From: Macrostomum hystrix
Taxonomy: Eukaryota; Animalia; Platyhelminthes
Assembly (NCBI GenBank): GCA_950097015.1
Contig: CATNEN010000001.1
Location: 1-64,000, forward strand
Direction: 5' to 3'
DNA length: 64,000 bases
The first letter of the stretch is position 1; each line of letters opens with the position of its first letter. The notes under the pieces were generated by a model. It saw nothing but the letters and a program-made list of their open reading frames with translations, was not told where the DNA came from and did no database searches. The position numbers and the translations under genes are program-made. Below are positions 1 to 64,000 of the stretch, in pieces.

Positions 1-3000
1 GGGATCAGGGAGAGGAACAGAGAGGGGATCAGGGAGAGGAACAGAGTGGGGATCAGGGTCAGGAACTGAGAGGGGATCATGGAGAGGAACTGAGAGGGGA
101 TCAGGAGAGGAACTGAGAGGGGATCAGGAGAGGAACTGAGAGGGGATCAGGGAGAGGAACTGAGAGGGGATCAGGGAGAGGAACTGAGAGGGGATCAGGG
201 AGAGGAACTGAGAGGGGATTAGGAGAGGAACTGAGAGGGAATTGGGGTCAGGAACTGAGAGGGGATCAGGGAGAGGAACAGAGAGGGGATCAGGGAGAGG
301 AACAGAGTGGGGATCAGGGTCAGGAACTGAGAGGGAATCATGGAGAGGAACTGAGAGGGGATCAGGGAGAGGTACTGAGAGTGGATCAGGGAGAGGAAAC
401 TGAGAGGGGATCAGGGAGAGGAACTGAGAGGGAATCAGAGAGAGGAACTGAGAGGGAATTGGGGGTCAGAAACTGAGAGGGGATCAGGGAGAGGAACTGA
501 GAGGGGATTAGGGAGAGGAACTGAGAGGGGATCAGGGAGAGGAACTGAGAGTGGATCAGGGAGAGGAACTGAGAGGGGATCTGGGAGAGGAACTGAGAGG
601 GGATCAGGGGGGAGGAACTATGAAAGGATCAGGGAGAGGAACTGAGAGGGGATCAGGGAGAGGAACTGAGAGTGGATCAGGGAGAGGAACTGAGAGGGGA
701 TCAGGGAGAGGAACTGAGAGGGGATCAGGGAGAGGAACTGAGAGGGGATCACGGAGAGGAACTGAGAGGGGATTAGGAAGAGGAACAGAGGGGATCAGGG
801 AGAGGAACAAAGAGGGGATCAGGGAGAGGAACTGAGAGGGGATCAGGGAGAGGAACTGAGAGGGGATCATGGAGAGGAACTGAGAGGGGATTAGGGTCAG
901 GAACTGAGAGGGGATCAGGGAGAGGAACTGAGAGGGGATCAGGGGGAGGAACTGAGAGGGGATCAGGGAGAGAAACTGAGAGGGGATCAGGCAGAGGAAC
1001 TGAGAGGGGGATCAGGGAGAGGAACTGAGAGGGGATCAGGGTGAGGAACTGAGAGGGGATCAGGGAGAGGAACTGAGAGGGGATTAGGAGAGGAACTGAG
1101 AGGGAATTAGGGTCAGGAACTGAGAGGGGATCAGGGAGAGGAACAGAGAGGGGATCAGGGAGAGGAACAGAGTGGGGATCAGGGTCAGGAACTGAGAGGG
1201 AATCATGGAGAGGAACTGAGAGGGGATCAGGGAGAGGAACTGAGAGGGGATCAGGGAGAGGAACTGAGAGGGGATCAGGGAGAGGAACTGAGAGTGGATC
1301 AGGGAGAGGAACTGAGAGGGGATCTGGGAGAGGAACTGAGAGGGGATCAGGGGGAGGAACTATGAGGGGATCAGGGAGAGGAACTGAGAGGGGATCAGGG
1401 AGAGGAACTGAGAGGGGATCAGGGAGAGGAACTGAGAGGGGATCAGGGAGAGAAACTGAGAGGGGATCAGGGAGAGGAACTGAGAGGGGATCAGGGAGAG
1501 GAACTGAGAGGGGATTAGGAAGAGGAACAGAGGGGATCAGGGAGAGGAACAAAGAGGGGCTCAGGGAGAGGAACTGAGAGGGGATCAGGGAGAGGAACTG
1601 AGAGGGGATCATGGAGAGGAACTGAGAGGGGATCAGGGAGAGGAACTGAGAGGCGATAAGGAAGAGGAACAGAGGGGATCAGAGAGAGGAACAGAGAGGG
1701 GATTAGGAAGAGAAACAGAGAGGGTATTAGGAAGAGGAACACAGGGGATTAGGGAGAGGAACAGAGAGTGGATTAGGAGAGGAACAGAGTGGGGATTAGG
1801 AGAGGAACAGAGAGGGATTAGGAGAGGAACATAGAGGGGATTAGGAGGGGAACAGAGTGGGGTGATTAGAATGAGGAACAGAGAGGGCATTAGGGAGAGG
1901 AACTGAGAGGGGATTCGGGAGAGGAACAGAGGGGATCCGAGAGAGATACAGAGGGGATTAGGGAGAGGAACAGAGGGGGGATTAGGAAGAGGAACAGAGA
2001 GGGGATTAGGGTGAGGAACTGAGGGGATCAGGGAGAGGAACTGAGAGGGGATTAGGGTGAGGAACTGAGAGCGGATTAGCTTGAGGAACAGAGAGGGAAT
2101 CGGAGAGAGGAACTGAAATGGAATTGGGGTCAGGAACTGAGAGGGGATCAGGGTGAGAAACAGAGAGGGGAACAGGGTCAGGAACTGAGAGGGGATCAGG
2201 GAGAGGAACTGAGAGGGGATCAGGGAGAGGAACTGAGAGGGGATCAGGGAGAGGAACTGAGAGGGGATTAGGAAGAGGAACAGAGGGGATCAGGGAGAGG
2301 AACAAAGAGGGGATCAGGGAGAGGAACTGAGAGGGGATCAGGGAGAGGAACTGAGAGGGGATCATGGAGAGGAACTGAGAGGGGATCAGGGAGAGGAACT
2401 GAGAGGCGATTAGGAAGAGGAACAGAGGGGATCAGAGAGAGGAACAGAGAGGGGATTAGGAAGAGAAGCAGAGAGGGGATTAGGAAGAGGAACACAGGGG
2501 ATTAGGGAGAGGAACAGAGAGTGGATTAGGAATAGGAACAGAGGGGATCAGGGAGAGGAACAGAGAGGGGATTAGGAGAGGAACAGAGTGGGGATTAGGA
2601 GAGGAACAGAGAGGGATTAGGAGAGGAACATAGAGGGGATTAGGAGGGGAACAGAGAGGGGATTAGGGAGAGGAACTGAGAGGGGATTAGGGATAGGAAC
2701 AGAGGGGATCAGAGAGAGATACAGAGGGGATTAGGGAGAGGAACTGAGAGGGGATTAGGGTGAGGAACAGAGAGGGAATCGGAGAGAGGAACTGAGATGG
2801 AATTGGGGTCAGGAACAGAGAGGGGATCAGTGAGAGGAACAGAGTGGGGATCAGGGTCAGGAACTGAGAGGGGATCAGGGAGAGGAACTGAGAGGGGATC
2901 AGGGGGAGGAACTGAGAGGGGATCAGGGAGAGAAAACTGAGAGGGGATCAGGGAGAGGAACTGAGAGGGAATTGGGGTCAGGAACTGAGAGGGGATCAGG

Positions 3001-6000
3001 GAGAGGAACTGAGAGGGGATCAGGGAGAGGAACTGAGAGGTGATCAGGGAGAGGAACAGAGAGGGGATCAGGGAGAGGAACAGAGTGGGGATCAGGGTCA
3101 GGAACTGAGAGGGGATCATGGAGAGGAACTGAGAGGGGATCAGGGGGAGGAACTGGGAGTGGATTAGGGAGAGAAACTGAGAGGGGATCAGGCAGAGGAA
3201 CTGAGAGTGGATCAGGGAGAGGAACTGAGAGGGGATCAGGGAGAGAAACAGAGAGGGGAGTAGGAGAGGAACAGAGTGGGGATTAGGAGAGGAAAAGAGA
3301 GGGGATTAGGAGAGGAACATAGAGGGGATTAGGAGGGGAACAGAGAGGGGATTAGGAGAGGAACAGAGTGGGGATTAGGAGAGGAACAGAGTGGGGTGAT
3401 TAGAATGAGGAACAGAGAGGGGATTAGGGAGAGGAACTGAGAGGGGATTAGGGTGAGGAACAGAGAGGGGATTAGGGTCAGGAACTGAGAGGGGATCAGG
3501 GAGAGGAACTGAGAGGGGATCAGGGAGAGAAACTGAGAGGGGATCAGGCAGAGGAACTGAGAGGGGATCAGGGAGAGGAACTGAGAGGGGATCAGGGTGA
3601 GGAACTGAGAGGGGATCAGGGAGAGGAACTGAGAGGGGATTAGGAGAGGAACTGAGAGGGAATTAGGGTCAGGAACTGAGAGGGGATCAGGGAGAGGAAC
3701 AGAGAGGGGATCAGGGAGAGGAACAGAGTGGGGATCAGGGTCAGGAACTGAGAGGGGATCATGGAGAGGAACTGAGAGGGGATCAGGGAGAGGAACTGAG
3801 AGGGGATCAGGGAGAGGAACTGAGAGGGGATCAGGGAGAGGAACTGAGAGGGGATCAGGGAGAGGAACTGAGTGGGGATCAGGGTCAGGAACTGAGAGGG
3901 AATCATGGAGAGGAACTGAGAGGGGATCAGGGAGAGGTACTGAGAGGGGATCAGGGAGAGGAACTGAGAGTGGATCAGGGAGAGAAACTGAGAGGGGATC
4001 TGGGAGAGGAACTGAGAGGGGATCAGGGGGAGGAACTATGAGGGGATCAGGGAGAGGAACTGAGAGGGGATCAGGGAGAGGAACTGAGAGGGGATCAGGG
4101 AGAGGAACTGAGAGGGGATCAGGGAGAGAAAACTGAGAGGGGATCAGGGAGAGGAACTGAGAGGGGATCAGGGAGAGGAACTGAGAGGGGATTAGGAAGA
4201 GGAACAGAGGGGATCAGGGAGAGGAACAAAGAGGGGATCAGGGAGAGGAACTGAGAGGGGATCAGGGAGAGGAACTGAGAGGGGATCATGGAGAGGAACT
4301 GAGAGGGGATCAGGGAGAGGAACTAAGAGGCGATAAGGAAGAGGAACAGAGGGGATCAGAGAGAGGAACAGAGAGGGGATTAGGAAGAGAAACAGAGAGG
4401 GGATTAGGAAGAGGAACACAGGGGATTAGGGAGAGGAACAGAAAGTGGATTAGGAGAGGAACAGAGTGGGGATTAGGAGAGGAACAGAGAGGGATTAGGA
4501 GAGGAACATAGAGGGGATTAGGAGGGGAACAGAGTGGGGTGATTAGAATGAGGAACAGAGAGGGGATTAGGGAGAGGAACTGAGAGGGGATTAGGGAGAG
4601 GAACAGAGGGGATCCGAGAGAGATACAGAGGGGATTAGGGAGAGGAACAGAGGGGGGATTAGGAAGAGGAACAGAGAGGGGATTAGGGTGAGGAACTGAG
4701 TGGATCAGGGAGAGGAACTGAGAGGGGATTAGGGTGAGGAACTGAGAGCGGATTAGGTTGAGGAACAGAGAGGGAATCGGAGAGAGGAACTGAAATGGAA
4801 TTGGGGTCAGGAACTGAGAGGGGATCAGGGTGAGAAACAGAGAGGGGATCAGGGTCAGGAACTGAGAGGGGATCAGGGAGAGGAACTGAGAGGGGATCAG
4901 GGAGAGGAACTGAGAGGGGATCAGGGAGAGGAACTGAGAGGGGATTAGGAAGAGGAACAGAGGGGATCAGGGAGAGGAACAAAGAGGGGATCAGGGAGAG
5001 GAGCTGAGAGGGGATCAGGGAGAGGAACTGAGAGGGGATCATGGAGAGGAACTGAGAGGCGATTAGGAAGAGGAACAGAGGGGATCATAGAGAGGAACAG
5101 AGAGGGGATTAGGAAGAGGAACACAGGGGATTAGGGAGAGGAACAGAGAGTGGATTAGGAATAGGAACAGAGGGGATCAGGGAGAGGAACAGAGAGGGGA
5201 TTAGGAGAGGAACAGAGTGGGGATTAGGAGAGGAACTGAGAGGGATTAGGCGAGGAACATAGAGGGGATTCGGAGGGGAACAGAGAGGGGATTAGGGAGA
5301 GGAACTGAGAGGGGATTAGGGAGAGGAACAGAGGGGATCAGAGAGAGATACAGAGGGGATTAGGGAGAGGAACTGAGAGGGGATTAGGGTGAGGAACAGA
5401 GGGGGAATCGGAGAGCGGAACTGAGATGGAATTGGGGTCAGGAACTGAGAGGGGATCAGGGAGAGGAACAGAGAGGGGATCAGTGAGAGGAACAGAGTGG
5501 GGATCAGGGTCAGGAACTGAGAGGGGATCAGGGAGAGGAACTGAGAGGTGATCAGGGGGAGGAACTGAGAGGGGATCAGGGAGAGAAACTGAGAGGGGAT
5601 CAGGGAGAGGAACTGAGAGGGAATTGGGGTCAGGAACTGAGAGGGGATCAGGGAGAGGAACTGAGAGGGGATCAGGGAGAGGAACTGAGAGGGGATCAGG
5701 GAGAGGAACTGAGAGGGGATCAGGGAGAGGAACAGAGAGGGGATCAGGGAGAGGAACAGAGTGGGGAACAGGGTCAGGAACTGAGAGGGGATCATGGAGA
5801 GGAACTGAGAGGGGATCAGGGGGAGGAACTGGGAGTGGATTAGGGAGAGAAACTGAGAGGGGATCAGGCAGAGGAACTAAGAGTGGATCAGGGAGAGGAA
5901 CTGAGAGGGGATCAGGGAGAGAAACAGAGAGGGGAGTAGGAGAGGAACAGAGTGGGGATTAGGAGAGGAACAGAGAGGGGATTAGGAGAGGAACATAGAG

Positions 6001-9000
6001 GGGATTAGGAGGGGAACAGAGAGGGGATTAGGAGAGGAACAGAGTGGGGATTAGGAGAGGAACAGAGTGGGGTGATTAGAATGAGGAACAGAGAGGGGAT
6101 TAGGGAGAGGAACTGAGAGGGGATTAGGGAGAGGAACAGAGAGGGGATTAGGGTCAGGAACTGAGAGGGGATCAGGGAGAGGAAGTGAGAGGGGATCAGG
6201 GGGAGGAACTGAGAGGGGATCAGGGAGAGAAACTGAGAGGGGATCAGGCAGAGGAACTGAGAGGGGATCAGGGAGAGGAACTGAGAGGGGATCAGGGTGA
6301 GGAACTGAGAGGGGATCAGGGAGAGGAACTGAGAGGGGATTAGGAGAGGAACTGAGAGGGAATTAGGGTCAGGAACTGAGAGGGGATCAGGGAGAGGAAC
6401 AGAGAGGGGATCAGGGAGAGGAACAGAGTGGGGATCAGGGTCAGGAACTGAGAGGGGATCATGGAGAGGAACTGAGAGGGGATCAGGGAGAGGAACTGAG
6501 AGGGGATCAGGGAGAGGAACTGAGAGGGGATCAGGGAGAGGAACTGAGAGGGGATCAGGGAGAGATACAGAGGGGATTAGGGAGAGGAACAGAGGGGGGA
6601 TTAGGAAGAGGAACAGAGAGGGGATTAGGGTGAGGAACTGAGTGGATCAGGGAGAGGAACTGAGAGGGGATTAGGGTGAGGAACTGAGAGCGGATTAGGT
6701 TGAGGAACAGAGAGGGAATCGGAGAGAGGAACTGAAATGGAATTGGGGTCAGGAACTGAGAGGGGATCAGGGTGAGAAACAGAGAGGGGATCAGGGTCAG
6801 GAACTGAGAGGGGATCAGGGAGAGGAACTGAGAGGGGATCAGGGAGAGGAACTGAGAGGGGATCAGGGAGAGGAACTGAGAGGGGATTAGGAAGAGGAAC
6901 AGAGGGGATCAGGGAGAGGAACAAAGAGGGGATCAGGGAGAGGAGCTGAGAGGGGATCAGGGAGAGGAACTGAGAGGGGATCATGGAGAGGAACTGAGAG
7001 GCGATTAGGAAGAGGAACAGAGGGGATCATAGAGAGGAACAGAGAGGGGATTAGGAAGAGGAACACAGGGGATTAGGGAGAGGAACAGAGAGTGGATTAG
7101 GAATAGGAACAGAGGGGATCAGGGAGAGGAACAGAGAGGGGATTAGGAGAGGAACAGAGTGGGGATTAGGAGAGGAACTGAGAGGGATTAGGCGAGGAAC
7201 ATAGAGGGGATTCGGAGGGGAACAGAGAGGGGATTAGGGAGAGGAACTGAGAGGGGATTAGGGAGAGGAACAGAGGGGATCAGAGAGAGATACAGAGGGG
7301 ATTAGGGAGAGGAACTGAGAGGGGATTAGGGTGAGGAACAGAGGGGGAATCGGAGAGCGGAACTGAGATGGAATTGGGGTCAGGAACTGAGAGGGGATCA
7401 GGGAGAGGAACAGAGAGGGGATCAGTGAGAGGAACAGAGTGGGGATCAGGGTCAGGAACTGAGAGGGGATCAGGGAGAGGAACTGAGAGGTGATCAGGGG
7501 GAGGAACTGAGAGGGGATCAGGGAGAGAAACTGAGAGGGGATCAGGGAGAGGAACTGAGAGGGAATTGGGGTCAGGAACTGAGAGGGGATCAGGGAGAGG
7601 AACTGAGAGGGGATCAGGGAGAGGAACTGAGAGGGGATCAGGGAGAGGAACTGAGAGGGGATCAGGGAGAGGAACAGAGAGGGGATCAGGGAGAGGAACA
7701 GAGTGGGGAACAGGGTCAGGAACTGAGAGGGGATCATGGAGAGGAACTGAGAGGGGATCAGGGGGAGGAACTGGGAGTGGATTAGGGAGAGAAACTGAGA
7801 GGGGATCAGGCAGAGGAACTAAGAGTGGATCAGGGAGAGGAACTGAGAGGGGATCAGGGAGAGAAACAGAGAGGGGAGTAGGAGAGGAACAGAGTGGGGA
7901 TTAGGAGAGGAACAGAGAGGGGATTAGGAGAGGAACATAGAGGGGATTAGGAGGGGAACAGAGAGGGGATTAGGAGAGGAACAGAGTGGGGATTAGGAGA
8001 GGAACAGAGTGGGGTGATTAGAATGAGGAACAGAGAGGGGATTAGGGAGAGGAACTGAGAGGGGATTAGGGAGAGGAACAGAGAGGGGATTAGGGTCAGG
8101 AACTGAGAGGGGATCAGGGAGAGGAAGTGAGAGGGGATCAGGGGGAGGAACTGAGAGGGGATCAGGGAGAGAAACTGAGAGGGGATCAGGCAGAGGAACT
8201 GAGAGGGGATCAGGGAGAGGAACTGAGAGGGGATCAGGGTGAGGAACTGAGAGGGGATCAGGGAGAGGAACTGAGAGGGGATTAGGAGAGGAACTGAGAG
8301 GGAATTAGGGTCAGGAACTGAGAGGGGATCAGGGAGAGGAACAGAGAGGGGATCAGGGAGAGGAACAGAGTGGGGATCAGGGTCAGGAACTGAGAGGGGA
8401 TCATGGAGAGGAACTGAGAGGGGATCAGGGAGAGGAACTGAGAGGGGATCAGGGAGAGGAACTGAGAGGGGATCAGGGAGAGGAACTGAGAGGGGATCAG
8501 GGAGAGGAACTGAGAGGGGATTAGGAGAGGAACTGAGAGGGAATTGGGGTCAGGAACTGAGAGGGGATCAGGGAGAGGAACAGAGAGGGGATCAGGGAGA
8601 GGAACAGAGTGGGGATCAGGGAGAGGAACTGAGAGTGGATCAGGGAGAGGAACTGAGAGGGGATCAGGGAGAGGAACTGAGAGGGAATCACAGAGAGGAA
8701 CTGAGAGGGAATTGGGGTCAGTAACTGAGAGGGGATCAGGGAGAGGAACTGAGAGGGGATTAGGGAGAGGAACTGAGAGGGGATCAGGGAGAGGAACTGA
8801 GAGGGGATCAGGGAGAGGAACTGAGAGGGGATCAGGGAGAGGAACTGAGAGTGGATCAGGTAGAGGAACTGAGAGGGGATCAGGGAGAGGAACTGAGAGG
8901 GGATCAGGGGGAGGAACTATGAGGGGATCAGGGAGAGGAACTGAGAGGGGATCAGGGAGAGGAACTGAGAGTGGATCAGGGAGAGGAACTGAGAGGGGAT

Positions 9001-12000
9001 CAGGGAGAGGAACTGAGAGGGGATCAGGGAGAGGAACTGAGAGGGGATCAGGGAGAGGAACTGAGAGGGGATTAGGAAGAGGAACAGAGGGGATCAGGGA
9101 GAGGAACAAAGAGGGGATCAGGGAGAGGAACTGAGAGGGGATCAGGGAGAGGAACTGAGAGGGGATCATGGAGAGGAACTGAGAGGGGATCAGGGAGAGG
9201 AACTGAGAGGCGATTAGGAAGAGGAACAGAGGGGATCAGAGAGAGGAACAGAGAGGGGATTAGGAAGAGAAACAGAGAGGGGATTAGGAAGAGGAACACA
9301 GGGGATTTGGAGAGGAACAGAGAGTGGATTAGGAATAGGAACAGAGGGGATCAGGGAGAGGAACAGAGAGTGGATTAGGAGAGGAACAGAGTGGGGATTA
9401 GGAGAGGAACAGAGAGGGATTAGGAGAGGAACATAGAGGGGATTAGGAGGGGAACAGAGTGGGGTGATTAGAGTGAGGAACAGAGAGGGGATTAGGGAGA
9501 GGAACTGAGAGGGGATTAGGGAGAGGAACAGAGGGGATCAGAGAGAGATACAGAGGGGATTAGGGAGAGGAACAGAGGGGGGATTAGGAAGAGGAACAGA
9601 GAGGGGATTAGGGTGAGGAACTGAGGGGATCAGGGAGAGGAACTGAGAGGGGATTAGGGTGAGGAACTGAGAGGGGATTAGGGTGAGGAACAGAGAGGGA
9701 ATCGGAGAGAGGAACTGAAATGGAATTGGGGTCAGGAACTGAGAGGGGATCAGGGAGAGGAACAGAGAGGGGATCAGGGTCAGGAACTGAGAGGGGATCA
9801 GGGAGAGGAACTGAGAGGGGATCAGGGGAAGGAACTGAGAGGGGATCAGGGAGAGAAACTGAGAGGGAATCAGGCAGACGAACTGAGAGGGGATCAGGGA
9901 GAGGAACTGAGAGGGGATCAGGGGGAGGAACTGAGAGGGGATCAGGGAGAGAAACTGAGAGGGGATCAGGCAGAGGAACTGAGAGGGGATCAGGGAGAGG
10001 ATCTGAGAGGGGATCAGGAAGAGGAACAAAGAGGCGATTAGGAGAGGAACAGAGTGGGGATTAGGAGAGGAACAGAGAGGGGATTAGGAAAGGAACATAG
10101 AGGGGATTAGGAGGGGAACAGAGAGGGGATTAGGAGAGGAACAGAGTGGGGATTAGGAGAGGAACAGAGTGGGGATTAGGGAGAGGAACTGAGTGGGGAT
10201 TAGGGAGAGGAACAGAGGGGATTAGAGAGAGGAACAGAGGGGATTAGGGAGAGGAACAGAGGGGGGATTAGGAAGAGGAACAGAGAGGGGATTAGGGTGA
10301 GGAACAGAGGGGATCAGGGAGAGGAACTGAGAGGGGATTAGGGTGAGGAAATAAGAGGGGATTAGGGTGAGTAACAGAGAGGGAATCGGAGAGAGGAACT
10401 GAGATGGAATTGGGGTCAGGAACTGAGAGGGGATCAGGGAGAGGAACAGAGAGGGGATCAGGAAGAGGAACAGATTGGGGAGCAGGGTCAGGAACTGAGA
10501 GGGGATCAGGGAGAGGAACTGAGAGGGGATCAGGGGGAGGAACTGAGAGGGGATCAGGGAGAGAAACTGAGAGGGGATCAGGCAGAGGAACTTCGAGGGG
10601 ATCAGGGAGAGGAACTGAGAGGCGATTAGGAAGAGGAACAGAGGGGATCAGAGAGAGGAACAGAGAGGGGATTAGGAAGAGAAACAGAGAGGGGATTAGG
10701 AAGAGGAACACAGGGGATTTGGAGAGGAACAGAGAGTGGATTAGGAATAGGAACAGAGGGGATCAGGGAGAGGAACAGAGAGGGGATTAGGAGAGGAACA
10801 GAGTGGGGATTAGGAGAGGAACAGAGAGGGATTAGGAGAGGAACATAGAGGGGATTAGGAGGGGAACAGAGTGGGGTGATTAGAGTGAGGAACAGAGAGG
10901 GGATTAGGGAGAGGAACTGAGAGGGGATTAGGGAGAGGAACAGAGGGGATCAGAGAGAAATACAGAGGGGATTAGGGAGAGGAACAGAGGGGGGATTAGG
11001 AAGAGGAACAGAGAGGGGATTAGGGTGAGGAACTGAGGGGATCAGGGAGAGGAACTGAGAGGGGATTAGGGTGAGGAACTGAGAGGGGATTAGGGTGAGG
11101 AACAGAGAGGGAATCGGAGAGAGGAACTGAAATGGAATTGGGGTCAGGAACTGAGAGGGGATCAGGGAGAGGAACAGAGAGGGGATCAGGGTCAGGAACT
11201 GAGAGGGGATCAGGGAGAGGAACTGAGAGGGGATCAGGGGAAGGAACTGAGAGGGGATCAGGGAGAGAAACTGAGAGGGAATCAGGCAGACGAACTGAGA
11301 GGGGATCAGGGAGAGGAACTGAGAGGGGATCAGGGGGAGGAACTGAGAGGGGATCAGGGAGAGAAACTGAGAGGGAATCAGGCAGAGGAACTGAGAGGGG
11401 ATCAGGGAGAGGATCTGAGAGGGGATCAGGAAGAGGAACAAAGAGGCGATTAGGAGAGGAACAGAGTGGGGATTAGGAGAGGAACAGAGAGGGGATTAGG
11501 AAAGGAACATAGAGGGGATTAGGAGGGGAACAGAGACGGGATTAGGAGAGGAACAGAGTGGGGATTAGGAGAGGAACAGAGTGGGGATTAGGGAGAGGAA
11601 CTGAGTGGGGATTAGGGAGAGGAACAGAGGGGATTAGAGAGAGGAACAGAGGGGATTAGGGAGAGGAACAGAGGGGGGATTAGGAAGAGGAACAGAGAGG
11701 GGATTAGGGTGAGGAACAGAGGGGATCAGGGAGAGGAACTGAGAGGGGATTAGGGTGAGGAAATGAGAGGGGATTAGGGTGAGTAACAGAGAGGGAATCG
11801 GAGAGAGGAACTGAGATGGAATTGGGGTCAGGAACTGAGAGGGGATCAGGGAGAGGAACAGAGAGGGGATCAGGAAGAGGAACAGATTGGGGAGCAGGGT
11901 CAGGAACTGAGAGGGGATCAGGGAGAGGAACTGAGAGGGGATCAGGGGGAGGAACTGAGAGGGGATCAGGGAGAGAAACTGAGAGGGGATCAGGCAGAGG

Positions 12001-15000
12001 AACTTCGAGGGGATCAGGGAGAGGAACTGAGAGGGGATCAGGGTGAGGAACTGAGAGGGGATTAGGAGAGGAACTGAGAGGGAATTAGGGTCAGGAACTG
12101 AGAGGGGATCAGGGAGAGGAACAGAGAGGGGATCAGGGAGAGGAACAGAGTGGGGATCAGGGTCAGGAACTGAGAGGGGATCATGGAGAGGAACTGAGAG
12201 GGAATCAGAGAGAGGAACTGAGAGGGAATTGGGGTCAGTAACTGAGAGGGGATCAGGGAGAGGAACTGAGAGGTGGATTAGGGAGAGGAACTGAGAGGGG
12301 ATCAGGGAGAGGAACTGAGAGGGGATCAGGGAGAGGAACTGAGAGGGGATCAGGGAGAGGAACTGAGAGTGGATCAGGGAGAGGAACTGAGAGGGGATCA
12401 GGGAGAGGAACTGAGAGGGGATCAGGGGGAGGAACTATGAGGGGATCAGGGAGAGGAACTGAGAGGGGATCAGGGAGAGGAACTGAGAGTGGATCAGGGA
12501 GAGGAACTGAGAGGGGATCAGGGAGAGGAACTGAGAGGGGATCAGGGAGAGGAACTGAGAGGGAATTAGGAAGAGGAACAGAGGGGATCAGGGAGAGGAA
12601 CAAAGAGGGGATCAGGTAGAGGAACTGAGAGGGAATTAGGAAGAGGAACAGATGGGATCAGGGAGAGGAACAAAGAGGGGATCAGGGAGAGGAACTGAGA
12701 GGGGATCAGGGAGAGGAACTGAGAGGTGATCATGGAGAGGAACTGAGAGGCGATTAGGAAGAGGAACAGAGGGGATCAGAGAGAGGAACAGAGAGGGGAT
12801 TAGGAAGAGAAACAGAGAGGGGATTAGGAAGAGGAACACAGGGGATGAGGGAGAGGAACAGAGAGTGGATTAGGAATAGGAACAGAGGGGATCAGGGAGA
12901 GGAACAGAGAGGGGATTAGGAGAGAAACAGAGTGGGGATTAGGAGAGGAACAGAGAGGGATTAGGAGAGGAACATAGAGGGGATTAGGAGGGGAACAGAG
13001 TGGGGTGATTAGAATGAGGAACAGAGAGGGGATTAGGGAGAGGAACTGAGAGGGGATCAGGGAGAGGAACAGAGAGGGGATCAGGGAGAGGAACAGAGTG
13101 GGGATCAGGGTCAGGAACTGAGAGGGGATCAGGGAGAGGAACTGAGAGGGGATCAGGGGGAGGAACTGAGAGGGGATCAGGCAGAGGAACTGAGAGGGGA
13201 TCAGGGAGTGGAACTGAGAGGGGATCAGGGTGAGGAACTGAGAGGGGATCAGGGAGAGGAACTGAGAGGGGATTAGGAGAGGAACTGAGAGGGAATTGGG
13301 GTCAGGAACTGAGAGGGGATCAGGGAGAGGAACAGAGAGGGGATCAGGGAGAGGAACTAAGAGGGGATCAGCGAGAGGAATTGAGAGGGGATCAGGGAGA
13401 GAAACAGAGAGGGGATTAGGAGAGGAACAGAGTGGGGATTAGGAGAGGAACATAGAGGGGATTAGGAGGGCAACAGAGAGGGGATTTGGAGAGGAACAGA
13501 GTGGGGATTAGGAGAGGAACAGAGTGGGGTGATTAGAATGAGGAACAGAGAGGGGATCATGGAGAGGAACTGAGAGGGGATCAGGGAGAGGAACTGAGAG
13601 GCGATAAGGAAGAGGAACAGAGGGGATCAGAGAGTGGAACAGAGAGGGGATTAGGAAGAGAAACGGAGAGGGGATTAGGAAGAGGAACACAGGGGATTAG
13701 GGAGAGGAACAGAGAGTGGATTAGGAGAGGAACAGAGTGGGGATTAGGAGAGGAACAGAGAGGGATTAGGAGAGGAACATAGAGGGGATTAGGAGGGGAA
13801 CAGAGTGGGGTGATTAGAATGAGGAACAGAGAGGGGATTAGGGAGAGGAACTGAGAGGGGATAAGGGAGAGGAACAGAGGGGATCAGAGAGAGATACAGA
13901 GGGGATTAGGGAGAGGAACAGAGGGGGGATTAGGAAGAGGAACAGAGAGGGGATTAGGGTGAGGAACTGAGGGGATCAGGGAGAGGAACTGAGAGGGGAT
14001 TAGGGTGAGGAACTGAGAGCGGATTAGGTTGAGGAACAGAGAGGGAATCGGAGAGAGGAACTGAAATGGAATTGGGGTCAGGAACTGAGAGGGGATCAGG
14101 GTGAGGAACAGAGAGGGGATCAGGGTCAGGAACTGAGAGGGGATCAGGGAGAGGAACTGAGAGGGGATCAGGGAGAGGAACTGAGAGTGGATCAGGGAGA
14201 GGAACTGAGAGGGGATCAGGGAGAGGAACTGAGAGGGGATCAGGGAGAGGAACTGAGAGGGGATCAGGGAGAGGAACTGAGAGGGAATTAGGAAGAGGAA
14301 CAGAGGGGATCAGGGAGAGGAACAAAGAGGGGATCAGGGAGAGGAACTGAGAGGGGATCAGGGAGAGGAACTGAGAGGTGATCATGGAGAGGAACTGAGA
14401 GGCGATTAGGAAGAGGAACAGAGGGGATCAGAGAGAGGAACAGAGAGGGGATTAGGAAGAGAAACAGAGAGGGGATTAGGAAGAGGAACACAGGGGATGA
14501 GGGAGAGGAACAGAGAGTGGATTAGGAATAGGAACAGAGGGGATCAGGGAGAGGAACAGAGAGGGGATTAGGAGAGGAACAGAGTGGGGATTAGGAGAGG
14601 AACAGAGAGGGATTAGGAGAGGAACATAGAGGGGATTTGGAGGGGAACAGAGTGGGGTGATTAGAATGAGGAACAGAGAGGCGATTAGGGAGAGGAACTG
14701 AGAGGGGATTAGGGAGAGGAACAGAGGGGATCAGAGAGAGATACAGAAAGGATTAGGGAGAGGAACTGAGAGGGGATTAGGGTGAGGAACAGAGAGGGAA
14801 TCGGAGAGAGGAACTGAGATGGAATTGGGGTCAGGAACTGAGAGGGGATCAGGGAGAGGAACAGAGAGGGGATCAGTGAGAGGAACAGAGTGGGGATCAG
14901 GGTCAGGAACTGAGAGGGGATCAGGGAGAGGAACTGAGAGGGGATCAGGGGGAGGAACTGAGAGGGGATTAGGGTGAGGAACAGAGAGGGAATCGGAGAG

Positions 15001-18000
15001 AGGAACTAAGATGGAATTGGGGTCAGGAACTGAGAGGGGATCAGGGAGAGGAACAGAGAGGGGATCAGTGAGAGGGAACAGAGTGGGGATCAGGGTCAGG
15101 AACTGAGAGGGGATCAGGGAGAGGAACTGAGAGGGGATCAGGGGGAGGAACTGAGAGGGGATCAGGGAGAGAAACTGAGAGGGGATCAGGGAGAGGAACT
15201 GAGAGGGAATTGGGGTCAGGAACTGAGAGGGGATCAGGGAGAGGAACAGAGAGGGGATCAGGGAGAGGAACAGAGTGGGGATCAGGGTCAGGAACTTACA
15301 GGGGATCATGGAGAGGAACTGAGAGGGGATCAGGGGGAGGAACTGGGAGTGGATCAGGGAGAGAAACTGAGAGGGGATCAGGCAGAGGAACTGAGAGTGG
15401 ATCAGGGAGAGGAACTGAGAGGGGATCAGGGAGAGAAACAGAGAGGGGAGTAGGAGAGGAACAGAGTGGGGATTAGGAGAGGAACAGAGAGGGGATTAGG
15501 AGAGGAACATAGAGGGGATTAGGAGGGGAACAGAGAGGGGATTAGGAGAGGAACAGAGTGGGGATTAGGAGAAGAACAGAGTGGGGTGATTTGAATGAGG
15601 AACAGAGAGGGGATTAGGGAGAGGAACTGAGAGGGGATTAGGGAGAGGAACAGAGAGGGGATTAGGGTCAGGAACTGAGAGGGGATCAGGGAGAGGAACT
15701 GAGAGGGGATCAGGGGGAGGAACTGAGAGGGGATCAGGGAGAGAAACTGAGAGGGGATCAGGCAGAGGAACTGAGAGGGGATCAGGGAGAGGAACTGAGA
15801 GGGGATCAGGGTGAGGAACTGAGAGGGGATCAGGGAGAGGAACTGAGAGGGGATTAGGAGAGGAACTGAGAGGGAATTAGGTTAAGGAACTGAGAGGGGA
15901 TCAGGGAGAGGAACAGTGAGGGGATCAGGGAGAGGAACAGAGTGGGGATCAGGGTCAGGAACTGAGAGGGGATCATGGAGAGGAACTGAGAGGGGATCAT
16001 GGAGAGGAACTGAGAGGGGATCAGGGAGAGGAACTGAGAGGGGATCAGGGAGAGGAACTTAGAGGGGATCAGGGAGAGGAACTGAGAGGGAATTGGGGTC
16101 AGGAACTGAGAGGGGACCAGGGAGAGGAACAGAGAGGGGATCAGGGAGAGGAACAGAGTGGGGATCAGGGTCAGGAACTGAGAGGGAATCATGAAGAGGA
16201 ACTGAGAGGGGATCAGGGAGAGGTACTGAGAGTGGATCAGGGAGAGGAACTGAGAGGGGATCAGGGAGAGGAACTGAGAGGGAATCAGAGAGAGGAACTG
16301 AGAGGGAATTGGGGTCAGTAACTGAGAGGGGATCAGGGAGAGGAACTGAGAGGGGATTAGGGACAGGAACTGAGAGGGGATCAGGGAGAGGAACTGAGAG
16401 GGGATCAGGGAGAGGAACTGAGAGGGGATCAGGGAGAGGAACTGAGAGTGGATCAGGTAGAGGAACTGAGAGGGGATCAGGGAGAGGAACTGAGAGGGGA
16501 TCAGGGGGAGGAACTATGAGGGGATCAGGGAGAGGAACTGAGAGGGGATCAGGGAGAGGAACTGAGAGTGGATCAGGGAGAGGACCTGAGAGGGGATCAG
16601 GGAGAGGAACTGAGAGGGGATTAGGAAGAGGAACAGAGGGGATCAGGGAGAGGAACAAAGAGGGGATCAGGGAGAGGAACTGAGAGGGGATCAGGGAGAG
16701 GAACTGAGAGGGGATCATGGAGAGGAACTGAGAGGGGATCAGGGAGAGGAACTGAGAGGCGATTAGGAAGAAGAACAGAGGGGATCAGAGAGAGGAACAG
16801 AGAGGGGATTAGGAAGAGAAACAGAGAGGGGATTAGTAAGAGGAACACAGGGGATTAGGGAGAGGAACAGAGAGTGGATTAGGAATAGGAACAGAGGGGA
16901 TCAGAGAGAGATACAGAGGGGATTAGGGAGAGGAACAGAGGGGGGATTAGGAAGAGGAACAGAGAGGGGATTAGGGTGAGGAACTGAGGGGATCAGGGAG
17001 AGGAACTGAGAGGGGATTAGGGTGAGGAACTGAGAGCGGATTAGGTTGAGGAACAGAGAGGGAATCGGAGAGAGGAACTGAAATGGAATTGGGGTCAGGA
17101 ACTGAGAGGGGATCAGGGTGAGGAACAGAGAGGGGATCAGGGTCAGGAACTGAGAGGGGATCAGGGAGAGGAACTGAGAGGGGATCAGGGAGAGGAACTG
17201 AGAGTGGATCAGGGAGAGGAACTGAGAGGGGATCAGGGAGAGGAACTGAGAGGGGATCAGGGAGAGGAACTGAGAGGGGATCAGGGAGAGGAACTGAGAG
17301 GGAATTAGGAAGAGGAACAGAGGGGATCAGGGAGAGGAACAAAGAGGGGATCAGGGAGAGGAACTGAGAGGGGATCAGGGAGAGGAACTGAGAGGTGATC
17401 ATGGAGAGGAACTGAGAGGCGATTAGGAAGAGGAACAGAGGGGATCAGAGAGAGGAACAGAGAAGGGATTAGGAAGAGAAACAGAGAGGGGATTTGGAAG
17501 AGGAACACAGGGGATGAGGGAGAGGAACAGAGGGTGGATTAGGTATAGGAACAGAGGGGATCAGGGAGAGGAACAGAGAGGGGATTAGGAGAGGAACAGA
17601 GTGGGGATTAGGAGAGGAACAGAGAGGGATTAGGAGAGGAACATAGAGGGGATTTGGAGGGGAACAGAGTGGGGTGATTAGAATGAGGAACAGAGAGGCG
17701 ATTAGGGAGAGGAACTGAGAGGGGATTAGGGAGAGGAACAGAGGGGATCAGAGAGAGATACAGAAAGGATTAGGGAGAGGAACTGAGAGGGGATTAGGGT
17801 GAGGAACAGAGAGGGAATCGGAGAGAGGAACTGAGATGGAATTGGGGTCAGGAACTGAGAGGGGATCAGGGAGAGGAACAGAGAGGGGATCAGTGAGAGG
17901 AACAGAGTGGGGATCAGGGTCAGGAACTGAGAGGGGATCAGGGAGAGGAACTGAGAGGGGATCAGGGGGAGGAACTGAGAGGGGATTAGGGTGAGGAACA

Positions 18001-21000
18001 GAGAGGGAATCGGAGAGAGGAACTAAGATGGAATTGGGGTCAGGAACTGAGAGGGGATCAGGGAGAGGAACAGAGAGGGGATCAGTGAGAGGAACAGAGT
18101 GGGGATCAGGGTCAGGAACTGAGAGGGGATCAGGGAGAGGAACTGAGAGGGGATCAGGGGGAGGAACTGAGAGGGGATCAGGGAGAGAAACTGAGAGGGG
18201 ATCAGGGAGAGGAACTGAGAGGGAATTGGGGTCAGGAACTGAGAGGGGATCAGGGAGAGGAACAGAGAGGGGATCAGGGAGAGGAACAGAGTGGGGATCA
18301 GGGTCAGGAACTTACAGGGGATCATGGAGAGGAACTGAGAGGGGATCAGGGGGAGGAACTGGGAGTGGATCAGGGAGAGAAACTGAGAGGGGATCAGGCA
18401 GAGGAACTGAGAGTGGATCAGGGAGAGGAACTGAGAGGGGATCAGGGAGAGAAACAGAGAGGGGAGTAGGAGAGGAACAGAGTGGGGATTAGGAGAGGAA
18501 CAGAGAGGGGATTAGGAGAGGAACATAGAGGGGATTAGGAGGGGAACAGAGAGGGGATTAGGAGAGGAACAGAGTGGGGATTAGGAGAAGAACAGAGTGG
18601 GGTGATTTGAATGAGGAACAGAGAGGGGATTAGGGAGAGGAACTGAGAGGGGATTAGGGAGAGGAACAGAGAGGGGATTAGGGTCAGGAACTGAGAGGGG
18701 ATCAGGGAGAGGAACTGAGAGGGGATCAGGGGGAGGAACTGAGAGGGGATCAGGGAGAGAAACTGAGAGGGGATCAGGCAGAGGAACTGAGAGGGGATCA
18801 GGGAGAGGAACTGAGAGGGGATCAGGGTGAGGAACTGAGAGGGGATCAGGGAGAGGAACTGAGAGGGGATTAGGAGAGGAACTGAGAGGGAATAAGGTTA
18901 AGGAACTGAGAGGGGATCAGGGAGAGGAACAGTGAGGGGATCAGGGAGAGGAACAGAGTGGGGATCAGGGTCAGGAACTGAGAGGGGATCATGGAGAGGA
19001 ACTGAGAGGGGATCATGGAGAGGAACTGAGAGGGGATCAGGGAGAGGAACTGAGAGGGGATCAGGGAGAGGAACTTAGAGGGGATCAGGGAGAGGAACTG
19101 AGAGGGAATTGGGGTCAGGAACTGAGAGGGGACCAGGGAGAGGAACAGAGAGGGGATCAGGGAGAGGAACAGAGTGGGGATCAGGGTCAGGAACTGAGAG
19201 GGAATCATGGAGAGGAACTGAGAGGGGATCAGGGAGAGGTACTGAGAGTGGATCAGGGAGAGGAACTGAGAGGGGATCAGGGAGAGGAACTGAGAGGGAA
19301 TCAGAGAGAGGAACTGAGAGGGAATTGGGGTCAGTAACTGAGAGGGGATCAGGGAGAGGAACTGAGAGGGGATTAGGGACAGGAACTGAGAGGGGATCAG
19401 GGAGAGGAACTGAGAGGGGATCAGGGAGAGGAACTGAGAGGGGATCAGGGAGAGGAACTGAGAGTGGATCAGGTAGAGGAACTGAGAGGGGATCAGGGAG
19501 AGGAACTGAGAGGGGATCAGGGGGAGGAACTATGAGGGGATCAGGGAGAGGAACTGAGAGGGGATCAGGGAGAGGAACTGAGAGTGGATCAGGGAGAGGA
19601 CCTGAGAGGGGATCAGGGAGAGGAACTGAGAGGGGATTAGGAAGAGGAACAGAGGGATCAGGGAGAGGAACAAAGAGGGGATCAGGGAGAGGAACTGAGA
19701 GGGGATCAGGGAGAGGAACTGAGAGGGGATCATGGAGAGGAACTGAGAGGGGATCAGGGAGAGGAACTGAGAGGCGATTAGGAAGAGGAACAGAGGGGAT
19801 CAGAGAGAGGAACAGAGAGGGGATTAGGAAGAGAAACAGAGAGGGGATTAGTAAGAGGAACACAGGGGATCAAGGAGAGGAACAGAGAGTGGATTAGGAA
19901 TAGGAACAGAGGGGATCAGGGAGAGGAACAGAGAGGGGATTAGGAGAGGAACAGAGGGGATCAGAGAGAGATACAGAAAGGATTAGGGAGAGGAACTGAG
20001 AGGGGATTAGGGTGAGGAACAGAGAGGGAATCGGAGAGAGGAACTGAGATGGAATTGGGGTCAGGAACTGAGAGGGGATCAGGGAGAGGAACAGAGAGGG
20101 GATCAGTGAGAGGAACAGAGTGGGGATCAGGGTCAGGAACTGAGAGGGGATCAGGGAGAGGAACTGAGAGGGGATCAGGGGGAGGAACTGAGAGGGGATT
20201 AGGGTGAGGAACAGAGAGGGAATCGGAGAGAGGAACTAAGATGGAATTGGGGTCAGGAACTGAGAGGGGATCAGGGAGAGGAACAGAGAGGGGATCAGTG
20301 AGAGGAACAGAGTGGGGATCAGGGTCAGGAACTGAGAGGGGATCAGGGAGAGGAACTGAGAGGGGATCAGGGGGAGGAACTGAGAGGGGATCAGGGAGAG
20401 AAACTGAGAGGGGATCAGGGAGAGGAACTGAGAGGGAATTGGGGTCAGGAACTGAGAGGGGATCAGGGAGAGGAACAGAGAGGGGATCAGGGAGAGGAAC
20501 AGAGTGGGGATCAGGGTCAGGAACTTACAGGGGATCATGGAGAGGAACTGAGAGGGGATCAGGGGGAGGAACTGGGAGTGGATCAGGGAGAGAAACTGAG
20601 AGGGGATCAGGCAGAGGAACTGAGAGTGGATCAGGGAGAGGAACTGAGAGGGGATCAGGGAGAGAAACAGAGAGGGGAGTAGGAGAGGAACAGAGTGGGG
20701 ATTAGGAGAGGAACAGAGAGGGGATTAGGAGAGGAACATAGAGGGGATTAGGAGGGGAACAGAGAGGGGATTAGGAGAGGAACAGAGTGGGGATTAGGAG
20801 AAGAACAGAGTGGGGTGATTTGAATGAGGAACAGAGAGGGGATTAGGGAGAGGAACTGAGAGGGGATTAGGGAGAGGAACAGAGAGGGGATTAGGGTCAG
20901 GAACTGAGAGGGGATCAGGGAGAGGAACTGAGAGGGGATCAGGGGGAGGAACTGAGAGGGGATCAGGGAGAGAAACTGAGAGGGGATCAGGCAGAGGAAC

Positions 21001-24000
21001 TGAGAGGGGATCAGGGAGAGGAACTGAGAGGGGATCAGGGTGAGGAACTGAGAGGGGATCAGGGAGAGGAACTGAGAGGGGATTAGGAGAGGAACTGAGA
21101 GGGAATAAGGTTAAGGAACTGAGAGGGGATCAGGGAGAGGAACAGTGAGGGGATCAGGGAGAGGAACAGAGTGGGGATCAGGGTCAGGAACTGAGAGGGG
21201 ATCATGGAGAGGAACTGAGAGGGGATCATGGAGAGGAACTGAGAGGGGATCAGGGAGAGGAACTGAGAGGGGATCAGGGAGAGGAACTTAGAGGGGATCA
21301 GGGAGAGGAACTGAGAGGGAATTGGGGTCAGGAACTGAGAGGGGACCAGGGAGAGGAACAGAGAGGGGATCAGGGAGAGGAACAGAGTGGGGATCAGGGT
21401 CAGGAACTGAGAGGGAATCATGGAGAGGAACTGAGAGGGGATCAGGGAGAGGTACTGAGAGTGGATCAGGGAGAGGAACTGAGAGGGGATCAGGGAGAGG
21501 AACTGAGAGGGAATCAGAGAGAGGAACTGAGAGGGAATTGGGGTCAGTAACTGAGAGGGGATCAGGGAGAGGAACTGAGAGGGGATTAGGGACAGGAACT
21601 GAGAGGGGATCAGGGAGAGGAACTGAGAGGGGATCAGGGAGAGGAACTGAGAGGGGATCAGGGAGAGGAACTGAGAGTGGATCAGGTAGAGGAACTGAGA
21701 GGGGATCAGGGAGAGGAACTGAGAGGGGATCAGGGGGAGGAACTATGAGGGGATCAGGGAGAGGAACTGAGAGGGGATCAGGGAGAGGAACTGAGAGTGG
21801 ATCAGGGAGAGGACCTGAGAGGGGATCAGGGAGAGGAACTGAGAGGGGATTAGGAAGAGGAACAGAGGGATCAGGGAGAGGAACAAAGAGGGGATCAGGG
21901 AGAGGAACTGAGAGGGGATCAGGGAGAGGAACTGAGAGGGGATCATGGAGAGGAACTGAGAGGGGATCAGGGAGAGGAACTGAGAGGCGATTAGGAAGAG
22001 GAACAGAGGGGATCAGAGAGAGGAACAGAGAGGGGATTAGGAAGAGAAACAGAGAGGGGATTAGTAAGAGGAACACAGGGGATCAAGGAGAGGAACAGAG
22101 AGTGGATTAGGAATAGGAACAGAGGGGATCAGGGAGAGGAACAGAGAGGGGATTAGGAGAGGAACAGAGGGGATCAGAGAGAGATACAGAAAGGATTAGG
22201 GAGAGGAACTGAGAGGGGATTAGGGTGAGGAACAGAGAGGGAATCGGAGAGAGGAACTGAGATGGAATTGGGGTCAGGAACTGAGAGGGGATCAGGGAGA
22301 GGAACAGAGAGGGGATCAGTGAGAGGAACAGAGTGGGGATCAGGGTCAGGAACTGAGAGGGGATCAGGGAGAGGAACTGAGAGGGGATCAGGGGGAGGAA
22401 CTGAGAGGGGATTAGGGTGAGGAACAGAGAGGGAATCGGAGAGAGGAATTAAGATGGAATTGGGGTCAGGAACTGAGAGGGGATTAGGGAGAGGAACAGA
22501 GAGGGGATCAGTGAGAGGAACAGAGTGGGGATCAGGGTCAGGAACTGAGAGGGGATCAGGGAGAGGAACTGAGAGGGGATCAGGGGGAGGAACTGAGAGG
22601 GGATCAGGGAGAGAAACTGAGAGGGGATCAGGGAGAGGAACTGAGAGGGAATTGGGGTCAGGAACTGAGAGGGGATCAGGGAGAGGAACAGAGAGGGGAT
22701 CAGGGAGAGGAACAGAGTGGGGATCAGGGTCAGGAACTTACAGGGGATCATGGAGAGGAACTGAGAGGGGATCAGGGGGAGGAACTGGGAGTGGATCAGG
22801 GAGAGAAACTGAGAGGGGATCAGGCAGAGGAACTGAGAGTGGATCAGGGAGAGGAACTGAGAGGGGATCAGGGAGAGAAACAGAGAGGGGAGTAGGAGAG
22901 GAACAGAGTGGGGATTAGGAGAGGAACAGAGAGGGGATTAGGAGAGGAACATAGAGGGGATTAGGAGGGGAACAGAGAGGGGATTAGGAGAGGAACAGAG
23001 TGGGGATTAGGAGAAGTACAGAGTGGGGTGATTTGAATGAGGAACAGAGAGGGGATTAGGGAGAGGAACTGAGAGGGGATTAGGGAGAGGAACAGAGAGG
23101 GGATTAGGGTCAGGAACTGAGAGGGGATCAGGGAGAGGAACTGAGAGGGGATCAGGGGGAGGAACTGAGAGGGGATCAGGGAGAGAAACTGAGAGGGGAT
23201 CAGGCAGAGGAACTGAGAGGGGATCAGGGAGAGGAACTGAGAGGGGATCAGGGTGAGGAACTGAGAGGGGATCAGGGAGAGGAACTGAGAGGGGATTAGG
23301 AGAGGAACTGAGAGGGAATTAGGTTAAGGAACTGAGAGGGGATCAGGGAGAGGAACAGTGAGGGGATCAGGGAGAGGAACAGAGTGGGGATCAGGGTCAG
23401 GAACTGAGAGGGGATCATGGAGAGGAACTGAGAGGGGATCATGGAGAGGAACTGAGAGGGGATCAGGGAGAGGAACTGAGAGGGGATCAGGGAGAGGAAC
23501 TTAGAGGGGATCAGGGAGAGGAACTGAGAGGGAATTGGGGTCAGGAACTGAGAGGGGACCAGGGAGAGGAACAGAGAGGGGATCAGGGAGAGGAACAGAG
23601 TGGGGATCAGGGTCAGGAACTGAGAGGGAATCATGGAGAGGAACTGAGAGGGGATCAGGGAGAGGTACTGAGAGTGGATCAGGGAGAGGAACTGAGAGGG
23701 GATCAGGGAGAGGAACTGAGAGGGAATCAGAGAGAGGAACTGAGAGGGAATTGGGGTCAGTAACTGAGAGGGGATCAGGGAGAGGAACTGAGAGGGGATT
23801 AGGGACAGGAAGTGAGAGGGGATCAGGGAGAGGAACTGAGAGGGGATCAGGGAGAGGAACTGAGAGGGGATCAGGGAGAGGAACTGAGAGTGGATCAGGT
23901 AGAGGAACTGAGAGGGGATCAGGGAGAGGAACTGAGAGGGGATCAGGGGGAGGAACTATGAGGGGATCAGGGAGAGGAACTGAGAGGGGATCAGGGAGAG

Positions 24001-27000
24001 GAACTGAGAGTGGATCAGGGAGAGGACCTGAGAGGGGATCAGGGAGAGGAACTGAGAGGGGATTAGGAAGAGGAACAGAGGGGATCAGGGAGAGGAACAA
24101 AGAGGGGATCAGGGAGAGGAACTGAGAGGGGATCAGGGAGAGGAACTGAGAGGGGATCATGGAGAGGAACTGAGAGGGGATCAGGGAGAGGAACAGAGAG
24201 TGGATTAGGAATAGGAACAGAGGGGATCAGGGAGAGGAACAGAGAGGGGATTAGGAGAGGAACAGAGTGGGGATTACTAGAGGAACAGAGAGGGATTAGG
24301 AGAGGAACATAGAGGGGATTAGGAGGGGAACAGAGTGGGGTGATTAGAGTGAGGAACAGAGAGGGGATTAGGGAGAGGAACTGAGAGGGGATTAGGGAGA
24401 GGAACAGAGGGGATCAGAGAGAGATACAGAGGGGATTAGGGAGAGGAACAGAGGGGGGATTAGGAAGAGGAACAGAGAGGGGATTTGGGTGAGGAACAGA
24501 GGGGATCAGGGAGAGGAACTGAGAGGGGATTAGGGTGAGGAACTGAGAGGGGATTAGGGTGAGTAACAGAGAGGGAATCGGAGAGGGGAACTGAGATGGA
24601 ATTGGGGTCAGGAACTGAGAGGGGATCAGGGAGAGGAACAGAGAGGGGATCAGGAAGAGGAACAGAGTGGGGATCAGGGTCAGGAACTGAGAGGGGATCA
24701 GAGAGAGGAACTGAGAGGGGATCAGGGGGAGGAACTGAGAGGGGATCAGGGAGAGAAACTGAGAGGGGATCAGGCAGAGGAACTTAGAGGGGATCAGGGA
24801 GAGGAACTGAGAGGGGATCAGGGTGAGGAACTGAGAGGGGATTAGGAGAGGAACTGAGAGGGAATTGGGGTCAGTAACTTAGAGGGGATCAGGGAGAGGA
24901 ACAGAGAGGGGATCAGGGAGAGGAACAGAGTGGGGATCAGGGTCAGGAACTGAGAGGGGATCATGGAGAGGAACTGATAGGGGATCAGGGAGAGGAACTG
25001 AGAGGGGATCAGGGAGAGGAACTGAGAGGGGATCAGGGAGAGGAACTGAGAGGGGATCAGGGAGAGGAACTGAGAGGGGATCTGGGAGAGGAACTGAGAG
25101 GGGATTAGGGAGGGGAACAGAGAGGGGATTAGGGTGAGGAACAGAGGGGATCAGGGAGAGGAACAGAGAGGGGATCAGGGAGAGGAACAGAGTGGGGATC
25201 AGGGTCAGGAACTGAGAGGGAATCATGGAGAGGAACTGAGAGGGGATCAGGGAGAGGTACTGAGAGTGGATCAGGGAGAGGAACTGAGAGGGGATCAGGG
25301 AGAGGAACTGAGAGGGAATCAGAGAGAGGAACTGAGAGGGAATTGGGGTCAGTAACTGAGAGGGGATCAGGGAGAGGAACTGAGAGGGGATCAGGGAGAG
25401 GAACTGAGAGGGGATCAGGGTCAGGAACTGAGAGGGGATCAGGGAGAGGAACAGAGAGGGAATCGGAGAGAGGAACTGAAATGGAATTGGGGTCAGGAAC
25501 TGAGAGGGGATCAGGGTGAGGAACAGAGAGGGGATCAGGGTCAGGAACTGAGAGGGGATCAGGGAGAGGAACTGAGAGGGGATCAGGGAGAGGAACTGAG
25601 AGTGGATCAGGGAGAGGAACTGAGAGGGGATCAGGGAGAGGAACTGAGAGGGGATCAGGGAGAGGAACTGAGAGGGGATCAGGGAGAGGAACTGAGAGGG
25701 AATTAGGAAGAGGAACAGAGGGGAACAGGCAGAGGAACAAAGAGGGGATCAGGGAGAGGAACTGAGAGGGGATCAGGGAGAGGAACTGAGAGGTGATCAT
25801 GGAGAGGAACTGAGAGGCGATTAGGAAGAGGAACAGAGGGGATCAGAGAGAGGAACAGAGAGGGGATTAGGAAGAGAAACAGAGAGGGGATTAGGAAGAG
25901 GAACACAGGGGATGAGGGAGAGGAACAGAGAGTGGATTAGGAATAGGAACAGAGGGGATCAGGGAGAGGAACAGAGAGGGGATTAGGAGAGGAACAGAGT
26001 GGGGATTAGGAGAGGAACAGAGAGGGATTAGGAGAGGAACATAGAGGGGATTTGGAGGGGAACAGAGTGGGGTGATTAGAATGAGGAACAGAGAGGCGAT
26101 TAGGGAGAGGAACTGAGAGGGGATTAGGGAGAGGAACAGAGGGGATCAGAGAGAGATACAGAAAGGATTAGGGAGAGGAACTGAGAGGGGATTAGGGTGA
26201 GGAACAGAGAGGGAATCGGAGAGAGGAACTGAGATGGAATTGGGGTCAGGAACTGAGAGGGGATCAGGGAGAGGAACAGAGTGGGGATCAGGGTCAGGAA
26301 CTGAGAGGGGATCAGGGAGAGGAACTGAGAGGGGATCAGGGGGAGGAACTGAGAGGGGATTAGGGTGAGGAACAGAGAGGGAATCGGAGAGAGGAACTAA
26401 GATGGAATTGGGGTCAGGAACTGAGAGGGGATCAGGGAGAGGAACAGAGAGGGGATCAGTGAGAGGAACAGAGTGGGGATCAGGGTCAGGAACTGAGAGG
26501 GGATCAGGGAGAGGAACTGAGAGGGGATCAGGGGGAGGAACTGAGAGGGGATCAGGGAGAGAAACTGAGAGGGGATCAGGGAGAGGAACTGAGAGGGAAT
26601 TGGGGTCAGGAACTGAGAGGGGATCAGGGAGAGGAACAGAGAGGGGATCAGGGAGAGGAACAGAGTGGGGATCAGGGTCAGGAACTTACAGGGGATCATG
26701 GAGAGGAACTGAGAGGGGATCAGGGGGAGGAACTGGGAGTGGATCAGGGAGAGAAACTGAGAGGGGATCAGGCAGAGGAACTGAGAGTGGATCAGGGAGA
26801 GGAACTGAGAGGGGATCAGGGAGAGAAACAGAGAGGGGAGTAGGAGAGGAACAGAGTGGGGATTAGGAGAGGAACAGAGAGGGGATTAGGAGAGGAACAT
26901 AGAGGGGATTAGGAGGGGAACAGAGAGGGGATTAGGAGAGGAACAGAGTGAGGATTAGGAGAAGAACAGAGTGGGGTGATTTGAATGAGGAACAGAGAGG

Positions 27001-30000
27001 GGATTAGGGAGAGGAACTGAGAGGGGATTAGGGAGAGGAACAGAGAGGGGATTAGGGTCAGGAACTGAGAGGGGATCAGGGAGAGGAACTGAGAGGGGAT
27101 CAGGGGGAGGAACTGAGAGGGGATCAGGGAGAGAAACTGAGAGGGGATCAGGCAGAGGAACTGAGAGGGGATCAGGGAGAGGAACTGAGAGGGGATCAGG
27201 GTGAGGAACTGAGAGGGGATCAGGGAGAGGAACTGAGAGGGGATTAGGAGAGGAACTGAGAGGGAATTAGGTTTAGGAACTGAGAGGGGATCAGGGAGAG
27301 GAACAGTGAGGGGATCAGGGAGAGGAACAGAGTGGGGATCAGGGTCAGGAACTGAGAGGGGATCATGGAGAGGAACTGAGAGGGGATCATGGAGAGGAAC
27401 TGAGAGGGGATCAGGGAGAGGAACTGAGAGGGGATCAGGGAGAGGAACTTAGAGGGGATCAGGGAGAGGAACTGAGAGGGAATTGGGGTCAGGAACTGAG
27501 AGGGGACCAGGGAGAGGAACAGAGAGGGGATCAGGGAGAGGAACAGAGTGGGGATCAGGGTCAGGAACTGAGAGGGAATCATGGAGAGGAACTGAGAGGG
27601 GATCAGGGAGAGGTACTGAGAGTGGATCAGGGAGAGGAACTGAGAGGGGATCAGGGAGAGGAACTGAGAGGGAATCAGAGAGAGGAACTGAGAGGGAATT
27701 GGGGTCAGTAACTGAGAGGGGATCAGGGAGAGGAACTGAGAGGGGATTAGGGACAGGAACTGAGAGGGGATCAGGGAGAGGAACTGAGAGGGGATCAGGG
27801 AGAGGAACTGAGAGGGGATCAGGGAGAGGAACTGAGAGTGGATCAGGTAGAGGAACTGAGAGGGGATCAGGGAGAGGAACTGAGAGGGGATCAGGGGGAG
27901 GAACTATGAGGGGATCAGGGAGAGGAACTGAGAGGGGATCAGGGAGAGGAACTGAGAGTGGATCAGGGAGAGGACCTGAGAGGGGATCAGGGAGAGGAAC
28001 TGAGAGGGGATTAGGAAGAGGAACAGAGGGGATCAGGGAGAGGAACAAAGAGGGGATCAGGGAGAGGAACTGAGAGGGGATCAGGGAGAGGAACTGAGAG
28101 GGGATCATGGAGAGGAACTGAGAGGGGATCAGGGAGAGGAACTGAGAGGCGATTAGGAAGAGGAACAGAGGGGATCAGAGAGAGGAACAGAGAGGGGATT
28201 AGGAAGAGAAACAGAGAGGGGATTAGTAAGAGGAACACAGGGGATTAGGGAGAGGAACAGAGAGTGGATTAGGAATAGGAACAGAGGGGATCAGGGAGAG
28301 GAACAGAGAGGGGATTAGGAGAGGAACAGAGTGGGGATTAGGAGAGGAACAGAGAGGGATTAGGAGAGGAACATAGAGGGGATTAGGAGGGGAACAGAGT
28401 GGGGTGATTAGAGTGAGGAACAGAGAGGGGATTAGGGAGAGGAACTGAGAGGGGATTAGGGAGAGGAACAGAGGGGATCAGAGAGAGATACAGAGGGGAT
28501 TAGGGAGAGGAACAGAGGGGGGATTAGGAAGAGGAACAGAGAGGGGATTTGGGTGAGGAACAGAGGGGATCAGGGAGAGGAACTGAGAGGGGATTAGGGT
28601 GAGGAACTGAGAGGGGATTAGGGTGAGTAACAGAGAGGGAATCGGAGAGAGGAACTGAGATGGAATTGGGGTCAGGAACTGAGAGGGGATCAGGGAGAGG
28701 AACAGAGAGGGGATCAGGGAGAGGAATAGAGTGGGGATCAGGGTCAGGAACTGAGAGTGGATCATGGAGAGGAACTGATAGGGGATCAGGGAGAGGAACT
28801 GAGAGGGGATCAGGGAGAGGAACTGAGAGGGGATCAGGGAGAGGAACTGAGAGGGGATCAGGGAGAGGAACTGAGAGGGGATCAGGGAGAGGAACTGAGA
28901 GGGGATTAGGGAGGGGAACAGAGAGGGGATTAGGGTGAGGAACAGAGGGGATCAGGGAGAGGAACAGAGAGGGGATCAGGGAGAGGAACAGAGTGGGGAT
29001 CAGGGTCAGGAACTGAGAGGGAATCATGGAGAGGAACTGAGAGGGGATCAGGGAGAGGTACTGAGAGTGGATCAGGCAGAGGAACTGAGAGGGGATCAGG
29101 GAGAGGAACTGAGAGGGAATCAGAGAGAGGAACTGAGAGGGAATTGGGGTCAGTAACTGAGAGGGGATCAGGGAGAGGAACTGAGTGGGGATCAGGGAGA
29201 GGAACTGAGAGGGGATCAGGGCGAGGAACTGAGAGGGGATCAGGGAGAGGAACTGAGAGTGGATCAGGGAGAGGAACTGAGAGGGGATCAGGGAGAGGAA
29301 CTGAGAGGGGATCAGGGGGAGGAACTATGAGGGGATCAGGGAGAGGAACTGAGAGGGGATCAGGGAGAGGAACTGAGAGTGGATCAGGGAGAGGAACTGA
29401 GAGGGGATCAGGGAGAGGAACTGAGAGGGGATCAGGGAGAGGAACTGAGAGGGGATCAGGGAGAGGAACTGAGAGGGAATTAGGAAGAGGAACAGAGGGG
29501 ATCAGGGAGAGGAACAAAGAGGGGATCAGGGAGAGGAACTGAGAGGGGATCAGGGAGAGGAACTGAGAGGGGATCATGGAGAGGAACTGAGAGGCGATTA
29601 GGAAGAGGAACAGAGGGGATCAGAGAGAGGAACTGAGAGGGGATTAGGAAGAGAAACAGAGAGGGGATTAGGAAGAGGAACACAGGGGATGAGGGAGAGG
29701 AACAGAGAGTGGATTAGGAATAGGAACAGAGGGGATCAGGGAGAGGAACAGAGTGGGGATTAGGAGAGAAACAGAGTGGGGATTAGGAGAGGAACAGAGA
29801 GGGATTAGGAGAGGAAAATAGAGGGGATTAGGAGGGGAACAGAGTGGGGTGATTAGAATGAGGAACAGAGAGGGGATTAGGGAGAGGAACTGAGAGGGGA
29901 TTACGGAGAGGAACAAAGGGGATCAGAGAGAGATACAGAGGGGATTAGGGAGAGGAACAGAGGTGGATTAGGAAGAGGAACAGAGAGGGGATTAGGGTGA

Positions 30001-33000
30001 GGAACTGAGGGGATCAGGGAGAGGAACTGAGAGGGGATTAGGGTGAGGAACTGAGAGGGGATTAGGGTGAGGAACAGAGAGGGAATCGGAGAGAGGAACT
30101 GAAATGGAATTGGGGTCAGGAACTGAGAGGGGATCAGGGAGAGGAACAGAGAGGGGATCAGGGTCAGGAACTGAGAGGGGATCAGGGAGAGGAACTGAGA
30201 GGGGATCAGGGGGAGGAACTGAGAGGGGATCTGGGAGAGAAACTGAGAGGGAATCAGGTAGACGAACTGAGAGGGGATCAGGGAGAGGAACTGAGAGGGG
30301 ATCAGGGGGAGGAACTGAGAGGGGATCAGGGAGAGAAACTGAGAGGGGATCAGGCAGAGGAACTGAGAGGGGATCAGGGAGAGGATCTGAGAGGGGATCA
30401 GGAAGAGGAACAAAGAGGCGATTAGGAGAGGAACAGAGTGGGGATTAGGAGAGGAACAGAGAGGGATTAGGAGAGGAACATAGAGGGGATTAGGAGGGGA
30501 ACAGAGTGGGGTGATTAGAGTGAGGAACAGAGAGGGGATTAGGGAGAGGAACTGAGAGGGGATTAGGGAGAGGAACAGAGGGGATCAGAGAGAGATACAG
30601 AGGGGATTAGGGAGAGGAACAGAGGGGGGATTAGGAAGAGGAACAGAGAGGGGATTTGGGTGAGGAACAGAGGGGATCAGGGAGAGGAACTGAGAGGGGA
30701 TTAGGGTGAGGAACTGAGAGGGGATTAGGGTGAGTAACAGAGAGGGAATCGGAGAGAGGAACTGAGATGGAATTGGGGTCAGGAACTGAGAGGGGATCAG
30801 GGCGAGGAACTGAGAGGGGATCATGGAGAGGAACTGAGAGGCGATTAGGAAGAGGAACAGAGGGGATCAGAGAGAGGAACAGAGAGGGGATTAGGAAGAG
30901 AAACAGAGAGGGGATTAGGAAGAGGAACACAGGGGATGAGGGAGAGGAACAGAGAGTGGATTAGGAATAGGAACAGAGGGGATCAGGGAGAGGAACAGAG
31001 TGGGGATTAGGAGAGAAACAGAGTGGGGATTAGGAGAGGAACAGAGAGGGATTAGGAGAGGAAAATAGAGGGGATTAGGAGGGGAACAGAGTGGGGTGAT
31101 TAGAATGAGGAACAGAGAGGGGATCAGGGAGAGGAGCAGAGAGGGGATCAGGGAGAGGAACAGAGTGGGGATCAGGGTCAGGAACTGAGAGGGGATCAGG
31201 GAGAGGAACTGAGAGGGGATCAGGGGGAGGAACTGAGAGGGGATCAGGCAGAGGAACTGAGAGGGGATCAGGGAGAGGAACTGAGAGGGGATCAGGGTGA
31301 GGAACTGAGAGGGGATCAGGGAGAGGAACTGAGAGGGGATTAGGAGAGGAACTGAGAGGGAATTGGGGTCAGGAACTGAGAGGGGATCAGGGAGAGGAAC
31401 AGAGAGGGGATCAGGGAGAGGAACTGAGAGGGGATCAGGGAGAGGAATTTAGAGGGGATCAGGGAGAGAAACAGAGAGGGGATTAGGAGAGGAACAGAGT
31501 GGGGATTAGGAGAGGAACAGAGAGGGGATTAGGAGAGGAACATAGAGGGGATTAGGAGGGCAACAGAGAGGGGATTAGGAGAGGAACAGAGTGGGGATTA
31601 GGAGAGGAACAGAGTGGGGTGATTAGAATGAGGAACAGAGAGGGGATTACGGAGAGGAACTGAGAGGGGATTAGGGAGAGGAACGGAGAGGGGATTAGGG
31701 TGAGGAACAGAGGGGATCAGGGAGAGGAACGGAGAGGGAATCGGAGAGAGGAACAGAGGGGGGATTAGGAAGAGGAACAGAGAGGGGATTAGGATGAGGA
31801 ACAGAGGGGATCAGGGAGAGGAACTGGGAGGGGATTAGGGTGAGGAACTGAGAGGGGATCAGGGAGAGGAACTGAGGGGGGATTAGGAGAGGAACTGAGA
31901 GGGAATTGGGGTCAGGAAATGAGAGGGGATCAGGGAGAGGAACAGAGAGGGGATGAGGGAGAGGAACAGAGAGGGGATCAGGGTCAGGAACTGAGAGGGG
32001 ATCAGGGAGAGGAACTGAGAGGGGATCAGCGGGAGGAACTGAGAGGGGATCAGGGAGAGAAACTGAAAGTGGATCAGGCAGACGAACTGAGAGGGGATCA
32101 GGGAGAGGAACTGAGAGGGGATCAGGGGGAGGAACTGAGAGGGGATCAGGGAGAGAAACTGAGAGGGGATCAGGCAGAGGAACGTAGAGGGGATCAGGGA
32201 GAGGAACTGAGAGGGGATCAGGAAGAGGAACAAAGAGGGGATTAGGAGAGGAACAGAGTGGGGATTAGGAGAGGAACAGAGAGGGGATTAGGAAAGGAAC
32301 ATAGAGGGGATTAGGAGGGGAACAGGGAGGGGATTAGGAGAGGAATAGAGTGGGGATTAGGAGAGGAACAGAGTGGGGATTAGGGAGAGGAACTGAGAGG
32401 GGATTAGGGAGAGGAACAGAGGGGATTAGAGAGAGGAACAGAGGGGATTAGGGAGAGGAACAGAGGGGGGATTAGGAAGAGGAACAGAGAGGGGATTAGG
32501 GTGAGGAACAGAGGGGATCAGGGAGAGGAACTGAGAGGGGATCAGGGGGAGGAACTGAGAGGGGATTAGGGTGAGGAACAGAGAGGGAATCGGAGAGAGG
32601 AACTGAGATGGAATTGGGGTCAGGAACTGAGAGGGGATCAGGGAGAGGAACAGAGAGGGGATCAGGGAGAGGAACAGAGTGGGGATCAGGGTCAGGAACT
32701 GAGAGGGGATGAGGGAGAGGAACTGAGAGGGGATCAGGGGGAGGAACTGAGAGGGGATCAGGCAGAGGAACTGAGAGGGGATCAGGGAGAGGAACTGAGA
32801 GGGGATCAGGGTGAGGAACTGAGAGGGGATCAGGGAGAGGAACTGAGAGGGGATTAGGAGAGGAACTGAGAGGGAATTGGGGTCAGGAACTGAGAGGGGA
32901 TCAGGGAGAGGAACAGAGAGGGGATCAGGGAGAGGAACTGAGAGGGGATCAGGGAGAGGAACTGAGAGGGGATCAGGGAGAGGAACTGAGAGGGGATTAG

Positions 33001-33019
33001 GGTCAGGAACTGAGAGTGG
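1..33019. repeat. Giant 24-bp minisatellite array (consensus GGGATCAGGGAGAGGAACTGAGAG, with 22-23 bp variants), open at the left window edge
   Basis: Unit read directly throughout; roughly 1400 copies; + strand strongly G/A-rich; ends at ...GGAACTGAGAGTGGA near 33019. The ORFs here (GSGRGTER / PDPLSVPL / IPSQFLSL) are translations of the unit. Confidence 0.99.
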
Positions 33020-33611
33020 AGATGCGAGGCGGAGGTGTGGTCAAGAAGGATTCTGTCTCAAAGGCTTTGTTTAGGAATCTATTCTATTTGCTGTTGCGGC
33101 TAGTCAAAGCAGCAAATGGATCAGTTAATTTGCTTATTAAGAGCTCTGAATATAAATTGTTTAAGTGCTTAACGCTCCACTTCCTCGTAGAATTGAGTGT
33201 GTCCAAGAAAAATTGTTTTACAGTTGCTACGGCAGTAGAGCATAAATAATTAAATGAATTAATAAACAAGACAGGCAATTTTTGTGCAATTATAATTGCT
33301 TTTTCTTTACTTCTTTACTAGAATTCTTTTCTAGAAAACTGCAAAAAGTTCGGATCTCAATTTTTAACTTACGAGTAATATCTTTTATTTAACGTCGTGA
33401 AAGGGTTATAGGAATGAGCACACAGGCTGGGATAAGATGAGCATGCCTGGTCAGTTTGGCAAGTTCTTTCACTGAAACTCGTCATAAAATAGAAGTAGTA
33501 ATAATAATATTATAATCTTTTATAATAAGCATATAAAATTTCAGAGTTCACCCAGAGCAGAAAAGCACTGCTCAAGCCAGCTGCACTGTGAATCGAAATA
33601 TTTGGTACACA

Positions 33612-36600
33612 ATGAATTTTTTATTTCGTTGCGACCTCGATTTGTGGCTCGCCGACGCGACCAGTCTGCGCAATGACCTTCTTCGAGCCATAGACAGCAG
33701 CGACTCTGAGAAGCTGAGCAGAATATCAGACAGAATCAGAAAAGGACTTCAAGACGATGATGATGCAGAAGTGAAAGCGCTGCTGCTTCTGTCGGCCGCC
33801 GAGCCAGAGCTGGAACTGCTGCAGTTCTTGACTGAAATACATGCCGACTCATGCCTGCAGGTGCGAAGTTCATCAGCAAACAACATGCTGCACTTTGTGT
33901 GCGGATGCGACAACTCAGATTCAGCAACTGCAGCCTTGGAGCTGATCTATAACAAAGTGGGCAAACAGCTGGTCAATGAGGTCAACAACTCGAAGCAGCT
34001 GCCTGTACACATCGCAGCTAAAAACAGCAAGAATCCTGCAGTGTTTCTCTGGCTCATTTTCACCGTCGAGGACAAGAATTTGTTTTTCGTTCAAGACGAC
34101 GACGGCTACAGTGCTGTTAGCATAGCATTTTTTAATCAGAACTTGGACACACTCAAACAAGTGACTGAGAAGCTTGGTCTGGCGGAGTGCCTGGCGGCAA
34201 AAACTGCCAAAAATGAAAATATTTGCCTTCGAGCCGCATTCAATACAGCCAATCCTGCAGTGTTTCTCTGGCTCATTTCCATCGTCGAGGACAAGAATTT
34301 GTTTTTCGTTCAAGACGACGACGGCTACAGTGCTGTTAGCATAGCATTTTTTAAGCTGAACTTGGACACACTCAAACAAGTGACTGAGAAGCTTGGTCTG
34401 GCGGAGTGCCTGGCGGCAAAAACTGCCAAAAATAAAAATATTTGCCTTCGAGCCGCATTCAATACAGCCAATCCTGCAGTGTTTCTCTGGCTCATTTCCA
34501 CCGTCGAGGACAAGAATCTGTTTTTCGTTCAAGACGATGACGGCTACAGTGCTGTTAGCATAGCGTTTCTACATCAGAACTTGAACACACTCAAACAAGT
34601 GACTGAGAAGCTTGGTCTGGCGGAGTGCCTGGCGGCAAAAACTGCCAAAAATGAAAATATTTGCCTACGAGCCGCATTCAATACAGCCAATCCTGCAGTG
34701 TTTCTCTGGCTCATTTCCATCGTCGAGGACAAGAATCTGTTTTTCGTTCAAGACAATGACGGCTACAGTCCTGTTAGCATAGCATTTGAAAAGCAGAATT
34801 TGGACACTCTCAAACAAGTGACTGAGAAGCTTGGTCTGGCGGAGTGCCTGGCGGCGAAAACTGCCAAAAATAAAAATATTTGCCTTCGAGCCGCACTCAA
34901 TACAGCCAATCCTGCAGTGTTTCTCTGGCTCATTTCCATCGTCGAGGACAAGAATCTGTTTTTCGTTCAAGACGATGACGGCTACAGTGCTGTTAGCAGA
35001 GCATTTTATAAGCAGAACTTGGACACACTCAAACAAGTGACTGAGAAGCTTGGTCTGGCGGAGTGCCTGGCGGCAAAAACTGCCAAAAATAAAAATATTT
35101 GCCTTCTAGCCGCATTCAATACAGCCAATCCTGCAGTGTTTCTCTGGCTCATTTCCATCGTCGAGGACAAGAATCTGTTTTTCGTTCAAGACGATGACGG
35201 CTACAGTGCTGTTAGCACCGCATTTGAGAAGCAGAATTTGGACACTCTCAAACAAGTGACTGAGAAGCTTGGTCTGGCGGAGTGCCTGGCGGCGAAAACT
35301 GCCAAATATGAAAATATTTGCCTTCGAGCCGCATTCAATACAGCCAATCCTGCAGTGTTTCTCTGGCTCATTTCCATCGTCGAGGACAAGAATCTGTTTT
35401 TCGTTCAAGACAATGACGGCTACAGTGCTGTTAGCATCGCATTTGAGAAGCAGAATTTGGACACTCTTAAACAAGTGACTGAGAAGCTTGGTCTGGCGGA
35501 GTGCCTGGCGGCAAAAACGGCCAAAAATGAAAATATTTGCCTTCGAGCCGCATTCAATACAGCCAATCCTGCAGTGTTTCTCTGGCTCATTTCCACCGTC
35601 GAGGACAAGAATCTGTTTTTCGTTCAAGACAATGACGGCTACAGTCCTGTTAGCACCGCATTTGAGAAGCAGAATTTGGACACACTCAAACAAGTGACTG
35701 AGAAGCTTGGTCTGGCGGAGTGCCTGGCGGCAAAAACTGCCAAAAATCAAAATAGTTGCCTTCGAGCCGCATTCAATACAGACAATCCTGCAGTGTTTCT
35801 CTGGCTCATTTCCATCGTCGAGGACAAGAAACTCTTCTTTGAAAAGGATGATGATGGAGCTGCTGCTGTATCCTTTGCCTTTCATCGACAAGGGTTGGTC
35901 ACAGTGAAGCTTTTGACAGATCGTTTTGGACTCAGCGAGTGTTTGAGCTGCATTGACAATCTAAATCGGGATTTGTTTTATGATTCCATTCTGAACAGCG
36001 CGAACCCGGCAGTATTTCCCTGGCTTCTCGAGCAGGTCTCCCAGCAATGTCCAGACAAGAAGTCCAGAATTTTCGAGTTGGATTCCAACGGCAACACTCT
36101 GCTTCATGCACTGTATAGGAAGGTCGATTTGTTCGGCGATGTTGATGCGCTTGCAGTGCTGATCGGCCGCATCGACTTTCTTTTTGAAAATGAAGTTGAT
36201 CCAAGAAAAGAAAACAAATTCAGACTCAACTGTCTGCTTGCCGCTGAATCCAGTGCTGACAATCTCAATCGTCTTTTGCGAGCTCTTCAAAGATCAGAGC
36301 ATTTGGAAATCTTCAGAAATCTGCAAAGAAACTCGGAGGGCCTTCACGTAGCTCATGTCTTCTGCACTCGCTACGAGCTCCGAGTTATCGAGAACGGTTT
36401 GAGCAAGCTGTGCGGTCTCAGTCCTGACGAGATCCTTGCAGTCCGAGTTTCTGACGGACCGCTGAAGGATGCAACTTGTCTGCACTTTGCCTGCGAATCC
36501 GGTCACAAGCTGAACATCGAATACCTTCTGAAGAAAGGACGGAAGCTGGAAGATGAGACAGACGCCGGGCAGACGAGTGTCGACTTTGCCTGCAACAAGG

Positions 36601-38657
36601 CGAAGCTCGAGGATGTTTTGGATGTTGCAGAGAAGTCAGTTGGTCTCGGAAAACTGCTCAAGCTGGTTGATCCAACGAAGCGAGCTCTGAACCTTCCAGA
36701 CGTTCAGAGCGCCCGAGGTCACCTGACTCGATTCAACGACTCATCGCTCAAGGCCAGCATTGAGGATGATAAATCCAGACGACAGACGAGAGGCAAGGAA
36801 GCCGGTGAGATAAAAAACGAGAGTCTGCAGGCCGGACACGGAGCTGACAGCATTTCAAAGTCCGAGGATTCGCCAGAAGTGAAAATGCTGTTCAGAGCAT
36901 TCGAGCTCGACTCAAGTGAGATGCTCCGCAGCTTGATCAGTTTGGGCTTCGCCATCGATGAGATCGATGACCAGTTCTCCAGGCATGTCTCAAAGCAGAT
37001 TGGCAATGGGCGGGAAAGCAGTAAGTCTCCTACAATAGCCAAGCTTCAAAAGTACTTCTCGTCAGAAGAAAGAGATTCTGAAGCTCTCATGCTGATGGAG
37101 TACGCAGTGCTGCTCCAGAAGCCGAAGCTGCTCAATGACCTGATGCTTCTGCCACAGTTTGACATCATCCCACAGACTTTGAGGCTGCTCGTTTATCTCA
37201 AGCCCAGAGTGAAGTCGAGCAATGTTGAGAATCTGAAAAAAGTGCAAGCTCTAGCCTTGAACATTGTCGTCAATGTTCTGGAGCACCTCTACGTGAATGC
37301 TGATGAAGAAGAGCGGAATTTTTTTTTCGACTACCTGACTGGCTCATTTAAGGTGAAAGTGAAGGTGTCAGACGGGCATTCTCAGGTTCCAGGTCCGAGG
37401 TTCCCGCCACCATTGGATTATCTTACCAGACCAATTTCAAACGATAAAACTGATCACGAAAAAGTGAGCACAGATGCGAAGAAACCAAGAAAGACATCAG
37501 AAAAGAAGTCTGCAGCTGCAGTGATGTCAGTGATGGATCTGGTGCAGACCCTGGACTGTGACGATGTGTTTGCCACTGACTGCATCAGCCAGTTGGTGGA
37601 TCGGCAGTGGAACAAGGCTCCACCGTTGCCCTGGAGCAGTCCTGCACGCTGCTGCTCATGCAACATACCGCAAAAGGTGACAATTAAACAGCGGTTCTTC
37701 ATCCACTCTGTCTTTTTCCTGGTCTTTCTGCTCTACTTTGCCTGGTACGTGACGGATTTCAGTCGGACAAAGCAGTCTCCGATTCTAGACGTCGTCCTGT
37801 TGGCCTACGCGCTATCCTTCACTCTGCAGGAAGTCAACGACTTGCTGAACAAGCTGTCTATGAAGGACATACGAATTTTCAGAAGGCACTTGAGATGTCC
37901 TCGCTACTTCACCGATTTCTTCAACTACTTTGACATGCTCGGCCTGCTGCTGATGTGGGCGGGGCTGGTCCTGAAGCTGCTTGGCCGGCTGAGCGACCCC
38001 AGCCTCATGCGCAGCTCTCAGGTCGTCCTCAGCGTCTCGTTCCTGTTCCTGGGATTCCGCTCCGTGGCCCTGCTCAGCTACTTCAAGGTCACTGGGCCGA
38101 ACATCAATATGCTGAAGAGCTTGCTGTTTAAAGACCTGCTGCCATTCTTGATCATCATGCTGGTTCTGATCTTCTCATTTGGAATTTTCTTCTTCAACCT
38201 GCTGTTCCCGGCCTTCTCAGACCTGACAGACGTCCTGGCTCTCGTGAAGATTTTCACAACGCCCGTGTCGCTGGCCTTAAGCATCTTTGAGTTTTCGCTG
38301 TTCGAGTCGTGCAACTCCAGCAGTCTCGCGACCGGACAGACCTGTGCGGACAGTGGAGGCAACCAGGTGTACAGCCTATTCCTGATGTTCGTGTACGTCT
38401 TGCTGGTGAACATTGTGATGTTCAACCTGCTGATCGCACTGTTCAACCGCACCGTGACAGCGATGGCCAGCAGGGCGGAGGTTCTGTGGCGCAAGAATCG
38501 GTTCGAGCTGCTGGAGGAGTTCGCAGAGGTCAGTCCGGTTCCGCCGCCGCTGTCGTTCCCGCTCTACGCCTGGAAACTGCTGCGGAGGTGCCGCCCTTCG
38601 CACTGCCGACCCTGCGCTGGCAAAGTCGGTCCTTCTGACGGCTCTGAGAGAAGCAAG
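33612..38657 (+). CDS. Ankyrin-repeat TRP-family cation channel, paralog 1, large exon (ankyrin array + 6-TM channel + TRP box)
   Basis: 5-kb ORF with ankyrin motifs (QLPVHIAA, GNTLLHAL, ATCLHFAC, GQTSVDFAC), six hydrophobic helices, S3 YFTDFFNYFD, S4-S5 linker TGPNINMLKSLLFKD, S6 NLLIALFN, TRP box LWRKNRFELLEEF and PVPPPLS. It ends at the donor AAG|GTAAGA (38657/38658, phase 0). The 5' end is uncertain: first ATG 33612, or a splice acceptor CAG at 33662-33664. Confidence 0.93.
34032..36002 (+). repeat. Coding 219-bp tandem repeat (73 aa = two ankyrin-like repeats): 8 near-identical units plus 1 diverged unit
   Basis: AATCCTGCAGTG (NPAV) recurs at 34032, 34251, 34470, 34689, 34908, 35127, 35346, 35565 and 35784; a diverged NPAVFPWL recurs at 36003, keeping the exact period. 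Confidence 0.97.
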
Positions 38658-39062
38658 GTAAGAGGCCTGTTGGACTGAGGGACTGACTCTGTTACTCACA
38701 GATGATAAATGGTCTGAATATATAGCCATTGGATTCAGTCAGACAATGACCGAATCCAATTTTCAATTGCAAGAACTGATTGTGTGTACATGAATGCAAA
38801 TGGCTTTGTAGCAAAGACATGCTCAGATTATAGTAAGCTGGGGCTGGTCATGATACTCTTGAGGACTGATTAACAGTAGAAGCAAGGTGAGAGGCCTGGT
38901 GAGCACAGGTGAACTGAGGGGCTGACTATGTTTACTCATATAGGCACTAGATTCAGTCAGACGATGACCGAATCCAATTTGAATGGAAATCACTGGTTGT
39001 GTGCACATGTTTGCAAATAAGCTCATGTTTCAAGGCGCTCTTCCTCACGGCTTCCGTTCCAG
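38658..39062 (+). other. 405-bp GT-AG intron of paralog 1
   Basis: GTAAGA donor and TTCCAG acceptor; the reading frame is preserved across the join. Confidence 0.88.
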
Positions 39063-39473
39063 CCGTGGTGGACGAACCGCAGCGACTTCAGCGGCTACCC
39101 CGAAGACTTCAAGCGCTTCCTGATCTTCCAGGCCGAGCAGCTGCGGCAGCAGCGGCCGCGGCTCCAGCGGGCGGTCGAGCGGCACAAAGGGGACGTCGAT
39201 GTGCTGAAGGCGCACGTGGAGAACCAGGTCGAGGACCTGCGGGAGGAACTGCGGGAGGTTACTGAGAAAATCGAGACCGATGTGAAGGGCGTCAAAGAAA
39301 TTGTTGGAAAGCTGAACGAGGACGTCAACGAACTCAAAGAGCTGCAGCTCCGCCAACGAAGACGAGCAAAGCGTCTAGACGATAAGATGACAGAAAATTC
39401 CGAGAACCTGCAGCAGCAAATGTCGCAGGTGATGAGCATTCTGCAGCAACTGCAGCAGCAGCGTCAGCAGTGA
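39063..39473 (+). CDS. Terminal coding exon of TRP channel paralog 1 (post-TRP helix and C-terminal coiled coil)
   Basis: Pyrimidine tract and acceptor CTTCCGTTCCAG ends at 39062. The phase-0 join reads PWWTNRSDFSGYPEDFKRFLIFQAEQLRQ...VEDLREELREVTEKIETDVKGVKEIVGKLNEDVNELKEL...QQ, stop TGA at 39471-39473. It is in frame with track ORF 39201..39473 and shows a heptad pattern. Confidence 0.9.
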   Translation, partial: PWWTNRSDFSGYPEDFKRFLIFQAEQLRQQRPRLQRAVERHKGDVDVLKAHVENQVEDLREELREVTEKIETDVKGVKEIVGKLNEDVNELKELQLRQRRRAKRLDDKMTENSENLQQQMSQVMSILQQLQQQRQQ

Positions 39474-40257
39474 CGATGCGACTTCAGCACACGCAGTTTG
39501 TAAGCTCTGAACAGTTCTAGACGAAACTGAAGTAAAAAATCAACTCGTGCACATCAGTTTGTTTTAAATTTCAAAACAATTTTCTCTTTTCCAAAGCATC
39601 CTTGACTGCTTTCAGGCCTCCAAATCAATGCGGCGCGCCTTGAACTGGCAATTCTTCAGTTGCTGGGCTGCACAATCGCCTTGGATTTGTTTAAGAACTA
39701 TTTTACCAACAGAAGATTTTCAATATGCAACTTTTAATTCAGCGAGATTTCGCTACCACTGTTTTAACAGACAATTAATTACAATTACCATCATACTTAA
39801 TTTAACTGAATTTAATTTAAAATAGAAGTTCTTGGAAGATAACTACTTGAACGAGCCGTATATCACAAAACTATATTTGCTTGCTTTCTACTAGCTTTGT
39901 TCGGTATTTTAAACTATTCCAATTTTTTCGAACTTTGTTGAGGTACCTCTGTGCGTTGAATTCATAATTCGGAAACTGCCTTCAACATTGACAATGCTTT
40001 TGTGCCATCACGCTTCACTTTCTATAATTTTCTAGAGTCTTGAAATGCTTACAGAATTTATTGTGCTCACTGGCACCTCAGTGTGCTCAAGCCCCACCCT
40101 GAGCTCGTGTCCGCTTTTACTTGAGTACTTAACAAGCTTTCGTATATTTTCTGGTGCTCTTTTGGTGATGACAAAGAAACATTTCCTTGCTGATGAAATT
40201 TACAGCTTCTCAAACTCGGGCAGATTTAGCACTGATTGACAGTTTGATCGAGTAATG

Positions 40258-41150
40258 AGTCTAGAATCCGCTGTGTGAGCAGTCTAGAATCCCCTATGCA
40301 AAGCAGTCTAGAATCCCCTGTGCAAAGCAGTCTAGAATCCCCTGTACAAAGCAGTCTAGAATCCCCTGTACAAAGCAGTCTAGAATCCCCTGTACAAAGC
40401 AGTCTAGAATCCCCTGTGCAAAGCAGTCTAGAATCCCCTGTGCAAAGCAGTCTAGAATCCCCTGTGCAAAGCAGTCTAGAATCCCCTGTACAAAGCAGTC
40501 TAGAATCCCCTGTACAAAGCAGTCTAGAATCCCCTGTGCAAAGCAGTCTAGAATCCCCTGTGCAAAGCAGTCTAGAATCCCCTGTGCAAAGCAGTCTAGA
40601 ATCCCCTGTACAAAGCAGTCTAGAATCCCCTGTACAAAGCAGTCTAGAATCCCCTGTACAAAGCAGTCTAGAATCCCCTGTGCAAAGCAGTCTAGAATCC
40701 CCTGTGTGAGCAGTCTAGAATCCTCTGTGTGAGCAGTCTAGAATCCCCTGTGTGAGCAGTCTAGAATCCTCTGTGTGAGCAGTCTAGAATCCCCTGTGCA
40801 AAGCAGTCTAGAATCCCCTGTACAAAGCAGTCTAGAATCCCCTGTACAAAGCAGTCTAGAATCCCCTGTGCAAAGCAATCTAGAATCCCCTGTGCAAAGC
40901 AGTCTAGAATCCTCTGTGCAAAGCAGTCTAGAATCCCCTGTGCAAAGCAGTCTAGAATCCCATGTGTGAGCAGTCCAGAATCCCCTGTGCAAAGCAGTCT
41001 AAAATCCCCTGTGCAAAGCAGTCTAGAATCCCTTGTGCAAAGCAGTCTAAAATCCCCTGTGCAAAGCAGTCTATAATCCCCTGTGTGAGCAGTCTAGAAT
41101 CCCCTGTGCAAAGCAGTCTAGAATCCCCTGTGCAAAGCATTCCAGAATCT
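40258..41150. repeat. 24-bp minisatellite (AGCAGTCTAGAATCCCCTGTGCAA; some 22-bp variants)
   Basis: About 37 direct copies read from the sequence. Confidence 0.97.
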
Positions 41151-41360
41151 ATAAATTCAGTTTTTAGAAATTTATTAAGTATTTTTCGCTTTTAAAATTT
41201 TCAAATAGTCAAAAACAAGCACTTTCCTTTAGATATAGACCTTTGACTTGGTTTTGTTTTTTTTAATTTATTTCAGTTGTTCTTTTCTTAACTGCTCTTA
41301 TTGTGCACACCTTTTTAAGAACTAACAAGATTACATGCTTATCGTTTAATCTATCTTTAC

Positions 41361-42575
41361 TTACATGTTTATCTTGTGTTTACAGCCCTAGCTCACATGT
41401 TTATCTTGTGTTTACAGCCCTAGCTCACATGTTTATCTTGTGTTTACTGCCCTAGCTCACATGTTTATCTTGTGTTTACAGCCCTAGCTCACATGTTTAT
41501 CTTGTGTTTACAGCCCCAGCTCACATGTTTATCTTGTGTTTACAGCCCCAGCTTACATGTTTATCTTGTGTTTACAGCCCCAGCTCACATGTTTATCTTG
41601 TTTTTACAGCCCTAGCTCACATGTTTATCTTGTGTTTACAGCCCCAGCTCACATGTTTATCTTGTTTTTACAGCCCTAGCTCACATGTTTATCTTGTGTT
41701 TACAGCCCCAGCTCACATGTTTATCTTGTGTTTACAGCCCCAGCTCACATGTTTATCTTGTGTTTACAGCCCCAGCTCACATGTTTATCTTGTGTTTACA
41801 GCCCTAGCTCACATGTTTATCTTGTGTTTACAGCCCTAGCTCACATGTTTATATTGTTTTTACAGCCCTAGCTCACATGTTTATCTTGTGTTTACAGCCC
41901 TAGCTCACATGTTTATCTTGTGTTTACAGCCCAGCTCACATGTTTATCTTGTGTTTACAGCCCTAGCTCACATGTTTATCTTGTGTTTACAGCCCCAGCT
42001 CACATGTTTATCATGTGTTTACGGCCCTAGCTCACATGTCTATCTTTTGTTTACAGCCCTAGCTCACATTTTTATCTTGTGTTTACAGCCCAGCTCACAT
42101 GTTTATCTTGTGTTTACAGCCCTAGCTCACATGTTTATCTTGTGTTTCCAGCCCCAGCTCACATGTTTATCTTGTGTTTACAGCCCTAGCTCACATGTTT
42201 ATCTTGTGTTTACAGCCCTAGCTCACATGTTTATCTTGTGTTTACAGCCCAGCTCACATGTTTATCTTGTGTTTACAGCCCTAGCTCACATGTTTATCTT
42301 GTGTTTACAGCCCTAGCTCACATGGTTATCTTGTGTTTACAGCCCTAGCTCACATGGTTATCTTGTGTTTACAGCCCTAGCTCACATGTTTATCTTGTGT
42401 TTACAGCCCAGCTCACATGTTTATCTTGTGTTTACAGCCCTAGCTTACATGTTTATCTTGTGTTTACAGCCCCAGCTCACATGTTTATCTTGTGTTTACA
42501 GCCCTAGCTCACATGTTTATCTTGTGTTTACAGCCCTAGCTCACATGTTTATCTTGTGTTTACGGCCCTAGCTCA
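41361..42575. repeat. 32-bp minisatellite (CACATGTTTATCTTGTGTTTACAGCCCTAGCT)
   Basis: Period 32 (ACATGT at 41363, 41395, ...); about 38 copies. Confidence 0.97.
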
Positions 42576-43044
42576 CTCATTTCTAACACTAAATTGTTTT
42601 ACAACAGTGTTCGGGTGTCTAATGGCATGAATGCTGCTTCACAATGGTCGAGTGTACAGTTTTCGAGTTGTATTTGAGCAGTTTTAGTCATAATTTGATC
42701 AAAATATTCAAAATTATCTTGACTGAATCTGATCTGACACATGAGTGAAGCAGCTGCTGTCATCCAATGGTCCCGAGTCCTGTTTCAAATCCCATGACTA
42801 TTTTCTCCCCAGAAATGAATTATCCAGACTAAAAGCTGATTGACAGGAGCAATCGATGTTTATCCCAGCCATTTGCTCAAAATCAAAATAAATTATTTTG
42901 TTATAAAAGTCAGACTCGAACTCTGAGAACTATTGACACCTTCTGATTAGAAACCTAACGTCTTGGACTTGCCTGATGATTCACTCACTCAGTTGGCACA
43001 ATGTCACAGGTGTGGCTCTTGGACTTGGCTGATGATTCACTCAC

Positions 43045-45060
43045 TGAGTAAGGCTGTGGAGTTTATGAGTAAGGCTGTGGAGTTTCTGAGTAAGGCTGTG
43101 GAGTTTATGAGTAAGGCTGTGGAGTTTATGAGTAAGACTGTAGAGTTTATGAGTAAGGCAGTGGAGTTTCTGAGTAAGGCTGTGGAGTTTCTGAGTAAGG
43201 CTGTGGAGTTTCTGAGTAAGGCTGTGGAGTTTCTGAGTAAGGTTGTGGAGTTTATGAGTAAGGCTGTGGAGTTTATGAGTAAGGCTGTGGAGTTTATGAG
43301 TAAGGCTGTGGAGTTTATGAGTAAGGCTGTGGAGTTTATGAGTAAGGCTGTGGAGTTTATGAGTAAGGCTGTGGAGTTTATGAGTAAGGTTGTGGAGTTT
43401 ATGAGTAAGGCTATGGAGTTTCTGAGTAAGGTTGTGGAGTTTATGAGTAAGGCTGTGGAGTTTCTGAGTAAGGCTGTGGAGTTTCTGAGTAAGGCTGTGG
43501 AGTTTCTGAGTAAGGCTGTGGAGTTTATGAGTAAGGCTGTGGAGTTTATGAGTAAGGCTGTGGAGTTTATGAGTAAGGCTGTGGAGTTTATGAGTAAGGT
43601 TGTGGAGTTTATGAGTAAGGCTATGGAGTTTCTGAGTAAGGCTGTGGAGTTTATGAGTAAGGCTGTGGAGTTTCTGAGTATGGCTGTGGAGTTTCTGAGT
43701 AAGGCTGTGGAGTTTATGAGTAAGGTTGTGGAGTTTATGAGTAAGGCTGTAGAGTTTCTGAGTAAGGCTGTGGAGTTTCTGAGTAAGGCTGTGGAGTTTC
43801 TGAGTAAGGCTGTGGAGTTTCTGAGTATGGCTGTGGAGTTTATGAGTAAGGCTGTGGAGTTACTGAGTATGGCTGTGGAGTTTATGAGTAAGGCTGTGGA
43901 GTTTATGAGTAACGTTGTGGAGTTTATGAGTAAGGCTGTGGAGTTTATGAGTAAGGCTGTGGAGTTTATGAGTAAGGCTGTGGAGTTTCTGAGTAAGGTT
44001 GTGGAGTTTATGAGTAAGGCTGTGGAGTTTATGAGTAAGGTTGTGGAGTTTATGAGTAAGGCTGTGGAGTTTATGAGTAAGGCTGTGGAGTTTATGAGTA
44101 AGGCTGTGGAGTTTATGAGTAAGGCTGTGGAGTTTATGAGTAAGGCTGTGGAGTTTATGAGTAAGGCTGTGGAGTTTATGAGTAAGGTTGTGGAGTTTAT
44201 GAGTAAGGCTATGGAGTTTCTGAGTAAGGTTGTGGAGTTTATGAGTAAGGCTGTGGAGTTTCTGAGTAAGGCTGTGGAGTTTCTGAGTAAGGCTGTGGAG
44301 TTTCTGAGTAAGGCTGTGGAGTTTATGAGTAAGGCTGTGGAGTTTATGAGTAAGGTTGTGGAGTTTATGAGTAAGGCTATGGAGTTTCTGAGTAAGGCTG
44401 TGGAGTTTATGAGTAAGGCTGTGGAGTTTCTGAGTATGGCTGTGGAGTTTCTGAGTAAGGCTGTGGAGTTTATGAGTAAGGTTGTGGAGTTTATGAGTAA
44501 GGCTGTAGAGTTTCTGAGTAAGGCTGTGGAGTTTCTGAGTAAGGCTGTGGAGTTTCTGAGTAAGGCTGTGGAGTTTCTGAGTATGGCTGTGGAGTTTATG
44601 AGTAAGGCTGTGGAGTTACTGAGTATGGCTGTGGAGTTTATGAGTAAGGCTGTGGAGTTTATGAGTAACGTTGTGGAGTTTATGAGTAAGGCTGTGGAGT
44701 TTATGAGTAAGGCTGTGGAGTATCTGAGTAAGGCTGTGGAGTTTCTGAGTAAGGCTGTGGAGTTTATGAGTAAGGCTGTGGAGTTTGTGAGTAAGGCTGT
44801 GGAGTTTATGAGTAAGGCTGTGGAGTTTATGAGTAAGGCTGTGGAGTTTATGAGTAAGGTTGTGGAGTTTATGAGTAAGGCTGTGGAGTTTCTGAGTAAG
44901 GTTGTGGAGTTTATGAGTAAGGCTGTGGAGTTTCTGAGTAAGGCTGTGGAGTTTCTGAGTAAGGCTGTGGAGTTTATGAGTAAGGCTGTGGAGTTTATGA
45001 GTAAGGTTGTGGAGTTTATGAGTACGGCTGTGGAGTTTCTGAGTAAGGCTGTGGAGTTTC
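43045..45060. repeat. 21-bp minisatellite (GAGTAAGGCTGTGGAGTTTMT)
   Basis: About 96 copies with no indels; produces the SKAVEF[ML] ORF in the track. Confidence 0.97.
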
Positions 45061-45390
45061 TGGTAGGTCGTGGAGTTTCTGGAAGGTCGTGGAGTTTCTG
45101 GAAGGTCGTGGAGTTTTCGGATAGGTTGTGGAGTTTCTGGTAGGTCGTGGAGTTTCTGGTAGGTCGTGAAGTTTCTGGTAGGTCGTGGAGTTTCTGGTAG
45201 GTCGTGGAGTTTCTGGTAGGTCGTGGAGTTTCTGGTAGGTCGTGAAGTTTCTGGTAGGTCGTGGAGTTTCTGGTAGGTCGTGAAGTTTCTGGTAGGTCGT
45301 GGAGTTTCTGGTAGGTCGTGAAGTTTCTGGTAGGTCGTGGAGTTTCTGGTAGGTCGTGGAGTTTTCGGATAGGTTGTGGAGTTTCTGAGA
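45061..45390. repeat. 19-bp minisatellite (GGTAGGTCGTGGAGTTTCT), related to and abutting the 21-bp array
   Basis: Period 19 (GGTCG at 45181, 45200, ...); shares the GTGGAGTTTCT core. Confidence 0.93.
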
Positions 45391-46501
45391 GGTTTCTAAA
45401 GGTAACTACTAAACTAAAGGTGTGTACTTAAATTGAATGCTCAGAAATTTAAATATCGTACGACCCTAGTCTTGAAAATTTGCATAAAGCATACATTAAT
45501 TAACATTGCTTTCCTGAACTTTTTTCTCAAACTAGAAAATGGAAGATTGGTTCATCAAAATCCTTTGTTACGTTACGAATCATTCGTTAATTTTTTTCTA
45601 ATCTAAAAGCTTCCTGAATTTTTTTGGCGCGTCTATGATTACAACCATGAAAGTATGTGAAGCTAAGCCATATTTGTTAATCTGCAATAAAGTCTAATTA
45701 TAAACAGACAAGAAATACTTTTTAACAAACTTTGTTTAAGAGTCTAAATCAGACAGTTAACTTTTGTTAAACCCAATGCATCTTAAAAACCCATTCTTTC
45801 CGTCATTAACTAGATTCTTTACTGTCATAATAAAAAATTAGCACTAAAAGCCACGAGGCCTAAACAGTGATAAACCATAAAAACAGAAAACCCTGCAGAA
45901 TTGATGTCGTAACGAAAAGTACAGAAATCTAAAATCGCATATAAATATTTAACTAAAAGGCGAACTGTGATTAAGATTACCATATGCATGTCGCAATGAA
46001 CAACACAATGATCTGCACCCACTGGGAAAAAAGCAGGCGGCCCGCTTACGGCGGAGCAGCGTGGCGTAGAGTCTGTGCCGAAGTCGGGATGCGCCACGCT
46101 TAGCAAGCGGCTAGCACGCTATGGTGGCTGCAAAGTCGCAGTCTGGCCGTGTGAGAGATACAATTCAGACTACTGACAACAGTAGAAAAGCAAGGACTTG
46201 GCTGCAAAACTCTCACATGACACTAAAAAATATCGCCATAGAAAATGGCAAGGTTAAAAGAGACTTCTGTGCAAACTGAGAGTGGTGGGAGAGGACTGCG
46301 TGTGGCTATGGCTGACTGACGAAGGCAAACAAGCCAGAAACCGGTCTCGGTCTGCCAGCGCGAGGTTCGTTCCCCACTTTTAGTGTGTTACAGGCCGAAT
46401 GCTAGCCGAAAGCGGTATCTACATTTCGAAGCGTTGCCACCTTAGTGCCGAATTGCAATCCTGTATGCATTGGCACTGGATGCTGACCACTCGAAATTAT
46501 T

Positions 46502-46620
46502 TCGAACTCGAACTCGAACTCGAACTCGAACTCGAACTCGAGCTGGAACTCGAACTCGAACTCGAACTCGAACTCGAACTCGAACTCGAACTCGAACTCG
46601 AACTCGAGCTGGAACTCGAA
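46502..46620. repeat. (CTCGAA)n hexanucleotide microsatellite
   Basis: About 20 copies, with the same GAGCTGGAA interruption twice, 66 bp apart. Confidence 0.96.
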
Positions 46621-48127
46621 ATTATTTTATTATTATTTACAAATGACTAATTAGTCGATAACAATAGCGAGTATTCGTAAATTAAAAAAAAAACTAGCTA
46701 TATGTTTAACTGCGAAGCATAAGGAAATTATAGAAAACAGAGTGAATAACATTTGCCTAATAAAAATATTCATCGACAAGTTTGAGGAATCGCCATGCAC
46801 CTTTGGGAGGGCAACTGCTTTTCCATCTGGTATACCAGAGACGATTTGGCGGCAAGTAGTGTAAGTGCCTTATGTCTAGCAGGCGACTCACACGGATATT
46901 CATAAAGGTTGCAACGAAGAATATTAATTGTTCGTTATACCGCCATGACAATCAACAGAATTTGCCCCTTCACGGCCTTCAGTTGCACCAATATAATGCG
47001 ACTCAGGACGGTAATGACTTCTGAATCCTGTAGAAAACCGGCAAATCTTAGTGATAATCCCCTCCACTGGAACATGTTTCCACTTGACACTCCTGCAGTA
47101 GGTTCAGACAACACCAGGATTTTCTTCAGCCAAAGCTAATTGCACAATTACTGCAGTGACAGGTTTACTGTCTTATTTAGCAGTAATTGCCAGCCGAAAT
47201 GCCTGACTAGCAAGACTGCCAATTCCATGATGTATAAACTAGTTCATTAATAGAAAACTGGCTGAACTTTGACTTTTTGTCTTCAGGAAAGTAGAGTAGA
47301 GCACACTGCCTATTTTCAAATGCTAACTTTGAAAAGGATTGTAGAACAAGTTGCTGAAATGAATAAAATATAAATGAGTGATAGCATACAGATAATTTGT
47401 TAGCTAAGCAATTGTTTTACCTAGCAAAAGTGGCTCTAATGCTATAGTAGAATGCCTGCCGTAACGGCCACCGTAACGCTGCAACGGATAGAAGAGACGC
47501 TGATTGCGGGCCGACTACGCAATGGCTACAGAATAGAGCTTGCTGCTGAAGTTGCTGCTTCCGAGCCTAGCTCTCGCAGCTGTCTTTGTACCTCACTATA
47601 CGAGTATGCCAACTGCAACAATAAGCCACAATGAGCATAGGACTCAGAGACTAAAACTGTTTGCAGCTATAAAAATGGAGGCTGTCGAGGCTTTGAAATC
47701 TTTCGCCCAAGAAAAACTTTAGTCATAAAGGAAAACCGAATCGAGCACAGACTCTTAATTGAGGCTCGAGTAGTGCTCTAGCTGCTCAGCCGTGTTCTCG
47801 AACTCAACTCGGGGTTTGGTGGGTCCTTTGTGTAGCCGCACAGATTCTCTCTTGTGTTGAGGCACAAGTTGAGTACAGGACTCATTCTTTTAAATGCTGA
47901 GCAGCCAGGAATGTATTTTACCTGGCATTGAAACTGATGCAAACGGAGGCTGCGAATGGGGGATGGTCATTTTGTCTCCTACTCAAACTCAACTCAACTA
48001 GTAAGTCTACTCAGTGCAGCCATGCAGAAATATTTCTATATGAGCTCAGAAAGCATTGCGATAGAGGAGCCCTAAAAACTGATGCACACAGTCGCAATGC
48101 AGTGTGGCCTGCGATGCCCATCCTTCT

Positions 48128-48150
48128 GTTGCTAGGCAACAATAAACAAA
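48128..48150. promoter_or_regulatory. Candidate RFX X-box (GTTGCTAGGCAAC) with adjacent forkhead-type site (TAAACAAA)
   Basis: 13-bp near-palindrome at 48128-48140 matches the RFX X-box consensus; TAAACAAA at 48143-48150; both are retained in the duplicate at 50439-50462. Confidence 0.55.
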
Positions 48151-48249
48151 CTGGCGCCAATTTAAGAGCCGGAGTGGAGCATCGTTTCGCTCTTCATTTG
48201 CGACGGCAGCTTTCAAGCAGCCGACTGACCGACATCCACCGACCGAGTC

Positions 48250-48335
48250 TCTCCGTTGCTAGGCGAGAATCTCCGTTGCTAGGCGACTCTCTCCGTTGCT
48301 AGGCGACTCTCTCCGTTGCTAGGCGAGACTCTCCG
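48250..48335. repeat. Four tandem 20-bp units each containing X-box-like GTTGCTAGGCGA(C/G)
   Basis: Motif starts at 48255, 48275, 48295 and 48315. Confidence 0.85.
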
Positions 48336-48509
48336 GATCTCCCGTTGCTGCTGGAGTGCAGGTGAGGGGGTTAATTGCTGAACTAGTTTCCATAAACTAC
48401 TAAACAGTGCCTTACTCTCTTAATGCTGTCATTTTTAAACAACAGTAGGTATATTAGTCGTTTGTTAAACTATGCTTTAGCTGGATTTCAGATATACAAT
48501 CCTGACAGA

Positions 48510-50031
48510 TAAAATGAGAGACACAATGACATGAAATGAGACACAATGACATGAAATGAGAGACACAATGACATGAAATGAGAGACACAATGACATGAAA
48601 TGAGAGACACAATGACATGAAATGAGAGACACAATGACATGAAATGAGACACAATGACATGAAATGAGAGACACAATGACATGAAATCAGAGACACAATG
48701 ACATGAAATGAGAGACAGAATGACATGAAATGAGAGACACAATGACATGAAATGAGAGACAGAATGACATGAAATCAGACACACAATGACATGAAATCAG
48801 ACACAGAATGACATGAAATGAGAGACAGAATGACATGAAATGAGAGACAGAATGACATGAAATGAGAGACAGAATGACATGAAATCAGACACACAATGAC
48901 ATGAAATGAGAGACACAATGACATGAAATGAGAGACACAATGACATGAAATGAGAGACACAATGACATGAAATGAGAGACACAATGACATGAAATGAGAG
49001 ACACAATGACATGAAATCAGACACACAATGACATGAAATCAGACACACAATGACATGAAATCAGACACACAATGACATGAAATGAGAGACAGAATGACAT
49101 GAATTGAGAGACAGAATGACATGAAATCAGACACACAATGACATGAAATGAGAGACAGAATGACATGAAATGAGAGACACAATGACATGAAATGAGAGAC
49201 ACAATGACATGAAATGAGAGACACAATGACATGAAATGAGAGACACAATGACATGAAATGAGAGACACAATGACATGAAATGAGAGACACAATGACATGA
49301 AATGAGAGACACAATGACATGAAATGAGAGACACAATGACATGAAATGAGAGACACAATGACATGAAATGAAAGACACAATGACATGAAATGAGAGACAC
49401 AATGACATGAAATGAGAGACACAATGACATGAAATGAGAGACAGAATGACATGAAATGCGAGACACAATGACATGAAATGAGAGACACAATGACATGAAA
49501 TGAGAGACACAATGACATGAAATGAGAGACACAATGACATGAAATGAGAGACACAATGACATGAAATGAGAGACACAATGACATGAAATGAGAGACACAA
49601 TGACATGAAATGAGAGACACAATGACATGAAATGAGAGACAGAATGGCATGAAATGCGAGACACAATGACATGAAATGAGAGACAGAATGGCATGAAATG
49701 CGAGACACAATGACATGAAATGAGAGACACAATGACATGAAATGAGAGACACAATGACATGAAATGAGAGACAGAATGGCATGAAATGCGAGACACAATG
49801 ACATGAAATGAGAGACACAATGACATGAAATGAGAGACAGAATGGCATGAAATGAGAGACAGAATGACATGAAATGAGAGACACAATGACATGAAATGAG
49901 AGACACAATGACATGAAATGAGAGACACAATGACATGAAATGAGAGACAGAATGACATGAGATGAGAGACACAATGACATGAAATGAGAGACACAATGAC
50001 ATGAAATGAGAGACACAATGACATGAAATGA
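48510..50031. repeat. 22-bp minisatellite (ATGAGAGACACAATGACATGAA)
   Basis: About 69 copies read directly. Confidence 0.97.
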
Positions 50032-50438
50032 GGCCCAATTTAGTCTCCAAATTTTGCACCTGAGCTAATTTTCCAATATTTCTTCGCGAATACATTAAAA
50101 GTCCATCTTCAAGACCTTACAGAAAGTCTAATCTTAGTATTTTAGAAAATTATTCTTGCAGATTGAAGCAGCCCCTCAACCTGTGTGCTCAAAGTGAGCA
50201 GTGTTTAATCTCTCATGTGGCATTGAAACTGTAGCGAATGGAAGCTGAGAATGGGTTGGACAAAGTACTTTTGTCACCGACTCAAACTCATCTCAAATGC
50301 TTTAGTAGGCCATGCAGACCTGTCTCCGTATGGACTCAGTGTTCATGTACTTTAATCAGCTCATAGGGTGTTTGAGTAGCACAAACTGGAGCACACAGTC
50401 GCAATGCAGTGTAGAATGTATGCTCAGCCCATGCTTCT

Positions 50439-50462
50439 GTTGCTAGGCAACAAATAAACAAA
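50439..50462. promoter_or_regulatory. Second candidate RFX X-box + forkhead site
   Basis: GTTGCTAGGCAAC at 50439-50451 and TAAACAAA at 50455-50462; further X-box-like copies at 50560 and 50580. Confidence 0.55.
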
Positions 50463-51695
50463 TTCGCACCGATTCAAAGTTTCTGTGAAGTATCCGTTTT
50501 CTCTTCATTCACAGCCAACTGAATCCTTTTTTAAACTGCTGAAGCCTCTGGATCTCTCCGTTGCTAGGCGAGTCTCTCCGTTGCTCGGCGAGTCTCTCCA
50601 GATTGCCCATTGCTGGCAGTGTCCAGAGGACTCAAAGGTAAGTAAATTAAACTTTTTAGTTCAACAGCTTCCGACTTTTGTGCGCACATCCAAGATCTTT
50701 AATCATAGTTTAAATTCTGCATACTTTAAGTTACTTGTACGAGTATCGTCTTTTCCATTTGCCAATAGCTACTTCACCAGCTGTTACAGTATTTAAGTCA
50801 AAATATGTATTTATATGGGCTGGCCTGGCGGTGCAATCAGAGTGGAAAAAGTTGTCTTTTACAATTCCTTTTTCAGGCAGCTATTTGCTACTTTCTACTG
50901 TAAGTAGTGCTGATTAGGCATACCTTTTTAGACTACCATATCTTAGGCTATTATATTATTATTCCGATGAACTGTAAACAGTGTGCAACAACTACAAATC
51001 ATGAAGATTGCGGTGAAAAAGAGATATAAGTGGAAAAATATTTAAAAGAAAAGAAAAAATAGGACAAAATTGCGAGTGTAAATTAATGCTAAAGAGAAGG
51101 GAAGAGAGAGGAGGAGAGAAGAAGAAGGAGTATCGAATAGTCAAGCATCATATTATATTTCATTTCTAGGCTGATAGAAGATAGGAGCTAACGGAGATAG
51201 ATGGGTAGGAGACAGAAGAAATTGTTCAATCGGGATCATTTATCAATGGGAATAATTCCTCAATAGGGATAATTTGTCAGAGGAAAGTTTGATAAAAGAT
51301 GATCATTTGTCAGTGGGAAATCTAACGTCATGGGACAATTTTATCGCGGGAAAAATAGAAAATTGTGTCAATTAATAAAGCGAGAAAGTGAAATTTATTC
51401 TACATTGATAATTTTACAATTTTACGTGTAATTTGACAAAGAAGTATCTTAGTCGAAGAATATAACTTGCCCAGTAAGGATAATTTAAACCAAGGGCTTT
51501 AGACAAATGGGACACTTTCTCAAATGAGGATATATCGATTAAGGGACCTTTTGCCACGGAAAACAGATAAGTATGTACAAAGAGACAGAGAATGTAAAAT
51601 CAGGAACGATATACCACATTTAAATTTGACACACCAATTTTAAACTATTTGACTGGGCGAATAAATTAATGAAAGAAGTAAAACCCAGCTGTTTT

Positions 51696-54190
51696 ACTTG
51701 CAGTAGTACTGTAGTGATATTGTACTTGCAGTAGTACTGTAGTGATATTATACTTGCAGTAGTACTGTAGTGATATCATACTTGCAGCTGTAGTGATATC
51801 ATACTTGCAGTAGTACTGTAGTGATATCATACTTGCAGTAGTACTGTAGTGATATCATACTTGCAGTAGTACTGTAGTGATATTATACTTGCAGTAGTAC
51901 TGTATTGATATTATACTTGCAGTAGTACTGTAGTGATATTATACTTGCAGTAGTACTGTAGTGATATTATACTTGCAGTAGTACTGTAGTGATATTATAC
52001 TTGCAGTAGTACTGTAGTGATATTGTACTTGCAGTAGTACTGTAGTGGTATCATACTTGCAGTAGTACTGTAGTGATATTATACTTGCAGTAGTACTGTA
52101 GTGATATCATACTTGCAGTAGTACTGTAGTGATATCATACTTGCAGTAGTACTGTAGTGATATTATACTTGCAGTAGTACTGTAGTGGTATCATACTTGC
52201 AGTAGTACTGTAGTGATATTATGCTTGCAGTAGTACTGTAGTGATATTGTACTTGCAGTAGTACTGTAGTGATATTATACTTGCAGTAGTACTGTAGTGG
52301 TATCATACTTGCAGTAGTACTGTAGTGATATTATACTTGCAGTAGTACTGTAGTGATATCATACTTGCAGTAGTACTGTAGTGATATTGTACTTGCAGTA
52401 GTACTGTAGTGATATTATGCTTGCAGTAGTACTGTAGTGATATTATACTTGCAGTAGTACTGTAGTGATGTTGTACTTGCAGTAGTACTGTAGTGATATT
52501 GTACTTGCAGTAGTACTGTAGTGATATTATGCTTGCAGTAGTACTGTAGTGATATTATACTTGCAGTAGTACTGTAGTGATGTTGTACTTGCAGTAGTAC
52601 TGTAGTGATATTGTACTTGCAGTAGTACTGTAGTGATATCATACTTGCAGTAGTACTGTAGTGATATTATACTTGCAGTAGTACTGTAGTGATATCATAC
52701 TTGCAGTAGTACTGTAGTGATATCATACTTGCAGTAGTACTGTAGTGATATCATACTTGCAGTAGTACTGTAGTGATATCATACTTGCAGTAGTACTGTA
52801 GTGATATTGTACTTGCAGTAGTACTGTAGTGATATCATACTTGCAGTAGTACTGTAGTGATATTATACTTGCAGTAGTACTGTAGTGATATCATACTTGC
52901 AGCAGTACTGTAGTGATATTTTACTTGCAGCAGTACTGTAGTGATATCATACTTGCAGTAGTACTGTAGTGATATTATACTTGCAGTAGTACTGTAGTGA
53001 TATCATACTTGCAGCAGTACTGTAGTGATGTTGTACTTGCAGTAGTACTGTAGTGATATTGTACTTGCAGTAGTACTGTAGTGATATCATACTTGCAGTA
53101 GTACTGTAGTGATATTATGCTTGCAGTAGTACTGTAGTGATATTATACTTGCAGTAGTACTGTAGTGATGTTGTACTTGCAGTAGTACTGTAGTGATATT
53201 GTACTTGCAGTAGTACTGTAGTGATATTATGCTTGCAGTAGTACTGTAGTGATATTATACTTGCAGTAGTACTGTAGTGATGTTGTACTTGCAGTAGTAC
53301 TGTAGTGATATTGTACTTGCAGTAGTACTGTAGTGATATCATACTTGCAGTAGTACTGTAGTGATATTATACTTGCAGTAGTACTGTAGTGATATCATAC
53401 TTGCAGTAGTACTGTAGTGATATCATACTTGCAGTAGTACTGTAGTGATATCATACTTGCAGTAGTACTGTAGTGATATCATACTTGCAGTAGTACTGTA
53501 GTGATATTGTACTTGCAGTAGTACTGTAGTGATATCATACTTGCAGTAGTACTGTAGTGATATTATACTTGCAGTAGTACTGTAGTGATATCATACTTGC
53601 AGCAGTACTGTAGTGATATTTTACTTGCAGCAGTACTGTAGTGATATCATACTTGCAGTAGTACTGTAGTGATATTATACTTGCAGTAGTACTGTAGTGA
53701 TATCATACTTGCAGCAGTACTGTAGTGATATTATACTTGCAGTAGTACTGTAGTGATATCATACTTGCAGCAGTACTGTAGTGATATTATACTTGCAGTA
53801 GTACTGTAGTGATATCATACTTGCAGTAGTACTGTAGTGATATTATACTTGCAGTAGTACTGTAGTGATATCATACTTGCAGCAGTACTGTAGTGATATC
53901 ATACTTGCAGCAGTACTGTAGTGATATCATACTTGCAGTAGTACTGTAGTGATATTGTACTTGCAGTAGTACTGTAGTGATATCATACTTGCAGTAGTAC
54001 TGTAGTGATATCATACTTGCAGTAGTACTGTAGTGATATCATACTTGCAGCAGTACTGTAGTGATATTATACTTGCAGTAGTACTGTAGTGATATCATAC
54101 TTGCAGCAGTACTGTAGTGATATTTTACTTGCAGCAGTACTGTAGTGATATCATACTTGCAGTAGTACTGTAGTGATAATTTGCTTGCAG
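51696..54190. repeat. 28-bp minisatellite (TACTTGCAGTAGTACTGTAGTGATATYA)
   Basis: About 89 copies; internal 700-bp duplication (identical track ORFs at 52415 and 53115). Confidence 0.97.
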
Positions 54191-54329
54191 CATTGCTGCA
54201 GTATGAAGGGATTATTGAGGCAAAAAGAGAGTAGAAAGAATATGTTGGCGTTTAATTAGATTTTTTTTTACATCATATTTTCTTATTCAGTTTCGGCAGC
54301 CTTCGAACTGCTCTCTCACTGACAGCCTC

Positions 54330-54420
54330 TGAGTCTCATCGTTGCTAGGCGAGTCTCACCGTTGCTAGGCGAGTCTCCCCCGTTGCCAGGGAAGTGTCTC
54401 CGTTGCTAGGCGAGTCTCAG
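54330..54420. promoter_or_regulatory. Cluster of four X-box-like motifs in about 20-bp tandem units
   Basis: GTTGCTAGGCGAG at 54341, 54361 and 54402; GTTGCCAGGGAAG at 54382; followed by a strong donor CG|GTGAGT at 54472. Confidence 0.45.
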
Positions 54421-54781
54421 CAAGTCGCTCACCACTGCTGTTGCAGCTGCGGCTGCATCGTGGACTCATCGGTGAGTGTTGTTGGCATTGTAGTTTGCAA
54501 TTGACTGAAAAAGTACAATTTGCATACTGGCGTTTGCTGACCCTGACCATAGACACCAATAGGAAATAAAGTGCGAATTTACTGATTGGACGGGTTCGAA
54601 GCTTCTTGCTGAAATTCGCTGGTGGAACTTTGTGATTCGAATATTGGCGATAAATCCTCGTTTGTGAGTAGCATTTTACAGGATATAATTTGCCTATTGA
54701 GAGGATAATTTGACAACTAAGGGGGGCATTTTTTAATTAATTGCGATAAGCTGCTAATTGAGAAGATATATTTGTTCATTA

Positions 54782-55919
54782 AGGGGATAACTTGGGGATT
54801 AAGGGAATCATTTTGGGATTTGTGGGGTTAATTTGTGGATTGAGGGGATAAATACAGGATTTAGGGGATAATCTGTGGATTGAGGGGATAATCTTTGGAT
54901 TGAGGGGATAATCTGTGGATTGAGGGTATATTCTTTGTATTGAGGGGATAATCTGTGCATTAAGGGGATAATCTGTGGATTGAGGGATAATCTGTGGATT
55001 GAGGGGATAATCTGTTGATTGAGGGGATACTCTGTGGATTGAGGGGATAATCTGTGGATTGAGGGATAATCTGTGGATTGAGGGGATAATCTGTGGATTG
55101 AGGGGATAATCTGTTGATTGAGGGGATACTCTGTGGATTGAGGGGATAATCTGTGGATTGAGGGTATAATCTGTGGATTTAGGTGATAATCTGTGGATTG
55201 AGGGGATAATCTGTGGATTGAGGGGATATTCTGTGGATTGAGGGGATAATCTGTGGATTGAGGGGATAATCTGTGGATTGAGGGGATAGTCTGTGGATTG
55301 AGGGGATAATCTATGGATTGAGGGGATAATCTGTGAATTGAGGGATAATCTGTGAATTGAGGGATAATCTGTGGATTGAGCGGATATTCTGTGGATTGAG
55401 GGGATATTCTGTGGATTGAGGGGATAATCTGTGGATTGAGCGGATATTCTGTGGATTGAGGGGATAATCTGTGGATTGATGGGATAATCTTTGGATTGAG
55501 GGGATAATCTGTGGATTGAGGGGATAATCTGTGGATTGAGGGGATAATCTGTGGATTGAGGGGATAATCTGTGGATTGAGGGGATAGTCTGTGGATTGAG
55601 GGGATAATCTGTGGATTGAGGGGATAATCTGTGGATTGAGGGGATATTCTGTGGATTGAGGGGATAATCTGTGGATTGAGCGGATATTCTGTGGATTGAG
55701 GGGATAATCTGTGGATTGAGGGGATAATCTGTGGATTGAGGGGATAATCTGTGGATTGAGGGGATAGTCTGTGGATTGAGGGGATAATCTGTGGATTGAG
55801 GGGATAATCTGTGGATTGAGGGGATAATCTGTGGATTGAGGGGATAATCTGTGGATTGAGGGGATAATCTGTGAATTGAGGGATAATCTGTGGATTGGGG
55901 GGATAATCTGTGGATTGAT
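54782..55919. repeat. 20-bp minisatellite (GAGGGGATAATCTGTGGATT)
   Basis: About 55 copies, degenerate at the 5' edge. Confidence 0.97.
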
Positions 55920-56160
55920 GTATTGTTCGCTAACTTAGTGGTACATTTTTTAATTAAGTGTGATAAAAACCCAAACAGAAAGGAGACATTTAAAATATAT
56001 TAGATGACAGGAATCAGTTGCAACTCAGGGTAGAGAGGGAAGAAGAGGAATAGAGAAGGGAATAAGGAGGGAATATGGGAGTCGAGACGGGTACCAGTCA
56101 AGACTATTCGATTCCAACTTATTTTCCACAGCAGGTAACTGACAACCAATGAGTGTCTCT

Positions 56161-56173
56161 GTTGCTAGGCAAC
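56161..56173. promoter_or_regulatory. Third exact candidate RFX X-box (GTTGCTAGGCAAC)
   Basis: Exact 13-mer about 2.2 kb upstream of the paralog 2 ATG. Confidence 0.5.
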
Positions 56174-56384
56174 TTTGCGTACTTGTAGTTGCTAACTTTG
56201 TCGATAGTAACCCTATTGGAGATAGTGTGCTCATTGACTGATTGAACGGGTCCTGAAGCTTCTTGCTGAAATGCGCTGGTGGAATTTCACTTTGTGTCTT
56301 AGTTTAGGCAAAAATTCTTCGTTTGGATGTACAGTTGCCGTCTGAGGCGAATATTTTGAGAACTGAGGAGACAATTCGTGCATT

Positions 56385-56560
56385 TAGGGGATAATTTGCG
56401 GATTTAGAGGATAATTCAAGGATTTGTGGGATAATGCGCGGATTTGGGGGGATAATGCGCAGATTTAGAGGATAATTCAAGGATTTGTGGGATAATGCGC
56501 GGATTTAGGGGATAATGCGCGGATTTGGGGGATAATTTGCGGATTTAAGGGATAATTTTA
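56385..56560. repeat. Short degenerate ~20-bp array (GGGGATAATGCGCGGATTTA), related to the 54782-55919 array
   Basis: About 8 copies sharing GGGATAAT...GGATT. Confidence 0.85.
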
Positions 56561-57199
56561 CGATTGAATGGGATAGAGGGGAAACTGTGTGGATTATTAG
56601 CAAAATATTGGGATTAAACTGCCGCTGATTTTACAGATTGCAAGATAAGTGGGATAAGCTGCAATGGACGGTGATTCTTAGAAACTGGGATGGCAAACAA
56701 TATTATTCTCAAGTTTTCCCTCTGTGCAGTGAGAGGCTGTTGCTAAAGTTGCAACTGTACATTTGCGACAGCAAGCCTAACAAGGTAGGAGTAACAAAAA
56801 CTAAAGTGCTTCACGCGGGAGGCAAAAATAGTTTATTTGTTCGTTTGCGAATACCAAAAACATTTCTGAAAGTCCATACCTACACATACCTAAAGAATGG
56901 ACAATTTTAAATTATTTTGGCAAGCGAGCCACCGTATAATAAACTACCGAATAACTGCAATGAATGGCCTTGGTTACAGGTTCTACTTTTCTTCCGCGTT
57001 TCTGTTTGGCAATAATCTTTCGCTATGCCGACACGCAAAGTCCTGGATTGATTTGTCTGTTGTAAAATTCAATACCTCAGCGATTAGGAAAACACGTTCG
57101 GCTAGTGTTCTTCATTTACACGATACTCACAAAAGAATTTCGAGAAATAAATAGATGGAGGGGAATAGTCATAGACAGAGGAATAGACGGAGGAATAGA

Positions 57200-57770
57200 C
57201 GGAGGAATATACAGGGGATTAGAGTGAGCAACTGAGAGGATGAGAGTGAGGAACTGAGAGGGATTAGAGTGAGCAACTGAGAGGATGAGAGTGAGGAACT
57301 GAGAGGGATGAGAGTGAGGAACTGAGAGGATGAGAGTGAGGAACTGAGAGGGATGAGAGTGAGGAACTGAGAGGGATGAGAGTGAGGAACTGAGAGGGAT
57401 GAGAGTGAGGAACTGAGAGGGATTAGAGTGAGCAACTGAGAGGATGAGAGTGAGGAACTGAGAGGGATGAGAGTGAGGAACTGAGAGGGATGAGAGTGAG
57501 GAACTGAGAGGGATTAGAGTGAGCAACTGAGAGGATGAGAGTGAGGAACTGAGAGGGATTAGATTGAGGAACTGAGAGGGATGAGAGTGAGGTACATAGA
57601 GGGGATGAGAGTGAGGAACTGAGAGGGATTAGATTGAGGAACTGAGAGGGATGAGAGTGAGGTACATAGAGGGGATGAGAGTGAGGAACAGAGAGGGATG
57701 AGAGTGAGGAACAGAGAGGGATGAGAGTGAGGAAGCGAGAGGACATTGGAGTGAGGAACAGAGAGGGTGA
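57200..57770. repeat. 23-bp minisatellite (GAGAGTGAGGAACTGAGAGGGAT), related to the 33-kb array
   Basis: About 25 copies; shares the GAGGAACTGAGAGGG core with the 1-33019 unit. Confidence 0.95.
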
Positions 57771-58385
57771 TGTGAGGTGGAGATGTGGGACTTGAGGAAC
57801 AGGGTTAAAACTTTAGCAAATTTTCAAGATAAGATATTTGATTTCTAATATTAGCTATTTCATTTTTCTATTATTATTTCTTTTATATATTATTAGCTGT
57901 TGCTATGGTAAAATTATTTACTCAAAAACTGCACCAATTTTGGATCTCAATGTTATATTCTAATTTACCATTAAACTCAATAAAAGGTTGATGAGCACAG
58001 GCTGGATAGAGGAATAAGGATCCAGAATAGGGAGATAGGGAGAATGCAGAATGGGAAGAGAGGAACGAAAGGAGGAAGTGTGGGAGATTCAATAGCGGGA
58101 TTAAGAAGGCGATAAGCGGTACACGCATGAATGTGCTCATATTTTTAATGTCTTGTAATTTCAAAACATTTTCATTTATTACCTTTTTTAAGTAACAGCA
58201 CGTGCAGCAGCATTTTATGTTCAGGAATGAGAAATTTATTGGTTCTGACGTGCCTCACTTGTCACTATTGACCTGACACGGCCAAAATAAGTCTGTGTCT
58301 TCAGTTTTCTAACGATCTTCTCTTTCTTCAGCCAAAAAAGTCTTCTGAGAAGAATTTCACGGACTAGGAAGAGAAGCAAGGGTTC

Positions 58386-61300
58386 ATGGACACCAATGCT
58401 AGCGTCCGTGGACCGGAAGATGCCGGATCAGAGGACCGGGAACTCGAGGATGCAGAATCGCCGGTCTCTACGTGGGAAGACAGTGGATCAATGAGTCAGA
58501 GAAGTGAGGCGGACTCAACTTACTTTCTGCTAAGCTTCTTAGAGCCAGAGTTGCTAGTTTTCTTCTGGGACATCAATAAAAATAGTCTGCGCAATGACCT
58601 TCTTCGAGCCATAGACAGCAACGACTCTGAGGAGCTGAGCAGAATATCAGACAGAATAAGAAAAGGACTTCAAGACGATGAAGATGCAAAAGTGAAAGCG
58701 CTGCTGCTTCTGTCGGCCGCCAAGCCAGAGCTGAAACTGCTGCAGTTCTTGACTGAAAGACACGCCGACTCATGCCTGCAGGTGCGAAGTTCATCAGCTA
58801 ACAACATGCTGCACTTCGTGTGCGGATGCGACAACTCAGATTCAGCAACTGCAGCCTTGGAGCTGATCTATAACAAAGTGGGCAAACAGCTGGTCAAGGA
58901 GGTCAACAACTCGAAGCAGCTGCCTGTACACATCGCCGCATTCAATACAGCCAATCCTGCAGTGTTTCTCTGGCTCATTTCCACCGTCGAGGACAAGAAA
59001 CTGTTTTTCGTTCAAGACGATGACGGCTACAGTGCTGTTAGCATCGCATTTATGGAGCAGAACTTGGACACACTCAAACAAGTGACTGAGAAGCTTGGTC
59101 TGGCGGAGTGCCTGGCGGCAAAAACTGCCAAAAATGAAAATATTTGCCTTCGAGCCGCATTCAATTCAGCCAATCCTGCAGTGTTTCTCTGGCTCATTTC
59201 CACCGTCGAGGACAAGAAACTGTTTTTCGTTCAAGACGATGACGGCTACAGTGCTGTTAGCATCGCATTTATGGAGCAGAACTTGGACACACTCAAACAA
59301 GTGACTGAGAAGCTTGGTCTGGCGGAGTGCCTGGCGGCAAAAACTGCCAAAAATGAAAATATTTGCCTTCGAGCCGCATTCAATACAGCCAATCCTGCAG
59401 TGTTTCTCTGGCTCATTTCCACCGTCGAGGACAAGAATCTGTTTTTCGGTCACGATGATTACGGCTACAGTGCTGTTAGCCTCGCATTTGAGAAGCAGAA
59501 TTTGGACACACTCAAACAAGTGACTGAGAAGCTTGGTCTGGCGGAGTGCCTGGCGGCAAAAACTGCCAAAAATCTAAATATTTGCCTTCGAGCCGCAGCG
59601 AATTCAGCCAATCCTGCAGTGTTTCTCTGGCTCATTTCCACCGTCGAGGACAAGAATCTGTTTTTCGTTCAAGACGATGACGGCTACAGTGCTGTTAGCA
59701 CCGCCTTTGATGAGCTGAACTTGGACACACTCAAACAAGTGACTGAGAAGCTTGGTCTGGCGGAGTGCCTGGCGGCAAAAACTGCCAAAAATGAAAATAT
59801 TTGCAAAAGAGCCGCATTCAATACAGCCAATCCTGCAGTGTTTCTCTGGCTCATTTCTATCGTCGTGGACAAGAATCAGTTTTTCGTTCAAGACGATGAC
59901 GGCGAAAGTGCTGTTAGCATCGCATTTAATCTTCAGAACTTGGACACACTCAAACAAGTGACTGAGAAGCTTGGTCTGGCGGAGTGCCTGGCGGCAAAAA
60001 CTGCCAAAAATGAAAATATTTGCAAAAGAGCCGCATTCAATACAGCCAATCCTGCAGTGTTTCTCTGGCTCATTTCTATCGTCGTGGACAAGAATCAGTT
60101 TTTCGTTCAAGACGATGACGGCGAAAGTGCTGTTAGCATCGCATTTAATCTTCAGAACTTGGACACACTCAAACAAGTGACTGAGAAGCTTGGTCTGGCG
60201 GAGTGCCTGGCGGCAAAAACTGCCAAAAATCAAAATATTTGCCTTCTAGCCGCATTCAATACAGCCAATCCTGCAGTGTTTCTCTGGCTCATTTCCACCG
60301 TCGAGGACAAGAATCTGTTTTTCGGTCACGATGATTACGGCTACAGTGCTGTTAGCCTCGCATTTGAGAAGCAGAATTTGGACACACTCAAACAAGTGAC
60401 TGAGAAGCTTGGTCTGGCGGAGTGCCTGGCGGCAAAAACTGCCAAAAATCTAAATATTTGCCTTCGAGCCGCAGCGAATTCAGCCAATCCTGCAGTGTTT
60501 CTCTGGCTCATTTCCACCGTCGAGGACAAGAATCTGTTTTTCGTTCAAGACGATGACGGCTACAGTGCTGTTAGCACCGCCTTTGATGAGCTGAACTTGG
60601 ACACACTCAAACAAGTGACTGAGAAGCTTGGTCTGGCGGAGTGCCTGGCGGCAAAAACTGCCAAAAATGAAAATATTTGCAAAAGAGCCGCATTCAATAC
60701 AGCCAATCCTGCAGTGTTTCTCTGGCTCATTTCTATCGTCGTGGACAAGAATCAGTTTTTCGTTCAAGACGATGACGGCGAAAGTGCTGTTAGCATCGCA
60801 TTTAATCTTCAGAACTTGGACACACTCAAACAAGTGACTGAGAAGCTTGGTCTGGCGGAGTGCCTGGCGGCAAAAACTGCCAAAAATGAAAATATTTGCA
60901 AAAGAGCCGCATTCAATACAGCCAATCCTGCAGTGTTTCTCTGGCTCATTTCTATCGTCGTGGACAAGAATCAGTTTTTCGTTCAAGACGATGACGGCGA
61001 AAGTGCTGTTAGCATCGCATTTAATCTTCAGAACTTGGACACACTCAAACAAGTGACTGAGAAGCTTGGTCTGGCGGAGTGCCTGGCGGCAAAAACTGCC
61101 AAAAATGAAAATATTTGCCTTCTAGCCGCATTCAATACAGCCAATCCTGCAGTGTTTCTCTGGCTCATTTCCATCGTCGAGGACAAGAATCTGTTTTTCG
61201 GTCACGATGATGACGGCTACAGTGCTGTTAGCACTGCATTTTTTAAGCAGAATTTGGACACACTCAAACGAGTGACTGAGAAGCTTGGTCTGGCGGAGTG

Positions 61301-64000
61301 CCTGGCGGCAAAAACTGCCAAAAATCAAAATATTTGCCTTCGAGCCGCATTCAATTCAGCCAATCCTGCAGTGTTTCTCTGGCTCATTTCCACCGTCGAG
61401 GACAAGAATCTGTTTTTCGGTCACGATGATGACGGCGAAAGTGCTGTTAGCCTCGCATTTGAGAAGCAGAATTTGGACACACTCAAACAAGTGACTGAGA
61501 AGCTTGGTCTGGCGGAGTGCCTGGCGGCAAAAACTGCCAAAAATCAAAATATTTGCCTTCTAGCCGCATTCAATACAGCCAATCCTGCAGTGTTTCTCTG
61601 GCTCATTTCCATCGTCGAGGACAAGAATCTGTTTTTCGGTCACGATGATGACGGCTACAGTGCTGTTAGCACTGCATTTTTTAAGCAGAATTTGGACACA
61701 CTCAAACGAGTGACTGAGAAGCTTGGTCTGGCGGAGTGCCTGGCGGCAAAAACTGCCAAAAATCAAAATATTTGCCTTCGAGCCGCATTCAATTCAGCCA
61801 ATCCTGCAGTGTTTCTCTGGCTCATTTCCATCGTCGAGGACAAGAATCTGTTTTTCGGTCACGATGATGACGGCTACAGTGCTGTTAGCATCGCATTTAT
61901 GGAGCAGAACTTGGACACACTCAAACAAGTGACTGAGAAGCTTGGTCTGGCGGAGTGCCTGGCGGCAAAAACTGCCAAAAATGAAAATATTTGCCTTCGA
62001 GCCGCATTCAATACAGCCAATCCTGCAGTGTTTCTCTGGCTCATTTCCACCGTCGAGGACAAGAATCTGTTTTTCGGTCACGATGATGACGGCTACAGTG
62101 CTGTTAGCCTCGCATTTGAGAAGCAGAATTTGGACACACTCAAACAAGTGACTGAGAAGCTTGGTCTGGCGGAGTGCCTGGCGGCAAAAACTGCCAAAAA
62201 TCAAAATATTTGCCTTCTAGCCGCATTCAATACAGCCAATCCTGCAGTGTTTCTCTGGCTCATTTCCATCGTCGAGGACAAGAATCTGTTTTTCGGTCAC
62301 GATGATGACGGCTACAGTGCTGTTAGCACTGCATTTTTTAAGCAGAATTTGGACACACTCAAACGAGTGACTGAGAAGCTTGGTCTGGCGGAGTGCCTGG
62401 CGGCAAAAACTGCCAAAAATGAAAATATTTGCAAAAGAGCCGCATTCAATACAGCCAATCCTGCAGTGTTTCTCTGGCTCATTTCTATCGTCGTGGACAA
62501 GAATCAGTTTTTCGTTCAAGACGATGACGGCGAAAGTGCTGTTAGCATCGCATTTAATCTTCAGAATTTGGACACACTCAAACGAGTGACTGAGAAGCTT
62601 GGTCTGGCGGAGTGCCTGGCGGCAAAAACTGCCAAAAATCAAAATATTTGCCTTCGAGCCGCATTCAATTCAGCCAATCCTGCAGTGTTTCTCTGGCTCA
62701 TTTCCACCGTCGAGGACAAGAATCTGTTTTTCGGTCACGATGATGACGGCGAAAGTGCTGTTAGCCTCGCATTTGAGAAGCAGAATTTGGACACACTCAA
62801 ACAAGTGACTGAGAAGCTTGGTCTGGCGGAGTGCCTGGCGGCAAAAACTGCCAAAAATGAAAATATTTGCCTTCGAGCCGCATTCAATACAGCCAATCCT
62901 GCAGTGTTTCTCTGGCTCATTTCCACCGTCGAGGACAAGAATCTGTTTTTCGGTCACGATGATGACGGCTACAGTGCTGTTAGCCTCGCATTTGAGAAGC
63001 AGAATTTGGACACACTCAAACAAGTGACTGAGAAGCTTGGTCTGGCGGAGTGCCTGGCGGCAAAAACTGCCAAAAATCAAAATATTTGCCTTCTAGCCGC
63101 ATTCAATACAGCCAATCCTGCAGTGTTTCTCTGGCTCATTTCCATCGTCGAGGACAAGAATCTGTTTTTCGGTCACGATGATGACGGCTACAGTGCTGTT
63201 AGCACTGCATTTTTTAAGCAGAATTTGGACACACTCAAACGAGTGACTGAGAAGCTTGGTCTGGCGGAGTGCCTGGCGGCAAAAACTGCCAAAAATGAAA
63301 ATATTTGCAAAAGAGCCGCATTCAATACAGCCAATCCTGCAGTGTTTCTCTGGCTCATTTCTATCGTCGTGGACAAGAATCAGTTTTTCGTTCAAGACGA
63401 TGACGGCGAAAGTGCTGTTAGCATCGCATTTAATCTTCAGAATTTGGACACACTCAAACGAGTGACTGAGAAGCTTGGTCTGGCGGAGTGCCTGGCGGCA
63501 AAAACTGCCAAAAATCAAAATATTTGCCTTCGAGCCGCATTCAATTCAGCCAATCCTGCAGTGTTTCTCTGGCTCATTTCCACCGTCGAGGACAAGAATC
63601 TGTTTTTCGGTCACGATGATGACGGCGAAAGTGCTGTTAGCCTCGCATTTGAGAAGCAGAATTTGGACACACTCAAACAAGTGACTGAGAAGCTTGGTCT
63701 GGCGGAGTGCCTGGCGGCAAAAACTGCCAAAAATGAAAATATTTGCCTTCTAGCCGCATTCAATACAGCCAATCCTGCAGTGTTTCTCTGGCTCATTTCC
63801 ATCGTCGAGGACAAGAATCTGTTTTTCGGTCACGATGATGACGGCTACAGTGCTGTTAGCACTGCATTTTTTAAGCAGAATTTGGACACACTCAAACGAG
63901 TGACTGAGAAGCTTGGTCTGGCGGAGTGCCTGGCGGCAAAAACTGCCAAAAATCAAAATATTTGCCTTCGAGCCGCATTCAATTCAGCCAATCCTGCAGT
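58386..64000 (+). CDS. Ankyrin-repeat protein, tandem paralog 2 of the TRP channel gene (5' part; runs off the window)
   Basis: Manual translation: in-frame TAG at 58365, ATG at 58386 (MDTNASVRGPEDAGSEDRELEDAESPVSTWEDSGSMSQRSEADSTYFLLSFLEPELLVFFWDINKNSLRNDLLRAIDS...). From 58584 it is nearly identical to paralog 1 (from 33663). The frame is open to 64000. Candidate acceptor CTTCTCTTTCTTCAG ends at 58331. The channel domain is not visible in this window and is inferred from paralogy. Confidence 0.88.
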   Translation, partial: MDTNASVRGPEDAGSEDRELEDAESPVSTWEDSGSMSQRSEADSTYFLLSFLEPELLVFFWDINKNSLRNDLLRAIDSNDSEELSRISDRIRKGLQDDEDAKVKALLLLSAAKPELKLLQFLTERHADSCLQVRSSSANNMLHFVCGCDNSDSATAALELIYNKVGKQLVKEVNNSKQLPVHIAAFNTANPAVFLWLISTVEDKKLFFVQDDDGYSAVSIAFMEQNLDTLKQVTEKLGLAECLAAKTAKNENICLRAAFNSANPAVFLWLISTVEDKKLFFVQDDDGYSAVSIAFMEQNLDTLKQVTEKLGLAECLAAKTAKNENICLRAAFNTANPAVFLWLISTVEDKNLFFGHDDYGYSAVSLAFEKQNLDTLKQVTEKLGLAECLAAKTAKNLNICLRAAANSANPAVFLWLISTVEDKNLFFVQDDDGYSAVSTAFDELNLDTLKQVTEKLGLAECLAAKTAKNENICKRAAFNTANPAVFLWLISIVVDKNQFFVQDDDGESAVSIAFNLQNLDTLKQVTEKLGLAECLAAKTAKNENICKRAAFNTANPAVFLWLISIVVDKNQFFVQDDDGESAVSIAFNLQNLDTLKQVTEKLGLAECLAAKTAKNQNICLLAAFNTANPAVFLWLISTVEDKNLFFGHDDYGYSAVSLAFEKQNLDTLKQVTEKLGLAECLAAKTAKNLNICLRAAANSANPAVFLWLISTVEDKNLFFVQDDDGYSAVSTAFDELNLDTLKQVTEKLGLAECLAAKTAKNENICKRAAFNTANPAVFLWLISIVVDKNQFFVQDDDGESAVSIAFNLQNLDTLKQVTEKLGLAECLAAKTAKNENICKRAAFNTANPAVFLWLISIVVDKNQFFVQDDDGESAVSIAFNLQNLDTLKQVTEKLGLAECLAAKTAKNENICLLAAFNTANPAVFLWLISIVEDKNLFFGHDDDGYSAVSTAFFKQNLDTLKRVTEKLGLAECLAAKTAKNQNICLRAAFNSANPAVFLWLISTVEDKNLFFGHDDDGESAVSLAFEKQNLDTLKQVTEKLGLAECLAAKTAKNQNICLLAAFNTANPAVFLWLISIVEDKNLFFGHDDDGYSAVSTAFFKQNLDTLKRVTEKLGLAECLAAKTAKNQNICLRAAFNSANPAVFLWLISIVEDKNLFFGHDDDGYSAVSIAFMEQNLDTLKQVTEKLGLAECLAAKTAKNENICLRAAFNTANPAVFLWLISTVEDKNLFFGHDDDGYSAVSLAFEKQNLDTLKQVTEKLGLAECLAAKTAKNQNICLLAAFNTANPAVFLWLISIVEDKNLFFGHDDDGYSAVSTAFFKQNLDTLKRVTEKLGLAECLAAKTAKNENICKRAAFNTANPAVFLWLISIVVDKNQFFVQDDDGESAVSIAFNLQNLDTLKRVTEKLGLAECLAAKTAKNQNICLRAAFNSANPAVFLWLISTVEDKNLFFGHDDDGESAVSLAFEKQNLDTLKQVTEKLGLAECLAAKTAKNENICLRAAFNTANPAVFLWLISTVEDKNLFFGHDDDGYSAVSLAFEKQNLDTLKQVTEKLGLAECLAAKTAKNQNICLLAAFNTANPAVFLWLISIVEDKNLFFGHDDDGYSAVSTAFFKQNLDTLKRVTEKLGLAECLAAKTAKNENICKRAAFNTANPAVFLWLISIVVDKNQFFVQDDDGESAVSIAFNLQNLDTLKRVTEKLGLAECLAAKTAKNQNICLRAAFNSANPAVFLWLISTVEDKNLFFGHDDDGESAVSLAFEKQNLDTLKQVTEKLGLAECLAAKTAKNENICLLAAFNTANPAVFLWLISIVEDKNLFFGHDDDGYSAVSTAFFKQNLDTLKRVTEKLGLAECLAAKTAKNQNICLRAAFNSANPA
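58953..64000 (+). repeat. Coding 219-bp tandem repeat, 23 complete units plus the start of a 24th
   Basis: AATCCTGCAGT at 58953 and every 219 bp to 63990 ((63990-58953)/219 = 23); no indels or stops. Confidence 0.98.

What the first reader, a model, noticed from the sequence alone, without database searches (positions are those of the whole stretch)
58953..64000. Ankyrin array of a TRP-channel paralog is homogenised except at hypervariable ligand-face codons: a candidate diversifying receptor-channel system
Seen: the 73-aa units are almost invariant (NPAVFLWL; LK[Q/R]VTEKLGLAECLAAKTAK), but whole codons are swapped at a few sites. The di-residue in S-x-A-F-[XX]-Q reads ME,ME,EK,DE,NL,NL,EK,DE,NL,NL,FK,EK,FK,ME,EK,FK,NL,EK,EK,FK,NL,EK,FK in paralog 2 and FN,FK,LH,EK,YK,EK,EK,EK in paralog 1. 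Other variable sites across the two arrays are [VQ/GH]-D-[D/N]-[D/Y]-G-[Y/E], S-[I/R/T/L]-AF and N-[E/K/Q/L]-NIC-[L/K]-[R/L]-AA-[F/L/A]-N. Synonymous changes exist but are scattered single bases. Established: aligned to the ankyrin consensus DxxGxTPLHxAAxxG, these sites are the beta-turn and helix-1 positions on the concave binding face, largely the ones randomised in DARPin libraries. High internal conservation with variable surface residues is the signature of fungal NLR sensor repeats (HET-E-type WD40, ANK, TPR). Inference: the array is a rapidly re-coded recognition surface (non-self, pathogen or partner ligand) wired to an ion channel, unlike the divergent fixed-number ankyrins of TRPA1, TRPN, TRPV and TRPC.
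Basis: partly seen in the sequence, partly recalled or inferred. Interest (0 to 1): 0.92.

Follow-up and report, generated by a model that had tools for sequence, protein, structure and literature searches.

The report
Variable-groove ankyrin arrays on flatworm TRPM-like channels
A Macrostomum flatworm has about ten neighbouring ion-channel genes, each with a long cytoplasmic array of near-identical double-ankyrin units that differ almost only at residues lining the binding groove; this pattern is known from fungal immune sensors but not, to my knowledge, from an animal channel, and what the array binds is unknown.

Summary
Window 58941-64000 holds 23 in-frame 219-nt (73-aa) units of an open frame of 3199 codons that ends in a TRPM-like channel.

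- **Fold.** Each unit is a pair of ankyrin repeats (AlphaFold pLDDT 95; Foldseek and profile hits are all ANK). Pfam does not recognise the homogenised units.
- **Extent.** The genome has ten such genes with 2 to about 40 units each, 142 units in all, and no copies elsewhere. They probably form one locus that the assembly split.
- **Where the variation lies.** It is concentrated in 11 of 73 codons, at ANK positions 5, 9, 10, 13 and 14 on helix 1 plus the hairpins. This is the groove side by canonical ANK geometry.
- **Concerted evolution.** Units are 87% alike within this species. M. lignano orthologue units are 83-87% alike among themselves but only 67-68% alike to these, and they vary at the same positions.
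- **Selection.** M2a and M8 give omega about 5. The likelihood ratio of 241 exceeds 21 recombination-null replicates (0-73). With site-rate variation the ratio falls to 36, against 26 and 28 in two null replicates. Against local synonymous change, dN/dS is about 1.4.

Selection for groove diversity is likely but not proven. The array is cytoplasmic, and no evidence points to non-self or pathogen recognition. The scan noted this family before elsewhere in this genome (s1-332670).

The parts
58386..64000 (+). Paralog 2 coding sequence, from the ATG conserved among paralogs (MDTNAS...) to the window end. The open frame continues to C1:67964 (3199 codons) and ends in a TRPM-like channel.
   Evidence: The frame is open from 58368. 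The 3199-codon frame and the 96%-identical channel part lie at C1:66690-67964.
58587..58940 (+). N-terminal helical cap in front of the array, made of divergent ANK-like helix pairs.
   Evidence: AlphaFold model residues 1-118, block pLDDT 85-97. The profile aligns this part to ANK repeats of TRPA1.
58941..63977 (+). 23 complete 219-nt units, each encoding two ankyrin repeats of 37 and 36 residues. Unit 24 starts at 63978, and the array has 29 units in all.
59052..59057 (+). Example of the hypervariable di-residue (unit codons 38-39, ANK positions 13-14 of repeat B) in unit 1. The same codons recur every 219 nt.
   Evidence: 10 and 9 different residues occur at these two codons among 138 units. 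Posterior for omega>1 is 1.0 under M2a and M8.
59148..59162 (+). Example of the repeat-A variable stripe: unit codons 70 and 71 (ANK 9 and 10) and codon 1 of the next unit (ANK 13), on one helix that spans the unit boundary.
59379..61130 (+). Very recent four-unit block duplication (units 3-6 and 7-10).
   Evidence: 1 difference in 876 nt.
33612..38657 (+). Paralog 1, exon 1. It holds the cap, 8 homogenised units plus 1 diverged unit (34020-35990), further ANK repeats, a linker and the six-helix channel with TRP helix.
   Evidence: Open frame of 1713 codons. Pfam Ank_2 at aa 977-1023 and Ion_trans at aa 1392-1647. The best solved relatives are all TRPM.
38658..39061 (+). Intron of paralog 1 (GTAAG donor, ...TTCCAG acceptor). 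It is followed by an exon (about 39062-39470) encoding a coiled-coil-like tail.
   Evidence: Read from the sequence. M. lignano proteins continue colinearly into this exon (consensus). The exons were not joined for any search.

Best explanation
These are cytoplasmic N-terminal ankyrin solenoids of a recently expanded family of TRPM-like cation channels in a Macrostomum flatworm.

Shown. Each 73-aa unit is two ankyrin repeats. Unequal crossing-over and gene conversion keep all units of the locus nearly identical and change their number, from 2 to about 40 per gene. They also reshuffle sub-unit segments. The residues that stay different form an i, i+1, i+4, i+5 stripe on helix 1 of both repeats (ANK positions 9, 10, 13, 14), together with position 5 and the hairpin loops.

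Inferred. By canonical ankyrin geometry this stripe lines the concave binding groove. The most likely reason it stays diverse while everything else is homogenised is selection for different binding properties. Each gene would then present a different combinatorial groove to a cytoplasmic partner, such as an extended peptide, a scaffold or a cytoskeletal element, that tethers, localises or gates the channel. The partner and the physiological role are unknown.
For: - **ANK fold.** AlphaFold of the cap plus 4 units gives pLDDT 95.2 and pTM 0.89. Foldseek top hits are all ANK arrays: espin, AnkB, ankyrin-1, NOMPC, TRPA1 and DARPins, E down to 1e-10. The profile search hits TRPA1 ANK (1.5e-11), consensus ANK 1n0r and a DARPin, and its printed TRPA1 alignments fix the register. 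The units align gap-free at 53% identity to a paralog's array that Pfam calls ANK at 5e-31.
- **Channel.** S1-S6 plus the TRP helix align to TRPM3/2/1/4 at E 1e-16.
- **Family.** Ten genes have open frames of 1242-3199 codons, and all DNA copies of the unit lie in them.
- **Concerted evolution.** Units are 87% identical within this species and 83-87% within M. lignano P0004/P0006, but only 67-68% between the species.
- **Concentration of variation.** Amino-acid heterozygosity is 0.50 at 11 codons and 0.063 at the other 62. Nucleotide diversity is 0.246 at 0-fold sites of the variable codons, 0.056 at 4-fold sites and 0.019 at the other 0-fold sites.
- **Location.** Entropy is 0.81 on helix 1 and 0.135 on helix 2 (p 0.005). 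Eight of the 11 variable codons lie in helix 1 or its hairpin (Fisher p 0.031).
- **Same positions elsewhere.** Position 38 is the most variable position in M. lignano arrays and in two diverged paralogs. Per-position entropies correlate at rho 0.54 and 0.43.
- **Site models.** M2a vs M1a gives a likelihood ratio of 240.6 with omega 5.2 on 15% of sites. M8 vs M7 gives 269. Twenty-one null replicates with extreme recombination gave 0-73.
- **Shuffling.** Mutual information is high within site clusters and low between the two faces.
Against: - A model with gamma site rates and omega at most 1 fits better than M2a without site rates (-3288.8 vs -3349.7). Adding an omega>1 class then gains a likelihood ratio of only 35.9. 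Two null replicates with recombination gave 25.8 and 28.4.
- dN/dS at the variable codons against their own synonymous change is about 1.4.
- Nonsynonymous variants are not at higher frequency than synonymous ones.
- The non-repeat parts of the genes have omega 0.52, and one gene has a frame shift in its array. Some relaxation of constraint in the family is therefore plausible.
- Groove location rests on secondary structure, register and canonical ANK geometry, because the tools returned no coordinates.
- No partner, expression site or allelic data were obtained here.
Confidence: 0.55

Rival explanations
1. Relaxed constraint without selection for diversity. The arrays turn over quickly by unequal crossing-over. 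A few solvent-exposed helix-1 and loop positions are simply free to change (omega about 1), and their diversity looks high because they carry old or fast-changing unit lineages. The groove has no specific ligand.
For: - M1a with gamma rates fits better than M2a without them, and the remaining likelihood ratio of 35.9 is close to null replicates of 25.8 and 28.4.
- Local dN/dS is about 1.4.
- Frequency spectra of synonymous and nonsynonymous variants do not differ.
- Omega is 0.52 in the gene tails, and one array has a frame shift.
Against: - Neutral sites of a homogenised array should show the diversity of 4-fold sites (0.056). They would not reach the 0.42-0.65 measured at first and second positions of codons 30, 35, 38, 39, 66 and 70.
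- Codons differ at two or three bases while flanking codons are invariant.
- Helix 2 as a whole has very low entropy, and I take D43, K46, Q47, E50 and K51 on it to be exposed. If so, exposure alone does not explain which sites vary.
- The same positions vary in the independently homogenised M. lignano arrays.
Confidence: 0.25
2. Mechanical or tethering solenoid of the NOMPC type. The array would be a gating spring or tether, and the selected variable would be its length (number of units). The groove residues would adapt to a cytoskeletal anchor and would not form a repertoire of recognition surfaces.
For: - The full-length model's best structural match is NOMPC at E 5e-16.
- Unit number differs greatly between paralogs, from 2 to about 40, which is roughly 4-80 repeats.
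- The array is cytoplasmic and N-terminal, as in NOMPC and TRPA1.
Against: - A spring needs no groove diversity, yet 65 repeat-B and 35 repeat-A groove signatures occur among 138 units.
- From my own knowledge, NOMPC keeps a fixed 29 divergent repeats.
- The pore is TRPM-like, not TRPN-like.
Confidence: 0.12
3. Artefact or dead DNA. The array would be an assembly expansion of a collapsed repeat, or the genes would be decaying pseudogenes.
For: - Identical multi-unit blocks occur.
- One gene has a frame shift inside its array.
- Public short contigs cannot confirm unit order.
Against: - Nine of ten genes keep open frames of 1242-3199 codons through array and channel.
- Unit sequences occur in runs from two separate studies.
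- M. lignano has orthologous arrays in annotated proteins.
- Non-variable codons are under purifying selection, with omega about 0.35.
Confidence: 0.03

Closest known systems
Highly internally conserved ANK/TPR/WD sensor repeats of fungal NLRs (HET-E/NWD family; Dyrka et al. 2014, PMC4986451)
   Same: Both have tandem repeats about 85-90% identical to each other, variable repeat number, and concerted evolution with shuffling within and between family members. In both, the variable or positively selected sites lie on the inner helices and hairpin of the ANK concave face (compared).
   Different: There is no NACHT or NB-ARC domain. The host is an animal. The output module is a TRPM-like ion channel, not a cell-death effector. 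The unit is a double repeat of 73 aa. Allelic polymorphism and any role in non-self recognition were not tested.
TRP channels with N-terminal ankyrin arrays: NOMPC/TRPN (29 repeats) and TRPA1 (14-17 repeats)
   Same: Both have a cytoplasmic N-terminal ANK solenoid in front of a six-helix TRP pore. NOMPC is the best whole-chain structural match, and TRPA1 ANK is the best sequence-profile match of the array.
   Different: The pore and TRP helix are TRPM-like by sequence; all 60 PDB hits listed are TRPM. The repeats are near-identical instead of divergent, and their number varies from gene to gene.
TRPM channels (TRPM1-8)
   Same: S1-S6, the TRP helix with the WxxxRF...PPPL motif, and a coiled-coil-like tail on the next exon. 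The fold aligns to TRPM4/3/8 over 630-920 columns.
   Different: Pfam finds no melastatin or SLOG (LSDAT) N-terminal domain. An ANK array takes its place. A 2026 survey of TRPM domain gains and losses contains no occurrence of 'flatworm', 'Platyhelminthes' or 'Macrostomum' and mentions ankyrin only for MHR3/4 and other TRP families (PMC13143021).
DARPin libraries (designed ANK binders)
   Same: A constant ANK framework with diversity at positions 5, 13 and 14, and to a lesser degree at 2, 3 and the position-33 equivalent. This holds in the register fixed by the TRPA1 ANK alignments printed. The list of library positions is from my own knowledge of Binz et al. 2003.
   Different: Positions 9, 10 and 15 vary as well, and the canonical TPLH histidine is lost. 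The unit is two non-identical repeats, each a few residues longer than the canonical 33 and each ending in an extra short helix.
TALE repeats with a repeat-variable di-residue
   Same: Near-identical tandem units in which a di-residue, here codons 38-39, takes a limited alphabet. EK, FK, DQ, YQ, NL, FN, LH and LY make up 81% of units.
   Different: The fold is unrelated, there is no evidence of nucleic-acid binding, and several further positions vary. This is an analogy only.

Membership tests
Ankyrin repeat superfamily | Sequence match to ANK profiles | tested here: met
   Pfam ANK models do not match the homogenised units, even at E up to 10. They match the homologous arrays of paralogs L022 (Ank_2, 5e-31) and L023 (1.8e-21), to which the units align gap-free at 53% identity, E 7e-73. 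A profile of the arrays hits ANK domains in the PDB down to 1.5e-11.
Ankyrin repeat superfamily | Helix-turn-helix plus hairpin repeats stacked into a solenoid | tested here: met
   AlphaFold pLDDT 95.2, with two helix pairs and a hairpin bridge per unit. The Foldseek matches listed are ANK arrays: TM 0.6-0.74, E 1e-10, probability 1.0.
Ankyrin repeat superfamily | Conserved TPLH motif | tested here: not met
   The histidine position (ANK 9) is S/T/F in repeat B and L/K/F/H in repeat A. It is kept in paralogs L022 and L023 and in most M. lignano arrays. The homogenised units are therefore a derived, atypical ANK.
TRPM channels | Six-helix pore domain and TRP helix of TRPM type | tested here: met
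   phmmer against the PDB: all 60 listed hits are TRPM, best 1.5e-16, aligned through S1-S6 and the TRP helix. Pfam Ion_trans scores 3e-7.
TRPM channels | N-terminal melastatin homology region with SLOG/LSDAT domain | tested here: not met
   There is no LSDAT or other melastatin Pfam hit on the 1713-codon frame. The N-terminus is an ANK array. Whether the 500-aa linker is MHR3/4-like was not resolved; Foldseek alignments to TRPM extend over 630-920 columns.
TRPM channels | C-terminal coiled coil | tested here: inconclusive
   The next exon (39062-39470) gives only weak coiled-coil-type Pfam hits. It is colinear with M. lignano proteins. The joined protein was not built.
TRPN/NOMPC | TRPN-type pore with 29 divergent ANK repeats | tested here: not met
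   Whole-chain fold match to NOMPC at E 5e-16, but pore sequence relatives are TRPM only. Repeat number is variable and the repeats are near-identical.
Fungal-type NLR with highly conserved sensor repeats | NACHT or NB-ARC nucleotide-binding domain | tested here: not met
   No such Pfam domain in the whole frame.
Fungal-type NLR with highly conserved sensor repeats | High internal repeat conservation with concerted evolution and repeat-number variation | tested here: met
   87% identity among 138 units; 2 to about 40 units per gene; within-species identity 83-87% against 67-68% between species. Variation between alleles was not tested.
Fungal-type NLR with highly conserved sensor repeats | Positive diversifying selection on concave-face positions | tested here: inconclusive
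   M2a and M8 are positive and beyond a recombination null. The result is not robust once site rates vary. Local dN/dS is 1.4. The variable positions lie on helix 1 and the hairpins.

The most novel reading that the evidence does not exclude
The arrays form a combinatorial intracellular recognition system. Each double-ankyrin unit would read a short stretch of an extended cytoplasmic ligand through its variable groove stripe, in the way TALE or designed repeat binders read a polymer unit by unit. Unit shuffling would create new specificities, and binding would gate or position a TRPM-like channel. This would be an animal variable-repeat receptor whose output is an ion current, evolving under conflict such as infection or the intense sexual conflict of these hermaphrodites.
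Probability: 0.15. Interest if true: 0.9.

Novelty: new variant of a known kind. Interest (0 to 1): 0.66.

Why it matters
Repeat arrays that are kept uniform while their binding-face residues are kept different are the hallmark of fast-adapting recognition proteins, best documented in fungal NLRs. Finding the same design on the cytoplasmic arm of an animal TRP channel, in ten neighbouring genes and in a second Macrostomum species, would link variable-repeat recognition directly to an ionic output. It would also give TRP biology a natural series in which ankyrin number (about 4 to 80 repeats) and groove identity vary on an almost constant pore. M. lignano is a laboratory model with, to my knowledge, RNAi and transgenesis, so the idea can be tested. 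If the variation turns out to be neutral, the locus is still a clean animal example of concerted evolution in a protein-coding repeat.

Tried and rejected
- **Pfam on the units.** No ANK hit even at E 10. The DUF hits are repeat artefacts with no significant stretch.
- **Subtelomeric location.** Rejected. There are no TTAGGG runs, and the same 23-bp satellite in the same orientation ends contig C5 and starts contig C1. The two clusters are probably one locus broken by the assembly.
- **Frequency-spectrum test.** Nonsynonymous and synonymous variants show no difference (p 0.78).
- **Count of high-diversity sites.** By my count from the table, 0-fold and 4-fold sites have the same share with diversity above 0.3 (13 of 142 against 3 of 33). 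The test has too few 4-fold sites to be useful.
- **Hitch-hiking.** Synonymous heterozygosity does not fall significantly with distance from variable codons (rho -0.21, p 0.11).
- **Codon-phase test.** Runs of variable bases give only weak support: 4 of 5 runs start at codon position 1 (p 0.045), ends show no pattern, and triplet variance is highest in frame.
- **Chi-square p-values of the site models.** Discarded, because recombination-null replicates alone give likelihood ratios up to 73.
- **Read support.** All served runs are short Logan contigs, so unit order, depth, allelic variation and expression could not be judged. The library kind of the 2020 study is unknown.
- **Three-dimensional mapping.** Variable residues could not be mapped by coordinates because structure prediction returns none.
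- **Joined protein.** The spliced two-exon protein of paralog 1 was not joined or searched.
Full report
**What is in the window.** Tandem Repeats Finder reports a 219-nt array from 58935 to the window end: 23.1 copies, 93% matches, no indels. One frame, opening at 58368, has no stop to the window end; the other two have 43 and 123 stops. Cutting at the NPAVF anchor gives 23 units spaced exactly 73 aa apart.

**The genes.** Paralog 1 is an open frame of 1713 codons (33537-38675). It carries Pfam ANK hits downstream of the array and an Ion_trans domain. Against the PDB, all 60 hits listed for its last 625 residues are TRPM channels, best 1.5e-16. The alignment covers S1-S6 and the TRP helix. A GTAAG donor at 38658 and an acceptor near 39061 lead into an exon that encodes a coiled-coil-like tail. 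That exon is colinear with Macrostomum lignano proteins.

The best database relatives are M. lignano proteins at 66-67% identity. TRPM4 follows far behind. The genome, 220 Mb in 42 contigs, is therefore from another Macrostomum species.

**The family.** A search of the whole genome found ten close paralogs, 94-97% identical in the channel part, with open frames of 1242-3199 codons. Paralog 2 is the 3199-codon frame ending at C1:67964. Five genes lie at C1:33-160 kb and five at C5:5.96-6.07 Mb, all on the + strand.

The last 10 kb of C5 carry the same G-rich 23-bp satellite, in the same orientation, as the first 32 kb of the window. Neither end has telomere repeats. The two clusters are probably one locus that the assembly broke inside the satellite. 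All DNA copies of the unit in the genome lie in these ten genes.

**The units are double ankyrin repeats.**
- Pfam does not recognise the homogenised units, even at E 10.
- The units align gap-free at 53% identity (E 7e-73) to the array of a 72%-identical paralog on C38. Pfam calls that array ANK at 5e-31. A 60%-identical paralog scores 1.8e-21.
- AlphaFold of the cap plus four units gives pLDDT 95.2 and pTM 0.89.
- The Foldseek matches listed are ANK arrays: espin, AnkB, ankyrin-1, NOMPC, TRPA1 and DARPins.
- A profile of the arrays hits TRPA1 ANK (1.5e-11), consensus ANK 1n0r and a DARPin. Its printed TRPA1 alignments fix the register.

In that register, unit residues D26-Q40 are ANK positions 1-15 of repeat B. 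T62-A73 plus F1-T3 of the next unit are positions 1-15 of repeat A. In the model, helix 1 of B is unit residues 32-39 and helix 2 of B is 42-52. Helix 1 of A is 68 to 1, and helix 2 of A is 6-15.

A full-length model of the shortest paralog is of moderate quality (pLDDT 74.7). It matches NOMPC best as a whole chain, then ANK proteins, TRPA1 and TRPM4/3/8. The architecture is thus NOMPC-like, with a TRPM-like pore and no melastatin domain.

**Where the variation lies.** I extracted 142 units from the ten genes and kept 138, of which 115 are distinct at the nucleotide level.
- Forty-five of the 73 positions have entropy below 0.2 bit.
- The most variable positions are 38 (10 residues), 35 and 39 (9 each), followed by 66, 30, 70, 71 and 1.
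- In ANK numbering these are positions 5, 9, 10 and 13 of repeat A and 5, 10, 13 and 14 of repeat B. Positions 2, 3, 9 and 15 and the preceding loop are moderately variable.
- On each helix 1 the variable residues follow an i, i+1, i+4, i+5 pattern, which is one face of the helix. The two alanine-type positions between them are invariant.
- Mean entropy is 0.81 on helix 1 and 0.135 on helix 2 (p 0.005). Eight of the 11 most variable codons fall in helix 1 or its hairpin (Fisher p 0.031).

By canonical ANK geometry this is the concave groove. I could not check it on coordinates because the tool returns none. Positions 5, 13 and 14 are DARPin library positions; 9, 10 and 15 are not.

Codons differ by two or three bases with no intermediates, for example TTC/GCG, CTT/AAA and GAG/TTT, next to invariant codons.

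**Homogenisation is real.**
- Units are 86-91% identical within a gene and 87% identical overall.
- Units of the closest M. lignano proteins (P0004, P0006) are 83-87% identical to each other but only 67-68% identical to this species' units. Each species has its own substitutions shared by all its units.
- This is the signature of concerted evolution or of independent re-expansion.
- The M. lignano units again differ from each other at positions 1, 24-30, 38-39, 43 and 66.
- In less homogenised arrays, position 38 is the most variable of all. Per-position entropies correlate with those found here at rho 0.54 and 0.43.

Within paralog 2 the array is built from about five unit types in recently duplicated blocks. 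Units 3-6 and 7-10 differ by one base in 876. Across the family there are 20 di-residues, 65 repeat-B groove signatures and 35 repeat-A groove signatures. Linkage is strong inside site clusters and weak between them, which indicates shuffling inside units.

**Is it selection?** Evidence for:
- Nucleotide diversity is 0.056-0.062 at 4-fold sites. It is 0.246 at 0-fold sites of the 17 most variable codons and 0.019 at the other 0-fold sites.
- I wrote a codon-likelihood script that uses a fixed IQ-TREE topology. M2a beats M1a by a likelihood ratio of 240.6, with omega 5.2 on 15% of sites. M8 beats M7 by 269, with omega 4.8. Both flag codons 1, 3, 21, 30, 35, 38, 39, 66, 70 and 71; M8 also flags 15.
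- Recombination invalidates the chi-square p-values. I therefore simulated the M1a fit with tips permuted independently per 6- or 2-codon block. Twenty-one replicates gave likelihood ratios of 0-73, all below the observed value.

Evidence against:
- On a minimum spanning tree of units, dN/dS at the 11 codons is 3.0-3.7 against the array-wide synonymous rate but only 1.41 against their own. Pairwise values tell the same story: pN 0.335, own pS 0.217, other codons' pS 0.085.
- M1a with gamma site rates (-3288.8) fits better than M2a without them (-3349.7). Adding an omega>1 class then gains only 35.9, with omega 3.1. Two null replicates with rate variation and recombination gave 25.8 and 28.4.
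- Frequency spectra of synonymous and nonsynonymous variants do not differ.

Part of the local synonymous excess is an artefact. Third-base changes that are needed for a codon swap are counted as synonymous steps. True within-amino-acid synonymous heterozygosity is 0.106 at the variable codons and 0.053 elsewhere. Amino-acid heterozygosity is 0.50 against 0.063.

My reading is that selection maintaining groove diversity is the most economical explanation. In a homogenised array, neutral sites should not exceed 4-fold diversity. Helix 2 as a whole has very low entropy, and I take several of its charged residues to be exposed. The same positions also vary in a second species. Even so, the formal case for omega above 1 is not closed.

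**State of the genes.** The non-repeat tails of the ten genes differ by dS 0.037 and dN 0.019, so omega is 0.52. Nine genes are intact. The gene at C1:127-139 kb has about 40 units but a frame shift inside the array.

**Independent data.** Public runs of the same organism from two studies hold about 45-48% of the sampled words. Their short contigs match unit sequences at 97% or better. They are contigs only, so unit order, alleles and expression cannot be read from them. An earlier follow-up in this scan on another piece of this genome (s1-332670) called a sister gene expressed. I did not test that.

**Comparison with known systems.** The evolutionary design matches the highly internally conserved ANK, TPR and WD sensor repeats of fungal NLRs. 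For those, repeat-number polymorphism, concerted evolution and positive selection on the ANK inner helices and hairpin are published (PMC4986451). There is no NOD domain here, so this is a functional analogy and not family membership.

Among TRP channels, NOMPC and TRPA1 share the N-terminal ANK solenoid but have divergent repeats in fixed number. TRPM channels share the pore but have a melastatin N-terminus. A 2026 survey of TRPM domain evolution contains no occurrence of 'flatworm', 'Platyhelminthes' or 'Macrostomum' and mentions ankyrin only for MHR3/4 and other TRP families (PMC13143021). Text searches found no report of hypervariable or homogenised ANK arrays on a TRP channel.

The N-terminus of a six-helix TRP channel is cytoplasmic. 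Any ligand must therefore be intracellular, and nothing here points to non-self or pathogen recognition.

**Verdict.** I class this as a new variant of known kinds and find it interesting mainly because it can be tested in a laboratory flatworm.

Noticed in passing
window 1-32300; L024 (C5:6111418-6121417): A single G-rich 23/24-bp satellite (GGGGATCAGGGAGAGGAACTGAGAG, GC skew +0.72) fills the first 32 kb of the window. It also fills the last 10 kb of contig C5 in the same orientation, and neither end has telomere repeats. C5 and C1 are probably adjacent, with the assembly broken in the satellite.
   Followed up: partly
window 40258-57767: The roughly 20 kb between the two channel genes is filled by at least seven different minisatellite arrays (periods 24, 32, 21, 22, 28, 20 and 23 bp, up to 113 copies each).
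   Followed up: no
window 48249-48335, 50553-50599, 54331-54419; L026 end: A 20-bp motif (CTCTCCGTTGCTAGGCGAG) recurs in short arrays between the minisatellites and again downstream of the last gene of the C5 cluster. Its meaning is unknown.
   Followed up: no
G000:C1:127205-138671 (L025/L015): The largest gene of the family has about 40 units, but the reading frame shifts inside the array near 129.35 kb. This is either a pseudogene or a one-base assembly error.
   Followed up: partly
window 38658-39470: Paralog 1 has a roughly 400-nt intron after the TRP-helix region. The next exon encodes a glutamine- and charge-rich coiled-coil-like tail that is colinear with M. lignano proteins.
   Followed up: partly
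whole genome: The genome holds more than 70 matches to the TRPM-like pore. Many lie in long intron-free open frames (up to 1681 codons) with ordinary, diverged ANK arrays (C38:14.32 Mb, C5:4.76 Mb, C1:21.6 Mb and others). This looks like a large lineage-specific expansion of ANK-TRPM-like channels.
   Followed up: partly
units, all ten genes: The nucleotide substitution pattern among units shows no excess of transitions (kappa about 1 in all codon fits; GTR rates A-G 0.86, C-T 1.47). This is unusual for neutral change.
   Followed up: no
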